Shown here: piece after piece, positions 1-64,000 of the stretch | Layout: each line of letters begins with the position of its first letter | Numbering within the stretch: position 1 is the first letter of the stretch | DNA from: a virus | Reading direction: 5' to 3' (one strand) | Virus record (IMG/VR): IMGVR_UViG_3300033990_000306 | Span: 24,475-88,474 of that record | Length of the DNA stretch: 64,000 nt | Position numbers and translations under genes: made by a program | Notes under the pieces: generated by a model | What the model was told of the DNA's origin: nothing | The model's database searches: none | Seen by the model: the letters and a program-made list of their open reading frames with translations, nothing else

Positions 1-2
1 AT

Positions 3-2198
3 ATTTTGGAAAAGACAGAAATGACTCTGACTCAAGAAACCTTCTTTAAAGTGGCAGTAAAAGAATTATTGAGTTTAGTTTTTAGTGAAGAAGTAGTTTA
101 TTCTCAGGGAGTAATAGAAACTTTAACTTTAGTATTGACTGAAAAATATTCTGCTTCTACGGAGTTTAAGGAAGAAAGTAATTTAGTATTTGGGGAAAAA
201 TATTCTTTTGACTTAATAATAAAGACTTTGTTAGACTTATATTTGGCTTATAAGAAAAATATAAGCTTATTATTTTCAGAAGAAAATGTTATTAGTTTGC
301 TTGAGGAAATAAGAGAGAATGTAGCATTGAAAGAGGAAGTTAGTTTAGCTTTAGAAACAAAGGAGTATAGTAGTGCAGAAAGTAAATTTTCTGAGGAGTT
401 TTTGTTACAAGAGAAAAGTACTTTTGCTACCACTATTATAAGTTTGTTAGACTTATTGCTTACCGAGAGTAGTTATGTTAAGAACATTAGTATTGAAAGT
501 TTATTAGAGTTAATTATTAGTGAGAAAGAAACTTTCAAAGTTTTACTAAGTGAGTTGCTTAGTCTAACTTTTCTGGAGAAGACTATTATTGGTCAGCGTT
601 GGGAGGAAATAACTAACTTAGTGCTTGAGGAGTTAAGTAGTTTGCACGTTGCCGAGACTGAGACTAATTCTTTAAGTTTGGTGGAGGAGGTCGTTAGTAG
701 AATTTTATTGAGATTGGAAGAGGGATTAGTATTGTCCTATAGTAACGTTTCTTTGCTTAATATAGAGCAGAGTATAGAGTTACCTTTAGAAGAAGTAACT
801 ATAGCAAAAGTTAATACTAATTACTATGAGAATTTGCAACCGAGTGAAATTTCTAATATTGAGCTTACATTACTTTCTTTTGGGGACTTAGTTTTAAGTT
901 ATGTTATTTCTCCGCCTAAAGTAAGTTTTGAGAAACATAGTAAGGTATTACTTTATTATACATTGAAAAATGAGGTAGACATAGAGGAGAGTTTAATAGT
1001 ACTTCCTCAAGAGTATACAAGGTTTTATATTGATTTGGAAACCTTTAATGAAATTGTATTAACAGAAACTACTATTATTGCTAGACTAGAGAATATAATA
1101 GAGACACTATTGTTAGAGAGTTATACTGAGTTTAGTTTAACCGCAAAAGAAGTTACTGAGTTAAATATTTTTGAGGAATTTTATTCGTACATTCGTACCT
1201 TTCTGACAACATCTCTTGGGCTAACTTATGATTTTAGCTTGTTACCAGCTATAAGTGAGCTATTGGAGTTTATATTTTCGGAGACTGCTTTTATAAATAA
1301 GGTTGCATTGGCGGAGACTATTGATGTGAACTTGGTGGAGAATTACTTTAATTACATTAACACTACAAAGGAAACAGAAATTACACTTACAGAGTTAATA
1401 ACCAATGAAATAAAGTTAAACGAGAAAGGAGAACTGAGCTTTGAGTATTCTGTTAAGTTTGGGGTTTTAGACTCATTTAGAGAGGAGTTGCAGGTTACTT
1501 ATTCATATTTTGTTGGGGGAAAGGTGGAGAAGTTTTTAGAGAGTGACTTAGGGTTAGAGGAATTTCCGACAATGAATATAGTTTTTCCAAGAAAGGAAGA
1601 GGAAGTATTAGTAGAGTATTCAGAGTTAGTACCTTCTATAGAAGAGTTTAATGACTTAAGAATTGTAGAGACGATAAGTGAAGCAGTAGATGGAGTATTA
1701 AACATTAAAGAGATTTTGCCGTTAAGAGTAACTGCTTTTGCTGGAACAAATTACGTTACTATGCTGGACTTCTTCCAACATTACTTTACCAGTATTAGTG
1801 GAATTAGTTTTAATTCTATTTATGACTTAAAGAATTATGACTTAGTAAGACAGGGGAATGGGATATTCTTATGGACAGAAAAGCAGGATGAAGATTATGT
1901 TGGGTTTGGTAACGAAGTCTTTGGAAAGTATATTATTGGGGCAGACTTATATTTATTTGGGGTTAATACTGCTACTTTGCTTAATACTATAATTTCTGAG
2001 GTAAGTAAATTGACTGGTGACTTTTCTGCAAATTCATTGTTAGTTGGGGGAGAGTATATAGTTTGGCTTAAGTTGTTGGGGCAGAGAAACTTTCAGAGGA
2101 AGATGAGAGGGGCTACAAAGTATAGGTTTGTTTTTGAGTTAATGACTTATAATGCTATGAAGTATAATAGGTATGGTATAAATATGAGCGAGGTATAA
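3..2198 (+). CDS. 5'-truncated long acidic repeat protein (fibre/whisker-like) with C-terminal tail-completion-like domain
   Basis: Frame is open from the window edge. About 19-20 aa E.L.L.E quasi-repeats. The last ~150 aa are paralogous to the C-terminal part of 2208..3923 (KNYDL.RQ, Y.GFGNE, RGATKYRF). Confidence 0.55.
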   Translation: MLEKTEMTLTQETFFKVAVKELLSLVFSEEVVYSQGVIETLTLVLTEKYSASTEFKEESNLVFGEKYSFDLIIKTLLDLYLAYKKNISLLFSEENVISLLEEIRENVALKEEVSLALETKEYSSAESKFSEEFLLQEKSTFATTIISLLDLLLTESSYVKNISIESLLELIISEKETFKVLLSELLSLTFLEKTIIGQRWEEITNLVLEELSSLHVAETETNSLSLVEEVVSRILLRLEEGLVLSYSNVSLLNIEQSIELPLEEVTIAKVNTNYYENLQPSEISNIELTLLSFGDLVLSYVISPPKVSFEKHSKVLLYYTLKNEVDIEESLIVLPQEYTRFYIDLETFNEIVLTETTIIARLENIIETLLLESYTEFSLTAKEVTELNIFEEFYSYIRTFLTTSLGLTYDFSLLPAISELLEFIFSETAFINKVALAETIDVNLVENYFNYINTTKETEITLTELITNEIKLNEKGELSFEYSVKFGVLDSFREELQVTYSYFVGGKVEKFLESDLGLEEFPTMNIVFPRKEEEVLVEYSELVPSIEEFNDLRIVETISEAVDGVLNIKEILPLRVTAFAGTNYVTMLDFFQHYFTSISGISFNSIYDLKNYDLVRQGNGIFLWTEKQDEDYVGFGNEVFGKYIIGADLYLFGVNTATLLNTIISEVSKLTGDFSANSLLVGGEYIVWLKLLGQRNFQRKMRGATKYRFVFELMTYNAMKYNRYGINMSEV

Positions 2199-2207
2199 GG
2201 AGATAAT

Positions 2208-3923
2208 ATGAAGATTACAATAACCAATGACACTAGTAATAATCTTCCTGCTTCTTATTCTTATAGTTTAAATTTGAGTGGGCTGGTGCCATTTAATTCT
2301 TATGGGAGCAATATTTATTTTACTAGTTCTACAAGCGGTAATAGAATTTATAGTTGGTATGAGGGTGGGGGAGTTTATTGGGTTAATATAGGGAGAGAAT
2401 TACTTATAAGCTCTACAGTAAATGTTTATGTTAAAATTGGAACTACTGGGGCTAATTATTTTAATTCTTCTACTGGTTGTTCACCACTAATTAGTACTAC
2501 TTATGGAGAGTATGATACTGGGTTTAAAGTATTTCAGTTTTATGATAATTTTGCAGGTACAGTATTAAGCTCAGCGTGGACTACAATTACTACTAATGGA
2601 GGTACATATTCAGTTAATAATGGTATAACTGTTAGTGAAAATACTCAAACAACCGATATGAGAGTAGTAACAAAATCAACATACAGTAATGGTATACTTG
2701 AGGCTTATATTTTGGGTCAAACCTTTGGAAGTTATAGAGGTACTGGGTTAGAATATGATACAGTATTGCCAAATAGTAGTGGAAATAATGGACAATATGG
2801 ATATAGATGGATGTCTTCTCTTAACAGCGAGCCGGGAAACTATATTCAGTCAGTGGTAAATGGTGGGGATAATACTATAGTTAGTCTTGGTAGTATTTCG
2901 TCTTCTTATAATTTTCTTTTAACAGCAGATTGGAATGAAACGGGTTATGTAGCTTGGTTTAATAATTCTTCTACTACACCACTATTATCAGTAAATAGTA
3001 GTACAGTTACTTATGGTCCAGCTTATTTAGCTATTTATGCTGGGTCTGATGGAAGTAATATAGGGACTATAGATGTCGCTTATATTAGGTTTAGAACTTC
3101 TTTTAACAATGAGAAACCTAACGTAGCAATTCCACAAGGTTTAAATTTGCTTTCAGAGTTGACACTTGTTAGTAGTACTATAGTAAAGGGTTATGGGTTT
3201 GACTCTCTTACTAATACATTGACTGTAGTTCCTCTTAATTTATCTCCAATTTCAGAAATAGGATTTAATGAAGTATTTGGGGAAGAAAGTAGATTTGCTT
3301 TTTATGAGGGCTTTTTTAGTTTTCCTAAGAGTATTGGGGTAATTCCTCCTAACATTCCAATATTAGAGTTTATGGATTCATTTTTCGAAGGACTGTTACC
3401 AGTAGAGCATATTTATGAAGTAAAGAATTATGACTTGATAAGACAGCAGAATGTTGTTGTTATGTGGGTGGATGACTTAGACCAGACTTATATTGGGTTC
3501 GGTAATGAGAGTTGGGGAGATTATTCTATTTCGGCTGATATTTATTTAATTGGGCAAAATACTAATGGGTTGCTAGATAATATTGTTAGTACTATTCACC
3601 AGAGAGTAGCTAGTTTTGATAGTAGAAATTCCTTTATAGAGCTTGATAAAGTTGTATGGATTAAGTTGGAGAGTGAGGAGAATTTTCAAAGTTCAGTAAG
3701 AGGGGCTACAAAGTATAGGTTTACTTTTTCAGTAAGAGTTTATATTAATGAATTGTTGGATAGGTACTCTACTGGGGGAGTTACTAGTATGTATATGAAT
3801 ATTTCTGGAGAAAGTTCTACTGGGATAAGTACTAGTTATAGTAGTACAATATTAGTTAATGCTGACATTACGTCAGAGCAGTTTAATCAACTTATGAGTT
3901 CTACTATTAGAAAAATTATTTAA
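2208..3923 (+). CDS. virion protein: N-terminal DUF2341/concanavalin-A-like domain plus tail-completion-like C-terminal domain
   Basis: ITITN...IYF...SWYE...YWV...YGEYDTGFKVFQFYDNFAG pattern typical of DUF2341 proteins; shared C-terminal domain; AAGGAG RBS. Confidence 0.6.
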   Translation: MKITITNDTSNNLPASYSYSLNLSGLVPFNSYGSNIYFTSSTSGNRIYSWYEGGGVYWVNIGRELLISSTVNVYVKIGTTGANYFNSSTGCSPLISTTYGEYDTGFKVFQFYDNFAGTVLSSAWTTITTNGGTYSVNNGITVSENTQTTDMRVVTKSTYSNGILEAYILGQTFGSYRGTGLEYDTVLPNSSGNNGQYGYRWMSSLNSEPGNYIQSVVNGGDNTIVSLGSISSSYNFLLTADWNETGYVAWFNNSSTTPLLSVNSSTVTYGPAYLAIYAGSDGSNIGTIDVAYIRFRTSFNNEKPNVAIPQGLNLLSELTLVSSTIVKGYGFDSLTNTLTVVPLNLSPISEIGFNEVFGEESRFAFYEGFFSFPKSIGVIPPNIPILEFMDSFFEGLLPVEHIYEVKNYDLIRQQNVVVMWVDDLDQTYIGFGNESWGDYSISADIYLIGQNTNGLLDNIVSTIHQRVASFDSRNSFIELDKVVWIKLESEENFQSSVRGATKYRFTFSVRVYINELLDRYSTGGVTSMYMNISGESSTGISTSYSSTILVNADITSEQFNQLMSSTIRKII

Positions 3924-3960
3924 CTGCTAATTTAAATATTACTAATGAATATGGTGAAAT

Positions 3961-5259
3961 ATGGTTACAATACCGAATGGTGTTTTATATTATGCTCCGA
4001 TTACTTTGACTTATTATTATAATGAAGTAGTTCCTCACGTTGAAATAGACACTTTACAGAATATAACAACCACCTATACAACTACTAACGCTACTATGTT
4101 GGGCACTACTTATCAGCAACAGCTTTTCATTCCTATGAATAATTCTTATAGTACAACAGCTAATTCAGATTGGAGTAATGTAGTGTTTTTTGATGTTGGT
4201 GGAAATTTATTGCCTTCTTGGATAGAGAATTTTAGGGGTATAGGTACTGGAGGGACTACGGCTTTAGTGTGGGTTAAGAATGCTGGGTTTAGTACTAATT
4301 CTAGTACAGTTAAAATGACAGTTGCTAGTACTACTCAAAGCCAAAGTAATTTAATTACAGTTTATACAACTACTTATAGTACTACTAATGTTATTACTTT
4401 CAGTAGTACAATGTATATAGGCTTCCAAGACAAGAGAAACTTTCTCTTTAATTCTGGAGGTACAACGGGGTGTAATTATTTGCTTAAGTTGGGGTTAGGA
4501 GGAGTAGACAATGGTAAGCAGGTGTTTAATTATTATGGAGGGTTTGAGGTACAGGCAATTCCTTTTGATTGGTTAATGATGTTTATTTATAAACCAGAGT
4601 TTCCTAGTGATGGGGGAGTGTTAATAAGTAGTTTAGGGGGATGGCAGGGTTATGTTACTAGTTATCAAACTAAAGTTCCAGAAATATTAGAGTGTATGTT
4701 TAATAGTGGGACTGCTAATACAGCCGCTTTAGGAGTAGTACAGAATAGAGAAGCTGGTATTAATCAACAGCCAGTAGACTTGAGTGACACTAGTTTTGAC
4801 AACCCAGTAGGAAATTTAGCTCCTACATTTACTTTACCTACAAGAGGGTTTATGCAAATGGAGTTTAATGTTGGGGGTTATTTTGGAGAATGGTGTATAA
4901 AGACTAGTAATATGCAAGACCACGTTTGTGCTGGGTATGCTTTTAATGGGAGAAATTATGTAATGAGTTTATTTGTTACTGCTGACAAATTGCAGGGACA
5001 GAGTAATTATGGTAATGTTAATATGACTAGTCAGAGTACTAGACAGACTACAGGTATTCCTTTCTTTGAGGTTAATGTGCCGGGTCAGAGTGGGTTTTTA
5101 GACTTTGGAAATTTTAGTGGGAGTAATACTCAATTCTTTTGGTTGAGGACAAGAGAATATGTTCAGCAACAGCCTTCGGCAGTATATGGAGTATTAAGTA
5201 GTAATGTAGTAGCACCGACCTATACTTTGTCTTTTAAGGAGAGTTTGGGGGTTAATTAA
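3961..5259 (+). CDS. DUF2341/lectin-like virion protein, possible receptor binding
   Basis: IPNGVLYYAPITL, NVVFFD..GNLLPSWIE, DNGKQVFNYY, FFWLRTR motifs; S/T-rich; TATA box at 3931-3936. Confidence 0.6.
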   Translation: MVTIPNGVLYYAPITLTYYYNEVVPHVEIDTLQNITTTYTTTNATMLGTTYQQQLFIPMNNSYSTTANSDWSNVVFFDVGGNLLPSWIENFRGIGTGGTTALVWVKNAGFSTNSSTVKMTVASTTQSQSNLITVYTTTYSTTNVITFSSTMYIGFQDKRNFLFNSGGTTGCNYLLKLGLGGVDNGKQVFNYYGGFEVQAIPFDWLMMFIYKPEFPSDGGVLISSLGGWQGYVTSYQTKVPEILECMFNSGTANTAALGVVQNREAGINQQPVDLSDTSFDNPVGNLAPTFTLPTRGFMQMEFNVGGYFGEWCIKTSNMQDHVCAGYAFNGRNYVMSLFVTADKLQGQSNYGNVNMTSQSTRQTTGIPFFEVNVPGQSGFLDFGNFSGSNTQFFWLRTREYVQQQPSAVYGVLSSNVVAPTYTLSFKESLGVN

Positions 5260-6014
5260 TGGCAGAAGAGAAGTTACCAGAGGCTATAATGGAATATCAA
5301 TTAAATGCAATTTTTAAAGCAGTTGGGCTTCCTTTTACTGGTAGTACTACTTATCAGGAGTGGAGTTTAGTAAATGTAGTAACTACTACTTTTTCAATAA
5401 CTTATAGTACAACTTTTTTAAATATTAAAGTGAGTACTACTATTTATGGTAATGGAGTTTTTAATATAATTTCTCCTTCTTCTTATTATGATATTTCAGA
5501 AACAGTTATAGCTACAGACGGAATTTCGACAACAAGTACTACGTTAAGTACGACTACTTTAACATTAGACCCTCGTTTAGGTTATTCTATAAGTATATAT
5601 TATAAGTACAATAGTGTTATAGAAATGCTTGAGAATATTTTAAAATTTAATGGTATTCCTGCTCAGTATATGGCAGAGGTTAAAAACTTACAAGTAAGGA
5701 CTAATAACCCTTCTGCTGTATTTGTTATGGATGAAGTTAAGCCCGTCTTGTATTGGCATAATTGGGCAGACGAATATAATTTTACTTTGCAAATATATGC
5801 CCTGAAGCCTAGTGTTGGTCCTTCAGCAGGATTCGGGGTTTATGATGAAATAGTTAAAAGAGACATTATGTATGACATTATTAACTCTAAGTTGACTACT
5901 GGGGGTACGGTTATAGGTTACAATGCCGTTTCTAATTGGCTAGCTATGAAGCAGAAGAGAGGAATAACTTATGTTGAGTATAAAATAAAAATACTGGTAG
6001 TGTATTCTTCATAG
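5259..6014 (+). CDS. putative tail completion/terminator-like protein with S/T-rich N-terminal insertion
   Basis: C-terminal half distantly resembles the shared domain of the two upstream genes (EVKNL.VR, Y.F.LQIY, RG.T...Y.I.I.V.Y). Confidence 0.4.
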   Translation: MAEEKLPEAIMEYQLNAIFKAVGLPFTGSTTYQEWSLVNVVTTTFSITYSTTFLNIKVSTTIYGNGVFNIISPSSYYDISETVIATDGISTTSTTLSTTTLTLDPRLGYSISIYYKYNSVIEMLENILKFNGIPAQYMAEVKNLQVRTNNPSAVFVMDEVKPVLYWHNWADEYNFTLQIYALKPSVGPSAGFGVYDEIVKRDIMYDIINSKLTTGGTVIGYNAVSNWLAMKQKRGITYVEYKIKILVVYSS

Positions 6015-6053
6015 AGGGGAATAGGATTATATACTAGTTTAAAATAATGGCAT

Positions 6054-6836
6054 ATGACTGATTATACGTTTATAGACACGTTGAATATGTTTGAACACGG
6101 TTACAGAGGTATTATAAGGACACTTGACGGAGATACCGTTTATATTGACGAGCCAGAAAAATTTAAGCAGGAATTTAAAGAAGACACAGATAAGAAATTT
6201 AGAGTTACTGACTCTAATGGGAATTACTTGAAGCTAGATGTTGTGGAGAAAGGTTATGATGATGCTAATAAAAGGTTTGAGGGCTATAATGACCTTCTTC
6301 ACGTTAATAAGTATGATTATGGAGATGGGAGAGAAGAGGGAGGAGACCCTAGAAGAAATTTTGTTTTGAGTATAGCTGTTGATATGGCTAGAAAGAGAGG
6401 GCTCGGAGAGGAGGGAGATAAGGCTATAGAAGGTTATGTTATTAGTAAATTTGACTCCATACAGACTAGGTTAGCCAAATACTATGGTATTAACTGGTTT
6501 AAATTTGCTAAAGTGGAGAACCCTTTTAGAGTTATTATTGTTTCATTCTTGAAGCATTATTTACAGAAAGATATAGACAATATCGTTATGTCTTTTCAGG
6601 AAGGGGTTTTGAAGAGTAATTATATGAATGACAAGCCCGGTATGACACAAATGCTTAATGTTAATTATACTCCAGTTATAGAAGATGAGAAAGCTATGGT
6701 TGATACTGGGGTTGACGAGAGTCTTAATCCTGATTTGTATAGGGCGGAAATGAACAGGATTAATGAAATGAAAAATAAAAAGAAACAACCGGAAGGTGTA
6801 TACCACGAGTCTAAAACTCAACAGAAATTAAGGTGA
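6054..6836 (+). CDS. hypothetical protein in morphogenesis module
   Basis: 260 aa ORF with genome-typical codon usage; no recognised motif. Confidence 0.5.
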   Translation: MTDYTFIDTLNMFEHGYRGIIRTLDGDTVYIDEPEKFKQEFKEDTDKKFRVTDSNGNYLKLDVVEKGYDDANKRFEGYNDLLHVNKYDYGDGREEGGDPRRNFVLSIAVDMARKRGLGEEGDKAIEGYVISKFDSIQTRLAKYYGINWFKFAKVENPFRVIIVSFLKHYLQKDIDNIVMSFQEGVLKSNYMNDKPGMTQMLNVNYTPVIEDEKAMVDTGVDESLNPDLYRAEMNRINEMKNKKKQPEGVYHESKTQQKLR

Positions 6837-6840
6837 AATC

Positions 6841-7257
6841 TTGTCAGGTAGCAATGACAGTATTGACGTTCCGATTTCAATTTTGATGAATATGAAAGAA
6901 GATATAGGTACTTTAACAAATAAAATAGAAAATATAGAAACTAAAGTTGATACTATAGACAAGAAGTTAGAAGTATTTACTGAGAAAATTATTCCAAAGT
7001 TCGAAGAAAAAGTTGATAATGTCGAAGATAAAGTTGAAAAATCATTAGTAGTTTTTGACTCTAAGTTAAATTCTTATGAGAAAGAAAATAAATTTCTAAT
7101 TGAGAAACAAAAAATAGATAGAGACAAGTCAGAAGTTGCTTTGAGTGAAAAGAGGACTAAAGTACAATTTTTTCAATTAATTGCTTATTTGTTTATTAAT
7201 GTAGGGGCGAGTGTTTCTACAGTTCTTATTGTTTTACATTTCTTAGGAGGTATATAA
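6841..7257 (+). CDS. coiled-coil protein with C-terminal transmembrane helix (holin/XhlA-like architecture)
   Basis: Heptad-rich N-terminus, hydrophobic C-terminus, AGGTGA RBS before TTG. Confidence 0.45.
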   Translation: MSGSNDSIDVPISILMNMKEDIGTLTNKIENIETKVDTIDKKLEVFTEKIIPKFEEKVDNVEDKVEKSLVVFDSKLNSYEKENKFLIEKQKIDRDKSEVALSEKRTKVQFFQLIAYLFINVGASVSTVLIVLHFLGGI

Positions 7258-9023
7258 TGCCGATAAAGGATATGACTGAAATTGTAATTAAGGAAGAGGA
7301 CTCTAGGTTAGTTAAAGGTTTTGCTTCAGTAGAAATATTAGACAGACAAAACGATATGGTTCCCGTTGACGCTATGCAGGGAGCTATGTTGAAGTATATG
7401 GAGAGAGGAGGGCTTATTATGTATGGGCATTTGAATAAGCCAGTAGGAAAGGTTTTGAGTTGGGAAGTGAAGGAAGAACCTTCGTATGGAGTTCCTGCCG
7501 TTGAAATTATAGCACAGATTAATAAAGGTTATAAAATGGAAGATGAGGTTTGGGAATTAATAAAGTCTCATAAACTTAGTGGGTTTAGTATTGGAGGAAC
7601 AGCTACAGAAGTTGGGGAAGCAAAGATGGCTGATGGTAGTAATGCTAGAGTTTTGAAATCTTTAGAATTGAGCGAAATAAGTATTGTTGTTGAGCCTGCT
7701 AATCAGGGTGCATTAATAAATGCTGTAAGTATTGCTAAGGCTAGTACTGAAAAAGAAATTGATGATAATGAAGTAGAGAAAGTAGCAGAAGAGGCGGTTA
7801 AGGAAATTTTATTTGAAAGAGAAATTTTGAAAGAGAATATTAACAAGAAGAGTTATCCGTGGAGTAAGTGTATTTCTGACCAGAAGAAGCACGGTTATAG
7901 TGCTGGGTCAGCAAAAAAGATTTGTGGTTCTATAAAGGCTAAGTATGGTAAAGGAATTGGAATGTTAGATTATGACGAAGATTTTATTATGCATACTTTT
8001 ATAATTCAGAAGGCAGAAGGGAAAGACCAGAAAGAGTATAAAGCTAGACCTTCGAAAATGTTTATGGAGTATTGTATTCCTAAAGCTCTAGAAAAGGAGA
8101 GAGGAGATGAGGGTGGAGCTAGAAGATTATGTGGGTTTATATTTTATTATGAATTTCGGGCAGATTTGCTTGAAGCAGAAGATTGGGCTATGAATGGAAA
8201 AATTAATGACGATATGCTTCTGCACCACAATATACATAGTTATTTTGCTTATCAGACTAAGAGTAGTATTATAAGTAGACATTTGGAGAATGGAGTATTT
8301 CCAACTTTGCAATGGTTTGATAAGTGTGTAGCTAATTATGAAGGGGAAGAGTCTCCAGAGAGAGCTTGTATTTATTTGTGGAGTTCTAATTACTATAATT
8401 TGGGTAAAGAGAACGAGCCGAGTGTACCTGTTATTGATGACGAAATAAAGAATTTGAGGTTATATTTTCCTAATGTAATAAAGAGTATTGACACAATGAT
8501 AGAGGTAATGAAGCCTTTTCACGGGTTTAAGAATTGGGAAGATTGTATGAAGAAAATAGGAAAAGGTTCGAAGAAGTATAGTAAAGAGGTCAAGCAAAAA
8601 ATTTGTGGAAGACTTAAAGCTGACTATGAAAAAGAAAATAACATTGAGAAAGCTTCAAGACTAAAGAGAGAGGAAGTTCCTGATTTCGTTAGTTGTCCTT
8701 ACTGCGGAGAGAGTGATTTTGAAGTAGGAGAGAGTTACCCAGTTATACCTAGTGGAGAAGGTCCAGACCCTAGTATAGAGGGAATGTTCTATGAAGCTAA
8801 ATGTAAGAATTGTGGAAAGACTTCTAGGTTTACAGTTTGGGATACTGGTAATGACGAGGACATTGAGGTACAATTTGAAGATGAGGAGACCGAGAAAGAT
8901 TCTCACTATGACCCAGAGATAGTTGACGAAAGTGAGGAAGACAAAGAGAAGCGGGAGAAAGAGCGAATAGAGAGATTTCTTAGGGCTTCGAAGGTTGACC
9001 AGACAGATAATAAAAAAAAATAG
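7257..9023 (+). CDS. HK97-type prohead maturation protease with long multi-domain C-terminal extension
   Basis: VKGFASVEILDRQND, YGHLNKPVGK (His), LSGFSIGG (Ser), LSEISIV.EPAN in the first ~160 aa; followed by four Cys-pair helical repeats and a CPYC..CKNC zinc ribbon. Confidence 0.9.
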   Translation: MPIKDMTEIVIKEEDSRLVKGFASVEILDRQNDMVPVDAMQGAMLKYMERGGLIMYGHLNKPVGKVLSWEVKEEPSYGVPAVEIIAQINKGYKMEDEVWELIKSHKLSGFSIGGTATEVGEAKMADGSNARVLKSLELSEISIVVEPANQGALINAVSIAKASTEKEIDDNEVEKVAEEAVKEILFEREILKENINKKSYPWSKCISDQKKHGYSAGSAKKICGSIKAKYGKGIGMLDYDEDFIMHTFIIQKAEGKDQKEYKARPSKMFMEYCIPKALEKERGDEGGARRLCGFIFYYEFRADLLEAEDWAMNGKINDDMLLHHNIHSYFAYQTKSSIISRHLENGVFPTLQWFDKCVANYEGEESPERACIYLWSSNYYNLGKENEPSVPVIDDEIKNLRLYFPNVIKSIDTMIEVMKPFHGFKNWEDCMKKIGKGSKKYSKEVKQKICGRLKADYEKENNIEKASRLKREEVPDFVSCPYCGESDFEVGESYPVIPSGEGPDPSIEGMFYEAKCKNCGKTSRFTVWDTGNDEDIEVQFEDEETEKDSHYDPEIVDESEEDKEKREKERIERFLRASKVDQTDNKKK

Positions 9024-9067
9024 CCAAAGAAGTTTATACAGTAACTAGAGCGGGTTATAGTTCTGGA

Positions 9068-9433
9068 ATGCCTTTCAGAGGAGGATTATGGTTTCAAGTA
9101 GTTTCAGAGCCTAAGCCTCAAATGGAAGACTTAGAAAATTTATGGGCTAAAGGTAAATCTGACAAAAATGTTAAGGTACATTATGGTAAGGTAGATTTGG
9201 AGAGACCATTTTATTTAGACGTTGATAATATTTATAAGTTTAATAAATTTATGTATAAAGAATTAAAGGTAGATATGGACGCTTTTAATAGTAGTTCAGC
9301 AATTCAAAAGAAAGTTTTTGCCTATTTAGAGAGTAAGGGTTATGATGGGTTAGTATATTATAGAGACGGAGAACCTATTACTTTAGTAGCTTTTAATCCT
9401 TCTGCTGTAGAGTGGTATGATGAAAAGGCTTAA
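9068..9433 (+). CDS. ADP-ribosyltransferase-like (ART-PolyVal type) domain, probably translated as a fusion to the protease
   Basis: GLWF...VDLERPF...L.SKGYDGLVY...LVAFNPSAV pattern. The frame stays open upstream to the A9 run at 9012-9020. Confidence 0.55.
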   Translation: MPFRGGLWFQVVSEPKPQMEDLENLWAKGKSDKNVKVHYGKVDLERPFYLDVDNIYKFNKFMYKELKVDMDAFNSSSAIQKKVFAYLESKGYDGLVYYRDGEPITLVAFNPSAVEWYDEKA

Positions 9434-9453
9434 TTTTGTTAAAGTTTATATAG

Positions 9454-10356
9454 TTGAGAATAATAATGGCTCATATGTCGAAGAAAAATCCCATTGAACA
9501 ACTTTTGAGTAGAAAGAAACATAAGAAGCAGAAAAATAAAGCTTCTGTACCCACTGCTGAGTTTTATGACGAAGATGGGAATTTTATCGGAAGCATAACT
9601 AAAGGGAGAGAAATGAAAACAGAAGAAGAAATAAGGAAAGAGAAAATAAGAAAAGCAATAGACGCTAAGGTCGCTCAGTACAAAGTTAGAAAAGACGAGG
9701 AAGAGCTTGTAGAAGAGGAAGAGGAAGAGTCTGTTGATGTTGATGAAATTAAGGAAATGCTCGCAGAAGTTCTTGCTATACTCAGAGGAGAGGCAGAAGG
9801 AGAAGCCGCTTCCGAAGAGTCAGAAGAAGTCGAAGAGTTCCCTGATGCAGATGAAGTTAAAGCTATTAGAGCCCTCGCTTCAAAGTACGGAGGACTGAAA
9901 GGAATTAAAAAGCGGCTTATTGCTAAAGAAGAGGAAAAGCATAAACCTAAAGAAGCAACGGAGAGCGTTGATACTGGTAAAGATGAGAGAGAAGTGGAGG
10001 AAGATGACTTTGGTTCTTTCGAGGAACAGGGTAATGAGTCTCCAAAAGTAGCAGACAGAAATGTTCTTTCTGAGAAAGCAAACTATAAGAACGAGTATGG
10101 TAAGCCTAAAGAGCTTCCAGAGAAGTCTCAGCTTAGTCAGAAAGTTATTCCACAGGACTCAATTCCAGATCAATCATCTGTAAGCAGAACGACTAGCAAA
10201 CAGACCACAGGTAAATCTATGGAGGTTGGGGCAGTAGCTTCTGTTGAGAAAGGAGAAACTGAGAAAACTAATTCAGATATAGCAGACATTCTTAAAGGAA
10301 AGAAGAAAGCTAGGGATGTTATTGGTATTCAGAATGGAGGTGTGTTCGGTTGGTAA
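9454..10356 (+). CDS. capsid scaffolding protein (real start probably ATG 9466 or 9475)
   Basis: Highly charged, acidic, helical protein between protease and MCP; TATA box 9445-9450. Confidence 0.7.
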   Translation: MRIIMAHMSKKNPIEQLLSRKKHKKQKNKASVPTAEFYDEDGNFIGSITKGREMKTEEEIRKEKIRKAIDAKVAQYKVRKDEEELVEEEEEESVDVDEIKEMLAEVLAILRGEAEGEAASEESEEVEEFPDADEVKAIRALASKYGGLKGIKKRLIAKEEEKHKPKEATESVDTGKDEREVEEDDFGSFEEQGNESPKVADRNVLSEKANYKNEYGKPKELPEKSQLSQKVIPQDSIPDQSSVSRTTSKQTTGKSMEVGAVASVEKGETEKTNSDIADILKGKKKARDVIGIQNGGVFGW

Positions 10357-11618
10357 GAACACGAGCATTAACTTTTCAGGACATACTAACGTATTACGAA
10401 GGTAATGCGGCACAGCCTAATTTCTCACTTGGAGAATATCCTAGTATTCAGAAAGCAATAATCAACACAGGACAGGGTCTTGGAGTCTGGAATCCTATTT
10501 ACGGTTCTCAGGCTTGGTATCAGCTTAACACAGAAGCAAACTGGTTTTCAGCTATGCCTAAGCTTACTTGGGACAAGTCAGGTTTCAGAACGATACAGGG
10601 CTATACTAGAACAGCTTCCACTATGGCTATTAGTGAAACTTCAAGTCTGCCTACGCCTACAATACCTAACATAAATGTCATAAAGATAACTCCGAAAATT
10701 GCCATTAACACGTTTGAAACCTCACAGGTTGCACAACAGTTGGCTTCCGAGTCGATGGATGATATTTATGGTAACCTTGACGTAATAAGAAACTTCTATG
10801 CTACAGAACACGTCAAGCTGTTGAACGAACAGATAGGTCAGAAAGCGGTTGGTACTACAGTTGCAACTTCAGTTTCAGGAAGTGGAAGACTACAGTTTGA
10901 GAGTATAGACAGAATAATATCTTCATACCCCGAAGCTATAGCGGCTGGTCTTAGTGCAACTACTACGCCTACTATTAATCAGGTTATTAACCCGTGGCTG
11001 GGAGCATTACCTCAGAGAGGTCAGGGACCTAGTGTCTATGATGCTTTCGTTGTTAGTGGTAGTACAGCTATGGAGAAGAATGACAAGGGAACATTTACAG
11101 CCGTTAGTGACACATTTACCCCCGCCAATATAGCAGTAAGCACTTTGCTTTCAACTATACAGGGAGCGGCAATAAATGGGTCAAACGCTAACGTTGTAAT
11201 GACTGGTTATAACACCTATGCAAAAGTAACCAATCTCTTCCAGAGCAGGGTAGAATATTTCCCAATGAGTGAAACTCTTGTGAAGTACGACCTTAATGGT
11301 ATAGAGAGTGGAGAAGGTGTAATTGGTGGAGTTCAGGTAAGCACGGTCTTTGGTCTGCCTCTGATAAAAGCTGTAAACACACCTTCAAGTAACGGTAAGT
11401 TCGAGAATATGTATTTCTTGGACACGACTGATACAGAAGGATATGGTTACGGAAGACTTGGAGTACAGGTTCTTAACCCAACGACTTATCTTGAGACTAC
11501 AAGCAGAGACTTCATACTGCTACAACAGTTGGCATATGAGGGAATGTATTACACCATTGGTGAAAACGTATCCCGTTTCCCGGGCACTCTTGCTAAAATC
11601 AGAGATATTACAGGCTAA
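10350..11618 (+). CDS. major capsid protein, HK97 fold (archaeal tailed-virus type)
   Basis: Position after protease and scaffold. N-terminal NPIYG.QAW.QLN.EAN.F..MPK..WDKSG.R motif typical of archaeal head-tail virus MCPs. GGAGGTG RBS, TTG start, downstream terminator. Confidence 0.9.
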   Translation: MVRTRALTFQDILTYYEGNAAQPNFSLGEYPSIQKAIINTGQGLGVWNPIYGSQAWYQLNTEANWFSAMPKLTWDKSGFRTIQGYTRTASTMAISETSSLPTPTIPNINVIKITPKIAINTFETSQVAQQLASESMDDIYGNLDVIRNFYATEHVKLLNEQIGQKAVGTTVATSVSGSGRLQFESIDRIISSYPEAIAAGLSATTTPTINQVINPWLGALPQRGQGPSVYDAFVVSGSTAMEKNDKGTFTAVSDTFTPANIAVSTLLSTIQGAAINGSNANVVMTGYNTYAKVTNLFQSRVEYFPMSETLVKYDLNGIESGEGVIGGVQVSTVFGLPLIKAVNTPSSNGKFENMYFLDTTDTEGYGYGRLGVQVLNPTTYLETTSRDFILLQQLAYEGMYYTIGENVSRFPGTLAKIRDITG

Positions 11619-11635
11619 AATCATTAAACAATTTG

Positions 11636-11670
11636 CCTCCTAGTTTTTTTGGAGGCTTTATTATTTTTTT
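11636..11670 (+). terminator. hairpin plus T-rich terminator after MCP
   Basis: GCCTCC-N9-GGAGGC followed by TTTATTATTTTTTT. Confidence 0.7.
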
Positions 11671-11711
11671 ATAATTGAGTATTTTTAAGTATTAGTTAGT
11701 ATTTTAGTGGT

Positions 11712-12023
11712 ATGGACATAAGTGTGAGTACTTTCAAAGTAGACATTTTTAAAATTGAGTCTATAGTAGAGTATACTGACGAAGGAGAATATGTTGATAC
11801 TAATTTCGTAATGTCTCTTTCACATAAAAGTTCGAATGAGTATGATACTATGAAGGCTTATTCTATTCTTAATTCTATGAATAAGAGTGTTGGAAGTTAT
11901 AGTGATTATGTAGATTCTTTGGTTGATTATGTAGTTGGAACATTTGACGTTTTAAAAGCGGCTGTTAAGTTTACATTAGAGGACAGAGGAAGAATTGAAG
12001 ATGATGACGGTATGTATGCTTAA
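11712..12023 (+). CDS. small protein, possibly a degenerate QueF/QueF-like T-fold
   Basis: Spacing resembles QueF (GEYVD~TGQPD; ILNSMNK..GSYSD~YLFSFRN..DFHED; DRGRI~PRGGI), but the catalytic Cys and Glu are absent. Confidence 0.35.
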   Translation: MDISVSTFKVDIFKIESIVEYTDEGEYVDTNFVMSLSHKSSNEYDTMKAYSILNSMNKSVGSYSDYVDSLVDYVVGTFDVLKAAVKFTLEDRGRIEDDDGMYA

Positions 12024-12086
12024 GTTTATTAATTTAGTATTTTTAGAATAAAAAAACGAATAAATACTCAAAGGGAATGGGGAAGA

Positions 12087-14378
12087 ATGATAACCGAAGT
12101 AATTAAGAGAAATGGTAAGACTGTTAAGTATGATATAAAGAAAATTACTAAGGCAATATACAAAGCTATGATTGCTAGTAATTTGAGTAATATGAGTGAG
12201 GCTAAGAAATATGCCGAAGAAGTTGAGAAGAGACTGGGAGAGGTCTCCATAATAGGAGTAGAGAAATTACAGGATGTAGTTGTTGAAGTGTTAAGAGAAC
12301 ATAATATTCTTTTGGCGAACATTTATTCCAGCTATAGAGAGGAGAGGAGTTTAGCAAGGAGAGTTGTTGAGAGAATGAATATAGTTGACGAGCTTAAGTT
12401 GCCCAAGAATAGTCTAGAAATTTTAGAGAGTAGGTATTTGCTGAGAGATAAAAATGGAAATATTATTGAAACTCCAAAAGAGTTGTTTGAAAGAGTTGGG
12501 AAAGCAATAGGAGTTATTGAGTTGTGTTATGATTATATTAGTTTTAAGAAAGAGCTTGGAAATGGGTTGAGGTATTTTGGAGAATTGAATATAGCTAAAG
12601 CCGAAAAGGTTTTGAATAATATAATAGCAGAAGCTCCACCCAGAGATAAAAATCCTTTGACATTCAGGGAGTATGTTTCTAAGTATGGTGGGAATGCTAT
12701 TTCTTATTCTAAAAAGTTTATTGACTTTATGAGTAAGTTAAAGTTTCTGCCAAATACTCCTACACTTATGAATGCTGGACTTCCTAACGCCCAATTATCA
12801 GCTTGTTATTTGTTGGGCATAGAAGACAATATGGAGAGTATATTTGACATAGTTAAGGAGACAGCTTTAATACATAAAACAGGTGGAGGTACAGGTTTTA
12901 ATTTTAGTAACTTGAGACCTCAGAATGATTTTGTTAGGAGTACTCAGGGAGTAGCTAGTGGTCCAATAAGTTTTATGAAAATATTTGATGCTGTAACAGA
13001 AGAAATAAAACAGGGAGGTAAAAGAAGAGGGGCTAATATGGGAATGCTCAGATATGACCATCCCGATATTCTTAAGTTTGTTACATTAAAGGACAGTGAA
13101 AATACAATACTGAGAAATTTTAATGTTAGTGTTATTGTAGACGAAGAGTTTTTTACAGCATTGAGAAATGACGGAGAAATAAAATTAAGGAATCCTCATT
13201 CTGTTGAGGTTGGGGAAATTGCTGGGAAAATAAGTGCAAAGAAGTTGTTTAAAGAAATAGCTTATAATGCTTGGAAGTCGGGAGACCCCGGTCTATTTTT
13301 TGTTGATACAGCCAATAGAGATAATTATTTGGAGGGGTATGGTGATATAGAGGGTACTAATCCTTGTGGTGAAGTTCCTATGCATCCTTTTGAGTCTTGT
13401 AACTTGGGAAGTATTAATTTATCTAAATTTGTTGATGAGAATGGAAGGTTTAAGGAAGAGGAGTTTAGAAGTGTAGTGAGGCTAGCAGTTAGATTTCTTG
13501 ATGATGTTATTGATGCAAATGAAATGGGTATAGAGAACGTAAGAAGAATGAATAGAATTGGAAGAAAAATAGGACTTGGAGTAATGGGATTTGCAGATAT
13601 GTTAGTCCTTATGAAAATTAAATATGATTCTCTTGAGGCATTAAATATGGGAGAATACGTAATGAAGACATTGCACGAAGAGTCTTACAAAATGTCAGAA
13701 GCATTAGCCATAGAGAAGTATCCTTTTCCGAATAGTACAGAAAAAATTACAACAGCAAAAGGAAACAAGTATACTGCTGGTAAAATAGAAATTCCTAGAA
13801 GAAATTCTACAGTTCAGAGTATAGCTCCTACTGGGACTATAAGTATAATAGCAGACTGTTCTTCTAGTATAGAGCCTTATTTTGCTTTAGCTTATAAGAG
13901 AGATTATGACGCTATGGGAGTAAATGGTGGGCTTCATACTCTTGTGGAGAAGAATAAGTATTTAGAGAGGGAGTTGAGAGAGAGAGGAATATATAGTGAG
14001 AGTTTAATTAATAGAATAGCAGAGAGTGGAAACCTTAGTAATATAAAAGAAATTCCAGAAGACTTGAGAGAGTTGTATGTTACTGCTCACGAAATTTCTC
14101 CAGAGTGGCATATAATGATGCAGGCAGTATTTCAGAATTATTGTGATAGTGGGGTTAGTAAGACTATTAATATGCCTAACTCAGCTACGGTAGAGGACGT
14201 TGAAAAGGCTTATCTTATGGCTAGGGAATTAAATTGTAAGGGTATAACAATATTCAGAGATGGAAGTAAGAGTACTCAGGTTTTAAAGACTCTAAAGAAA
14301 GAAGTTAATTTAGAGTTGCCTTTGGAAATTCCATTAGACCCTAATGTAACTTGCGCTCACGGAACTTGTGAGCTTTAA
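12087..14378 (+). CDS. nrdJ: class II (adenosylcobalamin-dependent) ribonucleotide reductase with N-terminal ATP cone
   Basis: VIKRNG ATP cone, PNTPTLMNAG, QLSACY, GGGTGFNFS, RRGANMG, TNPCGE, SIAPTGTIS, SKTINMP, C-terminal CAHGTCEL. No beta subunit, no intein. Confidence 0.93.
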   Translation: MITEVIKRNGKTVKYDIKKITKAIYKAMIASNLSNMSEAKKYAEEVEKRLGEVSIIGVEKLQDVVVEVLREHNILLANIYSSYREERSLARRVVERMNIVDELKLPKNSLEILESRYLLRDKNGNIIETPKELFERVGKAIGVIELCYDYISFKKELGNGLRYFGELNIAKAEKVLNNIIAEAPPRDKNPLTFREYVSKYGGNAISYSKKFIDFMSKLKFLPNTPTLMNAGLPNAQLSACYLLGIEDNMESIFDIVKETALIHKTGGGTGFNFSNLRPQNDFVRSTQGVASGPISFMKIFDAVTEEIKQGGKRRGANMGMLRYDHPDILKFVTLKDSENTILRNFNVSVIVDEEFFTALRNDGEIKLRNPHSVEVGEIAGKISAKKLFKEIAYNAWKSGDPGLFFVDTANRDNYLEGYGDIEGTNPCGEVPMHPFESCNLGSINLSKFVDENGRFKEEEFRSVVRLAVRFLDDVIDANEMGIENVRRMNRIGRKIGLGVMGFADMLVLMKIKYDSLEALNMGEYVMKTLHEESYKMSEALAIEKYPFPNSTEKITTAKGNKYTAGKIEIPRRNSTVQSIAPTGTISIIADCSSSIEPYFALAYKRDYDAMGVNGGLHTLVEKNKYLERELRERGIYSESLINRIAESGNLSNIKEIPEDLRELYVTAHEISPEWHIMMQAVFQNYCDSGVSKTINMPNSATVEDVEKAYLMARELNCKGITIFRDGSKSTQVLKTLKKEVNLELPLEIPLDPNVTCAHGTCEL

Positions 14379-14416
14379 TTGAATAAGGTTTAAATAGTAG
14401 CGTCTAATTATGGAGT

Positions 14417-14830
14417 ATGGTCATAGATACAAGCGAAATAAGTACTCTGAATGCACAGGCTAGTTTTCCTAAAGTTTTGATAGGTTCAGGCTCTTTTAGT
14501 AAAGGAGCGTCAATATTTTCTACTACTTATATAGTGGAAAGTACTGGAAATGTTTTTGTTAAAGCTTTTGAGTATGGTACTGATGTAGCTAGCGGAGATG
14601 GTTCTATAAAGATTTCAGCAGTCAGTTCTTTCAATTCTTCATTCGCTCCTAGTACTACAGTCTCAACGACTTCATTTCTAGGAGGGGCTGGAATAGTATT
14701 TGCACCTTTCAACACGCAATATCCTATTGATACAGTTCTCACTATAACAGTCTCAGCTTCCGTGAGTACTACTTCAACAGTAGGATACGCCTTCGAGCTT
14801 TCTGAGCTTCAGACTGGTATATTCCGGTAA
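14417..14830 (+). CDS. putative virion (head decoration-like) protein
   Basis: S/T-rich beta protein with its own TATA box (14389-14394) and a downstream T-tract. Confidence 0.45.
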   Translation: MVIDTSEISTLNAQASFPKVLIGSGSFSKGASIFSTTYIVESTGNVFVKAFEYGTDVASGDGSIKISAVSSFNSSFAPSTTVSTTSFLGGAGIVFAPFNTQYPIDTVLTITVSASVSTTSTVGYAFELSELQTGIFR

Positions 14831-14910
14831 GTTTAAATTAGAGTTTGTTATTCTTTTTTTATGTCAAAACTAGCATTAGCTATGACTCTAATAAATAGGA
14901 GAAAAGAATA

Positions 14911-15618
14911 ATGGGATTTCAATGGAACGGTGGAACAACTGCAAATTATTACGTAACAGCAGACGATGTATTAAAGTTTTTAAAAATAGATAATTTGTAT
15001 ACTTCTACTACCCAGTATAATAGCGACATAACTTTGCTTAATACTATTATTATACCTTCAAATTGTAGTTATATAGATACTATAACAGGGAGAAGTTGGG
15101 GGAAAGTGTTGAGTCAGGTCGAGACCTATAGTATAAGTAAACCTTCTTACTTGGGTTGGTACTTGGTTGGGGCTCCAGTTTATTTAGAACATTATCCTGT
15201 TATTCCTGCTAGTAGTACTCATACTGCCGTTCAATTAGGAATTTGGAATGGTACTCAATATAGTAATTGGATAGGTACTATGGTTGAGGCTAGGTGGGGT
15301 AGTTATTGGTTTGATGATGAGAATGGAATTTTGTGGATAATAGGGTGGTACTGGTATATGGGTTATGAAGTTAGAATACAATATTATTATGGGTATAATA
15401 CTAGCCAGACTCCTTATATGGATGGGCAGATATATAATTTAGCTTTGTATAAAAGTGCTAAGATGTTTCTAGACAATGAGCGTTATACTGCTCAGGTTGC
15501 TGAAAATGTTGGGGGTATTGAAATGCAACGTTTCTACGACTGGATTAGTGATGAAATAAAGAAACTTGAGGATGCGGTTCTTGGTTATAGAATATTGACT
15601 AGAAGCTGGATGTCTTGA
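14911..15618 (+). CDS. head-tail adaptor protein
   Basis: YVTADDV..FL.I N-terminus, IDTITGRSW, VRIQYYYGY...I..LA and a helical C-terminus typical of SPP1 gp15-like adaptors. Confidence 0.65.
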   Translation: MGFQWNGGTTANYYVTADDVLKFLKIDNLYTSTTQYNSDITLLNTIIIPSNCSYIDTITGRSWGKVLSQVETYSISKPSYLGWYLVGAPVYLEHYPVIPASSTHTAVQLGIWNGTQYSNWIGTMVEARWGSYWFDDENGILWIIGWYWYMGYEVRIQYYYGYNTSQTPYMDGQIYNLALYKSAKMFLDNERYTAQVAENVGGIEMQRFYDWISDEIKKLEDAVLGYRILTRSWMS

Positions 15619-15675
15619 GGTTAGAATAACTTTTAGTACTATGTTTTACTACCGTAATTATGACGGAGGAAGACG

Positions 15676-16026
15676 ATGATGCAAGCCGTAGGTGGGCATC
15701 TTATAGCAGACTTATATGGAGTGAATGCTATTTTTCTGGAGAAAATTCAACCAATAAAGAATATAGTGGAAGAGGCTATAGCTGAGGGTAAGTTAACAAA
15801 AATATCTTCTGATTATTTTCAGTTTTCTCCTGTAGGAGTTAGTGGGATAGTTTTAATTTCGGAGAGTCACGTTAGTTTTCATACCTTTCCAGAGAAGGGT
15901 ATATTGACATTAGACTTGTATACTTGCGGGGATGTTATGTATTTGTTTAAGACTTATGAAATTTTAATTGGAATTTTACAGCCGGAGAGTGTTAAAACTA
16001 CTTTCTTGCAGAGGGGAGAATATTAA
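15676..16026 (+). CDS. speH: S-adenosylmethionine decarboxylase proenzyme family (pyruvoyl-dependent)
   Basis: GGHLIADLYG, FSPVGVSGIVLISESHVSFHTFPEKG (E-S self-cleavage site), LDLYTCG. Confidence 0.9.
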   Translation: MMQAVGGHLIADLYGVNAIFLEKIQPIKNIVEEAIAEGKLTKISSDYFQFSPVGVSGIVLISESHVSFHTFPEKGILTLDLYTCGDVMYLFKTYEILIGILQPESVKTTFLQRGEY

Positions 16027-16229
16027 TGAGTAGTGAAGAGGTTAAGTTGTTTCATAGAAGAGTTTTGAGGAAGGTTAGAGAGGTTTTGTATAGTATATTA
16101 GAAGACGAGTTTGGAGAGAATGTTAGTTATAATACTAAAGAGACATCTATAGAAATAAGTGGAGTAACAGTGAAAGAGGTTAAGGAAGCTTTAGAAAGAC
16201 CTTCTTGGAGAAAAAATTTATGGCACTAA
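16026..16229 (+). CDS. hypothetical protein
   Basis: Coupled to the upstream stop (TAATG), GAGGGG RBS. Confidence 0.5.
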   Translation: MSSEEVKLFHRRVLRKVREVLYSILEDEFGENVSYNTKETSIEISGVTVKEVKEALERPSWRKNLWH

Positions 16230-16262
16230 AGTTTATAAGGAAGTAACTAATAAAGGCATAAT

Positions 16263-17207
16263 ATGACGACTCCAACTATTTTTCCAGCAAGTGTATTTCA
16301 GGCTTCATTTGGGCAAGAAACTGCATTCGGTAGTGGTGCAGGTACTACATTAGGTGTTTTAGGTGTACAAATGTCTATTACTGATTTTAAGCAGGAGAAT
16401 CAATTTGAAGGTTTATATAGGCTGGGAAGCAGGGCGGCTCAATTATTTTATAGTAAAGGTTTAGAAGTTTCTGCTTCAGCTAATTTTACTATGGCTACAG
16501 ACAATAAGAGTTGGCTTAATTTAATGCTTAACTATGTTTCTAGTACTTCTGGTGATTATTGGACAATACCAGATGAGGTTGGGGAGTTAAAGAGTGCATT
16601 TATGGATTTGCAAGATGAAAAGGGTTATTATTATATTGCTAAAGGATTTGTTGTTGACACGGCTGATTTATCTTTTAAAGAAGGTGAAACTTGTGATGTT
16701 AAACTTTCTCTAAAAGGACAGACCGTTAATTACCAGAGTAGTACGGCATTGCCTTCTACTTTCCAAGCTGGAGGTACTTTAAGTTATCCTATTGATTTTA
16801 CTACGTGGGCTAATGTTCAGGTAGTTTATAACGGAAAATATGGTAGTACTACGTTTAGCGTTCAGCCTATAAAAGAATTAACAATAAACATTAAGAACAA
16901 TTTGCAATTCTATTATGGACTGGGTTCAATAGAATATGTAGGGTTTGTACCACAGAAACTAGAAGTTAGTGGAAAGATGGATATATTGCACGATAGTAAT
17001 TTGATTGAGCATATACTTACTACTTCGACTACTCAGAGTAGTACTAATTCTTATACTTTAGTTTTGACAATAGGAGGAACGGCAAGTCCTTATATTATAA
17101 CTATAGAAGGTATGTATTGGAATGACGGTAGTATGACATTTACTCCAGTAGACCCGATAGTTGATGAGTTTAATTTTAAGGCTAGAAATATTAAAGTAAC
17201 AACGTAG
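16263..17207 (+). CDS. major tail tube protein
   Basis: FGQETAFG N-terminus, Y.LGSR and YGLGS repeats, GFVVD...LSF..GE, LEVSGK; directly upstream of the chaperone and tape measure. Confidence 0.8.
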   Translation: MTTPTIFPASVFQASFGQETAFGSGAGTTLGVLGVQMSITDFKQENQFEGLYRLGSRAAQLFYSKGLEVSASANFTMATDNKSWLNLMLNYVSSTSGDYWTIPDEVGELKSAFMDLQDEKGYYYIAKGFVVDTADLSFKEGETCDVKLSLKGQTVNYQSSTALPSTFQAGGTLSYPIDFTTWANVQVVYNGKYGSTTFSVQPIKELTINIKNNLQFYYGLGSIEYVGFVPQKLEVSGKMDILHDSNLIEHILTTSTTQSSTNSYTLVLTIGGTASPYIITIEGMYWNDGSMTFTPVDPIVDEFNFKARNIKVTT

Positions 17208-17218
17208 GAGAGAGGAAT

Positions 17219-17527
17219 ATGAGAGAGGAAATAATAGAAGTTAACGGAAAGAAAATAACGGCTAAAATAAGAGAAATAACGTATGATGAAATGTCTAGTG
17301 TTTTGCAGAGATGCTCAGAGACTAAGATGGTTGGTACTGTAGTGAACTCTCAGCTTAATATTTTTAAGTTACAGAGGGAGATTGCGGGGCTAGCAGTAAC
17401 TCTTAGTGAGGGCAAGGTGGGAGACCTTCCTGCGAAGATTGGTAGACATTTAGAGGAGATAGCATTGGAGGAGAGTGGGCTAGAAGACTCATCCTTTCGT
17501 GAAGCTCTCTCAGACAGTAAAGAATGA
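17219..17527 (+). CDS. tail assembly chaperone (G)
   Basis: Between tail tube and TMP; in-frame TCC TTT CGT near the 3' end. Confidence 0.8.
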   Translation: MREEIIEVNGKKITAKIREITYDEMSSVLQRCSETKMVGTVVNSQLNIFKLQREIAGLAVTLSEGKVGDLPAKIGRHLEEIALEESGLEDSSFREALSDSKE

Positions 17528-17669
17528 GTGGGAGTTAGAGTATATTTTTGCTAGAGACCTTCATATAAGTGGAGAGGAGTTTAGGAGTATGCCTTATAGA
17601 AAAATTAAGTATTTTATTAAATTGCTCAAAGACGACAAAGAACTTATGAACAAACAATTTTCGAAATAG
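17219..17669 (+). CDS. tail assembly chaperone GT form via +1 programmed frameshift at 17492-17500
   Basis: The +1 frame from 17499 reads VKLSQTVKNEWELEYIFARDLHISGEEFRSMPYRKIKYFIKLLKDDKELMNKQFSK* (TAG 17667-17669), a typical T-segment with no start codon of its own at its 5' end. Confidence 0.75.
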
Positions 17670-17712
17670 AAATTTTTATATATTTTTTCATAATACACTT
17701 TCGGGGATAAAA

Positions 17713-18279
17713 ATGACAGATATATTGAATGAGTTTGGAAAAGCCGCAGAAGGAATAACTATATTGGCTGTAATACTGTCTTTGTTTGTTGGACTGCCTT
17801 TCTTTGTTGTTAGAATGTTTTATAGACTAAGCAGGTATTCTTTGAGAATTGGGGCTATACTTGGGTTAATAATGTTAGTTATATTCTGGGAAGTTAGTAA
17901 TATATTTTTAGCCGCTTCTAATTTGACTTGGTTTGGAGATATATTTTATATTTACTTTTTTGGCATATTTATAGGCATTGGTATATCAATTATATATGCT
18001 ATGGGTCAAAGAGAGAATGGAGATTGTAATTATTATAGTAAGGTTCCTAGTAATTTTGGAGCAGACTTTCTATATTTTATTTTAGCGGTAGTGCCATTCT
18101 TCTTTTATGGAGTAATGACTTTGCTTAATTATAATTATGTTGGAGTTTGGGCGGCAGTAGACTATGTATTATTAATTTGGGGTATTATAGGAATATTAAT
18201 AGGAACATTGCTAGAAGTTATTGAAATGATAGCTAACTCGGAATATAAGAAGAATTTGCATAAAAGTGTTCCTTCATAA
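17713..18279 (+). CDS. multi-pass membrane protein (moron-like)
   Basis: About five hydrophobic helices; own TATA-like TTTTTATATA near 17673. Confidence 0.65.
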   Translation: MTDILNEFGKAAEGITILAVILSLFVGLPFFVVRMFYRLSRYSLRIGAILGLIMLVIFWEVSNIFLAASNLTWFGDIFYIYFFGIFIGIGISIIYAMGQRENGDCNYYSKVPSNFGADFLYFILAVVPFFFYGVMTLLNYNYVGVWAAVDYVLLIWGIIGILIGTLLEVIEMIANSEYKKNLHKSVPS

Positions 18280-18309
18280 AGTTTATAATAGACTTTATAA
18301 TAAGCAGTC

Positions 18310-19398
18310 GTGGCAGAAAAGGTTCAAGTAAAAGTATCTATAGTTACTGATGATAAAGATGTAAACGTATTAAAGTCAAAGCTTTCTAAAGCTCTTAGTG
18401 GGGTTATTGGCGATGATATGGTTAAGGGTGCTTCTCTTATTGGGCAGTCTCTTAAAACTGGAGTTGTTAAGAATTTAGAAAATGTTTATAGTAGAATTAG
18501 AAATATTCTTGGGAAAACATTTAATGTTAAAGTTAGTGGAGAAGTTAAGGAAGCTAAAGTTGGAGTACCTAAACTACCTAAAGAAGAAGAGAAGAAGAAA
18601 GGAGAGGAAGCTTCTAAAGGAGGAAACAAATTATTAGCAGGGGTAGCTAGTATAGCCGCAGGAATTTTTGGAATTATAACACAACTTAAACCAGTTAGAA
18701 TAATACTTGATGCTATAGGGAATATGTTTCAGTTAATATTTTTGCCTATAGGTTTAATTTTAATGGCTTTCTTAGCACCAGTATTAATGGGACTAGCTAG
18801 TATTATAAGTAGCAAAACTTTTCAGGGAATTTTAACTCAGGTTATTAAGTTTGTAACATTTATGTTTACTATTTCTCCGACAATAATTAAAGGAATAGGG
18901 GCAGTATTTAAAGAAGTTTTTACTCCGGCTGTAAATATACTTAGGGCTACTTATGACATCTTTAGGTCTGACATAGTACAAATTATAGGTTATGTAAACG
19001 CTTTGAATAGTATAGTACATAATGGTCTTGGAGAGCTAGGTAATTTTATTTTGAGTTTGCCTGTAAGAATATATAATTATTTTGTGGGGTTGTTTAATGA
19101 CTTAGTAAAGAATTTTGTTTCTGGTATAGTTGGAGTATTTTCTGGGTTTGCTAATAAACTTAATCCTGTCTCGTGGTTTTCTAGTTTGCCTCACTTAGCT
19201 AATGGAGGGGCAATAGTTTCTGGAGGGTTAGCTGTTCTTCATTCGGGAGAAACAGTAGTGCCAGCTAATCAGAGTTTTGGTGGGCATACTTTTAATATAA
19301 CAATTAATGGAAGTAATAGTATGCAGTCACCTAAAGATTTTGCTAATCAGGTAATGCTTGAAATAGAAAAGAGAACAGGGAGATTACAAAGATGGTAA
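18310..19398 (+). CDS. tape measure protein (short, 362 aa)
   Basis: Amphipathic helical protein after the chaperones; C-terminal PHLANGG.IV.GGLAVLH.GETVVP and FNITING motifs. Confidence 0.8.
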   Translation: MAEKVQVKVSIVTDDKDVNVLKSKLSKALSGVIGDDMVKGASLIGQSLKTGVVKNLENVYSRIRNILGKTFNVKVSGEVKEAKVGVPKLPKEEEKKKGEEASKGGNKLLAGVASIAAGIFGIITQLKPVRIILDAIGNMFQLIFLPIGLILMAFLAPVLMGLASIISSKTFQGILTQVIKFVTFMFTISPTIIKGIGAVFKEVFTPAVNILRATYDIFRSDIVQIIGYVNALNSIVHNGLGELGNFILSLPVRIYNYFVGLFNDLVKNFVSGIVGVFSGFANKLNPVSWFSSLPHLANGGAIVSGGLAVLHSGETVVPANQSFGGHTFNITINGSNSMQSPKDFANQVMLEIEKRTGRLQRW

Positions 19399-19931
19399 GT
19401 GATAGTACAATTCAGAGTTACTTAATGAGAATAGATGAAACTTTGCCTACTACTTCACAATTTTATGGTAATGCTAGTTATGACTCTAACGTGGCTATAG
19501 GAACAGTAGACCATTACCCTTTCTATTCTAATTTGCTTGGGCTTACTACAAAATATACAGCTTCTTATGGTTTAACTCAAATGCCTATACCAACACAAAA
19601 TACTCCTTTCTTACTAAACTTTACGGGTCCTTCATTGGCTATTGCATTGAATTGGGAGAGTGTACAAATGTTGGATGTTGCATTTATGTTGGAGTTTTTT
19701 ACTACGGCTAATCCTTCTGCGAAAATAGTATATGATGTTACTAATGTTTGGGGAGCTTCTAGTAGTACTAACAATATAATTACTGAGAAGTATAATTTTA
19801 ATAACCAGATTTTAGGTAGTGGGTATATGAGGTTTAATGGAGTAGTTAATGAGTTTACTGTAGAGGAAGATGCTGGGGCTATTAAGTGGAGATATAGTAT
19901 GACCATATTTATTGGAGAGGTTTTGGGCTAA
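19392..19931 (+). CDS. putative distal tail (Dit-like) protein
   Basis: Immediately after TMP; C-terminal FNGVVNEFTVEE.AG...WRYSMTIF.G pattern. Confidence 0.55.
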   Translation: MVSDSTIQSYLMRIDETLPTTSQFYGNASYDSNVAIGTVDHYPFYSNLLGLTTKYTASYGLTQMPIPTQNTPFLLNFTGPSLAIALNWESVQMLDVAFMLEFFTTANPSAKIVYDVTNVWGASSSTNNIITEKYNFNNQILGSGYMRFNGVVNEFTVEEDAGAIKWRYSMTIFIGEVLG

Positions 19932-22900
19932 TGGGAAGAACAACAACACAAGTTAGTTTGGGAGTAGCTGGTGGAGATAACGCAACTATATATGGGTTTA
20001 TAAATGGAGTTCAAATAAGTAGTTTAAGTACTGTTACTGGTACTATTGCTACAACTAGAGCTTATTATAGTTCGACTATTTCTCCTCAGAATTTTTCTGT
20101 AGAAGTAGAAGTAGATAATACTGGACAATATAAGTCAGCTTCTAAGAATGTTTGGGTAATTTCTGGTACTACATTATTGTGGGGAGATAATACAAGTGGT
20201 TCAGTTTTTACTGGGTATGGTTGGTTTTCAGTAGCTTCGACTACTGGTGTTGGGTTTAAGAGTACTTCATATGTTAAGAATGGAAACCCTATGAATGTTG
20301 GAAATACATATTGTTTTGCAGTAGAAAATGTTACTGGAATAGCTCCATTTACTACTACGTGGAATGGAGATAGTTCAATAAAAGGAACTACTTATTGTGT
20401 AGTAATAGAACATCCCCAGACTGCGTATAATGCTAGTGTAGAAGTAAAAGCTAGTAATGGGACTAATAAGGTGGAGTACAGTCAATCTTATAACCCAGCT
20501 ACTACTTTGCCATATTCCAACTCTATTGGTATAACAGTAAGTGAAAGTACTACTATAGCTATAGTTGGAGCAGATGTAGGTATTAAATTTACTGTAAGTA
20601 CAGTTCAGGATAATGCATATCCTTATGAGTATTTAACTTATTATACAGACCTTAATGGTACTACATTTGTCAGCACTACAGTTATAAGTAATTCTACTGA
20701 TAATGCTTCTACTACATTTACTATAAGTCCTACCTCAAGCCCAAACGACAATAGTTTAGGAAGATATGAGCTTAAGTTTGCTTATAAAGATTATTATAGT
20801 AATTATAGTACAAGTTCAGTTTATTCTTTTCAAGTAATAAATATATTTGGGGCGGTATTAACGGTTTCTGATGTTGGAGAATTAGCTAATAGTACTTCTT
20901 CGACTAAATGGTATTATTTGTCTCCTTTGGAAAATCCTTTATTTTTGACTTATATTCAATGGAGACAGAACGCTATAGTGCAAACTAATTTTTCTTATGC
21001 TTTTTATACTAATAATATTCCAAGTAAGTCTATATTAGCTTCTACAGTTGTTCTTTCTTCTACTAGTCCTCCGGTCTTTTCAATACTAGGGGCTAATTAT
21101 ACTGACAGAGTTAACGCTACAACTTATGTATTTTCTGTAATGGCAAATAGAATTAGTACTACTCCGAGTTATTCTACTTCAAACTTAATAGGACTATTTT
21201 GGAATGACCCACTAACAGTTTCAATTTCTACTACATTAGTCGAAGGTACGGCTGGGGTTAAACTTAGTACTACTCTTAGAGCTTATGGTTATGGTGGAGG
21301 GGTTGCGACAGCTTATGATTATACTTGGTATAAGAATGGGGTTAGTACTGGGGTTAAAACTTCTACTTATTCAATTAGTACTACTTATAATGTTGGGCAA
21401 AATTATGTTTTATTCGCTTTAGTAGAGTCAGTTGAGACTAAAGAGTCATTGTCTACTTCTCCGGTTAATGTTGTTATTAAGTCTCCAGTTAGTGTTACTA
21501 TTAGTCCTTCTAGTTTGAGTGGGGGAATTGTAGGGAGGCAATATTCTTTTTATGCTAATGTGAGCGGTGGAGTGAGTCCTTATGATTATACTTGGTTTTA
21601 TTCTTCAACAGCAAATGTAGTTGGGAGTACACTTAGTTTGAATTTTAGTACTACTATAGCTGGGAGTAATATATTAGGGGTTAGTGTGAAAGACAAAAAT
21701 GGGTCTGGAGATAAGGTTACTATTAATACTTCGTTTTATGATTATCCTACTTCTGTATTAAGTGCCAACAAGAGTATAGTTTTGACTAGTTCTACAGTAA
21801 CATTTACTGATGTTTCTCAGGGGAGTTCTAATTTTAATTATGCTTTCTATGTTAATGGTATTGAGAAGAGTAGTGGGAGTGGGGCTAATTTTAGTTTTAG
21901 TACTACTGCTACAGGAACATATAACGTTTATTGTCAGGTAGAAGACTTAGACACTCACGTAGTTCAGGACAGTAATATAATTCAAATACAGGTAGTTCAA
22001 GGTATTGGGGCAGAAGTTAAAGTTCAATATTCTACTACAGTAGTAACAGTACCTGATGCTTTTATGGTTAATGGAGTATATGGGTTTCCACCATATAGTT
22101 ATACTTGGTATTACAATACTAGTGAAAGTACTTCGGGGGCAATATTAATTTCTAGTACTCAGGTAATGAATTTTAGTACTACTGTTGCAGGACTTTATTA
22201 TGTGTTTGCACACGTGAGTGATTCTGCTTTACATTCTATTAATAGTTCTTTCGTAGAAATAAAAGAAGTGAATAAGCCTTCAGTTAGTATAAGTGGTCCT
22301 ACTTTGGGAAATACAAACGTAGTAATAACTTGGAGTTCTAATATTGTGGACGGAAGTGGAAATTATTCTTATACTTGGTACTTAGACGGAAAAACAAATA
22401 TTTCTAACGGAAACTTTACTAGCTCTACTTTTAGTACTACATTTACTAGTGACGGTACTTATACTATAAACTTGGAGGTATATGACAAAGGTTACAGGTA
22501 TACTTTGCCTTTGAGTAACACTATTACTTTATTAGTAGCTCCAGTTGCTACATTGACTTTAAATATAAAGGACACTCTTACTATGCATAATTATTTAACA
22601 GGAACAAAAACTTCCACTTCAGCTTCTCCTTCAACAACTTCATTACCTTTTACAGTACTAGTAAACGGTAGAAATGTTCACGCTATGAATATTTCTTCTG
22701 AGCGAAATATTGATGTAGCCGGAGAATTAGATTTTACTGTAGTTAAAAGGTATATGTATAGTACTACTAATGGAAGTACTACCTTTATGACAGTAGGAAG
22801 TCCAGTTCAATTTTACTTATATAACAATTTAGTATTTAGTGGAGTAGTTAATAATATTAATATGCAGAGTAATATGCAGTATAAAGTTCAGGCATATGAC

Positions 22901-23725
22901 GGACTATATTATTTAGCTGGTACTAGACTTCAAACAAATGTAGGGTCTCCTTATAGTCCAGTAGATTTAGCTACTATGTTCGGGAAGTTAGTTAGTTATT
23001 CTACAGTTAATTATGACACTTCGAATATTGGTTATGGAGGGTTTTCTGCTGAAGTTTTTAGTACACAATCTTTCTATTATGAGTTATTACAATTAGCAAC
23101 AATACTCGGTTATGGAACGTACTTGGACAATAGTAACACTTTGCACTTGCAACCTCTGTTAGGGGCAAATTCTACCACTATAGTTGAAAACGTAAATTGT
23201 ATTTTCAGTACTACAGTAAATGATACTAATTACTTTTATAACACAGTTAATTTAATAGCAAACTCTTTACAGACTACAACTGTATGCAGTACTACTAATT
23301 CTTTTACAACCTGCCAAAAATTTAGTACTACAGTTCTTAGTTCAACAGTAGCTTCAGTTAATATAAGTGGGGCTTCTGCTACAGCGAAGAAGGTTGATTT
23401 AAGTTGGTTAAGTGTTAATGGAGGAGGTACTTGGGCTAATGGTATGTCTGTTTCTTTGGAGAATTTAGCTAATGTAGCTTTGAGTAGGTTTGAAGAGGGT
23501 TATAGAGAGATAGATGTATGGTATAGTTTGAGTGCGACTAATGCTACAACTTTTCTTAATGTAGGGAGTAATGTTAATATTACGGCAAAATTTGTTGATG
23601 GGAGAGAATGGAATAATTTATTTATTTCACAAGTTAATATAGATTCGACAGGGTTGTATTTGACATTGGTTAATTTCCCGAAAGATATATGGAGTCAAAT
23701 TTCAAGCGTAACAGCTTATTCCTAA
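19931..23725 (+). CDS. large tail-tip protein: tandem PKD/Ig-like repeats plus C-terminal baseplate-hub-like domain
   Basis: Repeated GG..PY.Y.WY and G.Y.V...V.D Ig-like motifs; C-terminal GSPVQFY...VFSGVV...VQAYD.L..L hub-like pattern. Confidence 0.7.
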   Translation: MGRTTTQVSLGVAGGDNATIYGFINGVQISSLSTVTGTIATTRAYYSSTISPQNFSVEVEVDNTGQYKSASKNVWVISGTTLLWGDNTSGSVFTGYGWFSVASTTGVGFKSTSYVKNGNPMNVGNTYCFAVENVTGIAPFTTTWNGDSSIKGTTYCVVIEHPQTAYNASVEVKASNGTNKVEYSQSYNPATTLPYSNSIGITVSESTTIAIVGADVGIKFTVSTVQDNAYPYEYLTYYTDLNGTTFVSTTVISNSTDNASTTFTISPTSSPNDNSLGRYELKFAYKDYYSNYSTSSVYSFQVINIFGAVLTVSDVGELANSTSSTKWYYLSPLENPLFLTYIQWRQNAIVQTNFSYAFYTNNIPSKSILASTVVLSSTSPPVFSILGANYTDRVNATTYVFSVMANRISTTPSYSTSNLIGLFWNDPLTVSISTTLVEGTAGVKLSTTLRAYGYGGGVATAYDYTWYKNGVSTGVKTSTYSISTTYNVGQNYVLFALVESVETKESLSTSPVNVVIKSPVSVTISPSSLSGGIVGRQYSFYANVSGGVSPYDYTWFYSSTANVVGSTLSLNFSTTIAGSNILGVSVKDKNGSGDKVTINTSFYDYPTSVLSANKSIVLTSSTVTFTDVSQGSSNFNYAFYVNGIEKSSGSGANFSFSTTATGTYNVYCQVEDLDTHVVQDSNIIQIQVVQGIGAEVKVQYSTTVVTVPDAFMVNGVYGFPPYSYTWYYNTSESTSGAILISSTQVMNFSTTVAGLYYVFAHVSDSALHSINSSFVEIKEVNKPSVSISGPTLGNTNVVITWSSNIVDGSGNYSYTWYLDGKTNISNGNFTSSTFSTTFTSDGTYTINLEVYDKGYRYTLPLSNTITLLVAPVATLTLNIKDTLTMHNYLTGTKTSTSASPSTTSLPFTVLVNGRNVHAMNISSERNIDVAGELDFTVVKRYMYSTTNGSTTFMTVGSPVQFYLYNNLVFSGVVNNINMQSNMQYKVQAYDGLYYLAGTRLQTNVGSPYSPVDLATMFGKLVSYSTVNYDTSNIGYGGFSAEVFSTQSFYYELLQLATILGYGTYLDNSNTLHLQPLLGANSTTIVENVNCIFSTTVNDTNYFYNTVNLIANSLQTTTVCSTTNSFTTCQKFSTTVLSSTVASVNISGASATAKKVDLSWLSVNGGGTWANGMSVSLENLANVALSRFEEGYREIDVWYSLSATNATTFLNVGSNVNITAKFVDGREWNNLFISQVNIDSTGLYLTLVNFPKDIWSQISSVTAYS

Positions 23726-23772
23726 GAATTTTTAAATATTATATACCGATAGGGAAAAAGGAGGAAAATGAA

Positions 23773-24084
23773 ATGACAAAAATAGTTGAATTTGAACCAC
23801 CCCCGAAAGAAGAGCCAAAAGAGAAGTATCTGAAGCCTATAGAGGTACTCAATATACCAATAATAATTGAGTCCTACAGTATAGAGAAGAGACCCGGCAG
23901 GAAAGGAGATTACGATAATCTCATTCTTGTAACAGACAAAGGAAAAATACAGACAGGGGCTAAAGTTCTAGTAAAACAAATACTAGCAAAAAAAGATGTA
24001 TTTGAGAATGGCAACAAGCTTCGGGCAATAATAAAGACGAAAACCTCACCAGCAGGTACATATTATTATTTCGAGAAACCATAA
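23773..24084 (+). CDS. small basic protein, possibly ssDNA-binding OB fold
   Basis: ATG 23773 with GGAGG RBS; beta-rich, ends GTYYYF; first gene of the replication block. Confidence 0.35.
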   Translation: MTKIVEFEPPPKEEPKEKYLKPIEVLNIPIIIESYSIEKRPGRKGDYDNLILVTDKGKIQTGAKVLVKQILAKKDVFENGNKLRAIIKTKTSPAGTYYYFEKP

Positions 24085-24095
24085 GAGTAATAATT

Positions 24096-24287
24096 ATGCG
24101 TTGGTATGTGTTACTTCAAGCTAAAGATATTAATTTATTTTTAGTTGAAGGAAACACAAAAAATTATTTTGTTAGTGAAAACAGTTTCGGAGAGTGGAGA
24201 TGCACTTGTCCGAGTTTTTTATTTAGGAGTAAGGAGTGTAAGCATATTCTTCAAATTAAAGAAGAATTAAATAAGGAAAAACAATAG
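24096..24287 (+). CDS. SWIM zinc-finger protein
   Basis: WRCTCPSF....ECKHI motif. Confidence 0.8.
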   Translation: MRWYVLLQAKDINLFLVEGNTKNYFVSENSFGEWRCTCPSFLFRSKECKHILQIKEELNKEKQ

Positions 24288-24308
24288 AGAAAGAACGGAG
24301 AAGTTATT

Positions 24309-25127
24309 ATGATAGAGAGTTATTTGAGCGGAATTAATAAGTTGATAGGTAAAGGCTACGAAGAACAAGAAATATACGCTTTGTATGGAGAGCCTAATGT
24401 TGGCAAAACTACTTTTCTTATAGGAGAAATTGCTAGTTTAATTAGTAAGGGCTATAGAGTAGTTTGGATTGACACAGAAGGAGGCTTTAAAGGAGTATGG
24501 GAAAAATGGTTTCCTTTGTATAAAACTAAGTATGGGTTGAAAGATAGTGACGATGATAAGTTTCTTTATCATAAGGCTTTTACAGTAGAGGAATTTGTAA
24601 AGTACTTGGGTTATAATATTTCCGTAGAGTATGACAAGAATAAAATAAACGTTTCTCTAGGTGGGAAAGTTGACGAGAAAGAAACAATATATGAGAAGTT
24701 TGGTAAGTTGAAAGGAAAGGTAGCTGTGGTTGTTGATAGTTTTTCTTCACCAATTAAGTTACAGTTTACTGGGAATGTTCAGAATTTTAGTGGAAGGGCT
24801 GATGCTGAAAGTATAATGCTATATGGACTAATGCAGTATATGGAAAAGACTAATGCTTTTTCAATAATAACTAATCATTCGAGTAAGAATCCTACTGACA
24901 TATTCCATAACAATCCTACTATGAGGGGCGGAAAGACAATACAGTATTACAGTAAGCATATACTTTACTGGGAGAAGCCTCTAAGAAAGACTTGGGCTGA
25001 CTATAGAAAAGTAACAGCAGTAAGGACTCCAATAGCAAGAGATTGGGAATTGTTTAGCTGGATAAAGATTAATGGAACAGCAGGGATGTCAGACTCTTCT
25101 GAAGCAGAGTTAGAATCTATTAAATGA
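24309..25127 (+). CDS. RadA/RadB-like RecA-family ATPase
   Basis: LYGEPNVGKT Walker A, WIDTEGGF, VVVDS Walker B, IITNH, RGG..IQYYSK. Confidence 0.85.
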   Translation: MIESYLSGINKLIGKGYEEQEIYALYGEPNVGKTTFLIGEIASLISKGYRVVWIDTEGGFKGVWEKWFPLYKTKYGLKDSDDDKFLYHKAFTVEEFVKYLGYNISVEYDKNKINVSLGGKVDEKETIYEKFGKLKGKVAVVVDSFSSPIKLQFTGNVQNFSGRADAESIMLYGLMQYMEKTNAFSIITNHSSKNPTDIFHNNPTMRGGKTIQYYSKHILYWEKPLRKTWADYRKVTAVRTPIARDWELFSWIKINGTAGMSDSSEAELESIK

Positions 25128-25212
25128 AAGAATATGGTGATGACAATGATTTACACCTTTGAAGAGAGAAAACCTTCTCTAATGATTTATAAATTCGAGG
25201 TGAATATAATTA

Positions 25213-26220
25213 ATGTTAACTTCTAAAGAATTTTCAGAGAAATTTTCCACACAGATAAATTTGTGGTGTAGAGGAAAGGAAAATGTATTTCCGAGAGAGT
25301 TGGGGTTAAATAGAGTTATAGTTAAGAATGAGGAAGAGTTAATTTCAGGTTGGAAAGATGTGGACGAGTATATGTCTGTCTTTAATTTGAAGCAAAGGTT
25401 TTATGAAAAGTATGACACAATATATTTTGATGTGGACGGAAAGACTAATGGAACAGAAGAAGCCTTTGAGAAAGTTAAGAAAGTCTATAGTAAATTTCCT
25501 CATATAAGTAGATGCTATTATAGTGGAGTAGGTTATCATTTATTTGTTGACTTGCTTTATGAAATAAATGGGAAGGGACTTTACAAAGAATATGTACGGC
25601 AGTTAGTTGAAAAGTATGGAATAAAAGAATATTTAGACCCAAGTGTATTGGGAGACGTTAGTAGAGTAGCTAGAGTACCTAACTCTATAAATTCTAAGAG
25701 TGGGAAAACAATGGTATTAATTGACTTAGCTTCTTTGGGAAAAAGTGATAAACCTGAACAATTAGTTTCAGTAAGTACTACTTCTGTACCTAAAATTTCA
25801 TTTGAGCAACTTAACTTGTTGCCGAATGAAATAGAAGAAAAAAAGAAAATACCAACCCCGAAAGCCGAAATTAGTTGGGAGAGTAAGTATGGAGTTAATT
25901 ACCCTCCTTGTATAACTAATAGTATTAAAATGCTTAGTGAAGAAGGAGAATTAAATCATAGCGAAAGGTTACACTTAGCTACCTTTTTAATTAATATAGG
26001 TAAGGAGAAAGACCTGAGAGAATATTTAAAACTGGCAAATGATTATAGTGAGAGTATAACTGACTACCAGATAAATTATTTGAAGGAGAGAGAAATGTCT
26101 AGCTTTAGTTGTGATAGAGTAGAGGATGATATTTGTAGTTATGTTGGGCGAAAAAGGCTGTGTCCTTTTTATCCTTCTGTAAACGTAGCTGTTAGGAGGT
26201 TAAAGAATGAAACTAGATAA
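25213..26220 (+). CDS. archaeo-eukaryotic primase, PriS catalytic domain fused to PriL C-terminal Fe-S domain
   Basis: YFDVD, YSGVGYH, RVARVPNSINSKSG; C-terminal YPPCI...LNHSERLHLATFL...DYSESITDYQI..SC....IC....CP. Confidence 0.85.
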   Translation: MLTSKEFSEKFSTQINLWCRGKENVFPRELGLNRVIVKNEEELISGWKDVDEYMSVFNLKQRFYEKYDTIYFDVDGKTNGTEEAFEKVKKVYSKFPHISRCYYSGVGYHLFVDLLYEINGKGLYKEYVRQLVEKYGIKEYLDPSVLGDVSRVARVPNSINSKSGKTMVLIDLASLGKSDKPEQLVSVSTTSVPKISFEQLNLLPNEIEEKKKIPTPKAEISWESKYGVNYPPCITNSIKMLSEEGELNHSERLHLATFLINIGKEKDLREYLKLANDYSESITDYQINYLKEREMSSFSCDRVEDDICSYVGRKRLCPFYPSVNVAVRRLKNETR

Positions 26221-28348
26221 TGTAGTTAATTTAACCTACAGCAGAGAGAAGAGAGGATTTGTTGATGTAACGTTTAATGACGGAGAAATAATAAGTTATT
26301 CATATGCCCAACTAGAGCTTCCTTATTTTTATTCTGGAGTTAATTTTCTTACTAGTGGTAAGTTAAAAGCTGATGAGTTAGCTTTAATAGAAAGTTGTAC
26401 TTATGAAGAGAAAGAAGCATTGACAGATAATGGTTATATTAAAATGCCCTTTTATAAAATAGTTACTAAAGTTCCAGAAGAAATTGGAAGGTTAAGAAGT
26501 AAAAGTTCTTATTCGGCAGAAGGAAATATACCATACCTAGAGAGAAGGTTAGGGGCAGATGGTATAGTTAATTTTACTTATAATGTAGAAAGGTATGCTT
26601 ATATTGATATTGAAGAACAGAAAGCAAAGATTAGTTTAATTGGGGTTATAACTTCATTGGAGGATAAATATTACCCATTTTATAATATGTCTTCGTTTTT
26701 AGAGTTTATGGAGAAAAATAAAATAAGTACTATTTTTGCGTGGAATGGTAATGGGTATGACTATTTGAGAATGGAGAAAGACATTCCTATGGTCGAGAAG
26801 GGTAAGTTGGTTACTAGGTGGAATGCTTTATTGAAAATTGATGCTATGGAGATATACGCTCGTTATATGCAAAAGAAGTTAATGAGTTTGAATGCGGCTT
26901 CGGCTGAGGAAGAGTTAGGTAAGAAGATAGAGTTAAGTGGAAAGTTTGATGAAATTCCTATGAAGGAGTTGGAAGTGTATAATGAGCAGGACGTTAGACT
27001 GCTAAGAGGTATTATAGAGAAAACTAAAATTCACCAGATAATATTTAGAATTGGGTCATATGCTGGGCTTATTCCTAATTTAATTAGTCCTACTAGGTTA
27101 GCTGATAATTTATTTATTAAGGAGTTACAGCCTCAAGGAAAGGTATTGTTTGACTATAATGTTAGAGCGGTAGGTAAACTTGAAGGAGCTACAATTATTA
27201 CAACCAAGTCTGGAGTTCACCAGAAAGTAGCTGGAATAGACTTAGACCACCTTTACCCTAGTGTAGTAATGTACAATAGCTGGCTGGGTAGAGATATGGA
27301 AGTTTGGAAATTAGTTCAATATTTCATACGAAAGTTTTTAGAAATGAGGGCGGAAGAGAAAAATCTTTATTCAACGACTAAGGATGACGTTCACGACATA
27401 GCCCAAAAGGCTTTGAAAGTTATGAGTAATAGCTGGTATGGAGTTTTACAAAATCAGTATTACCGTTATGCTAATACTGATATGGGAAATTTTATTACTG
27501 AAAACGCTAGGAAAGTGCGGGAGAAACTTCAAGCTTTAGTAGAGTTATTCGGGTTTGAAGTTATATTGAGTGATACTGATAGTGTGTTTATAACTAATGT
27601 AGAGGAAGACAAAGCTAAGTCTATGGTAGAAATAATAAATAAAAAGTTATTTCCATATCAGGTTAAGGTAGAAAAGTATTTCCACAAAATGATAGTAATG
27701 GTTTCTAATAGTGGAAAGAGTGTTAAGAAGAGGTATGTAGGAATTGACTCTAAAGGAGAATTAAAGTCTACTGGGGTGGAGATAATAAGAAGCGAGAGTA
27801 TACCAATAACGAAAGAAGTTGAGAAGACTTTGTTTAATTATTTGTTAGTGGAAAATAAGAGTGAGGCAGAAATTCATTCTTACTTAAATAGTATAGAGGA
27901 AAGGTTTAATAGTATACCAATAGAAGAATTACTGAAAGAGAAGGTGGTCGACTCTGAGAAAGAGTATAAGTCCAAGACTACTGTAGTTAAAGTAGCTGAG
28001 GCATTGAATTATGAAATTGAAGTTTCTACTGAGAGTTTTACAAACAAGAATGGAGTAACTAGAGACAGGAAGAAATATAGAATAACATCTCCGAATGGAG
28101 CAAGACTATTTGAGTTAAGGTGGTTACTCGGAGAAAAAGGAAAGCCAATACCAGTTGAAGAAGGAGTTTCTTTAGAGAGTTATAGTTCGTTAGTTGACTA
28201 TGACTTTTATTGGAACTCGGCTATCGTTCAGCCAGTAAACAGAATACTACTGTCAGTAGGAATGAGTATGTTAGAGCGAAAAAAGAAACCAAGAAAAAGA
28301 CTTATAAAGACTAAAGAAATAACAACGAAGAAATTGGAGGTAGAATGA
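26207..28348 (+). CDS. polB: family B DNA polymerase with 3'-5' exonuclease
   Basis: ExoI YIDIE, ExoII WNGNGYD, ExoIII YNEQD; DLDHLYPS, K...NSWYG, SDTDS, KKRY. Confidence 0.93.
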   Translation: MKLDNVVNLTYSREKRGFVDVTFNDGEIISYSYAQLELPYFYSGVNFLTSGKLKADELALIESCTYEEKEALTDNGYIKMPFYKIVTKVPEEIGRLRSKSSYSAEGNIPYLERRLGADGIVNFTYNVERYAYIDIEEQKAKISLIGVITSLEDKYYPFYNMSSFLEFMEKNKISTIFAWNGNGYDYLRMEKDIPMVEKGKLVTRWNALLKIDAMEIYARYMQKKLMSLNAASAEEELGKKIELSGKFDEIPMKELEVYNEQDVRLLRGIIEKTKIHQIIFRIGSYAGLIPNLISPTRLADNLFIKELQPQGKVLFDYNVRAVGKLEGATIITTKSGVHQKVAGIDLDHLYPSVVMYNSWLGRDMEVWKLVQYFIRKFLEMRAEEKNLYSTTKDDVHDIAQKALKVMSNSWYGVLQNQYYRYANTDMGNFITENARKVREKLQALVELFGFEVILSDTDSVFITNVEEDKAKSMVEIINKKLFPYQVKVEKYFHKMIVMVSNSGKSVKKRYVGIDSKGELKSTGVEIIRSESIPITKEVEKTLFNYLLVENKSEAEIHSYLNSIEERFNSIPIEELLKEKVVDSEKEYKSKTTVVKVAEALNYEIEVSTESFTNKNGVTRDRKKYRITSPNGARLFELRWLLGEKGKPIPVEEGVSLESYSSLVDYDFYWNSAIVQPVNRILLSVGMSMLERKKKPRKRLIKTKEITTKKLEVE

Positions 28349-28349
28349 A

Positions 28350-28991
28350 ATGGATTTAGAGGCTGTAAAGAAATGGGCTAGTATAAATTACCCATATTTG
28401 ATTAGCAACGAAGACGCAATAGTGAGACTCTATAAGAAGAGTGTTCTGGGAGAGGTTATAGTGGAGAAGACAAAGTATATAGCTCCTTACAGACCTATAG
28501 CAAAGTTGGAAGATAAAATTCCAGCAACTATAGCTGTGACTAAAATTGTCAAACTAAGGACTTCTTCGAAAGAAGTATGTGCGGTGTGCGGAAAGAAAAT
28601 ATGTACTGAGCATACTCAGAGAGTATTGAAGTATGCTGGGGTTTATCAAATGGCAGACCCAACAGGAATTGTGGAGGCATTTGTATTTGAGACTAAAGAG
28701 TTTGTAGACGGGTTAGACAAAGCAGACTTTCTATTATTGGCAGGGAGATATGAGAAGAATACTAATGGGGCTTCTTTTATAATAAGGAGTTATGAAGTTT
28801 TGACAAAAGATGCTCTTAAAGCGTTCTATGATGTTATGGACTTTTTTACTATAAGTAGTAGTGGAGGTACAATACAAGAAGATAAGTACGAGAAGTACAT
28901 TAAGTCTAGTGGTAATGAAATTGAAATTAGAGCCATTGAAAAGTATTTTGTTAGTAAAAAAGAAAGTGGAGTTCTATATTTAAATTTGTGA
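28350..28991 (+). CDS. RPA-like OB-fold ssDNA-binding protein with zinc knuckle
   Basis: CAVCGKKIC.EH, MADPTG.VEAFVF OB pattern. Confidence 0.6.
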   Translation: MDLEAVKKWASINYPYLISNEDAIVRLYKKSVLGEVIVEKTKYIAPYRPIAKLEDKIPATIAVTKIVKLRTSSKEVCAVCGKKICTEHTQRVLKYAGVYQMADPTGIVEAFVFETKEFVDGLDKADFLLLAGRYEKNTNGASFIIRSYEVLTKDALKAFYDVMDFFTISSSGGTIQEDKYEKYIKSSGNEIEIRAIEKYFVSKKESGVLYLNL

Positions 28992-29000
28992 GGAATGTAG

Positions 29001-29720
29001 ATGAATAGTGAAGAAGAGGAAATAGCAGATAAAATTAATGAGAAGTTTAGAGAGGGAGTTAGAAAATGGATGGACGAAGAACAAGCTAAACGTGATAAAA
29101 GTATATTTCACGTTAGTAGTTTTGTTTATGGTTGTCTAAGGAAAGTTTGGTATGAAGAAAAGTATGCCGACAAAGTTCCTCCAGTTGATGATGAAGGAAT
29201 TTTAAGAATGTGGATAGGTACTAAGTTGCACGAAACACCGATAACAGAAATGCACGAAACTCCTGTATGGATAGATTTTCCAGTAAAAGATTTTGGTGGG
29301 AGGCTTGATGAGATTTTTGAAATTGACGGTAAGAAAATATTAGTAGACAAAAAATTTAGTAATAGTTTGCCGAAGAGTATGAATGACCATTATTATAAAC
29401 AGATTACATATTATGCCGCTATGCTTCTGTATTCTAAAAATATTTTGGTAGACGGAGTTGGAATACATTATATGAAACCAACTGTGAATTATAATGATAA
29501 AGAGCGGGAGAGAACTTTTGTTAAGTTGTTAACTAAAGAGGAAATTCTGGAAGTAGGAGAGGAAATAAAGAGAATGGTATATGAAGTAATGGAGGACTTA
29601 GAGAAAGATATTCTACCTCCGCCATATCATAGTTGGTATTGTCAGTATTGTCCTTTCTCTGTTTCTTGTTATGCAGAGACTAAAGACTATTTAGCTGATA
29701 CTGGAGAAGTTGTAGAATGA
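29001..29720 (+). CDS. Cas4-like PD-(D/E)XK nuclease
   Basis: HVSS...CLRKVWY, GTKLH, GRLD, VDKK, QITYYA, CQYCPFSVSC (four Fe-S cysteines). Confidence 0.85.
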   Translation: MNSEEEEIADKINEKFREGVRKWMDEEQAKRDKSIFHVSSFVYGCLRKVWYEEKYADKVPPVDDEGILRMWIGTKLHETPITEMHETPVWIDFPVKDFGGRLDEIFEIDGKKILVDKKFSNSLPKSMNDHYYKQITYYAAMLLYSKNILVDGVGIHYMKPTVNYNDKERERTFVKLLTKEEILEVGEEIKRMVYEVMEDLEKDILPPPYHSWYCQYCPFSVSCYAETKDYLADTGEVVE

Positions 29721-30541
29721 TAATAGTGGACATTTTTGAGACTACAAACAACCCAAAGACTAAAGACCAGATGGACGCAATAAAGTTGAATTACGAAATA
29801 AGACCATTAACTAAAGGCGGGGATTATTTAATTGAAGGGGAAATGGCTAAGGTGGTAATAGAGAGAAAAGAAATTAATGACTTATTTAGTAGTAACCACG
29901 AAGGAAGACTACCTAAGCAAATGAATAAGTTGGTTACTGAGTACCCAGACTATAAGAAGATATTGCTTATAGAGGGAAGTATTTCTACAGTTATTAGTAG
30001 GGCTGGTGCTAGGAGTGGAGTTAAGAAAGGAGGAGTAGTAGACTTTAGTAATAATTCTAAGAATTTATATGCTAGGTATTCTAGTGAGTTTGTTGGAATT
30101 GTTAATAGTATAATTACTACTAGTGATATAAATGTAATACAGGTGAGTAGTAAGTGGCAGACTATAACTTTACTAAAGAATTTAGACGCTTGGGTTTCTG
30201 GAGAGAAGCATACGAGGATGAGGAGTTCTGTAGCGAAGAAAGTTGATAGACCATTAGACAGAGAAGTAGAAGACTTATGGTTAACTATTCACGGAGTAGG
30301 TTGGCAAAGAGTGTGGAAAATAGTTAATGAATATCCTTCTTTACTTGACTTAGCAAAAGATATTATAGAGAGTAAGGACTCAACTATAAAAGAAAAGTTA
30401 GGAGAAAGTTTGGGTAGTCATATAATTGAAGTGTTTAAAAACAAAATAGACAATAGCAAAAAAGAGGTGGAGGAGAATGAAACTAAGAAAGCAAAAAAAG
30501 AAAGAAAGCCGAGAAGTAAACCAAGTAGTTCTTCCAAATGA
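29717..30541 (+). CDS. XPF/ERCC4 (Hef-like) structure-specific nuclease with HhH domain
   Basis: IIVD..E, GDYLI, IERKE.NDL, LLIEG, I.GVG. Confidence 0.85.
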   Translation: MIIVDIFETTNNPKTKDQMDAIKLNYEIRPLTKGGDYLIEGEMAKVVIERKEINDLFSSNHEGRLPKQMNKLVTEYPDYKKILLIEGSISTVISRAGARSGVKKGGVVDFSNNSKNLYARYSSEFVGIVNSIITTSDINVIQVSSKWQTITLLKNLDAWVSGEKHTRMRSSVAKKVDRPLDREVEDLWLTIHGVGWQRVWKIVNEYPSLLDLAKDIIESKDSTIKEKLGESLGSHIIEVFKNKIDNSKKEVEENETKKAKKERKPRSKPSSSSK

Positions 30542-30833
30542 TGAAGAAACTATAAGCAAGTTTATAGACGAGCCTATAATATGTCCTAAACACGCTATGG
30601 AAATAGAAAGTAAGTTAAAGGTAACTGACGAGGACACATTTCAGAAAGTAGTGGAAGTAACTTCTGATAAGTTTTTATTGTATATTGACGAAGAGGAATA
30701 TGACCGAATGTATGGTACAGGTAGGTGGAGTGCTTTTAAGAAAAATCTCAAAGCTAAAGGGAATTGTATATTTTGTCTTTTAGAGAATACTAGTTTGCTG
30801 GAAGATGTAGTTAAAGAAGTAAATGGTGAGTAG
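30477..30833 (+). CDS. hypothetical protein with CxxH/CxxC
   Basis: GGAGG RBS; ICPKH and CIFC. Confidence 0.5.
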   Translation: MKLRKQKKKESREVNQVVLPNDEETISKFIDEPIICPKHAMEIESKLKVTDEDTFQKVVEVTSDKFLLYIDEEEYDRMYGTGRWSAFKKNLKAKGNCIFCLLENTSLLEDVVKEVNGE

Positions 30834-30834
30834 A

Positions 30835-30990
30835 ATGTTATATTGTTCTAATTGTAGAGTAAAATTTCCTAGAGAGGAATTGCAGGAAATATATTGTTTT
30901 AAGCATAAGAGGAAAGAATTGTTTTGCGATATGTGTGCTATAGAAATAGAATTTAATGGAGGGGATGAACATAGTTTTGTGGGTGAATGA
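30835..30990 (+). CDS. small zinc-finger protein (51 aa, below ORF-track cutoff)
   Basis: MLYCSNC...FCDMC; GGTGAG RBS. Confidence 0.5.
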   Translation: MLYCSNCRVKFPREELQEIYCFKHKRKELFCDMCAIEIEFNGGDEHSFVGE

Positions 30991-31675
30991 CATTTCTCCT
31001 AGTACTCAGGGAGAAGGGAAGTATATGGGTACGAGTATAGTTATACTGAGAATGATGTTATGTAACTTAGAGTGTAGTGCTAGTAAAGGAGGGTTTGATT
31101 GTGATACTTATTACACGTGGGATAAGAATAGGTTAGCCGAAGGAAGAAAGTTAACTGTAGAAGAAACTGTTAATGAGGTTAATAAGTATATGTCTCCAGA
31201 AAGAAACACTATAATGCTTACAGGGGGAGAACCTCTTATATGGCAGAAGAATGAAGAGTTTGTTGAAGTTTTGAAGAAACTTAAAGAGTTAGGTTGGAAA
31301 ATACATTTAGAGACTAATGGTACTCAGAAGTTAGAAATACAAGAGTTAATGGACTTTATAGCTATTAGTCCAAAGCAAACTCAGTACAAGTCTTATTATA
31401 ATAATGAAATAGTGCAGAGTTATTTTACAGTACCACATATATGGAAATTTGTTATAAGGACTAGGGAAAATGTTACTGACGCAATAGAATTTCTACTTAT
31501 TCACAAAGTTCCAACTTCTGATGAAATTTTTCTTATGCCGGAAGGAGTTACTTCTGAGCAACTACTTTCCTCAATAAAGAAATTTATAAACCCTAACATA
31601 ATACTCTTTCCAAGAAATAAATATAATAACATATATATTTCTAACAGAAGGCAAATAACGGAGGGATTTAAATGA
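30956..31675 (+). CDS. queE: 7-carboxy-7-deazaguanine synthase (radical SAM)
   Basis: STQGEG.YMG, CNLEC-x8-CDT.YTW (expanded cysteine motif), LTGGEPL, LETNGT, ISPK, WKFVI, LMPEG. Confidence 0.9.
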   Translation: MEGMNIVLWVNDISPSTQGEGKYMGTSIVILRMMLCNLECSASKGGFDCDTYYTWDKNRLAEGRKLTVEETVNEVNKYMSPERNTIMLTGGEPLIWQKNEEFVEVLKKLKELGWKIHLETNGTQKLEIQELMDFIAISPKQTQYKSYYNNEIVQSYFTVPHIWKFVIRTRENVTDAIEFLLIHKVPTSDEIFLMPEGVTSEQLLSSIKKFINPNIILFPRNKYNNIYISNRRQITEGFK

Positions 31676-31896
31676 AGAGAAACAAAGTTAAGACAAAGGT
31701 GGATGGAGAGAAGCTTATATTGACAGGATTTTCAGAGAAGGAGTTAAATTATTTTAAGGAGAATAAAGTAGTTTTCTTCGAGCAAATGAATGATATTTTT
31801 GTGTTGTATATAAATGACAATACTACATTTGCTACTGACGATGAGACTTATAAGCCTAATGAAGACACGAAAGACCACTTAAATATGTATAGGTGA
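31672..31896 (+). CDS. hypothetical protein
   Basis: Overlaps the queE stop; GGAGGG RBS. Confidence 0.5.
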   Translation: MKRNKVKTKVDGEKLILTGFSEKELNYFKENKVVFFEQMNDIFVLYINDNTTFATDDETYKPNEDTKDHLNMYR

Positions 31897-31903
31897 AAAT
31901 TAG

Positions 31904-32467
31904 TTGGGCGACAAAGAGGTAGAGGAAGCTATAAGGAGTTTGATGAAAGTAATGGAGGAAAATTATAATTGGAAGTTTACAGAAGAAGAGTATAGAGAAA
32001 CTCCAGTAAGAGTTAAGGAAATGTATAAAGAGTGGTATGGTAATAACACTTATGAGAAAATGACTGCATTTGACCCTATAAATAAATTTGACTCACTAAT
32101 AAGTTTGTCAAATATATCATATGGAGCTATATGTAGTCATCACTTAATGCCTTTTACTGGTAAGGTTTCTATAGTATATTTGCCTAGTAATAAAATTCTT
32201 GGGGCTAGTAAGTTAGCCCGTTATGTTAATAAATTTGCTTATAGACCAACCACTCAGGAAATAATGACAGAGAGTATAGCAAAAGCTATAATGGAAGAAA
32301 CTTCTGCTAGGGCAGTTATGGTTTATAGTACTGGTACACATACTTGTATGACTATGAGAGGAGTTAAGAAGAATGAAGCTACGTTTAAAGTTTCTACAAT
32401 ATTAGGAGACTTTAAAGTATTTCCGAGTTTGAAAGAAGAAGCTTTTGAGTTGGCGGAGAAGGAATAA
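31904..32467 (+). CDS. folE: GTP cyclohydrolase I
   Basis: ETPVRV, CSHHLMPF.G, LGASKLAR, TQE, HTCMTMRGV. Confidence 0.93.
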   Translation: MGDKEVEEAIRSLMKVMEENYNWKFTEEEYRETPVRVKEMYKEWYGNNTYEKMTAFDPINKFDSLISLSNISYGAICSHHLMPFTGKVSIVYLPSNKILGASKLARYVNKFAYRPTTQEIMTESIAKAIMEETSARAVMVYSTGTHTCMTMRGVKKNEATFKVSTILGDFKVFPSLKEEAFELAEKE

Positions 32468-33402
32468 TGATATACGTAATTACTTTACCGAGTATAGAAA
32501 CTAGGTATACAGGACAATGGTATAAGTGGATGTGGAATTATGTTGATTCTACTAAAAGACAAGACATAAGAGTTATGGGAGACAATCTAGCTATTAAAAT
32601 TCCACCTACAGAATTTTTAGATTTTCGTCAGTATTATTTTAAAGTTTATCCTTTTTTAATGGCTACTATAAAAGTAATTAAGAGTGGAGATACAGTATTT
32701 TTTATGGACGGAGAAACTGCTGGAGTAGAAGCTTTTGAGTACATAAGGAAAATGGAAAATATAAAAGTGGACATAAGAACATTTTGGCATTCAGGGACTT
32801 ATGATAAGTATGACTTGACAGCCATAAGAGGAGTTCACGGAGAGAATTTTGAGAAAGGATGGTTTGATATAACTGACAAGATTTATGTTAGTAGTGATTT
32901 CCATAAGAGACTATTAGTGGAGTCTCGTGGGGTAGAGAAAGAGAAGATAATAGTGACGGGCAATCCTCTAGATTTGAATTTGTTTAGTGATGGTACTAAG
33001 ACAATAAAGACTAACAATGTTATGTATGCTGGGAGATTAGTACCTGAGAAAGGTTATGACATAGTAAAAGAATTAAGAAAAAAGAGAATTGATATTACAG
33101 TTAGCTTGGAAAATAAATGGGACAAGAAGAGATTTTATGAAGAGTTAGCGGCTAGTAAAGTATTGTTTTCTCCTTCGAAACAAGATATGTTTGCTACGGC
33201 TTGTATGGAAGCATTTGGGTCTAATGTTCCAGTATTAGTGCCTGACATAGAAAACTATAAAGAAATAGTTCCAGAAAGGTATAGGTATAAAAAGTTGGAA
33301 GATATTGACTGGAATAATTTAGAAAAATTGTCTACTGGCAATGAAAGGAAATTAGTAGAGAAATTTCAGTATGAAAAAGTAATGGAGGAATGGTTTAAAT
33401 GA
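32467..33402 (+). CDS. GT-B (GT4-like) glycosyltransferase
   Basis: IETRYTGQW N-terminus, YAGRLVPEKG, FSPSKQDMFATACMEAF...PVLVPD. Confidence 0.85.
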   Translation: MIYVITLPSIETRYTGQWYKWMWNYVDSTKRQDIRVMGDNLAIKIPPTEFLDFRQYYFKVYPFLMATIKVIKSGDTVFFMDGETAGVEAFEYIRKMENIKVDIRTFWHSGTYDKYDLTAIRGVHGENFEKGWFDITDKIYVSSDFHKRLLVESRGVEKEKIIVTGNPLDLNLFSDGTKTIKTNNVMYAGRLVPEKGYDIVKELRKKRIDITVSLENKWDKKRFYEELAASKVLFSPSKQDMFATACMEAFGSNVPVLVPDIENYKEIVPERYRYKKLEDIDWNNLEKLSTGNERKLVEKFQYEKVMEEWFK

Positions 33403-33737
33403 TAACATATGTGTATTGTACATTTCAGAAAGAAGGATTTCACAAATGGAATGGAGCTACAGAAATTCCAGAGGTTAGTTATTTAGCTAACAAGCATAGA
33501 CATATATTTCATTATAAGGTTGGGGTTTCAGTAGAGCATAATGATAGAGAAGTAGAGTTTATTATGTTAAAACACCAATTAGAAACTTTCGTTGATAAAT
33601 GGAATAAGGAAGATTATGGAAGTTGTGAAACTCAGGCTTCTAGAATTTATGGGTATTTAGTTTACAATTATAGTAATAGAAATTATTTTGTAGAAGTTTC
33701 AGAAGACGGAGAGAATGGAAGTATAATGTTAAGTTAA
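33399..33737 (+). CDS. dpdL: QueD-paralogue T-fold protein, DpdL-like (putative CDG decarboxylase)
   Basis: EGFH.W, LANKHRHIF (matches the LxxxHRHxF signature), HNDREVEFI, GSCE, VSEDGENG. Confidence 0.7.
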   Translation: MITYVYCTFQKEGFHKWNGATEIPEVSYLANKHRHIFHYKVGVSVEHNDREVEFIMLKHQLETFVDKWNKEDYGSCETQASRIYGYLVYNYSNRNYFVEVSEDGENGSIMLS

Positions 33738-33783
33738 TGTGAATACGAAGATATATTTATATAGCATTTAGTTATATGAAACT

Positions 33784-35346
33784 ATGACAGAAGTATATTT
33801 TAGCGGAATAGAAGGTTCATTAGACGAATTAAAAGTTATGTTCGAGAATGGTTATAAAATTAATAACCTAATGACTTCATTCGCTTCTTTTAGAAGGATT
33901 CCCAAATTCATTGAGGAATTAAAAGAAATGAAAGACAAATATAAGTTTAAGTTAATTGTTGATAGTGGGGCTCACGCATTTCTTTTTGCTCTTAATGTTA
34001 AGAATAAAAAAATTACTAAGGGTTGGCACGATGAGGCTCAAATAGTGAAAGAGTTTGAGGGGAGAGAGGAAGAATACTTTGAGGAGTATTTTAATTGGTT
34101 AGACACTCACAGAGATTATTATGACTATGCTGTAGAGTTAGACATAGCTACAGTAGTTGGAGAAGAGAAAGTGAGTGAATGGAGAAAGAAATTGGCGGAG
34201 TCTAAACTTCCTATTATTTATGTCTTACACGCAAATGCGGGGGATACTTTTAAGACTGTTGAGTATTTTAAAGAGTTGGGAGCTACTTATATAGGTATAG
34301 GAGCATTGCCAGAAGAGTTTAATAAAATGTTAATGTTTGCGAGAGAAATAAGAAAGAATGGAATGAGTGTTCATATTTTTGCTTTTACTCCTAAAGAGTT
34401 GTTTAAGTATAAGGACATATTGAGTAGCGTGGACTCTACTTCTTGGTTGAGTGGAAGTAAATTAGCTAAAGCTGTAGAATTAAAAGGTAAGAGTTTAGTA
34501 GACGTTAATTTGAAAGAAGACAAGTTAAAGAAAATGTCAATACTCAGAGACAAGTTTTTTGATATGTTTGGGAGAAAGAAGGTAGAAGAGAAAACAAAAG
34601 GTAATCAGTATTGGTATTTTAATTTCTGGAATTTGTCTCAATACCAGAAATGGGCAGACAAGAATAATGGAGTTAAAGGTTATACTAAACAGTTGCAGGA
34701 AATAGAAGAAGGAGTTTTACCAGCACCTAGTTGGATGAATAATTTTGACAAGAATGGAATGCCTAAAACAAAATATTTAGCTAGTAGGTTTAATAATTAC
34801 AGAAGTGGGGCGTTTGCTAAAGGAATACAAAGTATGGCTATGTTTTGTGATATGTGTCCAGTTGGAGGACAGAGTGCAACAGGAGAACCTTTATGTCCTA
34901 AGTATGGTGCAGGAGAGGTCTGTTTCTTCTTACCGTACTGGAAAAAGTTGGGAATGAATACTAGGAATAAGCAACAGGTAGTAAGGACTCTAGAAGACTT
35001 GGTAGCAGAAGCTATAGTGAGGTGGCAATTCGCTAGGTTTCAAGAACAGTTGACTGGTGTTATAGACAAGAACGTAACTGCCCTTTATAAAGAGTTAGTG
35101 AGTTCTTTGGAGTTATATAATAGAGTAGCCTTTGGAGTACAGAATGTTAATACTCTTAATATGCTTAATATAGGAGACAATAAAGTTCAGGTGAGTATGA
35201 ATTTTGATGATGCTCTTGAAAAGGTGAGAGAAGTTTATGGAGAGAAACTCTCTAAGAAGATAGAAAAGAAAATAACAGAAGCATACGAAAATAAGGGAGA
35301 GAATGAAGAAATTGACTTCACAGAGAATAAACACCCACAAGAATAA
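33784..35346 (+). CDS. dpdA: DpdA-like 7-deazaguanine DNA transglycosylase (TGT barrel) fused to a zinc-binding/helical C-terminal domain
   Basis: LIVDSGAHAF, AVELD, VHIFA, SVDSTSW TGT motifs in the first ~230 aa; Cx2Cx12Cx8C from residue ~355, then long helices. Confidence 0.75.
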   Translation: MTEVYFSGIEGSLDELKVMFENGYKINNLMTSFASFRRIPKFIEELKEMKDKYKFKLIVDSGAHAFLFALNVKNKKITKGWHDEAQIVKEFEGREEEYFEEYFNWLDTHRDYYDYAVELDIATVVGEEKVSEWRKKLAESKLPIIYVLHANAGDTFKTVEYFKELGATYIGIGALPEEFNKMLMFAREIRKNGMSVHIFAFTPKELFKYKDILSSVDSTSWLSGSKLAKAVELKGKSLVDVNLKEDKLKKMSILRDKFFDMFGRKKVEEKTKGNQYWYFNFWNLSQYQKWADKNNGVKGYTKQLQEIEEGVLPAPSWMNNFDKNGMPKTKYLASRFNNYRSGAFAKGIQSMAMFCDMCPVGGQSATGEPLCPKYGAGEVCFFLPYWKKLGMNTRNKQQVVRTLEDLVAEAIVRWQFARFQEQLTGVIDKNVTALYKELVSSLELYNRVAFGVQNVNTLNMLNIGDNKVQVSMNFDDALEKVREVYGEKLSKKIEKKITEAYENKGENEEIDFTENKHPQE

Positions 35347-35388
35347 GAATAAGTCGTCTAGCGATTTATAAATTTGAGGTGAATAATA

Positions 35389-36804
35389 ATGGCTGAAAGA
35401 ATAGACTATACAAATATATTTAAGTCCCCAACTTTGTTTGCTATGAAGGTTTTAAAGGTAATGCCGTTGAGACACCAAGCACAAATATTAGAAGACGAAA
35501 GTTCAAGAATATTAATAGTAAGTGGAAGACAGGCTGGCAAGTCTACTCTCTTAGCAATTAAAGCTTTATGGACAGCTTTTGTTAAACCTTCACAGGACAT
35601 ACTAATAGTAGCCCCAACACTAAGACAGAGCCGAGTAGTATACCAACGAATAACAGACTTTATACTTTCCTCAAAAGAAGTTAAAGCTCACATTTTAAAA
35701 AGTAATATGGAAGAAACTAGATTTGACAATGGGAGTTATATTCGTTGCTTAACAGCTTCAAAGACTGGAGAAACTATAAGAGGGTTTAGTGCTACTATGT
35801 TAATATTTGACGAAGCTGGGAGTATAGAGAATGATGAAGTGTTTTCAGCAGTAGAGCCTTCTTTGGCGGTTAAAGGAGAACAATTAATACTAAGCGGTAC
35901 ACCAAGAGGAAAGAGGGGTTACTTTTATAATAACTATGCAACCAATGACAAAACAAAGCGTTGGCAAATATATAAGTTTACTTCGAGAGTTAACCCAATA
36001 ATAACAGAAGACTACTTAAAAGAGGAAAGGGCTAATATGACTGAGAATAGGTACTTAGAGGAGTATGAAGCAGAGTTTATTGACGAAATAGGGCTGTTTT
36101 ATCCTCAAGAGTTAGTAGCCCAATGTTCAGAAGACTATACTTATACATTAGAGAGAGAGGAAGGTTATAAGTATTATTTGGGTGCAGACATAAGTAGAGC
36201 AGGTAGTGATGAGACTAGTATAGTTATTATTGCTGTACCTGACGACCCAATTAGAAAGATTAGAGTAGTTTGGGCGGAAGGATTAAAGTATAGTGATATA
36301 ACAGTATCCTCCAGAGAAATAATAAGGAAGGCTTTAGCTATAGGAGTAGAACAAGTGTTAGTTGATGCTATAGGAATAGGAGGGGGAGTATATGATATTA
36401 TTCAGAAAGAGTTGGGGAGTAGTAAGGTTACTGCCGTTACTCTTGAAGGAGAAAGAAGGGAGACTGCCTATACTAATTTAAAGATAATGCTGGAGAAGAG
36501 AAGGTTAATACTTAATGAGAATGACACTAAAATGTATCACCAGTTTAGTAGTTACTCTTTAAAAGAAAAAGTAGGAGGAGGAATAAGAATAGTAAAGAGT
36601 GAGGAAATACACGATGATATAGTTGACGGCTTAGTGTTGGCTTTGTATGGAGTAGAGAGTATTACTAAGTTTACAGTTTTTGAAGGAGTTAATTTAGACA
36701 ATGATTTCTTTAAGAATTGGGCAGAACAGAGTGCAATGCAGTCAGTTATAAAGTCTCCACTTAATTCGCCTTTCTATTATCCGTTAGACTATTTGGAGAA
36801 GTAA
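35389..36804 (+). CDS. terL: terminase large subunit
   Basis: SGRQAGKS Walker A, LIFDEAG Walker B, SGTP.G, EYEAEF, GADISRAGSDETS and HDDIVDGL nuclease motifs. Confidence 0.93.
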   Translation: MAERIDYTNIFKSPTLFAMKVLKVMPLRHQAQILEDESSRILIVSGRQAGKSTLLAIKALWTAFVKPSQDILIVAPTLRQSRVVYQRITDFILSSKEVKAHILKSNMEETRFDNGSYIRCLTASKTGETIRGFSATMLIFDEAGSIENDEVFSAVEPSLAVKGEQLILSGTPRGKRGYFYNNYATNDKTKRWQIYKFTSRVNPIITEDYLKEERANMTENRYLEEYEAEFIDEIGLFYPQELVAQCSEDYTYTLEREEGYKYYLGADISRAGSDETSIVIIAVPDDPIRKIRVVWAEGLKYSDITVSSREIIRKALAIGVEQVLVDAIGIGGGVYDIIQKELGSSKVTAVTLEGERRETAYTNLKIMLEKRRLILNENDTKMYHQFSSYSLKEKVGGGIRIVKSEEIHDDIVDGLVLALYGVESITKFTVFEGVNLDNDFFKNWAEQSAMQSVIKSPLNSPFYYPLDYLEK

Positions 36805-36851
36805 CAATAAATTTATATATAAATTTTATATAATGGGAATAAGGGAAGATT

Positions 36852-37745
36852 ATGGAAGAGAGTAGTAAATTAGAGAATTATAAGGTTGTAAAGAGAATAG
36901 AGAAGATAGAAGAGTTGTCTGGAGTTTATCTCAAAATGGCTCTCAATAAACATAAGACTGTTGGGGCTTTAAAGTTCAGAGAACAGACTGAGAGAGAGGC
37001 TTTGGAGGAAATAATAAGAGAGGTAAGAGTAATAGAGGACATTCTTGTGAATGATTTGGGCGAGAAGGTGATAGAATGAGTAGGGAGAAAAGAGTAAGAC
37101 TAATTGAGAAAACGTTTAAAGACAGAAGTAAAATAGTGTGGATGACAGTAGAGACTAATGAGAGGCTTAAGAAAATAAAGAAGGAATTACGTTTAGCCGC
37201 AATGGAGGATGTCCTTATTTATTTGTTAACATTGCAGGACGAGGTTAAGAAAGCTCAGGAAGAAAGAAAGTAAATGTGGTATAACTTGTATTTGAATGAT
37301 GGTACTCAGGTGAGGATTAATTTATTTTCGAGAAGAGACGGGAAATTCAGAGGAGTTGGAGTGGACGGAAAAGACTTAGTTATAAGTGAGAGTGACGTTC
37401 AGAATATAAAGTTGGCAGAAGGTAATAATGACTATTATGGTTACTCAACAACATTCGGAGGTGTAGAGGGAATTGGATATGGATAAGTATAGAGAGAAGG
37501 AAGAGTGGACTACAATAGGCGGGTATATATTAGGAGAGAAAATGCCAGTACTAATTTCTACTGGGGATATTGCGGTTACTATTACATTGCCGAAGTTGGG
37601 GTTAAGTGGAAGAGGAATTAGTTATAGAGAAGCATACTGGAGACTGTTGTATGAGTTTGAGAGGGCTTTAAAAGAGCCTAAAGAGTTTGATGATATTGAA
37701 TGGAAGAGGTTGAGGGTTATTAATAGGTTAAAGGAGGAAAAATAA
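36852..37745 (+). other. run of four small genes (36852, 37076 RHH-like, 37274, 37473 HicB-like fold)
   Basis: Translationally coupled ORFs after a TATA box near 36811. 37076 has a V..ET.ERL...K.....MEDV...LL pattern; 37473 has LP.LG....G....EA. Confidence 0.45.
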
Positions 37746-37746
37746 T

Positions 37747-38448
37747 ATGAGTAATTTGTTGGAGAAAGCTAAGGAGCTTAAAATAGACAAACCACCAGAA
37801 GAAAGTCCAAAGGAGAGTATAATAAAAGAGCCTAAGTTGAAGCCAGAAACGTCTAAAGAAAAATTTAGAAAGTATAGTCCGCCTTCTACTACGTGGTATA
37901 CTCAATGGAGTTATACTTCGGGAAATGATTATACAACTACAGTTACAGTACCAGCAACTTCTTGGACTATTAGCCCTATAAGTACAACCATAACATATGT
38001 AAACACTTCGGTTTGGAGTATATAGAGTAATAGTATGAGTACACTACTGAGTAAGGCGAATGAAATTAAAATAGAAAGGGTGCCCGAAACTGGAGTTGTT
38101 TTTAACTCTAGTGAAACAATGTTAATAACTCAAACCTATTTTGACTTGGCGGTTAATAAGTTTGGGAAAACATTTAAGCCCAATATTCTAGTAACAATAA
38201 GTACTACTAGTTGTAGTTAAAGTATTATTTAAATTTGAGGGGAGAGTATGAGTACATTAATGGACAAGGCTAAGGAGATTAATATAGAGAAGTCACCAGA
38301 GGAAGAAGAGGAGTATAGTGTTGAGAAGGAGACACAACTTTTAGCCCAAATAAATGAAGAAGACCCGATGAAGTTGGTTGCTATAACTGTTACTTCTTTG
38401 GCGGTAATATTTATTCTTTTGCTTCTTTATCTTTGGCCTTATTTATGA
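37747..38448 (+). other. three small genes (37747, 38035, 38248) sharing an N-terminal MS(N/T)L(L/M).KA.E..I peptide; the last has a C-terminal TM helix
   Basis: Direct comparison of the translated N-termini. Confidence 0.65.
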
Positions 38449-38717
38449 GTTCTTTAGGCGTGAGTATGAAGGGGACTAATAGTAAAGAGTATAGTGTGAA
38501 GACGAAGATTGGCGGGGTATTAATTTTTGTGGGGAAGAGGAGAGTAATATAATAAGGAGAAAGGAGTATTAAAGCAATAAAGTATTATAATATTATAGCT
38601 AAAAACTACATTCACCGCAGGTGGCTGTTGAGGTATAATTGTCTTAGTATAAAAGTGAAAATATTTCTGCCCGTGTATAATTTTTATAAAACTATTTAAA
38701 CTTTTCCTATAAATTTA

Positions 38718-38959
38718 AACTACAAAATATTTATATACTACTTAGGTCAAACTATATAAACTTTTTTTAATTTTAATTACTACAAAAACTTTTTATAAAA
38801 TTAGAGAATTAGGGATTATCGACTCTATGTAACCATAGGGGGAGCAGGGGGGAGTGGAAAAAGAAAAACACTATATAAAGAAAAATTTGCGACCAGAACT
38901 ACAAAACATTTATATAAAATTAACGAATTAGGAATTACAGACCCTATAGAAAAATAGGG
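38718..38959 (+). promoter_or_regulatory. three copies of ACTACAAA-N3-TTT(A/T)TATA promoter-like element, two within a 62-bp imperfect direct repeat
   Basis: Copies at about 38719, 38779 and 38898; 38779-38840 aligns with 38898-38959. Confidence 0.7.
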
Positions 38960-38975
38960 ATGGGAGTGACAACGA

Positions 38976-39470
38976 ATGTCTAAGAAGGACAGACAGGTAG
39001 AACCTGTGGAAAACGGAAATGGAGCAGCCGTTGGTGGTACCATACCAGAAGCCACCAGCGAAAACGTACCTGAAGTGAGTCAGGAAGCCAAGGACTTGGC
39101 TACTGAATTTGGGAAATCACCAGAAGAAGTGCAAAAAGAAATAGACGCACTACTTCAAGAGCCTGCACCTAAAAGGGGCGGAGCAGGTAGAACTGCCATA
39201 GAGAAAACGCCCGGTGAAGAGCTTAGGTTCCATAAAGGCACAAGTGGAGCCCTTGCTATATTTGAGGCGAGAATGGCTGGCAATAGGAAGTCGCCAACTG
39301 AGCCTAAGAAGTTCAGACTCATAATAACCAACAGTGGGGTTCGCTGTGAGTATATGGACAAAAAGGGCACGCACGGCTTTAACAAGAAGCCAGCAGACCT
39401 TAGCGAAGCAGGGTGGAAGCAGTTCGCTCAGACAGAGTTTGTGTCTCTGAGGAATTTGCCTATAAAGTAG
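38976..39470 (+). CDS. hypothetical protein, likely first and strongly expressed early gene
   Basis: Flanked by the repeated promoter and a strong terminator; GC-richer codons; acidic N-terminus, basic C-terminus. Confidence 0.7.
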   Translation: MSKKDRQVEPVENGNGAAVGGTIPEATSENVPEVSQEAKDLATEFGKSPEEVQKEIDALLQEPAPKRGGAGRTAIEKTPGEELRFHKGTSGALAIFEARMAGNRKSPTEPKKFRLIITNSGVRCEYMDKKGTHGFNKKPADLSEAGWKQFAQTEFVSLRNLPIK

Positions 39471-39490
39471 GCATTTTTCTTTTTTTTTGT
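39457..39490 (+). terminator. hairpin plus poly-T terminator
   Basis: TGCCTA-TAAAG-TAGGCA followed by TTTTTCTTTTTTTTT. Confidence 0.75.
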
Positions 39491-39500
39491 TTGTTAGTTT

Positions 39501-40006
39501 GTGAATAGGGAAGAGGTGAGAATAGTGGCGACAGTTGAAGAAGTGGTGGAAGGGTTCAATAAAAGGTACAAAGAGAATTTTGGCTATATGGACTTGCCGA
39601 GTTTTGTCATAGTGAAGACCAAAGCTTTTGTTGGCGGGTATAGGTTTGGGCTATTGGTTAAGGAGATAGAAGGGGCGTTGAACTGCCGATACTTTGGTGT
39701 GGAGAGTGCAGAAGGAGTTGTAGAGCTGGATTTCGAGAAGAATGAAAACATTGTTAAGGAGTGAGAATAGTGGAAGACATAGAGAAAGTAGTGGCAGAGT
39801 TTAATAAAGATTTTAAGGAGAGGTATAAGGTTCTGCTATTGCCTCATTTTGCGACAGTGCAAATAAAGAGGTTCGTGAGTAAAGCTATTTTCAACGAATT
39901 GATTAAACGTGTGGAGAAGCTAGACTACAAATATTATGGCATAGAGAGCTACAATAGTATAATCGAGGTTAATTTTGTGAAAACAGAATACCATATAGGG
40001 AAATAG
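39501..40006 (+). other. pair of tandem paralogous small genes (39501..39764, 39761..40006)
   Basis: Shared RIV...E.VV..FNK..KE....LP.F..V..K.FV and Y.G.ES motifs. Confidence 0.75.
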
Positions 40007-40081
40007 GTTCCGGTTTACGGAATGTATATGGTACCTGTTGGAGCATATTCCGAGTTAATAGAGAAATAAAAAAAGAAAATA

Positions 40082-40370
40082 TGCAGGCTGTAACCAGAGG
40101 GGTCCGATAAAGTCACCCGCCTGTGGATAATTCTAACGTCTGGTGTCCCGTCAGCAGACTGTTCAACCGACAAGAAGAATTTCTTGTTGTCTGTTGACAA
40201 TATGTTCAGAGGTTGACTGCTCCGAGTAAGGTTACCTGCTACTTACTGCAAACGGAGTTATATAGCAGGGAAAACTCTGGAGGGTGAAATTGGGACAAGT
40301 AGCCCGCTAGAGATAATGCCCAGTAGGCAGGGCTTCCACGTAGTCTGGGCGGGTAATGCTAAAAACTGCC
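40082..40370 (+). ncRNA. candidate large, multi-pseudoknotted structured RNA of unknown family
   Basis: GC-rich intergenic island with more than 10 complementary helices, several of them loop-to-distal pairings (see findings). Confidence 0.65.
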
Positions 40371-40380
40371 AATATGTAAT

Positions 40381-40734
40381 TTGGAGGCGAAAAAAACGAA
40401 AGAGAAAACAGTAGTTATAGAAGAACAACCATTGATAGTCTTGGTAGGAATGTCGGGGTATGACAAAGAGGCTCATAATTTGCCCATAATGGCACATATG
40501 CTGAAAGAAGCAGAAATAGGCAAAGAGTTTAGTGCCTATTGCGGAAACATAAGTAGGGACGCTTATGAGGAGTCTCTGAAAGTAATATACAAAGACGAAA
40601 ATGGAGTGGCTGGGCTATTGAGAAGTCACGGGTACTATGATAGCTCAAACCAGAACAATGAGTATGAGAATGAGCCTACTGTAGTATGGTTTGAACTCAG
40701 GGTTCCTACTAATGGGTGGAATGGGGGAGACTGA
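40381..40734 (+). CDS. hypothetical protein
   Basis: 117 aa ORF; start uncertain. Confidence 0.55.
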   Translation: MEAKKTKEKTVVIEEQPLIVLVGMSGYDKEAHNLPIMAHMLKEAEIGKEFSAYCGNISRDAYEESLKVIYKDENGVAGLLRSHGYYDSSNQNNEYENEPTVVWFELRVPTNGWNGGD

Positions 40735-40739
40735 AAAGT

Positions 40740-41483
40740 ATGGTGAGTAAAAAAGTGAATTATTTTAAAGTTTTGGGAGAAGGGTTGAAGACTGTGAAAG
40801 GTTTTCAATGGACTCCCGGTGAGTGGAATGAAGAACCTAATGCAGTAGTTGACGGAGAAGCTTGTGGAATGGGACTTCACGTTTATATTGGGCGACCGAA
40901 TTGGAAGTTTCAGTATTATCTTCCAGACCACGTTTATAGAGTTGAGAAGGTGGAGGGTTTATGCGGTAAGGATGAAGAGAAAGCGAGGTTTAAGAGGGTG
41001 AAATTAGCTAAGCTTCCAATGAGTCTAGAAGAGCTTCTTGGTCCTGAGAAAGACGGGTTGAAAGGGACAGATTTGTCAGGAGCTGTTTTAGCTTCAGCAA
41101 ATTTATACAGAGCAAAACTGTCTAAAACTCAACTGTCAGAAGCGAATTTGGCAAATGCACTTTTAAGTGAAGCAGATTTATCTGAAGCAAATTTATTAGA
41201 GGCTATTTTGTCAAATGCATATATGAGTGAAATAAACTTATCAGGAGCAAACTTAACAGCAGCGAATCTGTCTAAGGCATTTTTAGTAAGAGCAAACCTT
41301 TCAGGAGCTAGGTTAATAGGAGCAAATCTTTCAGGAGCAAGTCTACAAAATGCAAACTTGTCAGGAGCAGATTTAGTTAATGCAAATTTGTCAGAAACAG
41401 ATTTGTACAAAACTAATTTGACAGGAGTAGACTTGTCAAAAGTAAATCTCTCTGGAGCAGACTTAACTTACGTAATTCGCTGA
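40740..41483 (+). CDS. pentapeptide-repeat protein with N-terminal CG.GLH domain
   Basis: More than 25 tandem A(N/D)LS.-type pentapeptides; ATG 40740 with GGGGGAG RBS. Confidence 0.9.
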   Translation: MVSKKVNYFKVLGEGLKTVKGFQWTPGEWNEEPNAVVDGEACGMGLHVYIGRPNWKFQYYLPDHVYRVEKVEGLCGKDEEKARFKRVKLAKLPMSLEELLGPEKDGLKGTDLSGAVLASANLYRAKLSKTQLSEANLANALLSEADLSEANLLEAILSNAYMSEINLSGANLTAANLSKAFLVRANLSGARLIGANLSGASLQNANLSGADLVNANLSETDLYKTNLTGVDLSKVNLSGADLTYVIR

Positions 41484-41542
41484 GGCACTGATGAGCCCGT
41501 GAAATTCGGGCGAAACCGCAATATTTTGTGCGGTCTGCCAGC
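41479..41542 (+). ncRNA. type I hammerhead ribozyme, predicted cleavage after C41535
   Basis: Stem I GGCA/UGCC, CUGAUGA 41488-41494, stem II GCCCG/CGGGC, GAAA 41512-41515, stem III CCGCA/UGCGG, GUC cleavage triplet. Confidence 0.93.
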
Positions 41543-41565
41543 CAAAGTGACTGGAGGAAAATAGT

Positions 41566-41850
41566 ATGTACGTAAGTGGTAGAATGCCAAAGGGGGAGTA
41601 TGCTTACCATAAACTTACTCTCGAAGAAGCAAAGAACCTTGTAAGTAGAGGAAATTTTGTCTCTGCTGTAAGGGACAATACGACAGCTAGTGTGCTTAGT
41701 TATCTACTGGAGGTAACTATTCCAGTAAATAAAGAGCCTGTAATTGACTCGAAGGAAGAAGGGCTAATTTTCGTGCCTCACGGACAGGTAAGAGGAGTGA
41801 AAGTTAGTGATATTGACTTCCACTTTAATTTAGTGTTTCCTTTGAGGTGA
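41566..41850 (+). CDS. DUF1874/AcrIII-1 (STIV B116-like) homologue with altered catalytic motif
   Basis: KLTLEEAKNLV....FVSAV...TA.VLS.LL.V.IPVN matches the family, but SAIGH is replaced by SAVRD. Confidence 0.7.
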   Translation: MYVSGRMPKGEYAYHKLTLEEAKNLVSRGNFVSAVRDNTTASVLSYLLEVTIPVNKEPVIDSKEEGLIFVPHGQVRGVKVSDIDFHFNLVFPLR

Positions 41851-41853
41851 AAA

Positions 41854-41997
41854 ATGTATTATATAAGAACAGTCGAAAATAACGAGATACTAGTAAGGAA
41901 AGTGAAAACGGTCTCAGAAAGAAACTATTTCCTTAGCAGAGGTAATTCTAAACTAATCCCGTACAGAGAGTACGAGCTACTAAGGAAGAGGCTATAA
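41854..41997 (+). CDS. small basic hypothetical protein (47 aa)
   Basis: GAGGTGA RBS, MYYIRTVENNEIL... Confidence 0.45.
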   Translation: MYYIRTVENNEILVRKVKTVSERNYFLSRGNSKLIPYREYELLRKRL

Positions 41998-42265
41998 TGA
42001 CAAAAGTGCAAGCCTCTAAAGAAATCGAAAGATTAAAGAGAGGCGAGTAAATCACATTTCATAGATATAACTATGAAGAGGAGGTGAAAGGTATATGGAT
42101 GCAGAGCTTGAAGAGGTAGAACAGCAGATAGAAGTACTGCCCGTGAAAATAGAGAAGCCTATAGTTTTGAAGGCAAATCTTGAGGTACGGGGAGTAGACT
42201 AAAAACATTTTAGTAAAGAAAATTTTATTTCTTTATTTTTGTATGTAGTTAGAGGAGGGTTTAAA

Positions 42266-43348
42266 ATGGTGAGTGAAGAGAAAGCTGAAGATTTGGTTGA
42301 GTTGTGCAAGGCTTTTAAGGAGAAAAATTATGAGAAAGTCCTTAATTCGTTTCCGAAGGAGAGGGAGCAGAGAATTAAGGTAATGAAGTTGATGATAGAG
42401 AAGTTAAAGCAGTTTGATAGTATTAAGTCAAAGTTTAAGAAAAATTTCATTTATATGGAAGGTCTTGAAACAGATGTAGAGAGTTTTACAGAGATTCTTC
42501 CTATGCCGAAATTATTGCATAATGAGAAAGGTGAAGCGGAGTTTTTAGTTCAACCAGTAATAACGCCAATCATTGAAAGACGTGTGACTCTAGTAGATGC
42601 ATTTGTAATTGGTCAGGACGATAGTGGGTTTTGGGTAGAACCTATGATAGAGTTACTCTTTTTTAGAGCCAAAAGATTTCTAAGTTTAAGTGAAGTTGAA
42701 GTAATTAAAGAAATAAAAAATACTTTACTAGCAGGAGAAACTGTAGAAGGTAATACTATAGTAAAAGTTGGGAAATATAGGCTACAAGGTGATATTAACA
42801 TAGAAAAAGTACATAGTAGCTTTAGTAATCGAATAGCTCAGGTAGTAATTCCTTCTAAATTAATTCCATTTGTATCTAAATATTTGGAAGTTAATTCTGC
42901 GTTCTTTAAACTATTATTTGCTGTATCGTTTAATACACGTTTTAATGAAATTGCAGTTGAGGATTTGCAGGTAGAAATAGAGTTTAAGAAAGAAGTAAGT
43001 CAAGAGGACAGAGAGAATTTTATGGTTAATTTGCTTGAAGAAATTAAGTCAATAAGACAAGAGATTTCTGGTTTCGTAGGACAATTTATGTTAGCAAAGG
43101 AAATAGTTATTCCGTTTGAAAATCACGAAATAATTTTGAAGAATACTTCATTGCCGTTGTATGTTGAAGAAAAAGGAGAATTAACGTATTTTGAGGTGTA
43201 TAAAGAGGCAGAAATTACAGTTAGGTCTCCTCACCATAAAGAAGTTAATTTTACACTTACAGAAGGCGGTTATACACTTAGTAAAAGTGGAGGAAATACA
43301 TTAGACCAAGTAGAAGCTTGGTATAAAAGTTGGGGGATGAAAATATGA
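42266..43348 (+). CDS. paralogue 1 of a triplicated RxQGD/SPHH protein family
   Basis: IGQDDSGFWVE, RLQGDIN, FENHEI, SPHHK...GGY.LSKSGG; start moved to the ATG with a GGAGGG RBS. Confidence 0.75.
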   Translation: MVSEEKAEDLVELCKAFKEKNYEKVLNSFPKEREQRIKVMKLMIEKLKQFDSIKSKFKKNFIYMEGLETDVESFTEILPMPKLLHNEKGEAEFLVQPVITPIIERRVTLVDAFVIGQDDSGFWVEPMIELLFFRAKRFLSLSEVEVIKEIKNTLLAGETVEGNTIVKVGKYRLQGDINIEKVHSSFSNRIAQVVIPSKLIPFVSKYLEVNSAFFKLLFAVSFNTRFNEIAVEDLQVEIEFKKEVSQEDRENFMVNLLEEIKSIRQEISGFVGQFMLAKEIVIPFENHEIILKNTSLPLYVEEKGELTYFEVYKEAEITVRSPHHKEVNFTLTEGGYTLSKSGGNTLDQVEAWYKSWGMKI

Positions 43349-44463
43349 GTTTGGAAGAATTGAAAACAGCGTTAGAAAACAGAGAGTATGAAAAAGTAAT
43401 AAGTATGTTTCCACAAGACAGGCGACCAAGACTTGTTACAATAAGCGTAATGACAGCCCTTTTGAGAATAGAGAAAGAGCGAGTTAAGTTCAATAAAAAT
43501 TGTAATTGGGCTGCCGGAGGTAAAATAGCTTCTACTATTTACCAGTTAATAGGAGAGCCTCCAGAATATTTAATGGTCAGAATAAGTGCAAAAATATTAG
43601 TACCGAATGCAGACATAAGATATAGAAGATATGCTTTTGCATTTGATTTTGCTTTCATAATAGGAGAAGACGACAGTGGCTTTTGGGTGGAGGTATTAGA
43701 CAGATTCCCATTTGATTATGGCGATTTGACAGTTGGTGAAATTAGAAGAAGACTTAGTTGCGGGAAAGAGTTGTCTACTATTACGGAATGGAGACTTGGT
43801 AACGGAGAGCTTTACAGAGTTCAGGGTGACGTGAATGTCTCCTATAGAGTGTTTGGTCTGGACAATGGAGTTGTTCATAATATTATAGACTTAGCAGTTA
43901 CAACAGTAGTGCCTGAAATTTCAAAATATTTTGAGTCTGTTAGAAACCTTATTAGTTCATTCTACGAGTTTTTGTCTTCGTTTTCTCAGGAAAAAATATC
44001 AAGTAATAACTTAGGAGATTTTATAGCTGAAGCAAAGAAAACAGAAGAAGGAGAACAGTTAGAAAATTTAGCTGAGGTTATTCAAGAAAAACTGATTGAG
44101 GCTTATAATAGAATAGAAGAATTTTATGTTAAAAATTTAGTCGTTCCTGAGTATGAGTTAGACTTTGAAAATCATAAAATTCAGTTAAAAGAAGCTACAG
44201 TTCCGGTTAGTGTAGGTTGGAATAGTGGGATGAATGTTTTTCTAGTATTTGGGGAAGCAGAAATGACCGTTAAGTCTCCTCACCACAAAGAAGTTACAAC
44301 GTTTTTAAGTAGGGGAATATATACATTGGCTAAGAGTGGAGGACTAGGTATGAGGGATATAGAGCAACTTATGCTTTCATTTGCCAGCTATGGCGTAGAC
44401 CCAGTAAAAGGTTATTATGTTAAAAAGGAGGCGAAAAAAATTGAAGTTAGAAGAATTAATTAA
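43345..44463 (+). CDS. paralogue 2 of the triplicated family
   Basis: IGEDDSGFWVE, RVQGDVN, FENHKI, SPHHK. Confidence 0.75.
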   Translation: MSLEELKTALENREYEKVISMFPQDRRPRLVTISVMTALLRIEKERVKFNKNCNWAAGGKIASTIYQLIGEPPEYLMVRISAKILVPNADIRYRRYAFAFDFAFIIGEDDSGFWVEVLDRFPFDYGDLTVGEIRRRLSCGKELSTITEWRLGNGELYRVQGDVNVSYRVFGLDNGVVHNIIDLAVTTVVPEISKYFESVRNLISSFYEFLSSFSQEKISSNNLGDFIAEAKKTEEGEQLENLAEVIQEKLIEAYNRIEEFYVKNLVVPEYELDFENHKIQLKEATVPVSVGWNSGMNVFLVFGEAEMTVKSPHHKEVTTFLSRGIYTLAKSGGLGMRDIEQLMLSFASYGVDPVKGYYVKKEAKKIEVRRIN

Positions 44464-45505
44464 ATTGTATGAAGAAAAGCAGTATAGCAAAATGATAAAG
44501 TTATTTCCACAGGACAGAGCAGAGAGGCTGGAGGTTATAGGAATATTAGTTGAAGCTTTAAAATTTAAAAGAAAATTTATTGGTAAGTGGAGAATAGAGA
44601 ATACTTCTTCCTTTAAGTCTGGAGTAATTAAAAGAAAAAATAAAATAGAGTATTTTGTTATTGGGGCTTCTATTACTTATTCATATTATAACAAGTATGA
44701 TTTTAGAAAGTCAAATACAGAAAATAGATATGGTACTTTTGTAATAGGGGAAGACGATAGTGGTCTCTGGGTAGAAGTATTAGGATTTGTAAGTGAGAGC
44801 GTAGATTATGAGGCTGATGAAGTATTAAGTATGTTAAATGCTGAACAGAAATTTAGTGGAAAGTTTCCAATGTTAGAAGGTGGTTGGGTTACTGCAAAAA
44901 GAATGCAGGGAGACATAAATCTAGTTGGGCAAGATTTAGCTAATTATTTAAGTGATGAATTTTTCCACTATATTACAGGTAATAGTAATATAGATTTTCT
45001 TGAGTACGGGTTTTTAAATTTCATTGATATAGTTATATATTTTGAAACGGCTTTGGGTATGGTAGTTTATGACAAACCTTCATTTGAAGAGTTTAAAAAG
45101 TTTAACAGAATAAAGTCTAATAAGTTGTTTGGAATTGATGAAGCTAAATTAAAACCTCTTTATGAGGAGTTGATTAGGTTGTCTTATGAAGTGTTGAATA
45201 GAGCTAAGTATTTATTTAAACCTTGTAACAATGCTGTTATAAATTTTCAGAATCACAAAATTACATTGCATAATACTTCTGTTCCATTTACTGTTATTGA
45301 CCAATTAAATAATGCTTTTATAGTGTTTGACGAAGCAGAAGTTGTTATTGAGTCACCACATCACAAAACAGTTAAAGTAGATTTAAGTAGTGGTGTTTAT
45401 AGTTTTAGGAAGAGTGGAGGAATGGCAATAGAAGCAATAAGAAGCTATAAACTTCGTTCAGAAGAAAATTTAAAAAACATAGAAAAAAGTGGAGTGTGGT
45501 ATTGA
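44441..45505 (+). CDS. paralogue 3 of the triplicated family
   Basis: IGEDDSGLWVE, RMQGDIN, FQNHKI, SPHHK; TTG start with AGGAGG RBS. Confidence 0.75.
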   Translation: MKLEELIKLYEEKQYSKMIKLFPQDRAERLEVIGILVEALKFKRKFIGKWRIENTSSFKSGVIKRKNKIEYFVIGASITYSYYNKYDFRKSNTENRYGTFVIGEDDSGLWVEVLGFVSESVDYEADEVLSMLNAEQKFSGKFPMLEGGWVTAKRMQGDINLVGQDLANYLSDEFFHYITGNSNIDFLEYGFLNFIDIVIYFETALGMVVYDKPSFEEFKKFNRIKSNKLFGIDEAKLKPLYEELIRLSYEVLNRAKYLFKPCNNAVINFQNHKITLHNTSVPFTVIDQLNNAFIVFDEAEVVIESPHHKTVKVDLSSGVYSFRKSGGMAIEAIRSYKLRSEENLKNIEKSGVWY

Positions 45506-45962
45506 AATGTTGAGTCCGAGACAAAAATGGAAGTTGGAGCAAGCTATGTTTCATCAGGAAGGAAACAAATATGTTTTCAAAACTAGTGAAATATATATTG
45601 AGGTGGATGAAAACGGGAAATTTAGTTTGGGTAGTGGAATGTCTGAGCAGAATAAGAATAATGCAATAATGTCTATGGAAAATATGGGTTTTACTTATAA
45701 TTCTACTCCGGTAGAAAAGCCCAAAGTAGACATTGGCAAAGTACTGACAGAGAATGGGTTTGAATATTTTGAGCCATTGAAGTCTTATGTTCAGAAGTTT
45801 AAAACTCATTTGGTTATGGTAACACCTAGTGGGAATGTGAAAATATTTTATTATCCTGATTTCGCAGAAAAAGAAATGAAAGACCACGAAGCTAGAATAA
45901 ATAGGTGGAAGCAGAGGTTTAGGAAAATGGGAATAGACATAAAGGAGTTGAGGTTTTCTTGA
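45489..45962 (+). CDS. hypothetical protein
   Basis: ORF; real start probably ATG 45507. Confidence 0.5.
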   Translation: MECGIEMLSPRQKWKLEQAMFHQEGNKYVFKTSEIYIEVDENGKFSLGSGMSEQNKNNAIMSMENMGFTYNSTPVEKPKVDIGKVLTENGFEYFEPLKSYVQKFKTHLVMVTPSGNVKIFYYPDFAEKEMKDHEARINRWKQRFRKMGIDIKELRFS

Positions 45963-45979
45963 GAGTTTTTCACTCTGAA

Positions 45980-46037
45980 AACTACAAACTCTTTATATAC
46001 TTTTTCCCTATTTCCAACCAACAACCCTATAGAAAAA
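45980..46037 (+). promoter_or_regulatory. fourth copy of the ACTACAAA-N3-TTTATATA...ACCCTATAGAAAAA promoter element
   Basis: Same two boxes and near-identical spacing as 38898-38954. Confidence 0.7.
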
Positions 46038-46050
46038 CGGAGGAGTTAGT

Positions 46051-46509
46051 ATGGGAGTAAAAGAAGAAGAAGAGCAGGTGCCGATAGAAGTTGTGGACGA
46101 AGAAATAGAAAAATTTATGGGGAAAGTTAGTTCGAAGAAAGTAGTAGCAAGAAGAAGAAGAGTAAAAGGTATTTCTACTTCTGTAGAAAAATCAGAAGAA
46201 GAACAGGAGAGTAAAGACGGACTTCAGTTTATTTATTATGTTTCAGCGAGAGGAGTAGTTTACTTCAAGAATTTTGCTAGCTTTACAACCATTGACGGTA
46301 TAGTACATAAGAAGGTAGAAATTGCTATTCGTGACGAGGACTTTATAATATTAGACCAGTCACAAAACAGGCTAGAAAGTTTATTCTTTGAGTCTTCAAT
46401 TTTGACAAAAATAAAAGAAGGTATAAGAATGACTAGTAACCCTTCTGAGAAAGCGGACATACTATTGACTTATTTAAAACCAATAGTGAGGAGTGCGAAA
46501 TATGAGTAG
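46051..46509 (+). CDS. hypothetical protein
   Basis: GGAGGAG RBS after the repeated promoter. Confidence 0.6.
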   Translation: MGVKEEEEQVPIEVVDEEIEKFMGKVSSKKVVARRRRVKGISTSVEKSEEEQESKDGLQFIYYVSARGVVYFKNFASFTTIDGIVHKKVEIAIRDEDFIILDQSQNRLESLFFESSILTKIKEGIRMTSNPSEKADILLTYLKPIVRSAKYE

Positions 46510-46906
46510 TCTATTAGAGAGAGCAAAGAAGCTAAACAAAGAGCAACCTTCTACAATTCCTATAGTTACTAACAAAGTTAAAATTAACATAAACTTAGTT
46601 AATTCTGTAGAAGTAAAGTTTAAAGATTTGGACAAGAATCTTTTGTTTAACTATGTTATGAAAGTAGATAGTGCTTCTGACGACAATCTTTTAGAGGTAG
46701 CATTTTTGGTAGAAGAAAACAAAATGGAGCTTATGGCATCTTCATTTTTGGTTGGGTCAGTAATTAATAGTGAATTTACTTTGCAACCGTTATTGGAGAA
46801 TTATTTGCGTTCTACAATAGCATTAGAGTTTAAGAATGATTTTGGTGGAGTTAGTGACGAGCAGATTGCTAGAAGAATAGAGAAAGTATTAATGAATGTG
46901 GGGTGA
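46502..46906 (+). CDS. hypothetical protein with MSSLLERAK N-terminal tag
   Basis: ATG 46502 with GAGGAG RBS. Confidence 0.6.
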   Translation: MSSLLERAKKLNKEQPSTIPIVTNKVKININLVNSVEVKFKDLDKNLLFNYVMKVDSASDDNLLEVAFLVEENKMELMASSFLVGSVINSEFTLQPLLENYLRSTIALEFKNDFGGVSDEQIARRIEKVLMNVG

Positions 46907-47745
46907 AAAAAATGGAGAAAAAAGTAGAGGAAATAAAAGTTAGTTGGAGAGAGCCATTGGTTATAAAGGACAACGTAGACCCGCTTATTCCTGATAGGTT
47001 GCTGAAAATAATGAACACGGAAGTAGCAGTAGTTTACCAAGCCAATACTGGTATAGGAAAGACTACAAGTATAATTAATTATTCAGCAAAGAATAATTAC
47101 AGTATATTTGTACAAGAGTGTAGCAACGATATGTTGGCGAGTGACCTTACAGGAAAATGGGGAATACAGAATGGTGATACAGTTTATTTGGCTTCAGAAA
47201 TAACTTCCGCTTTTAGACTGTCTTATCAATATGGAGAAGAGTATAAAAGTTTGTCTCCAGAAGACCAAGCTAAGACTCCCAAGAAGATGGTGATGTTGCT
47301 ACTGGACGAGTTTAACTTATTGCCTCCAGCAGTAATGAAGGGAATAGGAAGCGTCTTTGACACAAGGAAGTATATTAATACTGACGTTGGGAGAGTATAT
47401 GCTAATAGTGACCACTTGATAATAGTGGGTACTATGAATGCTGAAACTGATAGTGCAGGATTTGCTTTGGACCCAGCAATAAGGAGTAAATTTATTATTG
47501 TGACAGTTTCGGTTGAGGACGTTATTAACACTATAGCAAAAACTTATTCACTCCCAAATGAATTGGTTGAGCTAGTAAAGCGTTCGAATACTTTGTTTTC
47601 TATAAGGGAGATAGAGCAACTTGTTCTTCTTTCAGTAGAAAAAGGGTTTAGTGTTAGAGAGTCATTAGACATTCTATTGGGGAAGTATGAGGAAGAGCAG
47701 AGAAAGTACTTGAATAATTTAATAACTTCGTTGAAGGTGGCATAA
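46903..47745 (+). CDS. MoxR/CbbQ-like AAA+ ATPase
   Basis: ANTGIGKT Walker A, DLTG, LLLDEFN Walker B, GTMN sensor, LDPAIRSKF, SIRE. Confidence 0.85.
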   Translation: MKKMEKKVEEIKVSWREPLVIKDNVDPLIPDRLLKIMNTEVAVVYQANTGIGKTTSIINYSAKNNYSIFVQECSNDMLASDLTGKWGIQNGDTVYLASEITSAFRLSYQYGEEYKSLSPEDQAKTPKKMVMLLLDEFNLLPPAVMKGIGSVFDTRKYINTDVGRVYANSDHLIIVGTMNAETDSAGFALDPAIRSKFIIVTVSVEDVINTIAKTYSLPNELVELVKRSNTLFSIREIEQLVLLSVEKGFSVRESLDILLGKYEEEQRKYLNNLITSLKVA

Positions 47746-49614
47746 GTGGAAAAACCAGAATTAGTTATAGGGCAGTTTTGGAATAATGTAATATATGATA
47801 ATTACGGGTTTAGTACTTATATTACGTTTGGCAAAATGACTCATACTTCATTGCTGAACGAAAAAAGTGGAAAGAGTTTTACTATTACAATAGCTGAGCA
47901 GTCTAAACTTTATACTTCTGAACACAAGAGGCAACTGTTTCTATTTTTCCACGAGGTAGGGCATTTAAGTCTTAACAGTTTTAAAATGGACAAAATATTT
48001 CTTGATAAATTTAACCCAGCAGATAGTTTAGCAAGGGATGACATTTTGTTGGGTGTTAATGCCATTGACGACATAATAATAAATTTTGCCATTCCTAGAA
48101 CGTTCATAGGGTTGGAACAGGAAGTTAGAGCTTTTATAGAGGACAATGCTAAAATTCTGAAAATTGACGAAGAAGAAATATTAAAAGCGGCAAAGGGTAA
48201 AATATTAGACCCGAAGTCTTTGGCTGTGTTAGTAGTATTTTCAACCTTAGACCGACTGTTGGGGCTAGGGCTTATTAGAGGGGAGTTAGATAAATATGTT
48301 GGTGAATTTTTTACTGCATTTAACAAACTTCGTTCAGTAGCTGGGTTTGATTTTACTGCTCTTTATGAGAAAGGTCATAAGTTTAATACAACAATTTATA
48401 TGGAAGCATACGAAAATGTTTTGAATACTTTTATAAAGATTGCTGTTGAGTTAAGAAAAAACATTCCAGTAATAAAGGTTCAAACAGAAGGTGTTGGAGA
48501 AAGTGGAGAAGAAGATGATGAGTCTGGAGGTCAAGGTTCTTCACCAAAAGGCGGTAAAAAAGAATCAAAACCTCAGAAGCAGGGTAGTTCTTCTTCTGAA
48601 GCAGAAGAGTCAAAAGAAGAAAAGGAAGAGCAAAAAGCAAAAAAAGGAAAGTCAGGTAAATCTAAAAAAGAAGGAGAAGAAGGAGAAGAGCCGATTACAG
48701 GCTCAAGTGATAGTGTAATAACTCAAGAAGTAGAAATTACATTGACTGACGAGGAAATTAAAGAAATGGCTTCAGAAATTGAAAAGCAAAAAAAGCAACA
48801 TTCTTCTACTGTAGCTAAACCTAGAAAACTTACTATGACAGCTTTAGTGAATAATGCTGATAAAATTTTCGAGAATAAAAGTTATTTGCCATTCTTCAAG
48901 AAAGCGTTAGAGGAAGCGATGAGAGGACTGAGTAAGAAGTTTAATGATGAGAAAGGGAATTTGGTAGTTAGTAAATATGTTCAGGCTTTGAAAGGAGGAA
49001 CGCCAAATATTTTCAAAAGAGCAACAGAACAAAGTGTAGAAAATTCTAAATGGATGTTTGTTATTGACGTGAGTGGGTCAACATTGAGTAGAACTATTCC
49101 TAACTATCCTGACATTACAGTTAGAGCAGAAATAGAAATTGCAAAAACTTTCATAAACCTATTGCCAACTTCGTCTAAATTTTATATGGCGAGATTTGCT
49201 GAACAGTATCAAATTTTGTCTGAGGGGTTTGTTAATAGAAATACTGCTAAAATGTTTCTAGCACAATGCTTGGAGTATGACAGGAGCATAGATGGTACTG
49301 ATACTATTTGGGGAGAAGATATGGTGAAAGAAATGTATGATAAAGCAAAAGAGAAAGTACAGGTAGTTGTATTTACTGACGGACTTGTTGAATTTGAAAA
49401 TGAGAAAGCAAAAAATTTGGCTATTAGATTGTTTAGTGAAATAAATTACAAGCCAATATTGTTCTTCTTCGGGAAAGACTTTATGGAGTATGCTAGTGGA
49501 ATAAGTGAGAAAGCACACTTAAGAACTGACATAGATTTTAATGCTATAGTTGACGGACAGAAAGCTAACAAGAATTTGTTAAAGTATTTGACTTCTATTT
49601 TCCGGAGGTACTGA
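47746..49614 (+). CDS. metallopeptidase-like (HExxH) plus acidic linker plus vWA domain protein (MoxR partner)
   Basis: FFHEVGH, NAIDD..IN, low-complexity E/S/K linker, VIDVSGS MIDAS, GT, VFTDG. Confidence 0.85.
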   Translation: MEKPELVIGQFWNNVIYDNYGFSTYITFGKMTHTSLLNEKSGKSFTITIAEQSKLYTSEHKRQLFLFFHEVGHLSLNSFKMDKIFLDKFNPADSLARDDILLGVNAIDDIIINFAIPRTFIGLEQEVRAFIEDNAKILKIDEEEILKAAKGKILDPKSLAVLVVFSTLDRLLGLGLIRGELDKYVGEFFTAFNKLRSVAGFDFTALYEKGHKFNTTIYMEAYENVLNTFIKIAVELRKNIPVIKVQTEGVGESGEEDDESGGQGSSPKGGKKESKPQKQGSSSSEAEESKEEKEEQKAKKGKSGKSKKEGEEGEEPITGSSDSVITQEVEITLTDEEIKEMASEIEKQKKQHSSTVAKPRKLTMTALVNNADKIFENKSYLPFFKKALEEAMRGLSKKFNDEKGNLVVSKYVQALKGGTPNIFKRATEQSVENSKWMFVIDVSGSTLSRTIPNYPDITVRAEIEIAKTFINLLPTSSKFYMARFAEQYQILSEGFVNRNTAKMFLAQCLEYDRSIDGTDTIWGEDMVKEMYDKAKEKVQVVVFTDGLVEFENEKAKNLAIRLFSEINYKPILFFFGKDFMEYASGISEKAHLRTDIDFNAIVDGQKANKNLLKYLTSIFRRY

Positions 49615-49615
49615 A

Positions 49616-50071
49616 ATGGGTATATTGCTTAAAGACGCTTGGAAATTGGCTAAGAAGGAAGAAAAATCTAAACCAGCAACTCCAGTACCAGCCTCTAATG
49701 AAGCTTCTACTTGGAATACACTCAAATTGCCTGTTGGTAAACAAGTATACAATAGCGAGGAGTTAAACAATTACATTACAAAACTACAAAAATCAAAGCT
49801 AACACATATCAGAGTGCCAATAGATACAAACTTAAAAACTTTCGGTATGGGAATAAATTATTCGGCTTCTCTAATAATTACTAATGGAACTGAATATGCT
49901 TCAGTAATAGTATTTCAGAAATTGTATTTTGTTTCATATTCGGTTTTAGTAGGGAGAGGGTTACTTTCTCAATATCCCCCTTCACAGATTGAGAAAATGA
50001 GTGTAGTAGAAATAAAAGAGAGGAGTACTAAAGACCATAAGAGAACGTATAATATTATTGTAGGAAGGTAA
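49616..50071 (+). CDS. hypothetical protein
   Basis: GGAGG RBS; N-terminus MGILLKDAWKL resembles the shared tag. Confidence 0.55.
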   Translation: MGILLKDAWKLAKKEEKSKPATPVPASNEASTWNTLKLPVGKQVYNSEELNNYITKLQKSKLTHIRVPIDTNLKTFGMGINYSASLIITNGTEYASVIVFQKLYFVSYSVLVGRGLLSQYPPSQIEKMSVVEIKERSTKDHKRTYNIIVGR

Positions 50072-50075
50072 TATT

Positions 50076-50291
50076 GTGAACAAAGAATTAAAGAATAAGG
50101 TATTTATGTTTATAGTAGCAAACAAAAGTAGAAAGGTGTGGACAGCAAAATCATTGTCAAAGAGGTTGGAGATTAATGGAATTTCTATAGCTTGTGCTAT
50201 GTCGGAGTTGGCTAAGGACAATCTTGTTGTTATTGACACTAGTAGAAGAATATACCGTTATTCTTTAAGTGAGGAGGTGTTTAAGAATTGA
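50076..50291 (+). CDS. winged-helix DNA-binding protein
   Basis: WTAKSLSKRL.I....I..A.SEL....LV.......YRY.L pattern. Confidence 0.65.
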   Translation: MNKELKNKVFMFIVANKSRKVWTAKSLSKRLEINGISIACAMSELAKDNLVVIDTSRRIYRYSLSEEVFKN

Positions 50292-50767
50292 GTAATTTGC
50301 TTGAGAGAGGGAAAGAAGTAGTAATTAAAAAACCGGAAAATGTTGTGGAAGACTATAAAGAGCCAGAGGTAGAAACTCTAGGAGGTTGGACTGTTAAAAA
50401 TTTAAGTGAGGAAAATTTGTTTCTTGAAGAGTTTTTGCATAGGCAGTTTCCTGATTATATTTATGTAGAAAACCCTAATATACCAATACCTTTAAATGTT
50501 GGTAAAATGTTACTAAACACAAAAGAAACTATTGTAACTTATGAAACAGGTGTTTTTTCATATAGCAATTATCGAATTAGTTTAGCATTTTCTAGTATTA
50601 AGGTAGTAGTAACTGTAAATGCTAATGTATTATTTTCGGAAGTTTTTAGAAACAAATTTACAAAAGAAGGCTTAAAATACTATGCAGAAAACGGGTATAA
50701 ATTATTTATAGAGCCTGCTAAAACTAAATATATTCCTTCGGTAGAATATCAATTAATAATTAAGTAA
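50288..50767 (+). CDS. hypothetical protein with MSNLLERGKE N-terminal tag
   Basis: TTG start with GAGGAGGTG RBS. Confidence 0.6.
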   Translation: MSNLLERGKEVVIKKPENVVEDYKEPEVETLGGWTVKNLSEENLFLEEFLHRQFPDYIYVENPNIPIPLNVGKMLLNTKETIVTYETGVFSYSNYRISLAFSSIKVVVTVNANVLFSEVFRNKFTKEGLKYYAENGYKLFIEPAKTKYIPSVEYQLIIK

Positions 50768-50777
50768 AGGTGAAATA

Positions 50778-51080
50778 ATGGCAAAAAGTATTACAGAGAA
50801 AATGAAGGACTTGAGAGAAAGTTTCGGAAATAAATGTAATATTTGCGGAAGTAAAAATAATTTACAATTTGCCCATATTAAAGTAACTTCTGTATTAGGC
50901 AATGGGAGAGGAATGAAGAAACGGTATTATGACATAGTTAAGAACAGAGACAGTTATGTATTGCTTTGCGAAAAGTGTCATTATAAGTTTGACCGCAAAA
51001 ATCATATGTGGAAAAACAAAAATACAAATAGAGAATATAAATATAGCTTCGAGAGGTTTAAAAATGAGTTCAGACTATGA
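50778..51080 (+). CDS. HNH-like zinc-binding endonuclease
   Basis: CNICG...NLQFAHI...LLCEKCH..FD. Confidence 0.7.
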   Translation: MAKSITEKMKDLRESFGNKCNICGSKNNLQFAHIKVTSVLGNGRGMKKRYYDIVKNRDSYVLLCEKCHYKFDRKNHMWKNKNTNREYKYSFERFKNEFRL

Positions 51081-51471
51081 AAAGCACGTATACGGGTCAG
51101 CCCCAAGAACAAATAAAGACTGGAGTAAAGCAAACCCCCACAAACTAAAGCTAACTTCAATACCAGAAAATAGAGTGTGTGGGTTTTGTGATACGGTTAA
51201 GGATTATGTATTTGCTCTTAGTGATGTAGTAGTATGCTATAAGTGTGCTAACGAAATATTAGAAAGGAAAGACATTCAGTATGGTATTAAGCCATATAAA
51301 GGTACACCAATGGACCCGATGTTTTGTGCAAGATGTGGAAATGATGTTGTTGAGGGAGTAAGTTTAAACATAAGACTCTGTAATGAGTGTATAACTAAAG
51401 CTGGGAAATTTGAATTGCGTTGGAGAGGGAGAAGAATAAGAAGAGCGAGTGGAGCTAGGAAGGTGGCTTAA
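51064..51471 (+). CDS. multi-CxxC zinc-finger protein
   Basis: CGFC, CYKC, CARC, CNEC; ATG 51064 with GAGG RBS. Confidence 0.65.
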   Translation: MSSDYEKHVYGSAPRTNKDWSKANPHKLKLTSIPENRVCGFCDTVKDYVFALSDVVVCYKCANEILERKDIQYGIKPYKGTPMDPMFCARCGNDVVEGVSLNIRLCNECITKAGKFELRWRGRRIRRASGARKVA

Positions 51472-51849
51472 ATGAATAAAACTTTGCTTTATAAGTTTTC
51501 TGAGCAATTCTCTAAGTACAAAGAAGAGAAGAAAGCTATAAGGAATTTTGCAATGGAAAAATTCGGTCTTGTTTTCTCTAACAGTATTAGAAGTATAGAC
51601 TGGAGTATTAATGATTGGTATATTGCAGAAAATGATTCAGTAATGATGATGAAGTTTTCAAAAGAAAACGGTAGAATTATTTCTGAGGAAATGACCTTTG
51701 AGGCATTTAGTAAAAATGACTTTGAAGCCTACTATAACTTTCATAAAGAGAAGTTAACCAGCCTTACGACCATTTACTCACCTAAAGCTCAACATACCCC
51801 TAAAATGAATTATAAATTGGAGGCGAATAATAATGGGAAAACAAATTGA
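51472..51849 (+). CDS. hypothetical protein
   Basis: Translationally coupled ORF. Confidence 0.5.
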   Translation: MNKTLLYKFSEQFSKYKEEKKAIRNFAMEKFGLVFSNSIRSIDWSINDWYIAENDSVMMMKFSKENGRIISEEMTFEAFSKNDFEAYYNFHKEKLTSLTTIYSPKAQHTPKMNYKLEANNNGKTN

Positions 51850-52303
51850 AGAAGAAGTAAGAAATATAACAAACGTAGACTACGGGCATTTTTTGCCCAA
51901 CTATAGCGGAAAATGTAACCACCTGCATTACCACACAAGCTGGAATATAGGTGTTACACTAAAAGGAGAAATTATAGCTGGAGAGAGAATGCTCATAGAC
52001 TTTGGTGACGTAAAGAGAATTGTAAAAGAAGCAGTAAATTTTATAGACCACAAAATGATAGTGCCAATGTCTGCCTACAAAGAAACAACAAAAGACGGGC
52101 GAATTAAAGCCGAGTACGAAAACAGAACACTAATACTACCAATAGAGGAAGTAGCATTGTTTGACAAAGACAGTACCGCAGAAAACATAGCAGACTACTT
52201 GGCAGGGCAAATTCTAACTCAACTCCCACTAAACATAAACTCCGTAACAATACACTTTAGCGAAGGAGTAAACAACTACATAAGTGCGGAGGCTGTCAGG
52301 TAA
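51833..52303 (+). CDS. queD: 6-carboxy-5,6,7,8-tetrahydropterin synthase
   Basis: HFLPNYSGKCNHLHYH, LIDFGDVK, DHK, STAENIA. Confidence 0.88.
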   Translation: MGKQIEEEVRNITNVDYGHFLPNYSGKCNHLHYHTSWNIGVTLKGEIIAGERMLIDFGDVKRIVKEAVNFIDHKMIVPMSAYKETTKDGRIKAEYENRTLILPIEEVALFDKDSTAENIADYLAGQILTQLPLNINSVTIHFSEGVNNYISAEAVR

Positions 52304-52600
52304 TGAAGTTATTCTCACTTCCTAAAGCGGAGGAAGCATATAGTATTTTTATGAGAATGCAGAGATTGAAAGAGGAGTTTAGTAGGTTGGAGAGAGAGCT
52401 TAATAAGGTTATTATAACGTTTTCTCCTCAAGATATGGAAGAGTACTTAAAGAAAAAGAAAGGGGTCAGGTAAATGGTGGACTGGAGATTAGAGTTGGGT
52501 GCTATAAAGAAATTGCTTGCTAATGAGGAAATTACACTAGACCAGTATATGGCTAGTATGGAGATAATATTACAGCATATGGTGGAGGACAACAATTAAT

Positions 52601-52954
52601 ATGTTAGACAAATTTGTGAAAGTGTATAAAGTGTACCAGACTATGACACTTAATGAAGTTTCTGACAAACGTATAATAGGAGACTTTACAGTATTAGGAA
52701 ATACGCTTGGGCTTGACAGTACTTATACAGTTAAAATTAAAGGTACTACTTCTAAAAACTTTATGAGAATAGGTTATTTCATAGACGAAGCTAAGCCTCA
52801 AAATAAGCCAATAGCAAGAATAATATATGACAGTTATGGTCTAATTATTCATATACGAAAACACCTGTTAACACCAGAAGTTGTAGAAAGACTAAAACTC
52901 TGGGCTGGAAATAATTTAGTAGAAGGAAGATGGAGTAAGTCAAATGTTAAGTAA
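52601..52954 (+). CDS. hypothetical protein
   Basis: GGAGG RBS. Confidence 0.5.
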   Translation: MLDKFVKVYKVYQTMTLNEVSDKRIIGDFTVLGNTLGLDSTYTVKIKGTTSKNFMRIGYFIDEAKPQNKPIARIIYDSYGLIIHIRKHLLTPEVVERLKLWAGNNLVEGRWSKSNVK

Positions 52955-53801
52955 ACATACTTCAAATTTGCCTAGTTATTCTTTGGACTCACCAATAGTT
53001 TACCAGCTTGAAATAGTAGGAGGTACTTGTAACTTGAAGTGTCCTGTTTGCCCTGTAACAGAAAATAAAACAGACAGGGTAAATAACTACTTTAGTCTAG
53101 CTACACTTGACAAGCTAATAAATGAAGACGCTTTTAAAAACACTTTCTACTTAGAACTACAAATGTATGGAGAACCAACAATGCATAGAAACTTTGACGA
53201 AATAGTAAGCAAACTGAAAACTACTGGGGTCAAACTTGGGCTAAGCACTAACGCTACAATATGGAGAGAGGGCTTTAAACAATTAGACTTTATAACTATT
53301 TCCGCAGACAGCCGAATTTACAGGGTTGGGCGAAATGAAGAACACTTCTGGAAAGTAGTTGACAAAATAATAAATGAAACTAACGCTCATATTGATTTGC
53401 AGGTCATAGAAATTAACGACTGGGAAAAGCAGGTAAAATTGCTGGAGGAAAAATATAAAGACAAAAGCAACGTGTTAATAAGAACAATAGGGGACAACTT
53501 CGGAGACACGGGAAGACACCCGTTAGCTAATGATGTTTGTATTAACCCATTCATTAGTGTGAGTGTAGATAGTGACGGAGACGTAGTTCCTTGTTGCTTT
53601 ATGAATAATAAAGAGTATGTCTATGGTAATATTAATACTAACAGTCTGAAAGAAATTTGGGAAGGGCAACTTCATAAAGACTTCGTAGAAAGTTGGTTAA
53701 GCGGAAATATTATTGAGAAGTGTAAAAATTGTAGAATGAGGAGTCCACAGTTATTACATTATAGGTTTGCCGTAGAATGGGAAAGGAGAGGGTGGTTGTA
53801 A
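52944..53801 (+). CDS. radical SAM protein with C-terminal SPASM/Twitch domain
   Basis: CNLKCPVC, YGEPT.H, STNA; CINPF..V.V..DGDVVPCC...GNI...SL.EIW...CKNC. Confidence 0.88.
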   Translation: MLSKHTSNLPSYSLDSPIVYQLEIVGGTCNLKCPVCPVTENKTDRVNNYFSLATLDKLINEDAFKNTFYLELQMYGEPTMHRNFDEIVSKLKTTGVKLGLSTNATIWREGFKQLDFITISADSRIYRVGRNEEHFWKVVDKIINETNAHIDLQVIEINDWEKQVKLLEEKYKDKSNVLIRTIGDNFGDTGRHPLANDVCINPFISVSVDSDGDVVPCCFMNNKEYVYGNINTNSLKEIWEGQLHKDFVESWLSGNIIEKCKNCRMRSPQLLHYRFAVEWERRGWL

Positions 53802-54787
53802 TGATAACAAAATATTCCAGAATACCGCATATAGATAGTGATGAAGTAGTAAGAGTAATTAAAAGTCTAGAGACAAATAAGTATGTTATAGAAGAGAAAG
53901 TAGATGGCTCTCAATTTAGAATTTATGTTAGTGAAAATGGAGAACCTACTTTCGGCAGTCACGGAGTAGACTTTCAGGAATTAGAAGGCAATTATGTGTT
54001 TGGAGAGAAATACCAGAAAGTAGAAAGTATGTTTTCTCTTGCAATAAAGAGAGGACTTGAAGTTGCTGAAAGGTGGAAGACTGACCACAAGGGAGAGAGC
54101 TTAATGCTATTCTGTGAATTTATGCACTCAGAAAGGGAAAACACATTGCTATATGAAAGAGTACCTAAAAATAATCTCTATTTGTTTGACGCTAAAATAA
54201 ATGGAGAGTTAGTTAAGGAAGAAGAGAAACTAATTAACTTGGCGAACTACCTAGAGCTAGAGCCAGTTAATGTTTATGCTATACTTGACCACTTTCCTAC
54301 AATCGAAGAAGCACACTCTTACTATACTAAGCCAAGCTGTCTGGGAGGGATAATAGAAGGGGTAGTAATAAAGAATAGAGAGGCTATGGTTGAACGTTAT
54401 GGCAACATTACTTTCTTTGCTATGAAGGCGGTCAATACCAGCTTTACACAGTTAAATAAAGAAACTTGGAGAAAAGAAAGAAAAGCTGGAATAAGAAGTA
54501 TTGACGACTTAATAGACTTTCTGTTTGAAAAAGTGGACAAACAAACTATTTGGGCTCATACTTACGCCCACACTAAAGAGGAGGGCAACCTTACTGGGCA
54601 AATGAGAGATATGGTCGAGTTAATAAAAACATTTGAAAAAGACTTTGAAGAAGACTATCGTGAAACAGTAAGCAAACTACTCTATGAGAGCCTCAAAAGC
54701 AAAATAATAAAACAGGGGCTAAGAGGACTGGCAGAGTGGTACAAAGACAAACTAATAGAAAACTTGGGCAACTCGCTAAACTCTTAA
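53801..54787 (+). CDS. ATP-dependent RNA ligase (Rnl2-like)
   Basis: KY.RI.H, EEKVDGSQFR (motif I KxDG), FCEF, YLFD, EGVVIK, MKAV. Confidence 0.8.
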   Translation: MITKYSRIPHIDSDEVVRVIKSLETNKYVIEEKVDGSQFRIYVSENGEPTFGSHGVDFQELEGNYVFGEKYQKVESMFSLAIKRGLEVAERWKTDHKGESLMLFCEFMHSERENTLLYERVPKNNLYLFDAKINGELVKEEEKLINLANYLELEPVNVYAILDHFPTIEEAHSYYTKPSCLGGIIEGVVIKNREAMVERYGNITFFAMKAVNTSFTQLNKETWRKERKAGIRSIDDLIDFLFEKVDKQTIWAHTYAHTKEEGNLTGQMRDMVELIKTFEKDFEEDYRETVSKLLYESLKSKIIKQGLRGLAEWYKDKLIENLGNSLNS

Positions 54788-54919
54788 ATACTCTTTTCTT
54801 ATAACAAGGACAGAGCAAGGAGTATTATATTATTATTATACTATAGCTATAGAATAAATATAGTATAGTATAATATTAGCTTAAGCTTATTATAAGTATA
54901 CTGTACAAAAGGTGAGAAA

Positions 54920-55826
54920 ATGGAAGAAGTTTGGTTGTATAGAAACACAGAGAATTTGAGAATGTACGTGCCCGTTCTAAATACTACTGTGGTCTTAAGT
55001 AAAGACTTACATAGTATAGACATTATGGAAATAAAGGCTGGGCAAATTGAAGAGCGGGAGCCTGACGAAAAACTGAATGTGAGCGAAAAGTATATAAACT
55101 TGTTAAAAAGTTATGACTACTTGAGCGAGTCTGTAAGAAAGAGGTCTTACGACATATTGAGGAGGGCTGATGAAAAATGGAAAGTGAAGGTGTAGAGGGA
55201 GCAATAGGAATTGTAGCATTGGTGTTGGGGGTTATTGGGTTGACTATATTAATATTGGCGGTGATATGAATTGGACTCCGATGGAACTTTTGCGTTGATA
55301 GTTATATTTGTAGCTATACTGGTGAATGTCCTATATGAATATTTTGTTGTATATGGACTAATTAAGTATGCTATGAATTTCGCCCTTATTGGAGAAGGTT
55401 GGGTAGTTGTAGTGTTAATAGTGCCCATATTCTTTGTTATTGTAGGAGGAATATATTTAGCTTTCTTTAGTATAATTGGAGTAGTAGCTTTATTTAGCTA
55501 AGTAGAACAATATGAAAATATTGCCCGAAGAGGAGGTAGAGGAGAGGTATAGTAGAATGGAAAAAGTAAGACAATATTTATTATCTTTTCTCCCAGTTAA
55601 AGGTTGGAAGGTGTCTATTGAGGTGGAAAAGGAGTTAGGAATAATACATATAGTGTTTATTATGACAGAGAAAGAGAAAAATTCGACTCAAAGTAGAATA
55701 ATAAGTGAAAGGTTTGTGAATGATATAATGGAAATTGTTTGTAAGGACTTTCACTTGAAACCACTTGGGAAGAGTTTTCCAGTATTTTTGGCTAACACAA
55801 TAAGGTATGATGTGATGATTGAATGA
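54920..55826 (+). other. three small hypothetical genes (54920, 55271 membrane protein, 55512)
   Basis: ORF track; GGTGA RBS before 54920 and 55271; two TM helices in 55271. Confidence 0.5.
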
Positions 55827-58800
55827 AGCCTAATAATTTAAGCGAAGAGCAAATAAAGAAAGCTGAGCAAAATTCCTCTTCATATTTGTTTGACTTGGCA
55901 GTTTTAATGCAGAATAAATTATATGTGCATCGTTATTATGTTACTTTTTTCGTTAATAGTTCTAGTTTTATAACCTTTAAATGCAAGGACAAGGACGGTA
56001 GAGCATTTCTTAATATATTACAAAATAAGTTGGACGATTATAGAGCTAAGTATGAAATAACATATTTCTATTATAATGAAGACAGGTTTGTTGTTAATGT
56101 TAAATTTGAAATATTAGAGAGATTTATGGAGGAAGTTAAATGAAGCCCAACAATTTAAGCAAAGCTCAAATAAAAGAGGCTGAGCGAAATTCAGCTTCAT
56201 ATTTGCTGGGCTTAGGGTTTAGAATACGAGACTGGTTATACGCAGAGCGTTATATTACTACTTTCTATGTTAATAGTGCTGACTTTATAACATTTAAATG
56301 GACAGATATGTCTATAGAATTTATTAAGGTGTTACAAAAAGTATTGGATAGAGAACGTATTAAATGCGAAATAGTATACTACTACATTAATAATGGGGCA
56401 TCATATGTTAATATTAAGTTTGACGTATTAGAATCCTTTATCGAGAGGGTGAAGGTATGAAAGAGAGTTTAGAAGTAAGTTCTGAGGAGAGAAATAATTA
56501 TTATAAAGTTCAGGAGGAGTTAAGGAGAAATATTAGCAAGAACTCTAATTTATATGTTTGTGACGTATATTCAAATGGCTTTCCTTTTATTACCGCAGCA
56601 ATGTCTATTCATAGTAAGTATATTGATGAGGTAAGGGAAATTATATTGAGTAGAAAAGACATATTTGAAATTACGTATGAGTATACATTTTTAGCTGGTT
56701 ATTATTTTAATGTCTTAGTCAAGGTGAAAGTATGAAAGAGAGTTTTGAAATAAATTACGAGGAGGTAGGTAATTATTTTCGCTTTGAGCAGGAGTTAGAG
56801 TCTGATATTATTGAGAGAACTAGTTCAGGCATTTGTAAGGTATATTCAAATGAATTTCCTTTTATAAACGTAACAGTATCTATTTACAGTAATTATTATA
56901 GTGAGTATATTAATGACATAAGAAAAGTAATATTAAGTAATCAGAGTATCTTTGAAATTACATACGAGTATACTTTTTTAGACAACTATTATTTTAATGT
57001 GTTAGTCAAGGTGAGCATATGAAAGAGATAAATAATAGGGCAATTCTTGAGAATGAGCTTAAAGAGTATAATACTATTTACTTAGAGTTAATTAATGCCA
57101 TTTCCCGAAATAATTATTCGAGTGACTGTTGGGTTCTTTTTAATGAATTTCCATTTATTAATGTTATTACAACTGTAGCTAATATGTACTTTAATGAAAA
57201 CATAAGAGTAATTATATTGAGAACAAAGGGAGTTTCTGGAATAACGTATGAGTATACAGCTAAAGGATTTCATTATTTTAACATTTTAGTCAAGGTGAGC
57301 ATATGAAAGAGAGAAAGAATTGGGCAATTACTGGTAATGAAGTTAGAGAGTATAATTATGTTCACCAAGAGTTAATGCGTAATCTTACTCGAAATAATTA
57401 TTCGACTGAGTCTTGGGTATTTTTAACTGAATATCCTTTTATTAATGTTGTTGCAACTACTGTTAATATGCACTTTAATGAAGACATAAGAAAAGTTATA
57501 TTGAGAACAGATAAAGTTTCTAGAATAACATATGAGTATTCAATTAAGGGACTTTATTATTTTAAGGTTTTAATTAAGGTGAACATATGAAAGAAACTTC
57601 AAGAATAACTAAAGAGTGGGTAACTAAATATAACTTAATTCAACGGAAAATAGAAAGTATTATTGTTAGTAAGGCTTACGCATTTAAGTGTTGGACAAGT
57701 CAAAAAGAATTTCCTTTTGTAGAAGTTATAATGAGTAATTGTAATTTCTTTTGTGATGAGATAAGAGATTTTATATTGGCAGTAGATAAAGACGTTAGTA
57801 TAACTTATGAGTATGAAATTTGGAATGAATATCATCTTAATATTCTGGTGAAAATATGAAAGAAAATTTGGAAGCAACTATTGGGTGGATAAATAAGTAT
57901 CAGTCTCTTCAACTGAAGTTAAATGATATTATTGCTAGTAAAGCTTATAGAATTGATTGTTATGTAATAGCAAATGGATTTCCTTTTATGAATGTTGTAG
58001 TAGATGAGTGGAGTTCATATTATTATGAGATAAGAAATATTATATTGGCACTAAATAAAGACGTTAGTATAACATATGAGTATATAGTTGAACATAAGTC
58101 TTATCTTAATGTTTTGGTGAGAATGTAGAGAAGGGTATAATATGGAAGAAAGAAAATATTGGAGTTTAAGTAGCGTTGAGTTAAGAAAGTGGGAGTTCTT
58201 TGAGAATTATTTAGACAAAACTTTTGCTAGTAATCCTTATTACTTCTTCTATAAGGTGGAAAAGAGGGATTATCCTTTTCTTACAGTTTTTATATTTATA
58301 GACCATAATAAAACAGTTGACATTGATTTAGCTAGAAGACTTATTTCGTTACCAAGTGATTACTTTAGTATAGTAAATGAGTACTATTTGAAAGATTATT
58401 ATTATTTTAGTGTTCTTGCTAAAATATAATTTTAGGTAGGAGTGTAATTAATATGAATGCTAAAACTGCGTATGAGTCTTCGCTGGCTGTTAATTATTGG
58501 GAAAATTATTTAGTTCCTATTCTTTATGGTAACTTGGTACATAGGTTGGAAGACAATGGTATTGAGAGAGAATATATTTATACAGAAGTATATTCTTTTT
58601 TTCAGGTAGCACTTAGAAATTGTGACTTTATAAAAGTAAGAGAATTAATAATGGAATTGGACTATAGCCCTAAAATAGTTAATGAATTTGAGGTTAGAGA
58701 GTATCACTATATTCACGTGTTATTTAATATAGAGTAAGGAGTAATATGAGAAATAGAACAGACTACGAAACTGAGTATATTAATCATAAGTGGGTAGTAG

Positions 58801-59645
58801 CTTTAGATATTTTTTATTTGCAATTTTTGAAAAAGTTAAAAAATAATGATATTGCTGTAAGTAGGATTAACACAAAGGAGTATTCATTTATGACAGTTAA
58901 AGTTAATAGTAAATCTCCTTATATTGACGAAATAATAGATTTGATAATGGAGTTAAGTTATGAGCCTAAAATAGTTGCTGAATATAGACTTAGAGAGTAT
59001 TATTATATTAACGTTCGTTTTAATATAGAGAGTTGAGAAAAATGATGAAAGTTGAAACTGATGCAGAAGCAGAATACAACGTTAAGTGGTGGAAAACTTT
59101 AGCTAAGAGTCTTAGAATTACTATAAATTATAAGTTAAATAATAGAAAAATTTTGAGCATTATTAGAATATATAGCAGTGGATTTTGTTTCTTTACTATT
59201 CAATTTTATGATAAGAAGTATTTTGATGGCATATTACAGGTTATAAGTGAATTATCGTTTGAGCCTAAAGTTACTTTGATATATGAGCGGATGGGGTTTT
59301 ATTATATTAATTTTAGGTTTAAAATATAGGGGTGAAATTATGAAAGAGCATAAAACTCTGGAAGAAATAAGGGAGTACAAAGATAAGAATTATAAAACTT
59401 TAGTTTTAGCTAGGGGTTCGATGGAAGGGGATAATCATTTGTTTTTTCCTTTTGCTTTTACAATATTTATTAGTAATTATCAATTCTTGACTATTATAGT
59501 AACTACTTCTGTCAGGGACGTTGATAAGTATATATTAAACCCACTAAAGGCTTTGTTGAGAAATGAGTTTTCAAATACTTTAAGAATAATTTATGTATAT
59601 AAGTTAAGAGATTGTTATAGAATAAATATAGGTATTAATGAGTGA
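55823..59645 (+). repeat. tandem array of 13 paralogous ~90-106 aa genes (55823, 56140, 56457, 56732, 57019, 57303, 57587, 57856, 58142, 58453, 58746, 59033, 59340)
   Basis: Shared (F/Y)(P/S)F(I/L/M).V core, I...I...I.(Y/N)EY and YY.N(V/I) C-terminus; ATGA-coupled junctions such as TTAGTCAAGGTGA-N3-TATGAAAGAGA. Confidence 0.85.
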
Positions 59646-59894
59646 GGTGAAATAATGACAACAAAAAATGTAGTGGTTAAATTTTGGGAGGAAGGGTTAG
59701 AAGGTAAACTTGGGTTAGTAGTAGAGTATGATGATGATGAAGAAGAAGCAGAGATAATACATACGTTGACGGAAATTAGTAAGTTATTCTTTAGCAATTT
59801 CATAGTTGTATTTGAGGACTTTTCAGAACCTAAAGAAAATCTTTAAATATTTTATAATAATTATGATTTAACCAGAATTAAAACTATATGGGAG

Positions 59895-60392
59895 TTGGTG
59901 AATATGGGACTTAGTATGACTTTGAGTAGAGTTTGGTATTTCTATAGTCCAGAATTGAAAAAAGAACTTGAAGAGATAGTTAGAAAAACACTTAAAGAAA
60001 AGGTGAGTAAAGAGTTTAATTTCAGGAATTTGTCAACCGTGGTGGAAGACGTAATATATTGGAATAAAGCTAATATGATTCACCATTGGTTTGTAGAAAA
60101 CATTCAAAGAGGAGTAGATGATTGTGGGACTTATGAAGTTTCTTTTGAAACTCTTAAAAATATTAAGTCAATAATTGAAGAGGTATTGAAAGACCATACT
60201 AAGGCTAAAGTTATGTTGCCTACAATGGATGGGTTTTATTTTGGGTCTGTGGAGTATGACGATTATTATTTCGAAGAGTTGGAGTATACTTCAAAAGAGT
60301 TGGAGAAAATAATAAAGGAAGAGGAAGAAATTAGATTTGCCGTAAATGCAACAGGTATAACAATGTATTATGAGTATAGGTCTTCGTGGTGA
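59895..60392 (+). CDS. conserved phage hypothetical protein (MGL...YW.KAN.IH.WF family)
   Basis: YWNKANMIHHWFV..Q.G.DDC, LPT..GFYFGS.EYD.YY, YEYRSSW; real start probably ATG 59904. Confidence 0.7.
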   Translation: MVNMGLSMTLSRVWYFYSPELKKELEEIVRKTLKEKVSKEFNFRNLSTVVEDVIYWNKANMIHHWFVENIQRGVDDCGTYEVSFETLKNIKSIIEEVLKDHTKAKVMLPTMDGFYFGSVEYDDYYFEELEYTSKELEKIIKEEEEIRFAVNATGITMYYEYRSSW

Positions 60393-60820
60393 TAAAAATG
60401 AAAACGTGTGAAGTTTGTGAAGGGAAAGGTATAATAATTGCCGAAGAAAGAACCACTTGCCCGACTTGTAAGGGGAGTGGAATGGTGGACGATACAGAGG
60501 AGAAGAAAAGGCAGTTGCTTAGAGAGGTTATGGAAAGTTACCCAGAAGCTTCTTCTCCAAGTTTACTCTGTGTTAAATGGGACTACAAGAATATGGTATT
60601 TAAATTTGAAGAATATTTTGAAGAGTCTTATGGGGCATATTATACAGTAACAGAAGACGACTTGCTGAAAGGGCTTGACAAATTTTTAGCAATATGTAAT
60701 GCTGGAAATTACCATAATAATAGTTTTCCAAACGGGTATGAGGATGCAGGAAATTGGGACGCTATAGACGTAGATGCTTTAGTTCAATGTACAATTTTTG
60801 GGGAGATAATATATGGTTAA
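60386..60820 (+). CDS. protein with N-terminal DnaJ-type CxxCxGxG zinc finger
   Basis: CEVCEGKG and CPTCKGSG; C-terminal DA.DVDALVQ..IFGEIIYG. Confidence 0.65.
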   Translation: MVIKMKTCEVCEGKGIIIAEERTTCPTCKGSGMVDDTEEKKRQLLREVMESYPEASSPSLLCVKWDYKNMVFKFEEYFEESYGAYYTVTEDDLLKGLDKFLAICNAGNYHNNSFPNGYEDAGNWDAIDVDALVQCTIFGEIIYG

Positions 60821-61079
60821 TTTATTTGCTGAAGCTAGGCAGATTCTGGAAGGGCATATTAGTGATAGAGATATTGGTAAAGAAAGGTCTATGAAAAAAA
60901 TAGTTGAAGTTTTTAATACTTTGACTGGTCAAAATTTGACAGAACACGATGGAGATATTTTTATGGTTTGCTTAAAGCTAGTAAGAATGCAAAGGGCTTT
61001 TAAGGTTAGGGATAATTATGTTGACGCTTTAAATTATATAGCTATGGCATATGAATCGTTGGGAGTTGAAAATGATTAA
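60813..61079 (+). CDS. DUF6378-like helical phage protein
   Basis: EA..I..G..., I..VFN..TG..LT..D...FM..LKLVR....DNYVD...Y.A. Confidence 0.65.
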   Translation: MVNLFAEARQILEGHISDRDIGKERSMKKIVEVFNTLTGQNLTEHDGDIFMVCLKLVRMQRAFKVRDNYVDALNYIAMAYESLGVEND

Positions 61080-63414
61080 TTGTTTTTCTGTAGTGTTTGG
61101 TAAGAGTACTTGGAAAATATTAACAGTTGAAGTATTGCTTGTACTCACAATTATAAGTATTGAAGTGTTTGGAGGTACACAATATTATTATTTGCCATTA
61201 GTTTTAAACGTGCTATTGGTGTTGTTGCTTATATATTCTTTAATTGTAGTATTACTTCTTGTTACTTTGTGTAATGATTATGATTTATTGACTGGAGAGG
61301 ATGAGTAAATGAGTGGTATAAAAGCATATAATTATGTGGAGAAGTGTAGTAGTTGCGGGAGAAAAATGTTAGTTAGTGTATTCCAATTTGGGGTAAGTCA
61401 CGTGGGAGGAATTTCAGTTTTATGTCCTGACTGTACTGCGAAAGTAAATTGGGAAGAGGGTTATTTTAAAGAGCATCCCGAAGAAGTAGAGAGAATAAAA
61501 GAAGAGTTAAAGGAGGATGACTAAGTGAGTACTGCAAAGAATATACAGATAATGGAAAGAAAGCGAGGGAAATGGTATTGCTATTTTTGTGGTGAAGAAA
61601 TAACTTCTCTTGACAGGAAGCACTATGAAAAGTGTGAGTTAGATGATGTTGATATTACAGAAGGAGAACACGAAAGTGTAGAAATAGTATCGTTTAAGTT
61701 TAGGTGGAAAAATAAAAAGGAGGGAAAATAAATGGAGAAAGTTAATGTGAACGAAATGTTAGACAAAGCATTTGAGGAGAATTGGGAAGAGTTGAAGAAC
61801 GAGAGAAAAGATAGTTACGTTGTTGTAAGTAAAAATCTGGAAGAGGAAGCTTATATTTTATTTACAGCCGGATATATGAGTTGCTATAATGACTTTGTGA
61901 AGAAAGGTAAAGAAGAGGTTGAAGAGAGCGGAGAAAAATATTTGCAAGTAGAAAATTATATTGAGAATGAAGAAAACAGTATAGAGGTGGATGATTTTCT
62001 TGGAGGTCGTAGAGTTAAGACTAGGTACAAGTTAAGGGAGTGGGAAGAAATGAATAAAGGAGAACTAGTTTATGAGTTTAAAAGGTGGGCAGATAATTAC
62101 AGAATAAAGCCAGAGCAGGAGGACATAGAAGTAATAGAGGCTCTTCCAGAAGATAACTATATGTATATTATTAGTACAGAAGATGAAGAGTGGAGTCGAT
62201 TTATTTATGAGGGAGGGGCTCAGAGTAATAGACATTCCAAGTTTATGAATTTTGTTTATATGTCTAAAACTTTTTATGTGGACAGGAGTTTGGGCGAAGA
62301 CATAAAAATAAGATTTGTGATATTTGGAGAGAAGGGGGTGAGAGTTTGAAAATAATGATTGCAGATAAAAATATAGGTAAGTGTGAGGCGTGTGGTCTTT
62401 CAATTATTGAGGGAGATAATTATGTTCGTTATGCCAAAACAGAAGATGTAATAAAAAAGGGCAGAACAACGAAACTTATGCAGGGCAAAGAGTCTTTTAA
62501 TCTTCATAAGGTTTGTGCAGATATGGTTAGAAATAGGGATGAAATTGATGATGAGCCTAAAGACATAATACTTGAGTGGGTAGGACTTATTTGGAATACA
62601 AGTTTGCCCGGTAAAACTTTGGAGGAAGTTATTAGTGTAGTTCCAGAAATGGATGATATTTTTATAGAGAAACGTCAGAAGATTATTAAAAGGTGGAGAG
62701 AATTTTACTTAGAAAGAGTAAAGAAAGAAAGAATGGAAGGGAGAGATTTTAGTGCTGAAACTTTGGGTCCTGTATGGTAAAAATTTTAATCATAGGTGGG
62801 TTATAAAAACATTTAGGTCAAAAGAGTCGGCTATTGATGCTTGGAAAGGGGAGAGAGAAACAATGAAAACTAGTAGAAGAGGTTGGTGGGTTGACCAAGA
62901 CATTGATAAGGCAATTCAGGAAATTGAAGTAGAGGAGAGAGGTGATTAAATGGTGTTTAGTTTTCCACAAAGATTTACTCAAGTTAATGAGTGGTTTTTG
63001 TATGATGGTACTTACTGGATGAATGATGTTACGTTTGAAGGAAGATGTGGAGGTCCAGATGGTCATTTGACTAAATTTATAAGTGATGAAGAATTTAAGT
63101 TGAAGGCGAAGGAATTTGAAAAGTGGTTTAAAGAGCATCCTCATTCTTTTATGTTTAAAGTAATGACTGAGAAGACTGAAAATGAATGGGGATGTTTTGC
63201 CGAAGGACAAGAGTGGGTGGGGTAAATGATACCTGTGTATATTGTTGAGGAAAACGTTAATGGTCAATGGAGACCAAGAGTTGTTTATTCAGAGAGAGAC
63301 TTAGCAGAATTATGGGTTAAGAGAGTTTGTCCTCTTGAGTTAAAGGATGAAAATAAATTTATTATTGAGGTCGTAGATGGAGTTGGATTAAAGTGGGCAA
63401 GAGAGTGTGATTGA
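61072..63414 (+). other. run of small coupled hypothetical genes (membrane protein, CxxC zinc ribbons at 61309, 61525, 62346, and others)
   Basis: Back-to-back + strand ORFs, each with a GGAG/GGTG RBS; no function recognised. Confidence 0.5.
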
Positions 63415-64000
63415 AATGAATATAGAAGAAAGTAATTATAGATGTTTTATGAGAGGGTCTGGAGATTGCAAGGGAGAAGTTAGAAGGTTTCAAGTTGGAA
63501 CGGACTTCATTGATATTTGCGTTAGGCATTGCGTTCTGTTGAAGGAAACACTTACTGAGGAGGGATTTTAATGCCAATGTGTTGGTTGGTGAGTCAATTA
63601 GTACCTAGTTCAGTTGAGACTGGAGTACCATTTTATGAACCTTTAATGGTCTTTCACTTTAATTCTATGGCAAAGGACTGGATTAAAGAGCGAGAGAATG
63701 AAGGACATTTTTATCTTCGTGAAATTTTATGTGAGGGGTTTTAAATGAATAAGTTTATTTTTGTTTATAAACCTGATGAAAGAAGAGAGAAATGGTATTT
63801 GACGTTTACTTTAAGTGGTTCTAATTTTTATATTCTGTTGAGTAAGTCAGATATGAAGAAATTGTCAAAGGAAATTAAGAGGGTGGGGTTTTAATGAGAA
63901 TAGAAGTATGTGAAGCCTGTGGGAATGGAATTAACATTAAACGAGGATACTTTGTACGAGTGTATGAAGAGTTTCCAGAAAAGCACGTCTATCATCTTTT

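Follow-up and report, generated by a model that had tools for sequence, protein, structure and literature searches.

A DpdA-Type Transglycosylase with a C-Terminal Knuckle-and-Hairpin Module, a Candidate Small-Terminase Counterpart, Directly Upstream of the Large Terminase Gene of an Archaeal-Type Tailed Virus

The virus record IMGVR_UViG_3300033990_000306 comprises 88,474 nt and derives from an archaeal-type tailed virus of mine drainage; its bases 24475–88474 make up the 64,000-nt stretch of DNA that was analyzed, referred to here as the window. The sequence occurs in 12 DNA data sets from mine drainage, tailings, and sediment, all of them contigs, and no RNA data set is listed for it. The dpdA ORF of the window (33784–35346, plus strand) encodes a 520-amino-acid protein in which a tRNA-guanine transglycosylase (TGT)/DpdA barrel (residues 1–295) is followed by a conserved C-domain that occupies the C-terminal ~190 residues. 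The features of the locus, in window coordinates, are as follows.

30956–33737, plus strand: 7-deazaguanine pathway genes directly upstream of dpdA (Pfam and PHROG matches), namely the next four
30956–31675, plus strand: QueE (Pfam/PHROG)
31904–32467, plus strand: FolE (Pfam/PHROG)
32467–33402, plus strand: glycosyltransferase (Pfam/PHROG)
33399–33737, plus strand: QueD/DpdL-like (Pfam/PHROG; LxxxHRHxF motif read and compared with PMC10516641)
33784–34668, plus strand: DpdA-type TGT barrel, residues 1–295 (phrog_887, AF2, Foldseek, alignment columns)
34669–34785, plus strand: linker of low confidence, residues 296–334 (pLDDT 37–55)
34786–34968, plus strand: basic arm (RFNNYRSGxYA) and Cys4 knuckle, residues 335–395, with a TRN motif at the end (net charge +4)
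34969–35133, plus strand: long alpha-hairpin, helices 396–424 and 429–450 (pLDDT about 90, C-domain model)
35134–35202, plus strand: strand-prone "stalk" GVQNVNTLNMLNIGDNKVQVSMN, residues 451–473 (pLDDT <50 in both models)
35203–35346, plus strand: two C-terminal helices and acidic end, residues 474–520 plus stop (helices 149–181 of the C-domain model)
35347–35388, plus strand: 42-nt spacer before terL, with TTTATAAA at 35365–35372 and GAGGTGA at 35376–35382 (sequence read directly)
35389–36804, plus strand: large terminase TerL, 471 amino acids (Terminase_6N, E 1e-14; phrog_2, E 1e-49)

The two ORFs and the 42-nt gap between them lie where the first-pass annotation had placed them, and its description of terL as detached from the head genes is borne out, since the portal gene is found at record positions 7565–9223 (phrog_18178, E 1e-43) and the prohead protease gene at window positions 7257–9023. 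That no other small terminase (TerS) candidate precedes terL also stands: the upstream genes read as QueE, FolE, glycosyltransferase, and QueD/DpdL-like, none of them TerS-like by Pfam or PHROG. No TerS candidate was found among the neighbors or the scanned large ORFs of the record, and the record ORFs scanned show no likeness to the proteins that fill the TerS slot at related loci.

The assignment of a TGT barrel to the first ~295 residues agrees with three kinds of evidence. Residues 2–330 match phrog_887, "queuine tRNA-ribosyltransferase" (E 5e-13); residues 1–295 of the AF2 model are confident (pLDDT about 85–93); and tRNA-guanine transglycosylases dominate the Foldseek matches of the barrel model in the PDB (E 3e-5 to 2e-4). 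The Pfam TGT family gave no match to the 520-amino-acid protein, and the nearest isolated phage shows only 25% identity. Invariant alignment positions include D60 (VDSGAH), E118/D120, and D217-S218 (SVDSTSW); D60-S61-G62 and D217-S218 are unchanged across 15 homologs with identity down to 18%, and we take D60 (DSG) and D217 (D-S/C motif) to be the TGT catalytic aspartate pair. On sequence and model, the barrel is thus of the DpdA type, and base exchange on DNA is its predicted activity. The 7-deazaguanine precursor genes QueE, FolE, and QueD/DpdL-like adjoin dpdA upstream. In double-stranded viral DNA, the barrel would replace G with a 7-deazaguanine base that is supplied by FolE, QueE, and the DpdL-like protein and possibly decorated by the glycosyltransferase.

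Within the C-domain, both elements that had been read from the sequence, a Cx2Cx12Cx8C motif and two long helices behind it, were recovered. The four cysteines (C355-x2-C358-x12-C371-x8-C380) are invariant in 28 diverse homologs and would presumably bind zinc. The hairpin helices (29 and 22 residues) are confidently predicted, with R413 and G425 invariant and E421 nearly so. The stalk is kept within the family in the homolog alignment; the segment QNVNTLNMLNIGDNKVQV has low confidence in the C-domain model, with two further helices behind it, and the last 14 residues carry a net charge of −4. Inteins occur in relatives at R340/S341 and at C380.

For the proposed likeness of this domain to TerS, fold and sequence searches brought no match to a solved TerS. 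With the C-domain model, the fold searches gave generic alpha-hairpins only (Z up to 7.6), and the top 50 PDB fold matches contained no solved TerS. The model contains no helix-turn-helix (HTH), the Cys4 knuckle being there instead, and no HTH family matches. For the window's own C-domain, Pfam and PHROG gave no match below E 0.07, and a sequence-profile search of the PDB yielded nothing below E 1. The fold search of BFVD retrieved homologs only, one of them named TerS of Gordonia phage Jumbo.

Relatives with identity as low as 26–27% still have both the fusion and its place immediately before TerL, an arrangement that is therefore more than chance. The C-domain is homologous to the C-terminal portions of two families, phrog_6902 and phrog_16015, named "terminase small subunit", a label that for the Gordonia phages is a database annotation and not an experiment. 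Homologs of the C-domain match phrog_6902 (best E 5e-6), and the window's own sequence alone matches neither PHROG. Compared with gp9 of Katyusha, an annotated TerS (phrog_6902) that carries the module at residues 291–455, the C-domain gives a profile E of 2e-16 and an hhalign score of 98% (E 7.5e-14, 102 columns). The gp9 proteins of Katyusha and Kvothe (465 amino acids) share with the window's protein the Cys4 knuckle, the hairpin, the start of the stalk, and a gene directly before TerL; the Katyusha gene overlaps the TerL start, and the portal comes after TerL. They differ in that their N-terminal 290 residues are not detectably DpdA: the module of the gp9 family stands behind an N-domain with an invariant HHWDDPTGP. 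That this N-domain might be a degenerate DpdA barrel was not supported (hhalign about 1%), and a look-up of Gordonia gp9 in the protein Atlas gave scores all below 0.9. No Que or DpdA genes are annotated in ~62 kb (2283–63900) of the 75-kb Katyusha record.

In Bacteroides phage BS162P1 the module is a separate gene, which there and at a second locus (L124) adjoins a barrel-only gene. Judged from these sequences, the knuckle-and-hairpin module is portable, being seen with DpdA, with the gp9 N-domain, and as a gene of its own; only knuckle and hairpin (profile positions about 17–137) are common to all lineages, and the tails diverge. The first-pass annotation had proposed a check for stand-alone homologs upstream of terL. 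What was found is the module before TerL in Gordonia gp9, with an N-domain attached; the "stand-alone" C-domain proteins, among them P0043, P0046, P0047, P0048, and P0066, are likely to be fragments, because they lie on short contigs, one starts inside the last helix of the barrel, and their viral-contig relatives are fused, and they are not counted here in favor of a free-standing TerS. Of two genome-contig scans, the first came back empty and the second gave two distant loci only.

Where TerL is nearby, the fusion lies directly upstream of it in 12 of 13 loci, representing four of five clusters; counted over all ten sequence clusters, it adjoins TerL in four, and two TerL types are involved. 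At one locus (L001) the fusion abuts a TerL of the other type (phrog_17415), followed by a Mu-type portal; at another (L002), with the same TerL type, one 91-amino-acid ORF lies between. Short DpdAs (240–300 amino acids, without the Cys4 module) have TerL within 5 kb at 56 loci in nine clusters and are never adjacent to it, as ParB-like genes, small ORFs, or both always intervene. One such locus, L115, has a TerL 44% identical to that of the window; its DpdA is short and accompanied by a ParB-like gene, and its TerS slot contains a 168-amino-acid HTH protein. With a seven-sequence sub-profile, the part of this protein behind the HTH can be aligned to the C-domain over hairpin, stalk, and tail (hhalign 65%, P 5.9e-5, 88 columns), against P 0.018 for the best of 110 random ORFs used as a control; the whole-family profile gives a weaker match (P 0.014). 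A search of viral contigs gave no relatives of the L115 protein from which a profile might be built. The C-domain bears no similarity to the HTH-type TerS-slot proteins of two further loci (L032 and L108) or to 26 additional ORFs in TerS slots.

Small terminases in general comprise a DNA-binding head, a helical hairpin core, a stalk, and a flexible C-terminal part, and all solved examples share an HTH (PMC9611059). The C-domain, a module of about 22 kDa, resembles canonical TerS (Sf6 gp1, P22 gp3, SF6 G1P, PaP3, HK97, and T4 gp16; PMC9611059) in the order of its parts and in lying just upstream of terL. Unlike them, it has a putative zinc knuckle in place of the HTH, stands behind a 295-residue enzyme, and has no sequence or fold match to solved TerS. 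The view that the domain is TerS-like is thus supported in part and indirectly; it has the homology to an annotated TerS, the synteny, and the L115 likeness on its side, and against it the missing HTH, the lack of a match to a solved TerS fold, and the many copies far from TerL.

In this virus lineage the TerS slot is taken by the module, and the scans gave no other TerS; the same polypeptide therefore most likely recognizes viral DNA for TerL, and the C-domain probably partners the packaging motor in recognizing DNA. It would be a separate module built like a small terminase: the basic arm and Cys4 knuckle are the putative DNA contact, the long alpha-hairpin the putative self-association part, which may build a ring, and the helical, acidic tail behind the strand-prone stalk the putative contact to TerL. 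The module would probably also give the transglycosylase its hold on DNA, replacing the ParB-like genes of the short DpdAs. To this reading as a whole, a TerS-like module in a DpdA fusion that recognizes DNA for TerL and also holds DNA for the transglycosylase, we assign roughly even confidence.

The main competitor, less probable though a serious one, retains only the second of these functions: the C-domain would be purely an accessory of the transglycosylase that dimerizes DpdA, holds or opens DNA, and does the ParB-like job of DpdB, and packaging would use an unrecognized TerS encoded elsewhere or none, the site before terL reflecting a common order of modification genes followed by terminase. 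Its chief evidence is that ParB-like genes occur within 4 kb in none of ten clusters of the fusion versus 14 of 27 short-DpdA clusters; jackhmmer searches seeded with four ParB-like neighbors of short DpdAs found no such protein in the 88-kb record or in any C-domain. By analogy, we take these neighbors to be DpdB-like partners. Bacterial DpdA requires the ParB-like ATPase DpdB for insertion of preQ0 (PMC10164549). As module and ParB-like neighbors are mutually exclusive, a role of the module inside the modification reaction is suggested, and this exclusivity fits a purely base-exchange role equally well. DpdA genes in general are located near terminase genes, which short DpdA/ParB pairs, too, closely precede, so the adjacency to TerL is partly inherited gene order. 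Many fusion genes are moreover distant from TerL, amid nucleotide-metabolism genes: the gut-phage forms are followed by an RNA ligase, with TerL 31–45 kb away, and further forms not near TerL occur before RNR, in Bacillus phage BCD7, and in Streptomyces phage BRock. The phrog_887 members of the last two (BCD7 gp021, 757 amino acids; BRock gp36, 500 amino acids) carry the same C-terminal knuckle-and-hairpin module; the small unassigned ORFs before TerL in these phages could be their TerS, and PHROG scans of them gave no TerS call for or against.

Set against a purely accessory role are the Gordonia phages, where the module takes the TerS slot without DpdA and the Katyusha segment covered has no annotated Que or DpdA gene, and the resemblance of the C-domain to the TerS-slot protein that is paired with a related TerL in L115. 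No small ORF separates the fusion from TerL in four of the five clusters with TerL nearby, unlike at 56 of 56 short-DpdA loci, and the scanned neighbors and large ORFs supplied no other TerS.

A different role, which we regard as improbable, is that of an adaptor that is not a TerS equivalent and docks DNA-modifying enzymes on a different viral machine (portal, replisome, or nucleoid protein, for instance); the tails would then differ as the partners differ. Two N-terminal enzyme-like domains, DpdA and the HHWDDPTGP domain of gp9, do bear the module, and the divergence of the tails, with only knuckle and hairpin in common, would suit such a function, but the strongest positional signal is specifically with TerL, and no candidate partner was identified. 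Less probable still is that the Cys4 region is the structural zinc subdomain of the TGT superfamily extended by helices, the whole protein being one enzyme: TGT-family enzymes do bind structural zinc, and the DpdA and TGT structures compared in PMC10164549 contain Zn ions, and Foldseek alignments to bacterial TGT cover about 365–375 columns, but the motif begins 60 residues past the barrel (up to several hundred in longer relatives), follows a different N-domain in the gp9 family, is a separate gene beside a barrel-only gene in BS162P1 and L124, and is wholly lacking from short DpdAs of 240–300 amino acids.

A stronger form of the TerS-like reading would have the transglycosylase built into the TerS assembly. 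The complex that designates viral DNA for TerL would then put 7-deazaguanine into it as well, with a physical link between modification and packaging or with packaging restricted to enzyme-engaged DNA, the modification-packaging checkpoint that the first-pass annotation had proposed. More widely, the module would represent an unrecognized class of TerS with enzymatic cargo (DpdA, or the HHWDDPTGP domain in Gordonia phages). We consider this stronger form rather unlikely.

Modification by DpdA enzymes is generally placed after replication of the phage DNA. The phage DpdAs of phrog_887 (BCD7 gp021, BRock gp36) agree with the protein described here in TGT barrel, Asp motifs, FolE/QueE/QueD-like neighbors, and C-terminal module; those of BCD7 and BRock are not next to TerL, whereas the window's gene and its relatives abut it. 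Two accounts of the DpdA subfamilies (PMC6884629, PMC10516641) make no mention of the C-terminal module or of a link to terminase. The bacterial DpdA–DpdB pair (PMC10164549) likewise joins a DNA transglycosylase to a DNA-handling partner, but the C-domain, unlike DpdB, has no ParB fold and no NTPase motif and is covalently fused.

For annotation, the analysis links two "terminase small subunit" PHROGs to the C-termini of proteins named "queuine tRNA-ribosyltransferase". If the module served the transglycosylase alone, it would amount to a fused functional replacement of DpdB, and this would help to reconstitute phage DpdAs that have resisted heterologous assays. If DpdA is indeed fused to a TerS-like module, the packaging-recognition complex would offer the enzyme a concrete route to viral DNA, and the small terminases, so far described as HTH proteins, would gain a zinc-knuckle class.

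The first-pass annotation had placed a DpdA-type gene directly ahead of the large terminase (TerL) gene. That observation is borne out in full, and both ORFs lie where it put them, 42 nt apart:

33784-35346, plus strand: DpdA-type ORF, 520 aa
35389-36804, plus strand: TerL ORF, 471 aa (Terminase_6N, E 1e-14; phrog_2, E 1e-49)

Upstream of dpdA are genes for an ERCC4 nuclease, QueE, FolE, a GT-B glycosyltransferase, and a 112-aa QueD-like protein. The window corresponds to bases 24475-88474 of the virus record. The portal gene (record 7565-9223) and prohead protease gene (window 7257-9023) lie elsewhere, which separates terL from the head genes, as annotated. Portal, protease, and TerL (window 35389) are spread over the whole 88,474-nt record, which has no terminal repeat when its first and last 3 kb are compared. 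Record positions 14436-16429 encode a nucleotide-sugar epimerase and another glycosyltransferase. The metagenomes containing this DNA derive from mine drainage, tailings, and sediment, and the closest proteins bear the names of Candidatus Parvarchaeum MAG contigs. The 42-nt spacer contains TTTATAAA followed by GAGGTGA (window 35365-35382), and TTTATATA is found at window 33756-33763, 28 nt 5' of the dpdA start. Both look like archaeal-type TATA boxes, and given TTTATAAA, terL may have its own promoter.

The N-terminal region of about 295 residues had been read as a tRNA-guanine transglycosylase (TGT) barrel, and this reading holds: residues 2-330 match phrog_887 ("queuine tRNA-ribosyltransferase," E 5e-13), an AF2 model from 15 homologues is confident over residues 1-295 and poor beyond, and its Foldseek PDB matches are mostly tRNA-guanine transglycosylases. 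D60-S61-G62 and D217-S218 are invariant in barrels down to 18% identity. The LANKHRHIF stretch of the QueD-like protein (window 33399-33737) conforms to LxxxHRHxF, the signature of DpdL, a predicted CDG decarboxylase (PMC10516641). The glycosyltransferase gene (window 32467-33402) is placed between FolE and the QueD-like gene, and no QueC was seen near the 30956-33737 group. This combination suggests that the base is a 7-deazaguanine distinct from preQ0 and that it may carry a sugar. The gene order of the QueE/FolE/glycosyltransferase/QueD-like region recurs in another compared locus, L108 (6101-8827).

Behind the barrel, residues ~335-520 form a C-domain (basic arm, Cys4 knuckle, alpha-hairpin, stalk, and tail); this two-part build is kept in 20 homologues of similar length. 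A phmmer search of 1.84 billion representative proteins with residues 297-520 matched 33 proteins and no more, nearly all of them carrying the region at the C-terminus of 410-540-aa proteins or in 689-868-aa intein-bearing ones. Four cysteines (C355, C358, C371, and C380), R413, and G425 are invariant in an alignment of 28 diverse copies, with R394 and E421 near-invariant. The AF2 model of this alignment has a pLDDT of ~75-80 for the knuckle and ~90 for helices 396-424 and 429-450, bearing out the Cys motif and two long helices described earlier. After the hairpin come a strand-prone stretch, modelled at low confidence, and two more helices. Net charge is +4 over the arm and knuckle and -4 over the last 14 residues. 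Relatives P0002, P0008, and P0035 (loci L076, L077, and L083), P0013, P0014, and P0018 bear inteins at two C-domain sites, the C380 equivalent and the R340/S341 junction in the basic arm; their barrels have none. Further inteins occur in the RNA ligase adjoining a gut-phage DpdA (L035:11812-13968) and in the QueE and TerL genes of L108 (L108:4602-6125, 10752-12878).

C-domain homologues match the C-terminal part of phrog_887 (positions 353-488 of 509) and also phrog_6902, "terminase small subunit" (best E 5e-6). Among annotated phages, the module ends Bacillus phage BCD7 gp021 (757 aa) and Streptomyces phage BRock gp36 (500 aa), is a gene of its own adjoining a barrel-only gene in Bacteroides phage BS162P1, and makes up residues 291-455 of gp9 from Gordonia phage Katyusha (E 2e-16 with a C-domain profile), a 465-aa protein annotated as small terminase (TerS) that overlaps the start of TerL, with portal following. 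Profile-profile comparison with 17 gp9 relatives gave 98% probability (E 7.5e-14, 102 columns) and detected no DpdA barrel in the gp9 N-domain; no Que or DpdA genes are annotated in ~62 kb (2283-63900) of the 75-kb Katyusha record. Judged by this distribution, the module is portable, and we reject the idea that it is an integral TGT zinc subdomain. The gp9 N-domain (residues 1-290; L071:5122-5991) has many invariant residues, including AAHHWDDPTGP, and, outside the gp9 family, matches nothing in Pfam or PHROG; here the same module may carry an enzyme domain that has so far gone unrecognised.

Gene order was compared across ~150 loci drawn from contigs of viruses and metagenomes. DpdA with the C-domain lies directly 5' of TerL in 8/8 close relatives (56-82% identity), and directly before TerL and then portal in the distant loci L163 (DpdA 27%, TerL 45% identity) and L162 (26% and 33%). 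In L001, the TerL that it overlaps belongs to a different type (phrog_17415, E 1e-15) and is followed by a Mu-type portal; a 91-aa ORF separates it from a phrog_17415-type TerL and portal in L002.

Neighbours of DpdA genes (barrels clustered at 50% identity; ParB-like within 4 kb, TerL within 5 kb downstream, TerL directly adjacent)
With C-domain, 10 clusters: ParB-like 0; TerL 5; adjacent 4 (12/13 loci)
Short, no C-domain, 27 clusters: ParB-like 14; TerL 9 (56 loci); adjacent 0

A ParB-like gene and/or small ORF always stands between short DpdA and TerL. L108 is a natural control for the window locus: its order QueE-FolE-QueD-like-glycosyltransferase-DpdA is that of the window, but its DpdA is short, and a ParB-like gene plus a distinct small ORF precede TerL. 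Such ParB-like/short-DpdA pairs, found 5' of a small ORF, TerL, and portal in many unrelated phages (L004, L005, L032, L043, L046, L108, and L115), appear to be the phage version of bacterial DpdA-DpdB, sited where the packaging module begins.

Known TerS protomers (15-21 kDa) comprise an N-terminal HTH, a helical-hairpin oligomerisation core, an alpha/beta stalk, and a flexible TerL-binding C-terminal part (PMC9611059). The C-domain (~22 kDa) has the same order of parts and gene position but lacks the HTH. The fold search against TerS proposed in the first-pass annotation matched generic hairpins and no solved TerS, so membership cannot be claimed. Position, order of parts, and gp9 homology favour a TerS-like domain; the missing HTH, the fold searches, and five clusters not near TerL speak against it. 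A possible bridge is L115, whose TerL (44% identity) is as close to that of the window as is the TerL of L163. Its DpdA is of the short form, a ParB-like gene is present, and the TerL start is overlapped by the gene for a 168-aa protein that begins with an HTH. An L162-type C-domain profile (seven sequences) aligned over 88 columns with the post-HTH part of this protein, from the hairpin through the stalk to the tail (hhalign 65%, P 5.9e-5); among 110 random ORFs of 110-230 aa taken from the same set of loci, none did better than P 0.018, and 26 TerS-slot ORFs of unrelated phages gave P > 0.09. Pairwise alignments scored z 3.3-5.6 against shuffles (window C-domain 4.5), and the whole-family profile reached P 0.014 at best, in the tail. 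Remote homology is suggested, not proven, and is consistent with a TerS core bearing a zinc knuckle in place of the HTH.

The main rival, possible if less probable, is that the C-domain is purely a DpdA accessory replacing DpdB, its adjacency to terL being inherited from a common arrangement in which modification genes come first and terminase next. Bacterial DpdA requires the ParB-like ATPase DpdB (PMC10164549), and C-domain and ParB-like neighbours are strictly exclusive (0/10 versus 14/27 clusters), which supports a role in base exchange, instead of or besides packaging. The five clusters away from TerL also favour it: gut-phage copies adjoin RNA ligase, with TerL 31-45 kb off, others adjoin RNR, and neither the broad 656-1075-aa group nor the BCD7 and BRock proteins are near TerL. 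No description of the module or of its link to terminase was found in the literature. The earlier proposal of a "modification-packaging checkpoint," coupling base exchange to packaging, is a hypothesis we consider unlikely. The best single account, with roughly even chances of being correct, is that DpdA is fused to a diverged TerS-like module, which would serve both as the small terminase of this lineage and as the DNA-handling partner of the enzyme.

Follow-up and report, generated by a model that had tools for sequence, protein, structure and literature searches.

Large, ornate non-coding RNAs such as GOLLD and ROOL are often phage-borne; they measure about 580-800 nt, occur in bacteria and phages, show strong covariation and have Rfam models. 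The RAGATH motifs, twister-sister, hatchet and pistol were reportedly discovered by Weinberg et al. in 2015 in phage-like DNA, in the neighborhood of hammerhead and twister ribozymes, and Klein, Misulovin and Eddy are said to have used GC-rich islands in 2002 as a screen for non-coding RNAs in AT-rich archaea. Structured mRNA leaders offer a further comparison, for which a length of ~300 nt is long. To our knowledge, very few structured leaders, or regulatory or non-coding RNAs, have been described from archaeal viruses.

We analyzed an element of ~300 nt that is probably a credible structured RNA of the + strand, with strain-level support and outside the known families, in a tailed virus that likely infects archaea. 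The element is half the size of GOLLD and ROOL and differs from them further in being single-copy, in having relatives at the strain level only and in matching no Rfam model. As in the RAGATH setting, viral DNA here carries a family-less structured RNA and, ~1 kb away on its strand, a hammerhead; the element fits none of the RAGATH, twister-sister, hatchet or pistol models, however, and the weak RAGATH-1 and Hammerhead_3 scores fall on the hammerhead itself. It resembles the archaeal islands as a GC-rich, ORF-free and well-folding island in an AT-rich genome of archaeal type, but it abuts a gene start and lacks a promoter and terminator of its own. Like structured mRNA leaders, it immediately precedes a start codon on the sense strand, lacks its own promoter and terminator, and stays joined to the downstream gene across haplotypes; it also has a predicted multi-helix domain and, behind it, a segment that may pair with the initiation region. 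Unlike them, it is without a match among the Rfam riboswitch and leader models, comes from a likely archaeal virus and is ~300 nt long.

The window, that is, the whole 64,000-nt stretch that was analyzed, corresponds to positions 24475-88474 of the 88.5-kb linear IMG/VR record IMGVR_UViG_3300033990_000306, the completeness of which is estimated at 79%. Metagenomes of mine drainage, mine tailings and sediment, generated in three studies, contained near-identical DNA. The virus carries tailed-virus genes (a T4-type large terminase and a prohead protease), genes for replication and metabolism (PolB, a family B DNA polymerase; PriL, the large subunit of the archaeo-eukaryotic primase; and a ribonucleotide reductase), a MoxR/vWA pair and an RNA ligase domain protein, which, in a virus that also has a hammerhead, hints at a possible link to RNA end-healing or ligation. 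All genes are on the + strand and the genome is tightly packed, with 10 non-coding gaps of at least 150 nt in 88 kb. The viral collections that we searched by blastn, megablast and terL contained no close relatives: the terL search returned just three loci, 23-24% identical, and a megablast of 10 kb against the GenBank phages found no match. Judged by these comparisons, the virus stands far from all entries of the reference collections. Because of its BRE/TATA-like promoters, the combination of PriL with PolB and the haloarchaeal-virus terL as the best match, an archaeal host and membership of the archaeal tailed viruses are likely. The features discussed below are collected in Table 1.

Table 1. 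Coordinates of the element, its sub-domains and neighboring features; positions are those of the window.
Feature	Position	Strand	Remarks
Large terminase (terL)	35389-36804	+	Best GenBank match Halogranum tailed virus 1, 28.5% identity, E 5e-46
Promoter motif CTACAAA-N4-TTATATA	38720-38737, 38899-38916, 45982-45999	+	Archaeal BRE/TATA-like
Tandem paralogous small genes	39501-39764, 39761-40006	+	38% identical; second encodes 81 aa
Conserved 5' flank	40008-40081	+	Small hairpin 40008-40022, variable hairpin tip 40036-40045, A-rich spacer 40060-40081
Core of candidate structured RNA	40082-40370	+	Limits of the preliminary description; fold z score, no Rfam match, no ORF, indel, single copy
Long bulged hairpin, H2-H3-H4	40132-40216	+	Alone -30.7 kcal/mol, z -3.25
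Hairpin H5/H6	40219-40258	+	GCUCCGAGUAAG / CUUACU-GCAAA-CGGAGU; in RNAalifold consensus
3' domain, fold uncertain	40268-40370	+	H7 of the preliminary description (40318-23/40345-50) and PK5
Possible start-covering helix	40333-40389	+	GCUUCC 40333-38 with GGAGGC 40384-89; RNAalifold
ORFan gene P0001, 117 aa	40381-40734	+	TTG start, no Shine-Dalgarno upstream
Hammerhead motif	41484-41539	+	Core CUGAUGA...GAAA...GUC, three stems, open stem I; predicted cut after GUC 41535
RNA ligase domain protein	53777-54787	+	PF09414, E 1e-11

The core lies in a 374-nt gap (40007-40380) between the 81-aa gene and the 117-aa ORFan P0001. There was no credible ORF in this gap, and its longest stop-free + strand frame has no start codon. 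The gap can be excluded as coding sequence because the variant strain described below carries a 1-nt insertion (+C) after 40308 with conserved sequence on either side. At 45%, as against 34% for the genome, its GC content is the highest among the 10 non-coding gaps of the record. The preliminary description had portrayed the locus as a GC-rich island without a credible ORF behind an A-rich spacer, and this portrayal held, as did its helix and loop sequences, all of which were found in place and complementary as claimed. The second GC-richest gap of the record, a 495-nt ORF-free stretch with 40% GC at record positions 364-858, is located outside the window. The element is single-copy, with no paralogue in the 88-kb record, and apart from low-complexity A-runs it shows no complementarity of at least 14 nt to the rest of the virus.

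The + strand of the element folds with a minimum free energy (MFE) of about -100 kcal/mol (-99.0 to -100.5; z -3.67), and none of 100 shuffles was as good. When the window was scanned in 212 bins of 300 nt, the bin with the element had the lowest MFE and ranked fifth by z. Two largely coding bins, 38882-39181 (z -3.96) and 40382-40681 (z -3.49, within the ORFan P0001), reach z scores comparable to that of the candidate. The pairing density, for which a dinucleotide-shuffle check had been proposed at the outset, exceeded the controls, with 19 perfect Watson-Crick 6-mer complements against 9.4 +/- 3.6 in the shuffles, 6/500 of which reached 19. With the seven nested helices of the preliminary description held fixed, five disjoint loop-loop 6-mers were counted against 1.1 +/- 0.9, a number reached by 1/1000 shuffles. 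This loop-loop enrichment means that more pairing exists, knotted or nested, than the seven helices capture. Folding and complementarity are moderately above chance. The - strand also folds well (z -3.13), and the 5' flank alone (40008-40090) folds no better than shuffles (z 0.0 and -0.7).

A metagenome scan for relatives recovered a single locus, from the variant strain L005 (SCLI03000545.1); tailings and sediment contigs carry the same haplotype, with small variations among the differences listed. Between the window and this strain, 51% of the columns differ across 39740-40007, the upstream gene region, 6.6% differ across 40008-40308, and 40309-40400 is identical. Identity thus rises from 49% to 93% at 40008. 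The second tandem gene (39761-40006) is a very divergent allele in the variant strain. The 6.6% divergence of the element, compared with about 0-1% for the downstream gene P0001, may reflect a recombination mosaic. Directly after the upstream stop codon comes the small hairpin of the 5' flank, and the variable hairpin tip (40036-40045) reads UGGA in the window and forms a GAAA tetraloop in the variant.

The core differs from its variant copy by 12 substitutions and one insertion. Half of the substitutions fall in H2, H3 and H4 (40152-54 CAG>UGA, 40169-70 GA>AG and 40210 A>G), and all six exchange a Watson-Crick pair with a G-U pair while the opposite strand is unchanged. These helices had been proposed from one sequence, before the comparison was made. 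Random transitions in the proposed helices would be tolerated in 56% of cases, so that preservation in 6/6 corresponds to p = 0.03. On the - strand, by contrast, every variable H2-H4 pair is mismatched in one of the two strains. Since the six changes keep pairing on the + strand only, the + strand RNA appears to be under structural constraint, for which this is the main argument, and the comparison supports a real + strand RNA structure. The argument has its limits: the pattern is significant at no better than ~0.03, and the pair-preserving changes form three clusters. Among the 81 proposed pairs, this single strain-level relative shows seven one-sided preserving changes, none that is two-sided and one broken pair, so two-sided covariation was absent from the comparison of the window with this strain. 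The other differences fall in loops or contested pairs (40090 G>A, 40107 A>C, 40239 C>U, 40240 U>A, 40306 G>A, 40307 C>U and the inserted C).

The bulged hairpin at 40132-40216 is the best-supported part of the element. Its 10-bp H3 (40150-59/40189-98) is stacked on the 8-bp H4 (40169-76/40181-88) and closed by H2 (40132-39/40202-10). A shifted register, with 40164-67/40193-96 and a small hairpin 40138-45/40152-59, fits the variant strain equally well. The stems of H5/H6 are invariant between the strains, and their pair probability is 0.98 in the variant; in the ensemble of the window they are out-competed by 40235-41/40263-69, the pairing of their loop that had been proposed as PK4. In the 3' domain the winning helices differ between the window, the variant and the consensus; alternatives there are 40275-80/40307-12 and 40349-53/40366-70, and three of the strain differences (40306 G>A, 40307 C>U and the C inserted after 40308) lie in this domain. 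The possible start-covering helix 40333-38/40384-89, a candidate for an expression platform that would by turns mask and release the initiation region, is predicted in the consensus fold, with a probability of 0.90 in the variant and below 0.6, and so not dominant, in the window's own ensemble. As modeled, this helix could possibly cover the start region of P0001.

The preliminary description had further claimed at least five pseudoknots and called the RNA heavily knotted, which our analysis did not bear out: there was no covariation, nested folds were more stable and one of the knots is sterically implausible. A sequence of this kind has ~9 perfect 6-mer complements at chance level, as judged from the shuffles. 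Four of the five pseudoknots are invariant in the variant strain. In the remaining one, PK4, one pair changes from C-G to U-G and is kept and one from U-A to A.A and is lost; the two loop changes responsible (40239 C>U and 40240 U>A) leave PK4 at 5/7 pairs. PK3 would join 40163-68 with 40211-16, and no linker follows the last H2 pair, with the bulge target ~18 bp up the same stack. Because there is no linker and yet a reach of ~18 bp, PK3 should, on geometric grounds, be unable to coexist with H2 and H3.

Every pseudoknot strand also has a competing nested partner. In the consensus fold, CUCUGG 40275-80 and CUAGAG 40307-12 form a helix; GGUUG 40211-15 can instead extend the base of the long hairpin, and CUGCC 40366-70 has nested partners in GGCGG 40349-53 or GCAG 40083-86. 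UAUAGC 40261-66 can pair with GCUGUA 40087-92, where the substitution 40090 G>A turns a G-U pair into A-U. The proposed nested helices amount to -51.8 kcal/mol and the best nested fold containing them to -81.8 kcal/mol, ~17 kcal/mol short of the free nested MFE of -99.0 kcal/mol. The five pseudoknot duplexes sum to only -39 kcal/mol before loop penalties. Taken as a whole, the earlier observation is partly confirmed.

These results bear on the possibility that the gap has no function and is a GC-richer leftover, such as a recombination scar or decayed sequence, with chance pairings. The many competing folds, with no single dominant structure common to both strains, agree with such an origin, as do the poorer fold of the variant copy (z only -1.8), the location at a mosaic junction between strains and the lack of relatives beyond strain level in the collections searched. 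Against a leftover speak the lowest MFE in 64 kb, the excess complementarity, the pairs kept at all six helix substitutions and the tight packing of the genome, and we consider this explanation unlikely.

The statement that the RNA could not be assigned to a known family was borne out. A cmscan with the 4227 models of Rfam 15 (which include riboswitches, RNase P, SRP, tmRNA, group I/II introns, GOLLD, ROOL, HEARO, raiA, RAGATH and the small ribozymes) gave no match at the gathering threshold over the whole 64-kb window, and a scan of 40000-40400 with the most permissive filters gave none at E<10. In a 1.8-kb search, only a noise match fell in the region of the element (40035-40098, group-II-D1D4-4, 12.6 bits, E 7.4). 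By these scans, the element belongs to no Rfam 15 family. No tRNA or tmRNA was found in the 64-kb window with ARAGORN. A distant-mode blastn of the element against the GenBank phages yielded no homologue, and two of its 21-22-nt motifs had no match in the viral contigs, nor did one of them in the genome contigs. At the level of sequence similarity, the element has no relatives beyond the strain level in the collections searched.

Several RNA types were considered individually and rejected. A group I/II intron is contradicted by the upstream gene, which ends like its tandem paralogue and relatives, by the downstream ORF, which has its own start, and by the lack of an intron model match. For archaeal bulge-helix-bulge excision, we looked for a helix, a 3-nt bulge, a 4-bp helix, a second 3-nt bulge and a helix formed from two borders; the scan of 39950-40460 gave five weak AU-rich or internal candidates, none of which convincingly brackets the element. 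The small self-cleaving ribozymes (hammerhead, twister, pistol, hatchet and HDV-like) were represented in the element by neither a model match nor a hammerhead core. A possible resemblance of GGGUGAAA..AAGUAGCCC to RNase P specificity-domain motifs found no support from any covariance model. The + strand of the element contains no RUGAUGA C box or CUGA D box of a C/D box sRNA. A Y RNA with a Ro60 partner was rejected because a Pfam search of the vWA protein (47746-49614) at E<1 gave no TROVE domain and its PDB sequence matches include no Ro60. The hallmark of the VIPR vrRNAs is tandem YNNGG repeats, four or more (bioRxiv 10.64898/2026.04.26.720920); no run of at least three YNNGG units occurs on either strand of the element.

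The genes on the two sides differ in how they are linked to the element. The 81-aa family has few relatives, at the strain or species level, all on mine-metagenome contigs, and its profile matched neither viral nor genome contigs. The AF2 model of the 81-aa protein (pLDDT 83) has the order alpha-beta-beta-alpha-beta-beta with generic PDB matches only, and these structure matches gave no sign of an RNA-binding partner. P0001 has no relative but itself among 5.8 billion proteins and no Pfam match; AF2 modeled it poorly (pLDDT 49) and the protein atlas was uninformative. The flanking proteins had no match in the viral contigs. P0001 can nevertheless be taken as coding because the indels in variant contigs (144 nt; 1+2 nt) all keep the reading frame. 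In one metagenome contig 40395 is joined to 40540, an in-frame skip or replacement of the 144 nt at 40396-40539, and a second variant gains 1+2 nt at 40707 and 40710. By these alignments the N-terminal third of P0001 is variable, and the variant with a different N-terminus still retains 40349-40395. In every haplotype seen, the element is linked to P0001, while the upstream gene is swapped. The core ends 10 nt before the TTG of P0001, on the sense strand and with no promoter motif or oligo-T between. Neighboring genes have GGAGG-N8-start, as against P0001, which has no Shine-Dalgarno.

A further copy of the repeated promoter element is located at 38780-38798 on the + strand, and there is no viral promoter motif just upstream of the element. 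A strong oligo-T tract (39474-39488, T5 C T9) directly after a 164-aa gene is likely an archaeal terminator, so that the genes from 39501 on would need read-through or an unrecognised promoter. The interval 39489-41279 contains no oligo-T run of at least five. Since the element has no recognisable promoter or terminator of its own, the simplest reading is that it is read through with its flanking genes. The preliminary description had put the element on the same early transcript as the hammerhead; the two are on the same strand with no oligo-T of at least five as far as 41279, which makes a shared transcript plausible but leaves it at that.

An alternative at the level of DNA is that the gap is a control region, an internal promoter or operator of 40381-40734, and that the RNA pairings are incidental. 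Such a promoter could be sought in the one-mismatch copy CTGCAAA-N5-TTATATA at 40246-40264, from which transcription would start near 40290, and the TTACT at the 5' flank of this copy is also present at the 38780 copy. However, the spacing of the copy is one base off, it overlaps the 3' strands of H5/H6, and a similar number of one-mismatch matches is expected by chance, a second being located at 19070 on the - strand. The high GC content is unusual for the promoter regions of this virus (30% in a real promoter gap), and a DNA-level function leaves the strand-specific, G-U-only variation in 40150-40210 unexplained. We regard a DNA control region as rather improbable.

Because the element abuts the next gene start and has no promoter or terminator of its own, we tentatively propose that it acts in cis on an early polycistronic mRNA, as a structured leader or intercistronic element that affects translation, stability or processing of the downstream genes. 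The gap 40008-40380 would be transcribed within a + strand polycistronic early mRNA. The robust core would consist of the hairpins 40132-40216 and 40219-40258, probably joined in a multi-branch domain, followed by a less certain 3' domain terminating 10 nt before the TTG. The element would in effect be a long leader of P0001 (40381-40734), acting in cis. It may set translation initiation of this SD-less gene, for instance if 40333-38/40384-89 makes the start accessible or hides it, and/or it may set the stability or processing of the local transcript. The functions suggested in the preliminary description (a ribozyme, a decoy or a nuclease-resistant RNA) found no support, and the position argues rather for a leader or intercistronic element acting in cis. 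The earlier interpretation is partly supported.

Alternatively, the element could be a stand-alone stable non-coding RNA, either excised from the early transcript or transcribed from a promoter that escaped recognition. Acting in trans, it might be a decoy, sponge or scaffold for a host or viral protein, in the setting of an accessory or anti-defence block. The size and stability of the fold would suit such an RNA, and a possible terminal stem, 40078-86/40366-77 (GCAG/CUGC, p 0.81), would close the domain. Accessory genes are located nearby, encoding a DUF7666-pentapeptide protein and an STIV B116-like protein, and the same-strand hammerhead motif may be counted as a sign of transcript processing. 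Against this, there is neither a promoter motif upstream nor an oligo-T terminator downstream, the element is single-copy and, outside the A-runs, has no complementarity of at least 14 nt to the virus. No partner protein was found among the candidates, where the 81-aa fold is generic, TROVE/Ro60 is missing and P0001 is uninformative. We therefore doubt that the element acts on its own.

The 88-kb record contains a single hammerhead motif, 1.1 kb downstream of the element. The motif folds as a three-way junction, and its Rfam scores are sub-threshold (Hammerhead_3, 22 bits; RAGATH-1-hammerhead, 19.7 bits). Its core had no match in the viral contigs. The 33-nt core (41484-41516) recurs with different flanks elsewhere in these mine metagenomes, on unrelated contigs where stem III differs and is again self-complementary (AUCCC...GGGAU vs CCGCA...UGCGG). 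Because the core recurs with a different self-complementary stem III, the hammerhead appears to be real and either mobile or widespread, which suggests a ribozyme common to several members of the community.

Given this neighbor, one could imagine that the element is a new self-cleaving or self-processing ribozyme that works with the hammerhead to release a defined mRNA or RNA fragment. The same-strand location of the hammerhead 1.1 kb downstream and the RNA ligase domain protein (53777-54787) encoded by the virus would fit such a system. The element is nonetheless without a ribozyme or RAGATH model match at E<10, without a hammerhead core and without a bulge-helix-bulge at its borders, and at ~290 nt it is much above the known small ribozymes, which makes a new ribozyme very hard to believe. 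It is also improbable that the element founds a new class of structured RNA in archaeal tailed viruses, whether as a signal-sensing switch that activates an early accessory or anti-defence operon (the ORFan, the DUF7666-pentapeptide protein, the hammerhead and the B116-like protein) or as an RNA that acts in trans or as a catalyst once freed from that transcript along with hammerhead cleavage.

At present, the element is a good candidate with support at the strain level only, and its value hinges on distant copies or RNA data. It heads a block made up of the ORFan, the pentapeptide-repeat protein, the hammerhead and the B116-like protein. If real, the element would provide a handle on the control of early or counter-defence genes in such viruses.

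Follow-up and report, generated by a model that had tools for sequence, protein, structure and literature searches.

A predicted type I hammerhead ribozyme between two genes of a probable archaeal tailed virus

A complete type I hammerhead ribozyme is located at 41479..41542 on the plus strand of the DNA analysed here, a 64,000-nucleotide stretch of virus record IMGVR_UViG_3300033990_000306 (hereafter the window), as recognised by direct sequence reading, by a type I descriptor and by a covariance model of its class, R1. It occupies the spacer between a gene for a pentapeptide-repeat protein and a gene for a divergent DUF1874 protein of a tailed, probably archaeal virus. The motif is very probably a real hammerhead that would be competent for cleavage, and the best explanation overall, to which a probability of roughly 0.7 is assigned from the sequence, is that of a functional type I hammerhead processing a polycistronic mRNA.

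Architecture of the ribozyme and its statistical support

Reading of 41300-41800 gave a type I topology, with stems II and III as hairpins and stem I open. The 5' strand of stem I, GGCA (41484..41487, +), forms 4 bp between G41484-A41487 and U41536-C41539 (UGCC), and is followed by the core segment C3-A9, CUGAUGA (41488..41494, +), which agrees with the consensus core given in PMC3088659. Stem II with its loop (41495..41511, +) consists of 5 bp, GCCCG/CGGGC (41495-99 / 41507-11), with the closing pair G10.1-C11.1 and the 7-nt loop II UGAAAUU. The next segment (41512..41534, +) contains G12 A13 A14, with GAAA at 41512-15, and then stem III with the loop AUAUUUUG; this stem is made up of A15.1-U16.1 and a further 5 bp, giving 6 bp (41515-20 / 41529-34), and loop III is 8 nt long. 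The scissile bond is predicted at 41535..41536 (+), 3' of C17 in a GUC triplet, a position that follows from the hammerhead consensus. Downstream of this bond, the stem I 3' strand (UGCC, followed by AGC) and the 30-nt leader extend over 41536..41565 (+), with GGAGG at 41553-57.

The consensus core C3 U4 G5 A6 N7 G8 A9, G12 A13 A14, A15.1, U16.1 and H17 is present at every position (CUGAUGA 41488-94, GAA 41512-14, A41515, U41534 and C41535), as are all core-adjacent Watson-Crick pairs, namely G41495-C41511 (10.1-11.1), A41487-U41536 (1.1-2.1) and A41515-U41534 (15.1-16.1). Each of these nucleotides and pairs conforms to the acceptance rules of Perreault 2011 (PMC3088659), and the stems of 4, 5 and 6 bp are free of mismatches. 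The motif forms an island of 56% GC in a genome of 34% GC. A 3-bp distal extension of stem I is possible between G41479-U41481 and A41540-C41542, across a GA bulge at 41482-83, and this purine bulge with 2-3 distal stem I pairs recurs both in the homologue on contig G002_C33 and in a mine-tailings variant, which are described below. Loop II belongs to the UGNNAKY type, the commonest loop II of the class. A conserved tertiary contact of loop II with stem I, on which rapid cleavage at physiological Mg2+ depends, was not demonstrable, and a 4-bp pseudoknot of AAUU (41474-77) with loop II was rejected, as it is missing from the homologue. All these readings agree in every coordinate with an earlier note on this DNA, which had described a canonical hammerhead in a polycistron, with a complete core (CUGAUGA, GAAA, GUC), three intact stems, a stem I that overlaps the stop codon of the pentapeptide gene, and a predicted cut after 41535 that would leave a 30-nt leader with GGAGG before the next gene. 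The hammerhead is in the sense strand of a co-oriented gene block, and the stop codon in question is the TGA at 41481-83.

In the minimum free energy fold, stems II and III are retained and the register of stem I is shifted. In this shifted register (41477-41550), GGC at 41484-86 is paired to the second GCC (41541-43) and 41477-81 to 41546-50, giving a nearest-neighbour energy of -27.1 kcal/mol vs -23.5 kcal/mol for the canonical register, a difference of 3.6 kcal/mol in favour of the former. By these modelled energies, part of the RNA could misfold into the shifted register, which may be an inactive conformer.

The type I descriptor found exactly one match when both strands of the 88,474-bp virus record were searched. 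Two results could be taken to favour a chance resemblance without activity, namely that simulated genomes (order-1 Markov) contained 0.13 matches per genome at the loose stringency of 3/3/3-bp stems and that no match in the window reached the Rfam gathering thresholds. Against such a resemblance, matches fell to 5 in 400 simulated genomes at 3/4/4 bp and to 0 in 400 at the real 4/5/5 quality. Among the Rfam models, the best scores in E-value mode were those of Hammerhead_3 (22 bits; threshold 48.5) and RAGATH-1-hammerhead (19.7 bits; threshold 56.3), and, because RF00008 models a type III topology that is circularly permuted relative to the type I topology found here, the low Rfam score should be attributed to the models more than to the motif. 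The covariance model R1, which was trained on 12 hammerheads from other viral contigs with the window left out, part of the training set having been retrieved with the window's own stem II sequence, gave a single match on both strands of the window, at 41479-41544, with 47.9 bits, E ~1e-14, full length and no non-canonical pairs. This E-value and the compensatory changes in homologues (see below) likewise oppose chance, the probability of which is considered negligible. Across the whole record, R1 gave no second match. A type III descriptor match at 42230-42325 was rejected, since its stems have 3 bp only, it is situated within coding sequence and its occurrence agrees with the rate expected by chance.

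In total, R1 gave 55 matches, 49 of them distinct. In the alignment of these 49 class members, 96.9% of cells pair, vs 32-41% with the partners slid, and double changes occur in 12 of 14 pairs class-wide, in an alignment that is itself fitted to the model. This model-based alignment replaced a MAFFT alignment (A2), in which the short stems III were misaligned.

Homologous hammerheads in viruses and virus-like elements

A scan of IMG/VR with the core and the window's stem II as query, the loop being left free, retrieved 21 contigs, and a descriptor rescan of these contigs yielded 46 unique type I hammerheads, with several on many of the contigs and maxima of eight on contig L009 and seven on contig L002. 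On L009, L002 and L003, the hammerheads form arrays of 5-8, one per gene junction, and the upstream ORF in many cases seems to terminate at the UGA within the catalytic core. The class members are mostly intergenic and on the coding strand, with an upstream ORF of at least 50 codons on the same strand in 40 of the 46 and a downstream ORF in 44. Among the 46, the upstream stop codon ends 4-7 nt before C3 (mode 4; 4 nt in the window) or coincides with the core UGA, and the median distance from the cut to the next start is ~27 nt (30 nt in the window). The layout of the window is that of phage-type hammerheads, on the coding strand and between a stop codon and the Shine-Dalgarno sequence and start of the next ORF. 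One copy on L003 has exactly the stem II and loop II of the window. Moreover, the segment of core, stem II and loop II was matched in unannotated spacers of two isolated bacterial phages, Ralstonia phage C22, which is 96.6% identical over 29 aligned bases of this segment, and Acinetobacter phage Alexa. A triplet U-R-A before stem I was rejected as an RNA-level motif, being present in only 15 of the 49 distinct members.

None of DUF1874 protein, pentapeptide protein and TerL had a usable close relative in IMG/VR, and a lineage-specific 22-mer had no match there. A homologue search with a protein of the window virus returned only the query's own 90% cluster. A metagenome scan recovered a 98% strain variant, in which the ribozyme is identical and thus uninformative. 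When contigs of four metagenome runs were aligned to 40000-43000, the strain variants from three studies showed zero changes in 41474-41630, which is not significant at their ~1.4% divergence. In other contigs of the same runs, from mine tailings and sediment (X5, X8, X11, X12), the match is confined to 41483-41516/17, a segment comprising stem I, the core, stem II and loop II, and the flanks differ on both sides. In one of these hammerhead-only variants, which reaches a depth of up to ~690 (X12), stem III has 7 bp, is unrelated in sequence and precedes C and UGCC; in another, stem III has 3 bp, the site is GUA and a GGAGG comes after it. At least two further genomes with predicted hammerheads of the same lineage are abundant in mine-tailings and sediment habitats.

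The three Thermoplasmata metagenome-assembled genomes (MAGs) with the nearest ribonucleotide reductase (RNR) genes were also searched with R1, and one match was obtained, in G002 (50.6 bits); over 151 genomes of the class of G002, it was the only match (1/151). This hammerhead lies at 7592-7659 (-) of contig G002:C33 (L050), which is 11,683 bp long with 48.6% GC, and is 86.8% identical to that of the window over 68 nt. The contig carries a gene of the Fusellovirus VP2 capsid family at 3727-4620 (-; PF25632, E 1e-18) and a serine resolvase gene at 7931-8560 (-). It has no protein in common with the window virus, and the hammerhead is their only nucleotide similarity, which suggests that the ribozyme moves between unrelated elements. 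The two ribozymes share stem I GGCA/UGCC, stem II, a loop III AUAUUUU and the GCCA after stem I; loop II of the G002 copy is UGAAAUC, and the stop codon of its upstream ORF is the UGA inside the CUGAUGA core. In stem III, three pairs differ from those of the window on both sides and all are still paired, and this compensation is lineage-specific evidence for selection on the predicted hammerhead fold.

Flanking genes and host of the virus

The upstream gene (40716..41483, +) encodes a 255-aa protein with DUF7666 and pentapeptide repeats (PF00805, E 2.5e-40; PF24703, E 3.3e-8). The downstream gene (41566..41850, +) encodes a divergent DUF1874/STIV_B116-like protein of 94 aa (PF08960, 30.9 bits; cut-off 26), the best solved relative of which is AFV3-109 (2j6b; E 1.6e-5). 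The earlier note had called it an anti-CRISPR homologue. Membership of the DUF1874 family stands, but the designation is overstated, as the catalytic His of AcrIII-1 is missing. The GH motif of AFV3-109 aligns to RD in the window's protein, which reads SAVRDNTTA, and four distant DUF1874 homologues found by exhaustive HMMER search all carry GH; in these homologues, as in AFV3-109, the motif is SA(I/V)GH..TA. The N-terminal LNTS-type motif is missing as well. In SIRV1 gp29, the catalytic His47 of AcrIII-1 is reported to be "absolutely conserved", and the H47A exchange leads to a >2500-fold loss of activity (10.1101/778746). Compared with these viral ring nucleases (SIRV1 gp29, bioRxiv 10.1101/778746), the protein of the window resembles them in its PF08960 score above the cut-off, its best solved relative, an S-A-x-x-x-x-T-A segment and a PVN motif, and differs in having Asp in place of the catalytic His, in being without the N-terminal N/S-rich ligand-binding motif and in its short length. 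It is probably a DUF1874 family member that is not an active AcrIII-1 ring nuclease, and because the active-site residue is missing, the link between the ribozyme and anti-CRISPR expression is weakened. Further downstream, at 42239-45505 (+), three consecutive paralogous genes encode proteins of ~360-380 aa without a Pfam match, which have the motifs FVIGEDDSGFWVE, QGDINV, SPHHKEV and KSGG in common.

The TerL protein of the virus is nearest to that of Halogranum tailed virus 1 (28.5% identity, 5e-46), and its PolB has the best E-value with Haloarcula virus HCTV-16. Its RNR is 48-50% identical over the full length to those of Thermoplasmata/Thermoplasmatales MAGs, the next being from DPANN and Methanosarcinales. 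Metagenomes from mine drainage, mine tailings and sediment, belonging to three studies, contain DNA of the virus, and none of the listed public runs with this DNA is an RNA run. Because of TerL, RNR, the habitat and the ribozyme homologue in the fusellovirus-like Thermoplasmata MAG contig, an archaeal host, as claimed in the earlier note, is very probable. We infer that the host is probably an acid-mine member of the Thermoplasmata.

Predicted mRNA processing, alternatives and known hammerheads

The genes around the ribozyme are all on the plus strand, the ribozyme and the Shine-Dalgarno leader together take up the 82-nt spacer, and downstream of the ribozyme a T5 run first occurs near 42234, so that the ribozyme would most simply be part of a polycistronic RNA. 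According to the proposed mechanism, it would be transcribed within a polycistronic plus-strand mRNA of the tailed archaeal virus, and once the 3' strand of stem I has been transcribed, the RNA would fold and cleave itself after C41535. The upstream product would then comprise the pentapeptide-repeat cistron with a 2',3'-cyclic phosphate end, and the downstream product would start with a 5'-OH and the 30-nt leader, with GGAGG ahead of the DUF1874 gene. As the outcome, the two cistrons would be physically uncoupled, the downstream message would gain a defined 5' end without triphosphate or monophosphate, and decay and translation of the DUF1874 message should be altered independently of the upstream gene. 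Such separation of cistrons by mRNA processing is somewhat favoured as the role of the ribozyme.

This reading of the locus has a direct precedent, since Perreault 2011 proposed processing of polycistronic mRNA for prophage hammerheads (PMC3088659). In prophages, hammerheads flank single genes; in the haloarchaeal viruses HF1/HF2, the hammerhead lies 13 nt before the start codon and the mapped 5' end of a transcript is within 3 nt of the cut; and in Legionella, a hammerhead is found directly upstream of ardA (PMC3088659). For the window virus, we infer transcription through the site, cleavage in vivo and effects on mRNA stability and translation. Against the processing reading, stem I and the core would be hidden under ribosomes that terminate at 41481-83. 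In an acidophile, the pH of the cytoplasm may be lower than the optimum of hammerhead chemistry.

The same stop codon bears on the possibility that the ribozyme is a conditional switch, in which translation termination in stem I and the shifted stem I register would compete with cleavage, so that the fraction cut, and hence expression of the downstream gene, would be set by ribosome traffic, Mg2+ or pH. The stop codon lies inside stem I here and in or beside the core in most class members, the alternative register is the more stable one, and condition-tuned cleavage was proposed for the halovirus variant by Perreault 2011 (PMC3088659). However, genome compaction alone can explain the overlap with the stop codon, the U-R-A triplet is found in a minority of the class, and the alternative pairing uses sequence that is transcribed later than the active fold, which leaves the switch quite improbable. 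Somewhat less improbable, albeit still unlikely, is that the hammerhead mainly represents a mobile or hitch-hiking sequence, or a recombination junction that gene cassettes share, which has spread among unrelated viruses of one habitat and may cleave while doing little or nothing for the expression of its neighbours. This would accord with the 68-nt element being the only nucleotide or protein similarity between the tailed virus and the fusellovirus-like contig, with the match of other contigs from the same metagenomes to 41483-41517 only, with the varying identities of the flanking genes, as also noted in Perreault 2011 (PMC3088659), and with the single copy in the window virus. On the other hand, the class adheres tightly to one placement with respect to the stop and start codons and the stems are preserved by compensatory change after transfer, which argues for selection on the folded RNA in an mRNA context rather than mere carriage. 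At somewhat less than even odds, mobility and function may go together, in that the ~68-nt hammerhead would be an independently mobile RNA module, exchanged between unrelated acid-mine archaeal viruses and acting as a portable "mRNA insulator" before accessory genes. Its contexts would include the tailed virus, the fusellovirus-like element of a Thermoplasmata MAG and at least two further metagenome-contig contexts, and only the stems would drift after transfer, by compensatory change.

The earlier note had also considered that cleavage sets the 3' boundary of an RNA, consisting of a structured RNA (40082-40370) and two ORFs, which RtcB or the viral RNA ligase would join into a circle, a proposal that found no support and is very unlikely. 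The products of hammerhead cleavage bear the end chemistry that is joined by RtcB. The non-coding gap at 40078-40375 (+), upstream of the ORF at 40381, is significantly structured (-100.4 kcal/mol, z = -3.0 vs shuffles); it has no Rfam match beyond a chance-level group II fragment (E 2.1) and is an unclassified structured RNA. A gene for an Rnl-type RNA ligase is present at 53777-54787 (+; PF09414, 45-47 bits), preceded by a radical SAM/SPASM gene at 52944-53801 (+). Against circularisation, however, the 88-kb record contains this one hammerhead only, neither the window, as searched with Rfam, nor 39950-40450 yielded any further self-cleaving family, and because a second cut is missing there would be no 5'-OH to join. 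Neither two flanking cleavage sites nor tandem repeats, the marks of a viroid-like or retrozyme-like circular RNA delimited by ribozymes, were found. The record encodes no RtcB, and no kinase or phosphatase for end healing adjoins the RNA ligase gene. In addition, when Perreault 2011 sought circular or spliced products, none was obtained for clustered phage hammerheads (PMC3088659).

With processing of a polycistronic mRNA as the preferred reading, this ribozyme leaves the knowledge of its class unchanged and gives the very few hammerheads recorded from archaeal viruses a further member, one with a canonical core. Publications already cover type I hammerheads between phage genes as well as hammerheads of archaeal tailed viruses, and such elements have been on record for phages and haloarchaeal viruses since 2011. 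The remark of the earlier note that reports of hammerheads in archaeal viruses are rare is a fair one, but with HF1/HF2 as precedent most of the surprise is gone. New aspects are the setting (acid-mine and probably Thermoplasmata), a canonical core in a virus of archaea and, as judged from the predicted homologues, one ribozyme lineage common to a tailed virus and a fusellovirus-like element. Hammerheads are thereby extended from haloarchaeal viruses to viruses that are probably associated with acidophiles (Thermoplasmata), and the occurrence of the same lineage in tailed and spindle-type virus-like elements points to horizontal spread of the ribozyme alone. Moreover, a single ribozyme with two small flanking genes offers a compact test case for the role of intergenic hammerheads in phage mRNAs.

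The closest known systems are the intergenic type I hammerheads of phages and prophages (PMC3088659; Rfam clan CL00010), which have the identical core, three stems and an open stem I, and likewise follow a stop codon on the coding strand and precede the next Shine-Dalgarno sequence and start. They differ in that many members of the class form arrays of 2-8 per contig, whereas the window has a single copy; in that the host of the window virus is probably an acidophilic archaeon rather than a bacterium and its genome is AT-rich; and in that only the acid-mine lineage has stem I GGCA/UGCC with the purine bulge. HHphage of the haloarchaeal tailed viruses HF1/HF2 (PMC3088659; PMC7230728) also belongs to tailed archaeal viruses and lies in a polycistronic transcript a short distance before a start codon. 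However, HHphage is a core variant, whereas the hammerhead of the window has the canonical core and type I topology; its leader is 13 nt long compared with 30 nt in the window, and host lineage and habitat are unlike. A further parallel is provided by the 5' UTR and intergenic ribozymes of RNA viruses that promote translation initiation (NAR 2026, PMC13725137), which are also of type I, fill a short intergenic spacer, have a long helix III and cut a few nucleotides upstream of the next ORF. These ribozymes belong to eukaryotic RNA viruses, in which the 5'-OH is linked to cap-independent translation, whereas the ribozyme described here belongs to a DNA virus with predicted Shine-Dalgarno-dependent initiation.

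Follow-up and report, generated by a model that had tools for sequence, protein, structure and literature searches.

Between positions 55,823 and 59,645 of the window (the whole 64,000-nucleotide stretch analysed here, from IMG/VR virus record IMGVR_UViG_3300033990_000306), small genes follow one another on one strand. The locus raises the question of whether these genes share one ancestor, how such a row is built and changed, and what its products do. The first-pass annotation took it for a gene accordion of 13 rapidly diverging paralogues of one small α/β protein.

The 13 ORFs lie back-to-back, all on the + strand and where that annotation had placed them, with products of 90–106 aa. They are listed below, with E values from an HMM of the ten ORFs 56457–59329 (the core) run against the window's six-frame translation.

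55823..56143, + strand: copy 1, 106 aa, probable remote subfamily, carrying one more helix at the C-terminus; shares 52% identity with copy 2
56140..56460, + strand: copy 2, 106 aa, probable remote subfamily; core HMM E 3e-4, the best non-core match in the window
56457..56735, + strand: copy 3, 92 aa, proximal core subfamily (FPF...ITYEY...NVLVKV); HMM E 9e-35
56732..57022, + strand: copy 4, 96 aa; HMM E 2.5e-32
57019..57306, + strand: copy 5, 95 aa; HMM E 9e-33
57303..57590, + strand: copy 6, 95 aa; HMM E 3e-34
57587..57859, + strand: copy 7, 90 aa, the member modelled with AF2; HMM E 6e-36
57856..58128, + strand: copy 8, 90 aa; HMM E 6e-35
58142..58429, + strand: copy 9, 95 aa, long-branch member in the tree, 25% aromatic residues by composition; HMM E 7e-28
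58453..58737, + strand: copy 10, 94 aa, where the distal subfamily (YSF...PKIVNEY...NIE) begins; a chimera by comparison with strain L001; HMM E 2e-26
58746..59036, + strand: copy 11, 96 aa, hypervariable allele; HMM E 5e-30
59033..59329, + strand: copy 12, 98 aa from a TTG start; HMM E 1e-27
59340..59645, + strand: copy 13, 101 aa from an ATG preceded by a Shine-Dalgarno (SD) motif (GGTGA), probable remote member; hhalign P 4e-6, HMM E 2e-3

The HMM recovered its own ten ORFs at E 1e-26 to 1e-36, and these, judged by sequence, are certain members of one family. The next two matches were the flanking ORFs 56140 (3e-4) and 59280-59642 (2e-3), and 55823 joins the family via 56140 only (BLASTP ~1e-35, 52% identity). 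In hhalign the 55823/56140 pair matched the family with P 7e-4 (probability 26%) and 59340 with P 4e-6 (probability 87%), both co-linear and in register; the control, ORF 55512, gave P 0.32. With hhalign and an independently predicted identical topology, 55823, 56140 and 59340 are probable remote members. The claim of a single family had been staked on profile searches, and these unite ten of the 13 consecutive small α/β genes at E ≤1e-26 and, through hhalign and the fold model, the other three as probable members. Taking three or more adjacent homologous genes on the same strand as a tandem family, the array is one.

The array is intact and organised for joint expression. The 1254 codons contain 0 in-frame stops, where the other two forward frames have 138 and 216 and shuffles ~122, so that the frames are intact as the first-pass annotation had said, and the pseudogene-like evolution that would have spoken against its reading was not found. 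The ATGA coupling that it had noticed is present as overlaps at 8 junctions, with a TTGA overlap at 1. From these overlaps, SD motifs before 10 of the 13 genes and gaps inside the array of ≤23 nt, the 13 genes are predicted to be co-transcribed and mostly translationally coupled. Database versions of copy 12 begin at an internal M.

Two features lie upstream of the array.

54790..54919, + strand: intergenic region, rich in AT and in palindromes, that closes with the SD (GGTGA) of ORF 54920
55512..55826, + strand: ORF 55512, 104 aa, ATGA-coupled to the first array gene

The intergenic region contains inverted repeats, including 24-nt arms without spacer at 54823-54870, and is likely the promoter/operator of a long small-gene operon holding the array. 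The palindromic element has only weak matches elsewhere in the window, and with no repeat there it was rejected as a shared early-regulon motif. ORF 55512 was rejected as a member by sequence, since it gives no profile signal; the Atlas's own model of it has YajQ-type neighbours, as does the family model, and it is a possible, unproven 14th member of extreme divergence.

The array belongs to an uncultivated tailed virus with a genome of ~130 kb. Its host is probably archaeal, because the nearest relative of the TerL is HGTV-1, those of the RNR are in Thermoplasmata MAGs, the DNA polymerase is of family B and a PF08960 (AcrIII-1 family) gene is present. Since the array lies within a block of small ORFs, after an RNA ligase and a radical-SAM gene and distant from the structural genes, its context is that of accessory genes.

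Pairwise amino-acid identity among the copies is 12–56%, and the youngest pair is 78% identical in nucleotides. The closest relative is adjacent for 11 of the 13 genes. The five neighbour pairs of the first-pass annotation (55823/56140, 56457/56732, 57019/57303, 57587/57856, 58453/58746) were recovered exactly, as was its gradient of divergence with position along the array (Mantel r=0.61, p=0.0002). Such pairing fits growth by one-unit tandem duplication, followed by divergence of individually intact copies.

Among young pairs, copies 3/4 are 54% identical with a dN/dS of 0.62, copies 5/6 are 56% identical in amino acids (78% in nucleotides) with 1.34, and copies 7/8 are 43% identical with 1.42. 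The values of 1.3–1.4 for the youngest pairs have bootstrap intervals of 0.7–3.2, which include 1, and significant positive selection was rejected on this ground. Divided by structural element over three young pairs, dN/dS is 0.47 in β3-β4, 1.36 in helix 1, 1.68 in β1-β2 and 1.53 in helix 2.

Copy number was found to vary between near-identical strains, a check that the first-pass annotation had proposed. Strain L001, 99% identical, has 16 copies, all intact, versus 13 in the window, and further strain-specific paralogues (P0013, P0015) are on other contigs. Other haplotypes are carried by contigs of 132.6 kb, 70 kb, 35.8 kb and 4.6 kb. Two haplotype breakpoints were located.

58719..58722, + strand: left breakpoint, a crossover interval within the conserved codons for the last strand of copy 10
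59329..59340, + strand: right breakpoint, at the SD/start of copy 13

In a three-way alignment at the left breakpoint, the window tracks the L001 9117 copy as far as column 90; from column 93 on, it tracks the L001 9711-to-10001 junction. Copy 10 therefore has the body of the L001 9117 gene, and the last codons and junction of the L001 9711 gene. At the right breakpoint, identity to L001 rises from unrelated to 99% at 59331, and at the copy 13 locus L001 has the same gene and, upstream of it, an additional copy of 57% identity (L001 10592, 10910). Because the breakpoints lie at junctions and copy 10 is chimeric for two L001 paralogues, unequal homologous recombination in conserved 3′-end/junction DNA has altered the set of copies at least once. 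At the distal end of the array, cassettes vary from strain to strain: copy 11 occurs as four alleles, 66–78% identical amid a 99% identical background, and copy 12 is 68% identical in amino acids to its L001 10288 allele (dN/dS 0.32).

The ten proximal genes behave differently, with 3 synonymous and 0 amino-acid differences between the window and L001, although the flanks differ between the same two strains by up to ~3.6% per 500 nt. Array orthologues overall show 2 amino-acid versus 5 synonymous differences. The proximal ten may be a recently shared recombinant segment. Their 3 synonymous differences run counter to an arms race ongoing at those copies. The description as rapidly diverging is thus only partly right, the copies being old (12–56% identity) and the proximal ten nearly unchanged between strains. 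The accordion label holds for expansion and contraction by recombination between units, as in chimeric copy 10, but not for near-identity of the copies.

Junction DNA had been described as better conserved than gene interiors and as a possible seed of unequal recombination. The conservation score of the junction block is 0.75, above the mean of 0.56, but the blocks of three internal motifs reach the same level or exceed it (FPF 0.74, IR..I 0.79, YEY 0.80). Both breakpoints do fall in conserved 3′-end/junction DNA, but synonymous divergence is not lower in the 3′ hairpin (dS 0.42 versus 0.17–0.29 elsewhere), and conservation of the junction as DNA for recombination's sake was rejected on this account. 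Junction conservation is largely explained by the codons of the C-terminal strand, the SD (GGTGA) and the ATGA overlap.

The products are small soluble proteins with a conserved C-terminal hairpin. The AF2 model of copy 7 (pLDDT 86, pTM 0.76) has the elements H9-28, E35-39, E44-50, H56-66, E70-78 and E81-88, and the model of 55823, for which only its pair was used (pLDDT 90), runs α-β-β-α-β-β-α. The element order is identical save the C-terminal helix added in 55823, and the fold-neighbour lists of the two models overlap. A common two-layer α/β scaffold, α1-β1-β2-α2-β3-β4, is thereby predicted. In a search against PDB and BFVD, Foldseek gave no match at E ≤1e-3, and the ESM Atlas gave no usable feature match, the structural neighbours being generic only.

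On this scaffold variation is concentrated in the β1-β2 hairpin, and the copies also differ greatly in the β2-α2 loop, in helix 1 and in net charge. Among the four alleles of copy 11, invariant positions make up 27–33% of β1-β2 and its loop versus 76% of β3-β4. Among paralogues, pI ranges from 4.3 to 9.7 and charge from −8 to +8.

The family is confined to one virus lineage among the databases searched by sequence. A search of 5.8 billion proteins returned only self and near-orthologues, and an exhaustive search of 1.84 billion representatives returned 12 matches, every one from this virus lineage. No credible match was found in Pfam, PHROG, NCBIfam and PADLOC scans of the members, and the family profile had only two chance matches (E > 1) among PDB sequences. 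A GTDB genome scan with P0001 and a megablast of the array against GenBank phages gave no match. IMG/VR scans with P0008, P0009, P0015 and the RNA ligase gave none or one spurious locus (L012). In ten distant viruses sharing the neighbour gene 59895, the family is absent and there is no equivalent array.

What the products do is a separate question. Our confidence in the anatomy and evolution of the array is high. The explanation that we prefer as a whole, in which a lineage-restricted tandem multigene family supplies diversified binders for interacting with the host or countering its defences, seems to us equally likely to prove right or wrong, and its functional part is a guess held with moderate confidence. 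The paralogues would be binders on a common scaffold, each for a different or variable partner. As accessory proteins of an archaeal tailed virus, they would most likely interact with the host or counter its defences, and neutralisers of host toxin or immune effectors may be among them. By sequence, profile or fold, no match to a known anti-defence, immunity or host-takeover protein was found. A bolder version, which we consider rather unlikely, would make the family a new combinatorial binder scaffold with a fixed α/β core and a hypervariable β1-β2 hairpin and loop, in which junction-guided recombination exchanges whole-gene cassettes between co-circulating strains and each copy neutralises a different host defence or toxin component.

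The first-pass annotation had also offered subunits of a hetero-oligomer. More broadly, the paralogues could form homo- or hetero-oligomeric assemblies (scaffold, chaperone, virion or neck parts), paired via β-sheets or helices, with duplication giving interchangeable subunits. By DSSP both AF2 models have the α-β-β-α-β-β order as a two-layer sandwich that marks the PilO/GspM/GspL type. All structural matches are at the background level of the aligner used (Z ≤8.9). It counts against the binder reading that this class of fold is a generic one and that the structures solved for it, PilO and GspL/M, are of dimerising domains that serve in assembly. Tail terminator proteins of the gpU-like class were weighed as well, by structural similarity above background and location in a tail/neck module. 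The array is not among the head, tail and packaging genes, and the spread of charge among paralogues (−8 to +8) also speaks against subunits. Because strains that are 99% identical do not have the same array members (13 versus 16), an obligate hetero-oligomer is unlikely, and we regard assemblies of any kind as improbable. Binding of nucleic acid or nucleotides, through an RRM-like aromatic sheet face or in a YajQ-like manner, would make the paralogues gene-specific regulators or RNA chaperones. The fold can be described as a permuted ferredoxin-like sandwich with aromatic residues conserved on the strands (FPF, YEY, YY), YajQ is the best Foldseek match (E 8e-3), and a role of this kind was proposed for the Zn-ribbon family of phage G, expanded to ~35 copies (PMC7824862). 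However, the YajQ match is not significant, the members have no known nucleic-acid-binding motif or Pfam match, and several are strongly acidic (pI 4.3–4.9, net charge −6 to −8), leaving this reading quite improbable.

The idea that the array is non-functional or decaying debris of tandem duplications under relaxed evolution draws on the overall dN/dS of ~1.0 in the three youngest pairs and on the ORFan status of the family, with no relative beyond the lineage. It is largely refuted and has a very small chance of being correct. Against it stand the stop-free frames (~122 stops expected), the retained SD motifs and ATGA coupling, a C-terminal hairpin with a dN/dS of 0.47 and the confident AF2 models that a conserved hydrophobic skeleton yields. 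So do the intact copies of the second strain and the excess of synonymous over amino-acid differences (5 versus 2) among orthologues.

The finding as it stands is descriptive. Small-ORFan multigene arrays form a sizeable share of many large virus genomes, almost none of them with a known function, and the group to which this one belongs, apparently tailed viruses infecting Thermoplasmata-like archaea, has been poorly sampled. With confident models, a split between scaffold and variable hairpin, natural whole-gene haplotypes and a base-mapped breakpoint, it is a tractable case for learning how arrays evolve and what they bind. Should the paralogues prove to inhibit defences, the very few archaeal anti-defence families on record would gain another, and the combinatorial scaffold, if true, would amount to a new superfamily of anti-defence (possibly anti-CRISPR) proteins for hosts of the Thermoplasmata type.

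Several known systems resemble the array in part. The MGF110/360/505 families of ASFV and the host-range families of poxviruses are diverged tandem paralogues whose number varies among isolates via unequal recombination, with a variable array end and accessory host-interaction genes; the likeness is in behaviour alone, the proteins and hosts being unrelated. In the K3L-type gene accordion of poxviruses, near-identical copies are transiently amplified under acute selection. Copy number shifts by recombination between tandem units in both, but the copies here are 12–56% identical and most are stably kept.

In Sulfolobales rudiviruses, 26 of 35 AcrID1 homologues occur in four viruses, with a minimum identity of 7%, and were read as duplication and functional diversification of anti-defence genes (PMC11065993). 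These, too, are archaeal-virus proteins of ~100 aa with clustered, strongly diverged paralogues per genome. Most AcrID1 genes are transcribed singly from early promoters of their own, unlike the translationally coupled operon here, and their viruses are rod-shaped rather than tailed and of a different realm. Within what the profile search of PDB chains and the scans of family libraries covered, no sequence relationship was detected. In the S. aureus lpl cluster of tandem paralogues (PMC2568036), the conserved and recombining unit reportedly runs from the 3′ end of an ORF across the junction into the 5′ end of its successor, as it does here, although that cluster is bacterial, chromosomal and encodes lipoproteins.

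Thirteen copies had been called exceptional for such a virus. This is fair for archaeal tailed viruses, a survey of which mentions no such array (PMC8651126), but jumbo phages have larger ones: phages G and 121Q carry tandem arrays of >30 genes (PMC5646251), and phage G has ~35 Zn-ribbon copies (PMC7824862). The tandem-array phenomenon itself is not new; the protein family is previously unseen. Those arrays, like this one, are same-strand, back-to-back small genes from one ancestor, lineage-restricted, without an assigned function and adding to genome size. The array here differs in protein family and fold class, in its probably archaeal host and in a ~130 kb genome below the jumbo range, and the breakpoint behind the difference in copy number is here mapped to the base.

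Thirteen consecutive ORFs of 90-106 aa each occupy the plus strand at window 55823-59645. The first-pass annotation regarded them as one small alpha/beta family, and this is largely supported. Ten ORFs (56457-59329) are joined at E 1e-26 to 1e-36 by all-against-all BLASTP and an HMM built from those ten. When the whole window was translated in six frames, the next-best HMM matches were the flanking ORFs 56140 (3e-4) and 59280-59642 (2e-3), other window ORFs scoring 0.03 or worse. In profile-profile comparison with the family core, in-register alignments were obtained for the 55823/56140 pair (52% identical to each other; P 7e-4), for 59340 combined with its paralogue from L001, a related strain's metagenome contig (P 4e-6, 87% probability), and for an extra L001 gene, 9410 (P 1e-4).

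An AlphaFold2 model of a core member (pLDDT 86, pTM 0.76, 17-sequence family alignment) has a helix at 9-28 (a1), strands at 35-39 and 44-50 (b1, b2), a helix at 56-66 (a2), and strands at 70-78 and 81-88 (b3, b4). The model of 55823 (pLDDT 90) has the same element order plus a C-terminal helix. Its alignment contained its own pair only, so nothing was borrowed from the core; the structural-neighbour lists of the two models largely coincide. Profiles and models together point to ten certain and three probable members. Just upstream, the ATGA-coupled ORF 55512-55826 matches this helix-strand-strand-helix-strand-strand order by eye, and the structural neighbours of its Atlas model are YajQ-like. 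The ORF gives no profile signal against the family core (P 0.32) and may be a very old, though unproven, 14th member.

All frames are intact, as annotated, with no in-frame stop in 1254 codons, compared with 138 and 216 stops in the two other forward frames and ~122 in shuffled sequence. Many genes are indeed ATGA-coupled, since eight junctions overlap by ATGA and one by TTGA, and other gaps are 8-23 nt. GGTGA, GGAGG, AGGAG or GAGG precedes 10 of the 13 starts, each gene's SD falling in the V-K-V codons that end the gene before it. From these overlaps, short gaps and SD motifs, the array reads as a single segment of a translationally coupled operon. It seems to prolong a small-gene operon beginning after the following region.

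54790-54919, AT-rich, palindrome-rich intergenic region upstream of the small-gene operon holding the array, seen in the sequence

This candidate promoter/operator includes a palindrome with 24-nt arms and no spacer (54823-54870), and no repeat of it was found elsewhere in the window. Two genes upstream of the array in the same operon, ORF 55271-55501 (76 aa, very hydrophobic) is a predicted membrane protein, identical in L001. The plus strand carries nearly all genes, and GC content, ~33% overall, falls to 28% across the array.

For 11 of the 13 genes, the closest relative is the adjacent gene, recovering exactly the neighbour pairs initially named, and the proposed divergence gradient holds as sequence distance grows with positional distance (Mantel r 0.61, p 0.0002). 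Such pairing fits an origin through one-unit tandem duplication. The tree resolves the first pair, the last gene and two subfamilies.

56457-58142, plus strand, proximal subfamily with motifs FPF, ITYEY and NVLVKV
58453-59329, plus strand, distal subfamily with motifs YSF, PKIVNEY and NIE

Junction DNA had been described as better conserved than gene interiors. The junction block AAGGTGA..ATGA does exceed the mean (pairwise identity 0.75 versus 0.56), but internal codon blocks match or surpass it (FPF 0.74, IR..I 0.79, YEY 0.80). The C-terminal hairpin shows no reduction in synonymous divergence (0.42) relative to the rest of the gene, which argues against selection on junction DNA as such. 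Because the SD also lies in the V-K-V codons, junction conservation is attributed to constraint on the protein together with the signals for coupling.

L001 (SCLI03000545.1) is the same virus, with 98.7-99.1% identity on both flanks, but has 16 array genes rather than 13. In place of window 58734-59331 (597 bp, copies 11 and 12) it carries 1503 bp, and both breakpoints fall at gene junctions. The L001 segment contains:

gene 9410, a very diverged new family member
gene 9711, a second 58453-like gene
alleles of copies 11 and 12 whose protein identity is just 66-68%
an extra copy of gene 13, 57% identical

In three-way alignment, window copy 10 tracks L001 gene 9117 through ...CACGTGTT and then, starting at the following variable position, switches to the 9711 tail and junction. 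The crossover maps to 58719-58722, within conserved last-strand codons of this chimeric gene. This is direct evidence that copy number was altered by unequal homologous recombination between paralogues, as initially proposed, and copy content can with high confidence be said to shift by such recombination at junctions. Database clusters hold at least four copy 11 alleles (66-78% identical) and a further paralogue (P0015). A variant of copy 7 (57587-57859) on a 4.6-kb contig, P0019, reads IRNIILAI in helix 2 instead of IRDFILAV, partly like the neighbouring copy 8 (IRNIILAL); it resembles a short tract of gene conversion between two neighbouring copies.

The proximal array differs from L001 by only 3 nucleotides and no amino acid, and flanking genes diverge by up to ~3.6% per 500 nt. 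Thus, with its distal segment replaced, the array is stable proximally and variable at its distal end, inside generally mosaic strain divergence. Over 49337-61579, 0-SNP blocks (51337-52336, 55837-58336, 60337-61579) alternate with 2-3.6% divergent ones, suggesting frequent homologous recombination among co-circulating strains. Incidentally, a 2.2-kb segment (61579-63778) is missing from the otherwise 98-99% identical L001. Its ORFs 61732-62349, 62346-62780 and 62818-63267, the last being the only sizeable minus-strand ORF, have no Pfam match.

Pfam, PHROG, NCBIfam and PADLOC hold no family matching the array proteins, and GenBank phages, IMG/VR and GTDB genomes gave no match. Among 5.8 billion proteins, a word-indexed search recovered nothing beyond the window's own proteins and near-orthologues, and exhaustive HMMER over 1.84 billion representatives returned 12 proteins, all from the same virus lineage. 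The family is also absent from ten more distant viruses that share gene 59895, a neighbour of the array. The array can with high confidence be called a lineage-specific tandem multigene family, judging from these searches.

The source is an 88-kb IMG/VR record (~79% complete), and a 132.6-kb contig carries identical proteins. The large terminase is nearest to Halogranum tailed virus 1 (28%), the DNA polymerase is of family B, and ORF 41566-41850 (94 aa) matches PF08960 (STIV B116-like, AcrIII-1 ring-nuclease family; 30.9 bits, gathering cut-off 26). Relatives of the RNR large subunit (12087-14378) are archaeal in 19 of 21 cases, the nearest being Thermoplasmata MAGs (48-50%, full-length), then Woesearchaeota and Nanoarchaeota (~42%), a hint at the host lineage. 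Taken together, these genes make an archaeal tailed virus likely. Around the array lie genes for a radical-SAM/SPASM protein, an RNA ligase, a DUF6378 protein, a zinc-finger protein and small ORFans, and no structural genes.

NG86 dN/dS is 0.28 and 0.62 in two older pairs, and 1.34 and 1.42 in the two youngest, whose bootstrap intervals (0.7-3.2) include 1, so that positive selection is not demonstrated. Pooled over three young pairs, omega is 1.02, ranging from 0.47 in the b3-b4 hairpin to 1.36 in the N-terminus and helix 1, 1.53 in helix 2 and 1.68 in the b1-b2 hairpin. Among four copy 11 alleles, 27-33% of positions are invariant in b1-b2 and the following loop versus 76% in b3-b4. Net charge spans -8 to +8 and pI 4.3-9.7; aromatic content is 14-25%, versus 10% in the virus's large proteins. 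Such variation is consistent with a fixed scaffold bearing a diversified surface, and not with decay or pseudogene-like evolution; that the array is junk is very improbable.

We give about even chances to the products being a set of diverse binders that serve host interaction or anti-defence. The grounds are the scaffold and variable-surface pattern, the accessory setting, a membership that varies between strains, and precedents, among them AcrID1, whose paralogues are clustered in rudiviruses (PMC11065993). Subunits of an oligomeric assembly would be an unlikely alternative to such binders, and nucleic-acid or nucleotide binders a somewhat less likely one.

The array is not an accordion in the poxvirus sense, as the label first given to it implied, because its copies are old. 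A survey of archaeal tailed viruses names no such tandem array (PMC8651126). Among large phages, G and 121Q have >30 genes in tandem (PMC5646251) and phage G has ~35 Zn-ribbon copies (PMC7824862). The family itself is ORFan and new, but its kind, small diverged paralogues in tandem, is already documented in large phages.
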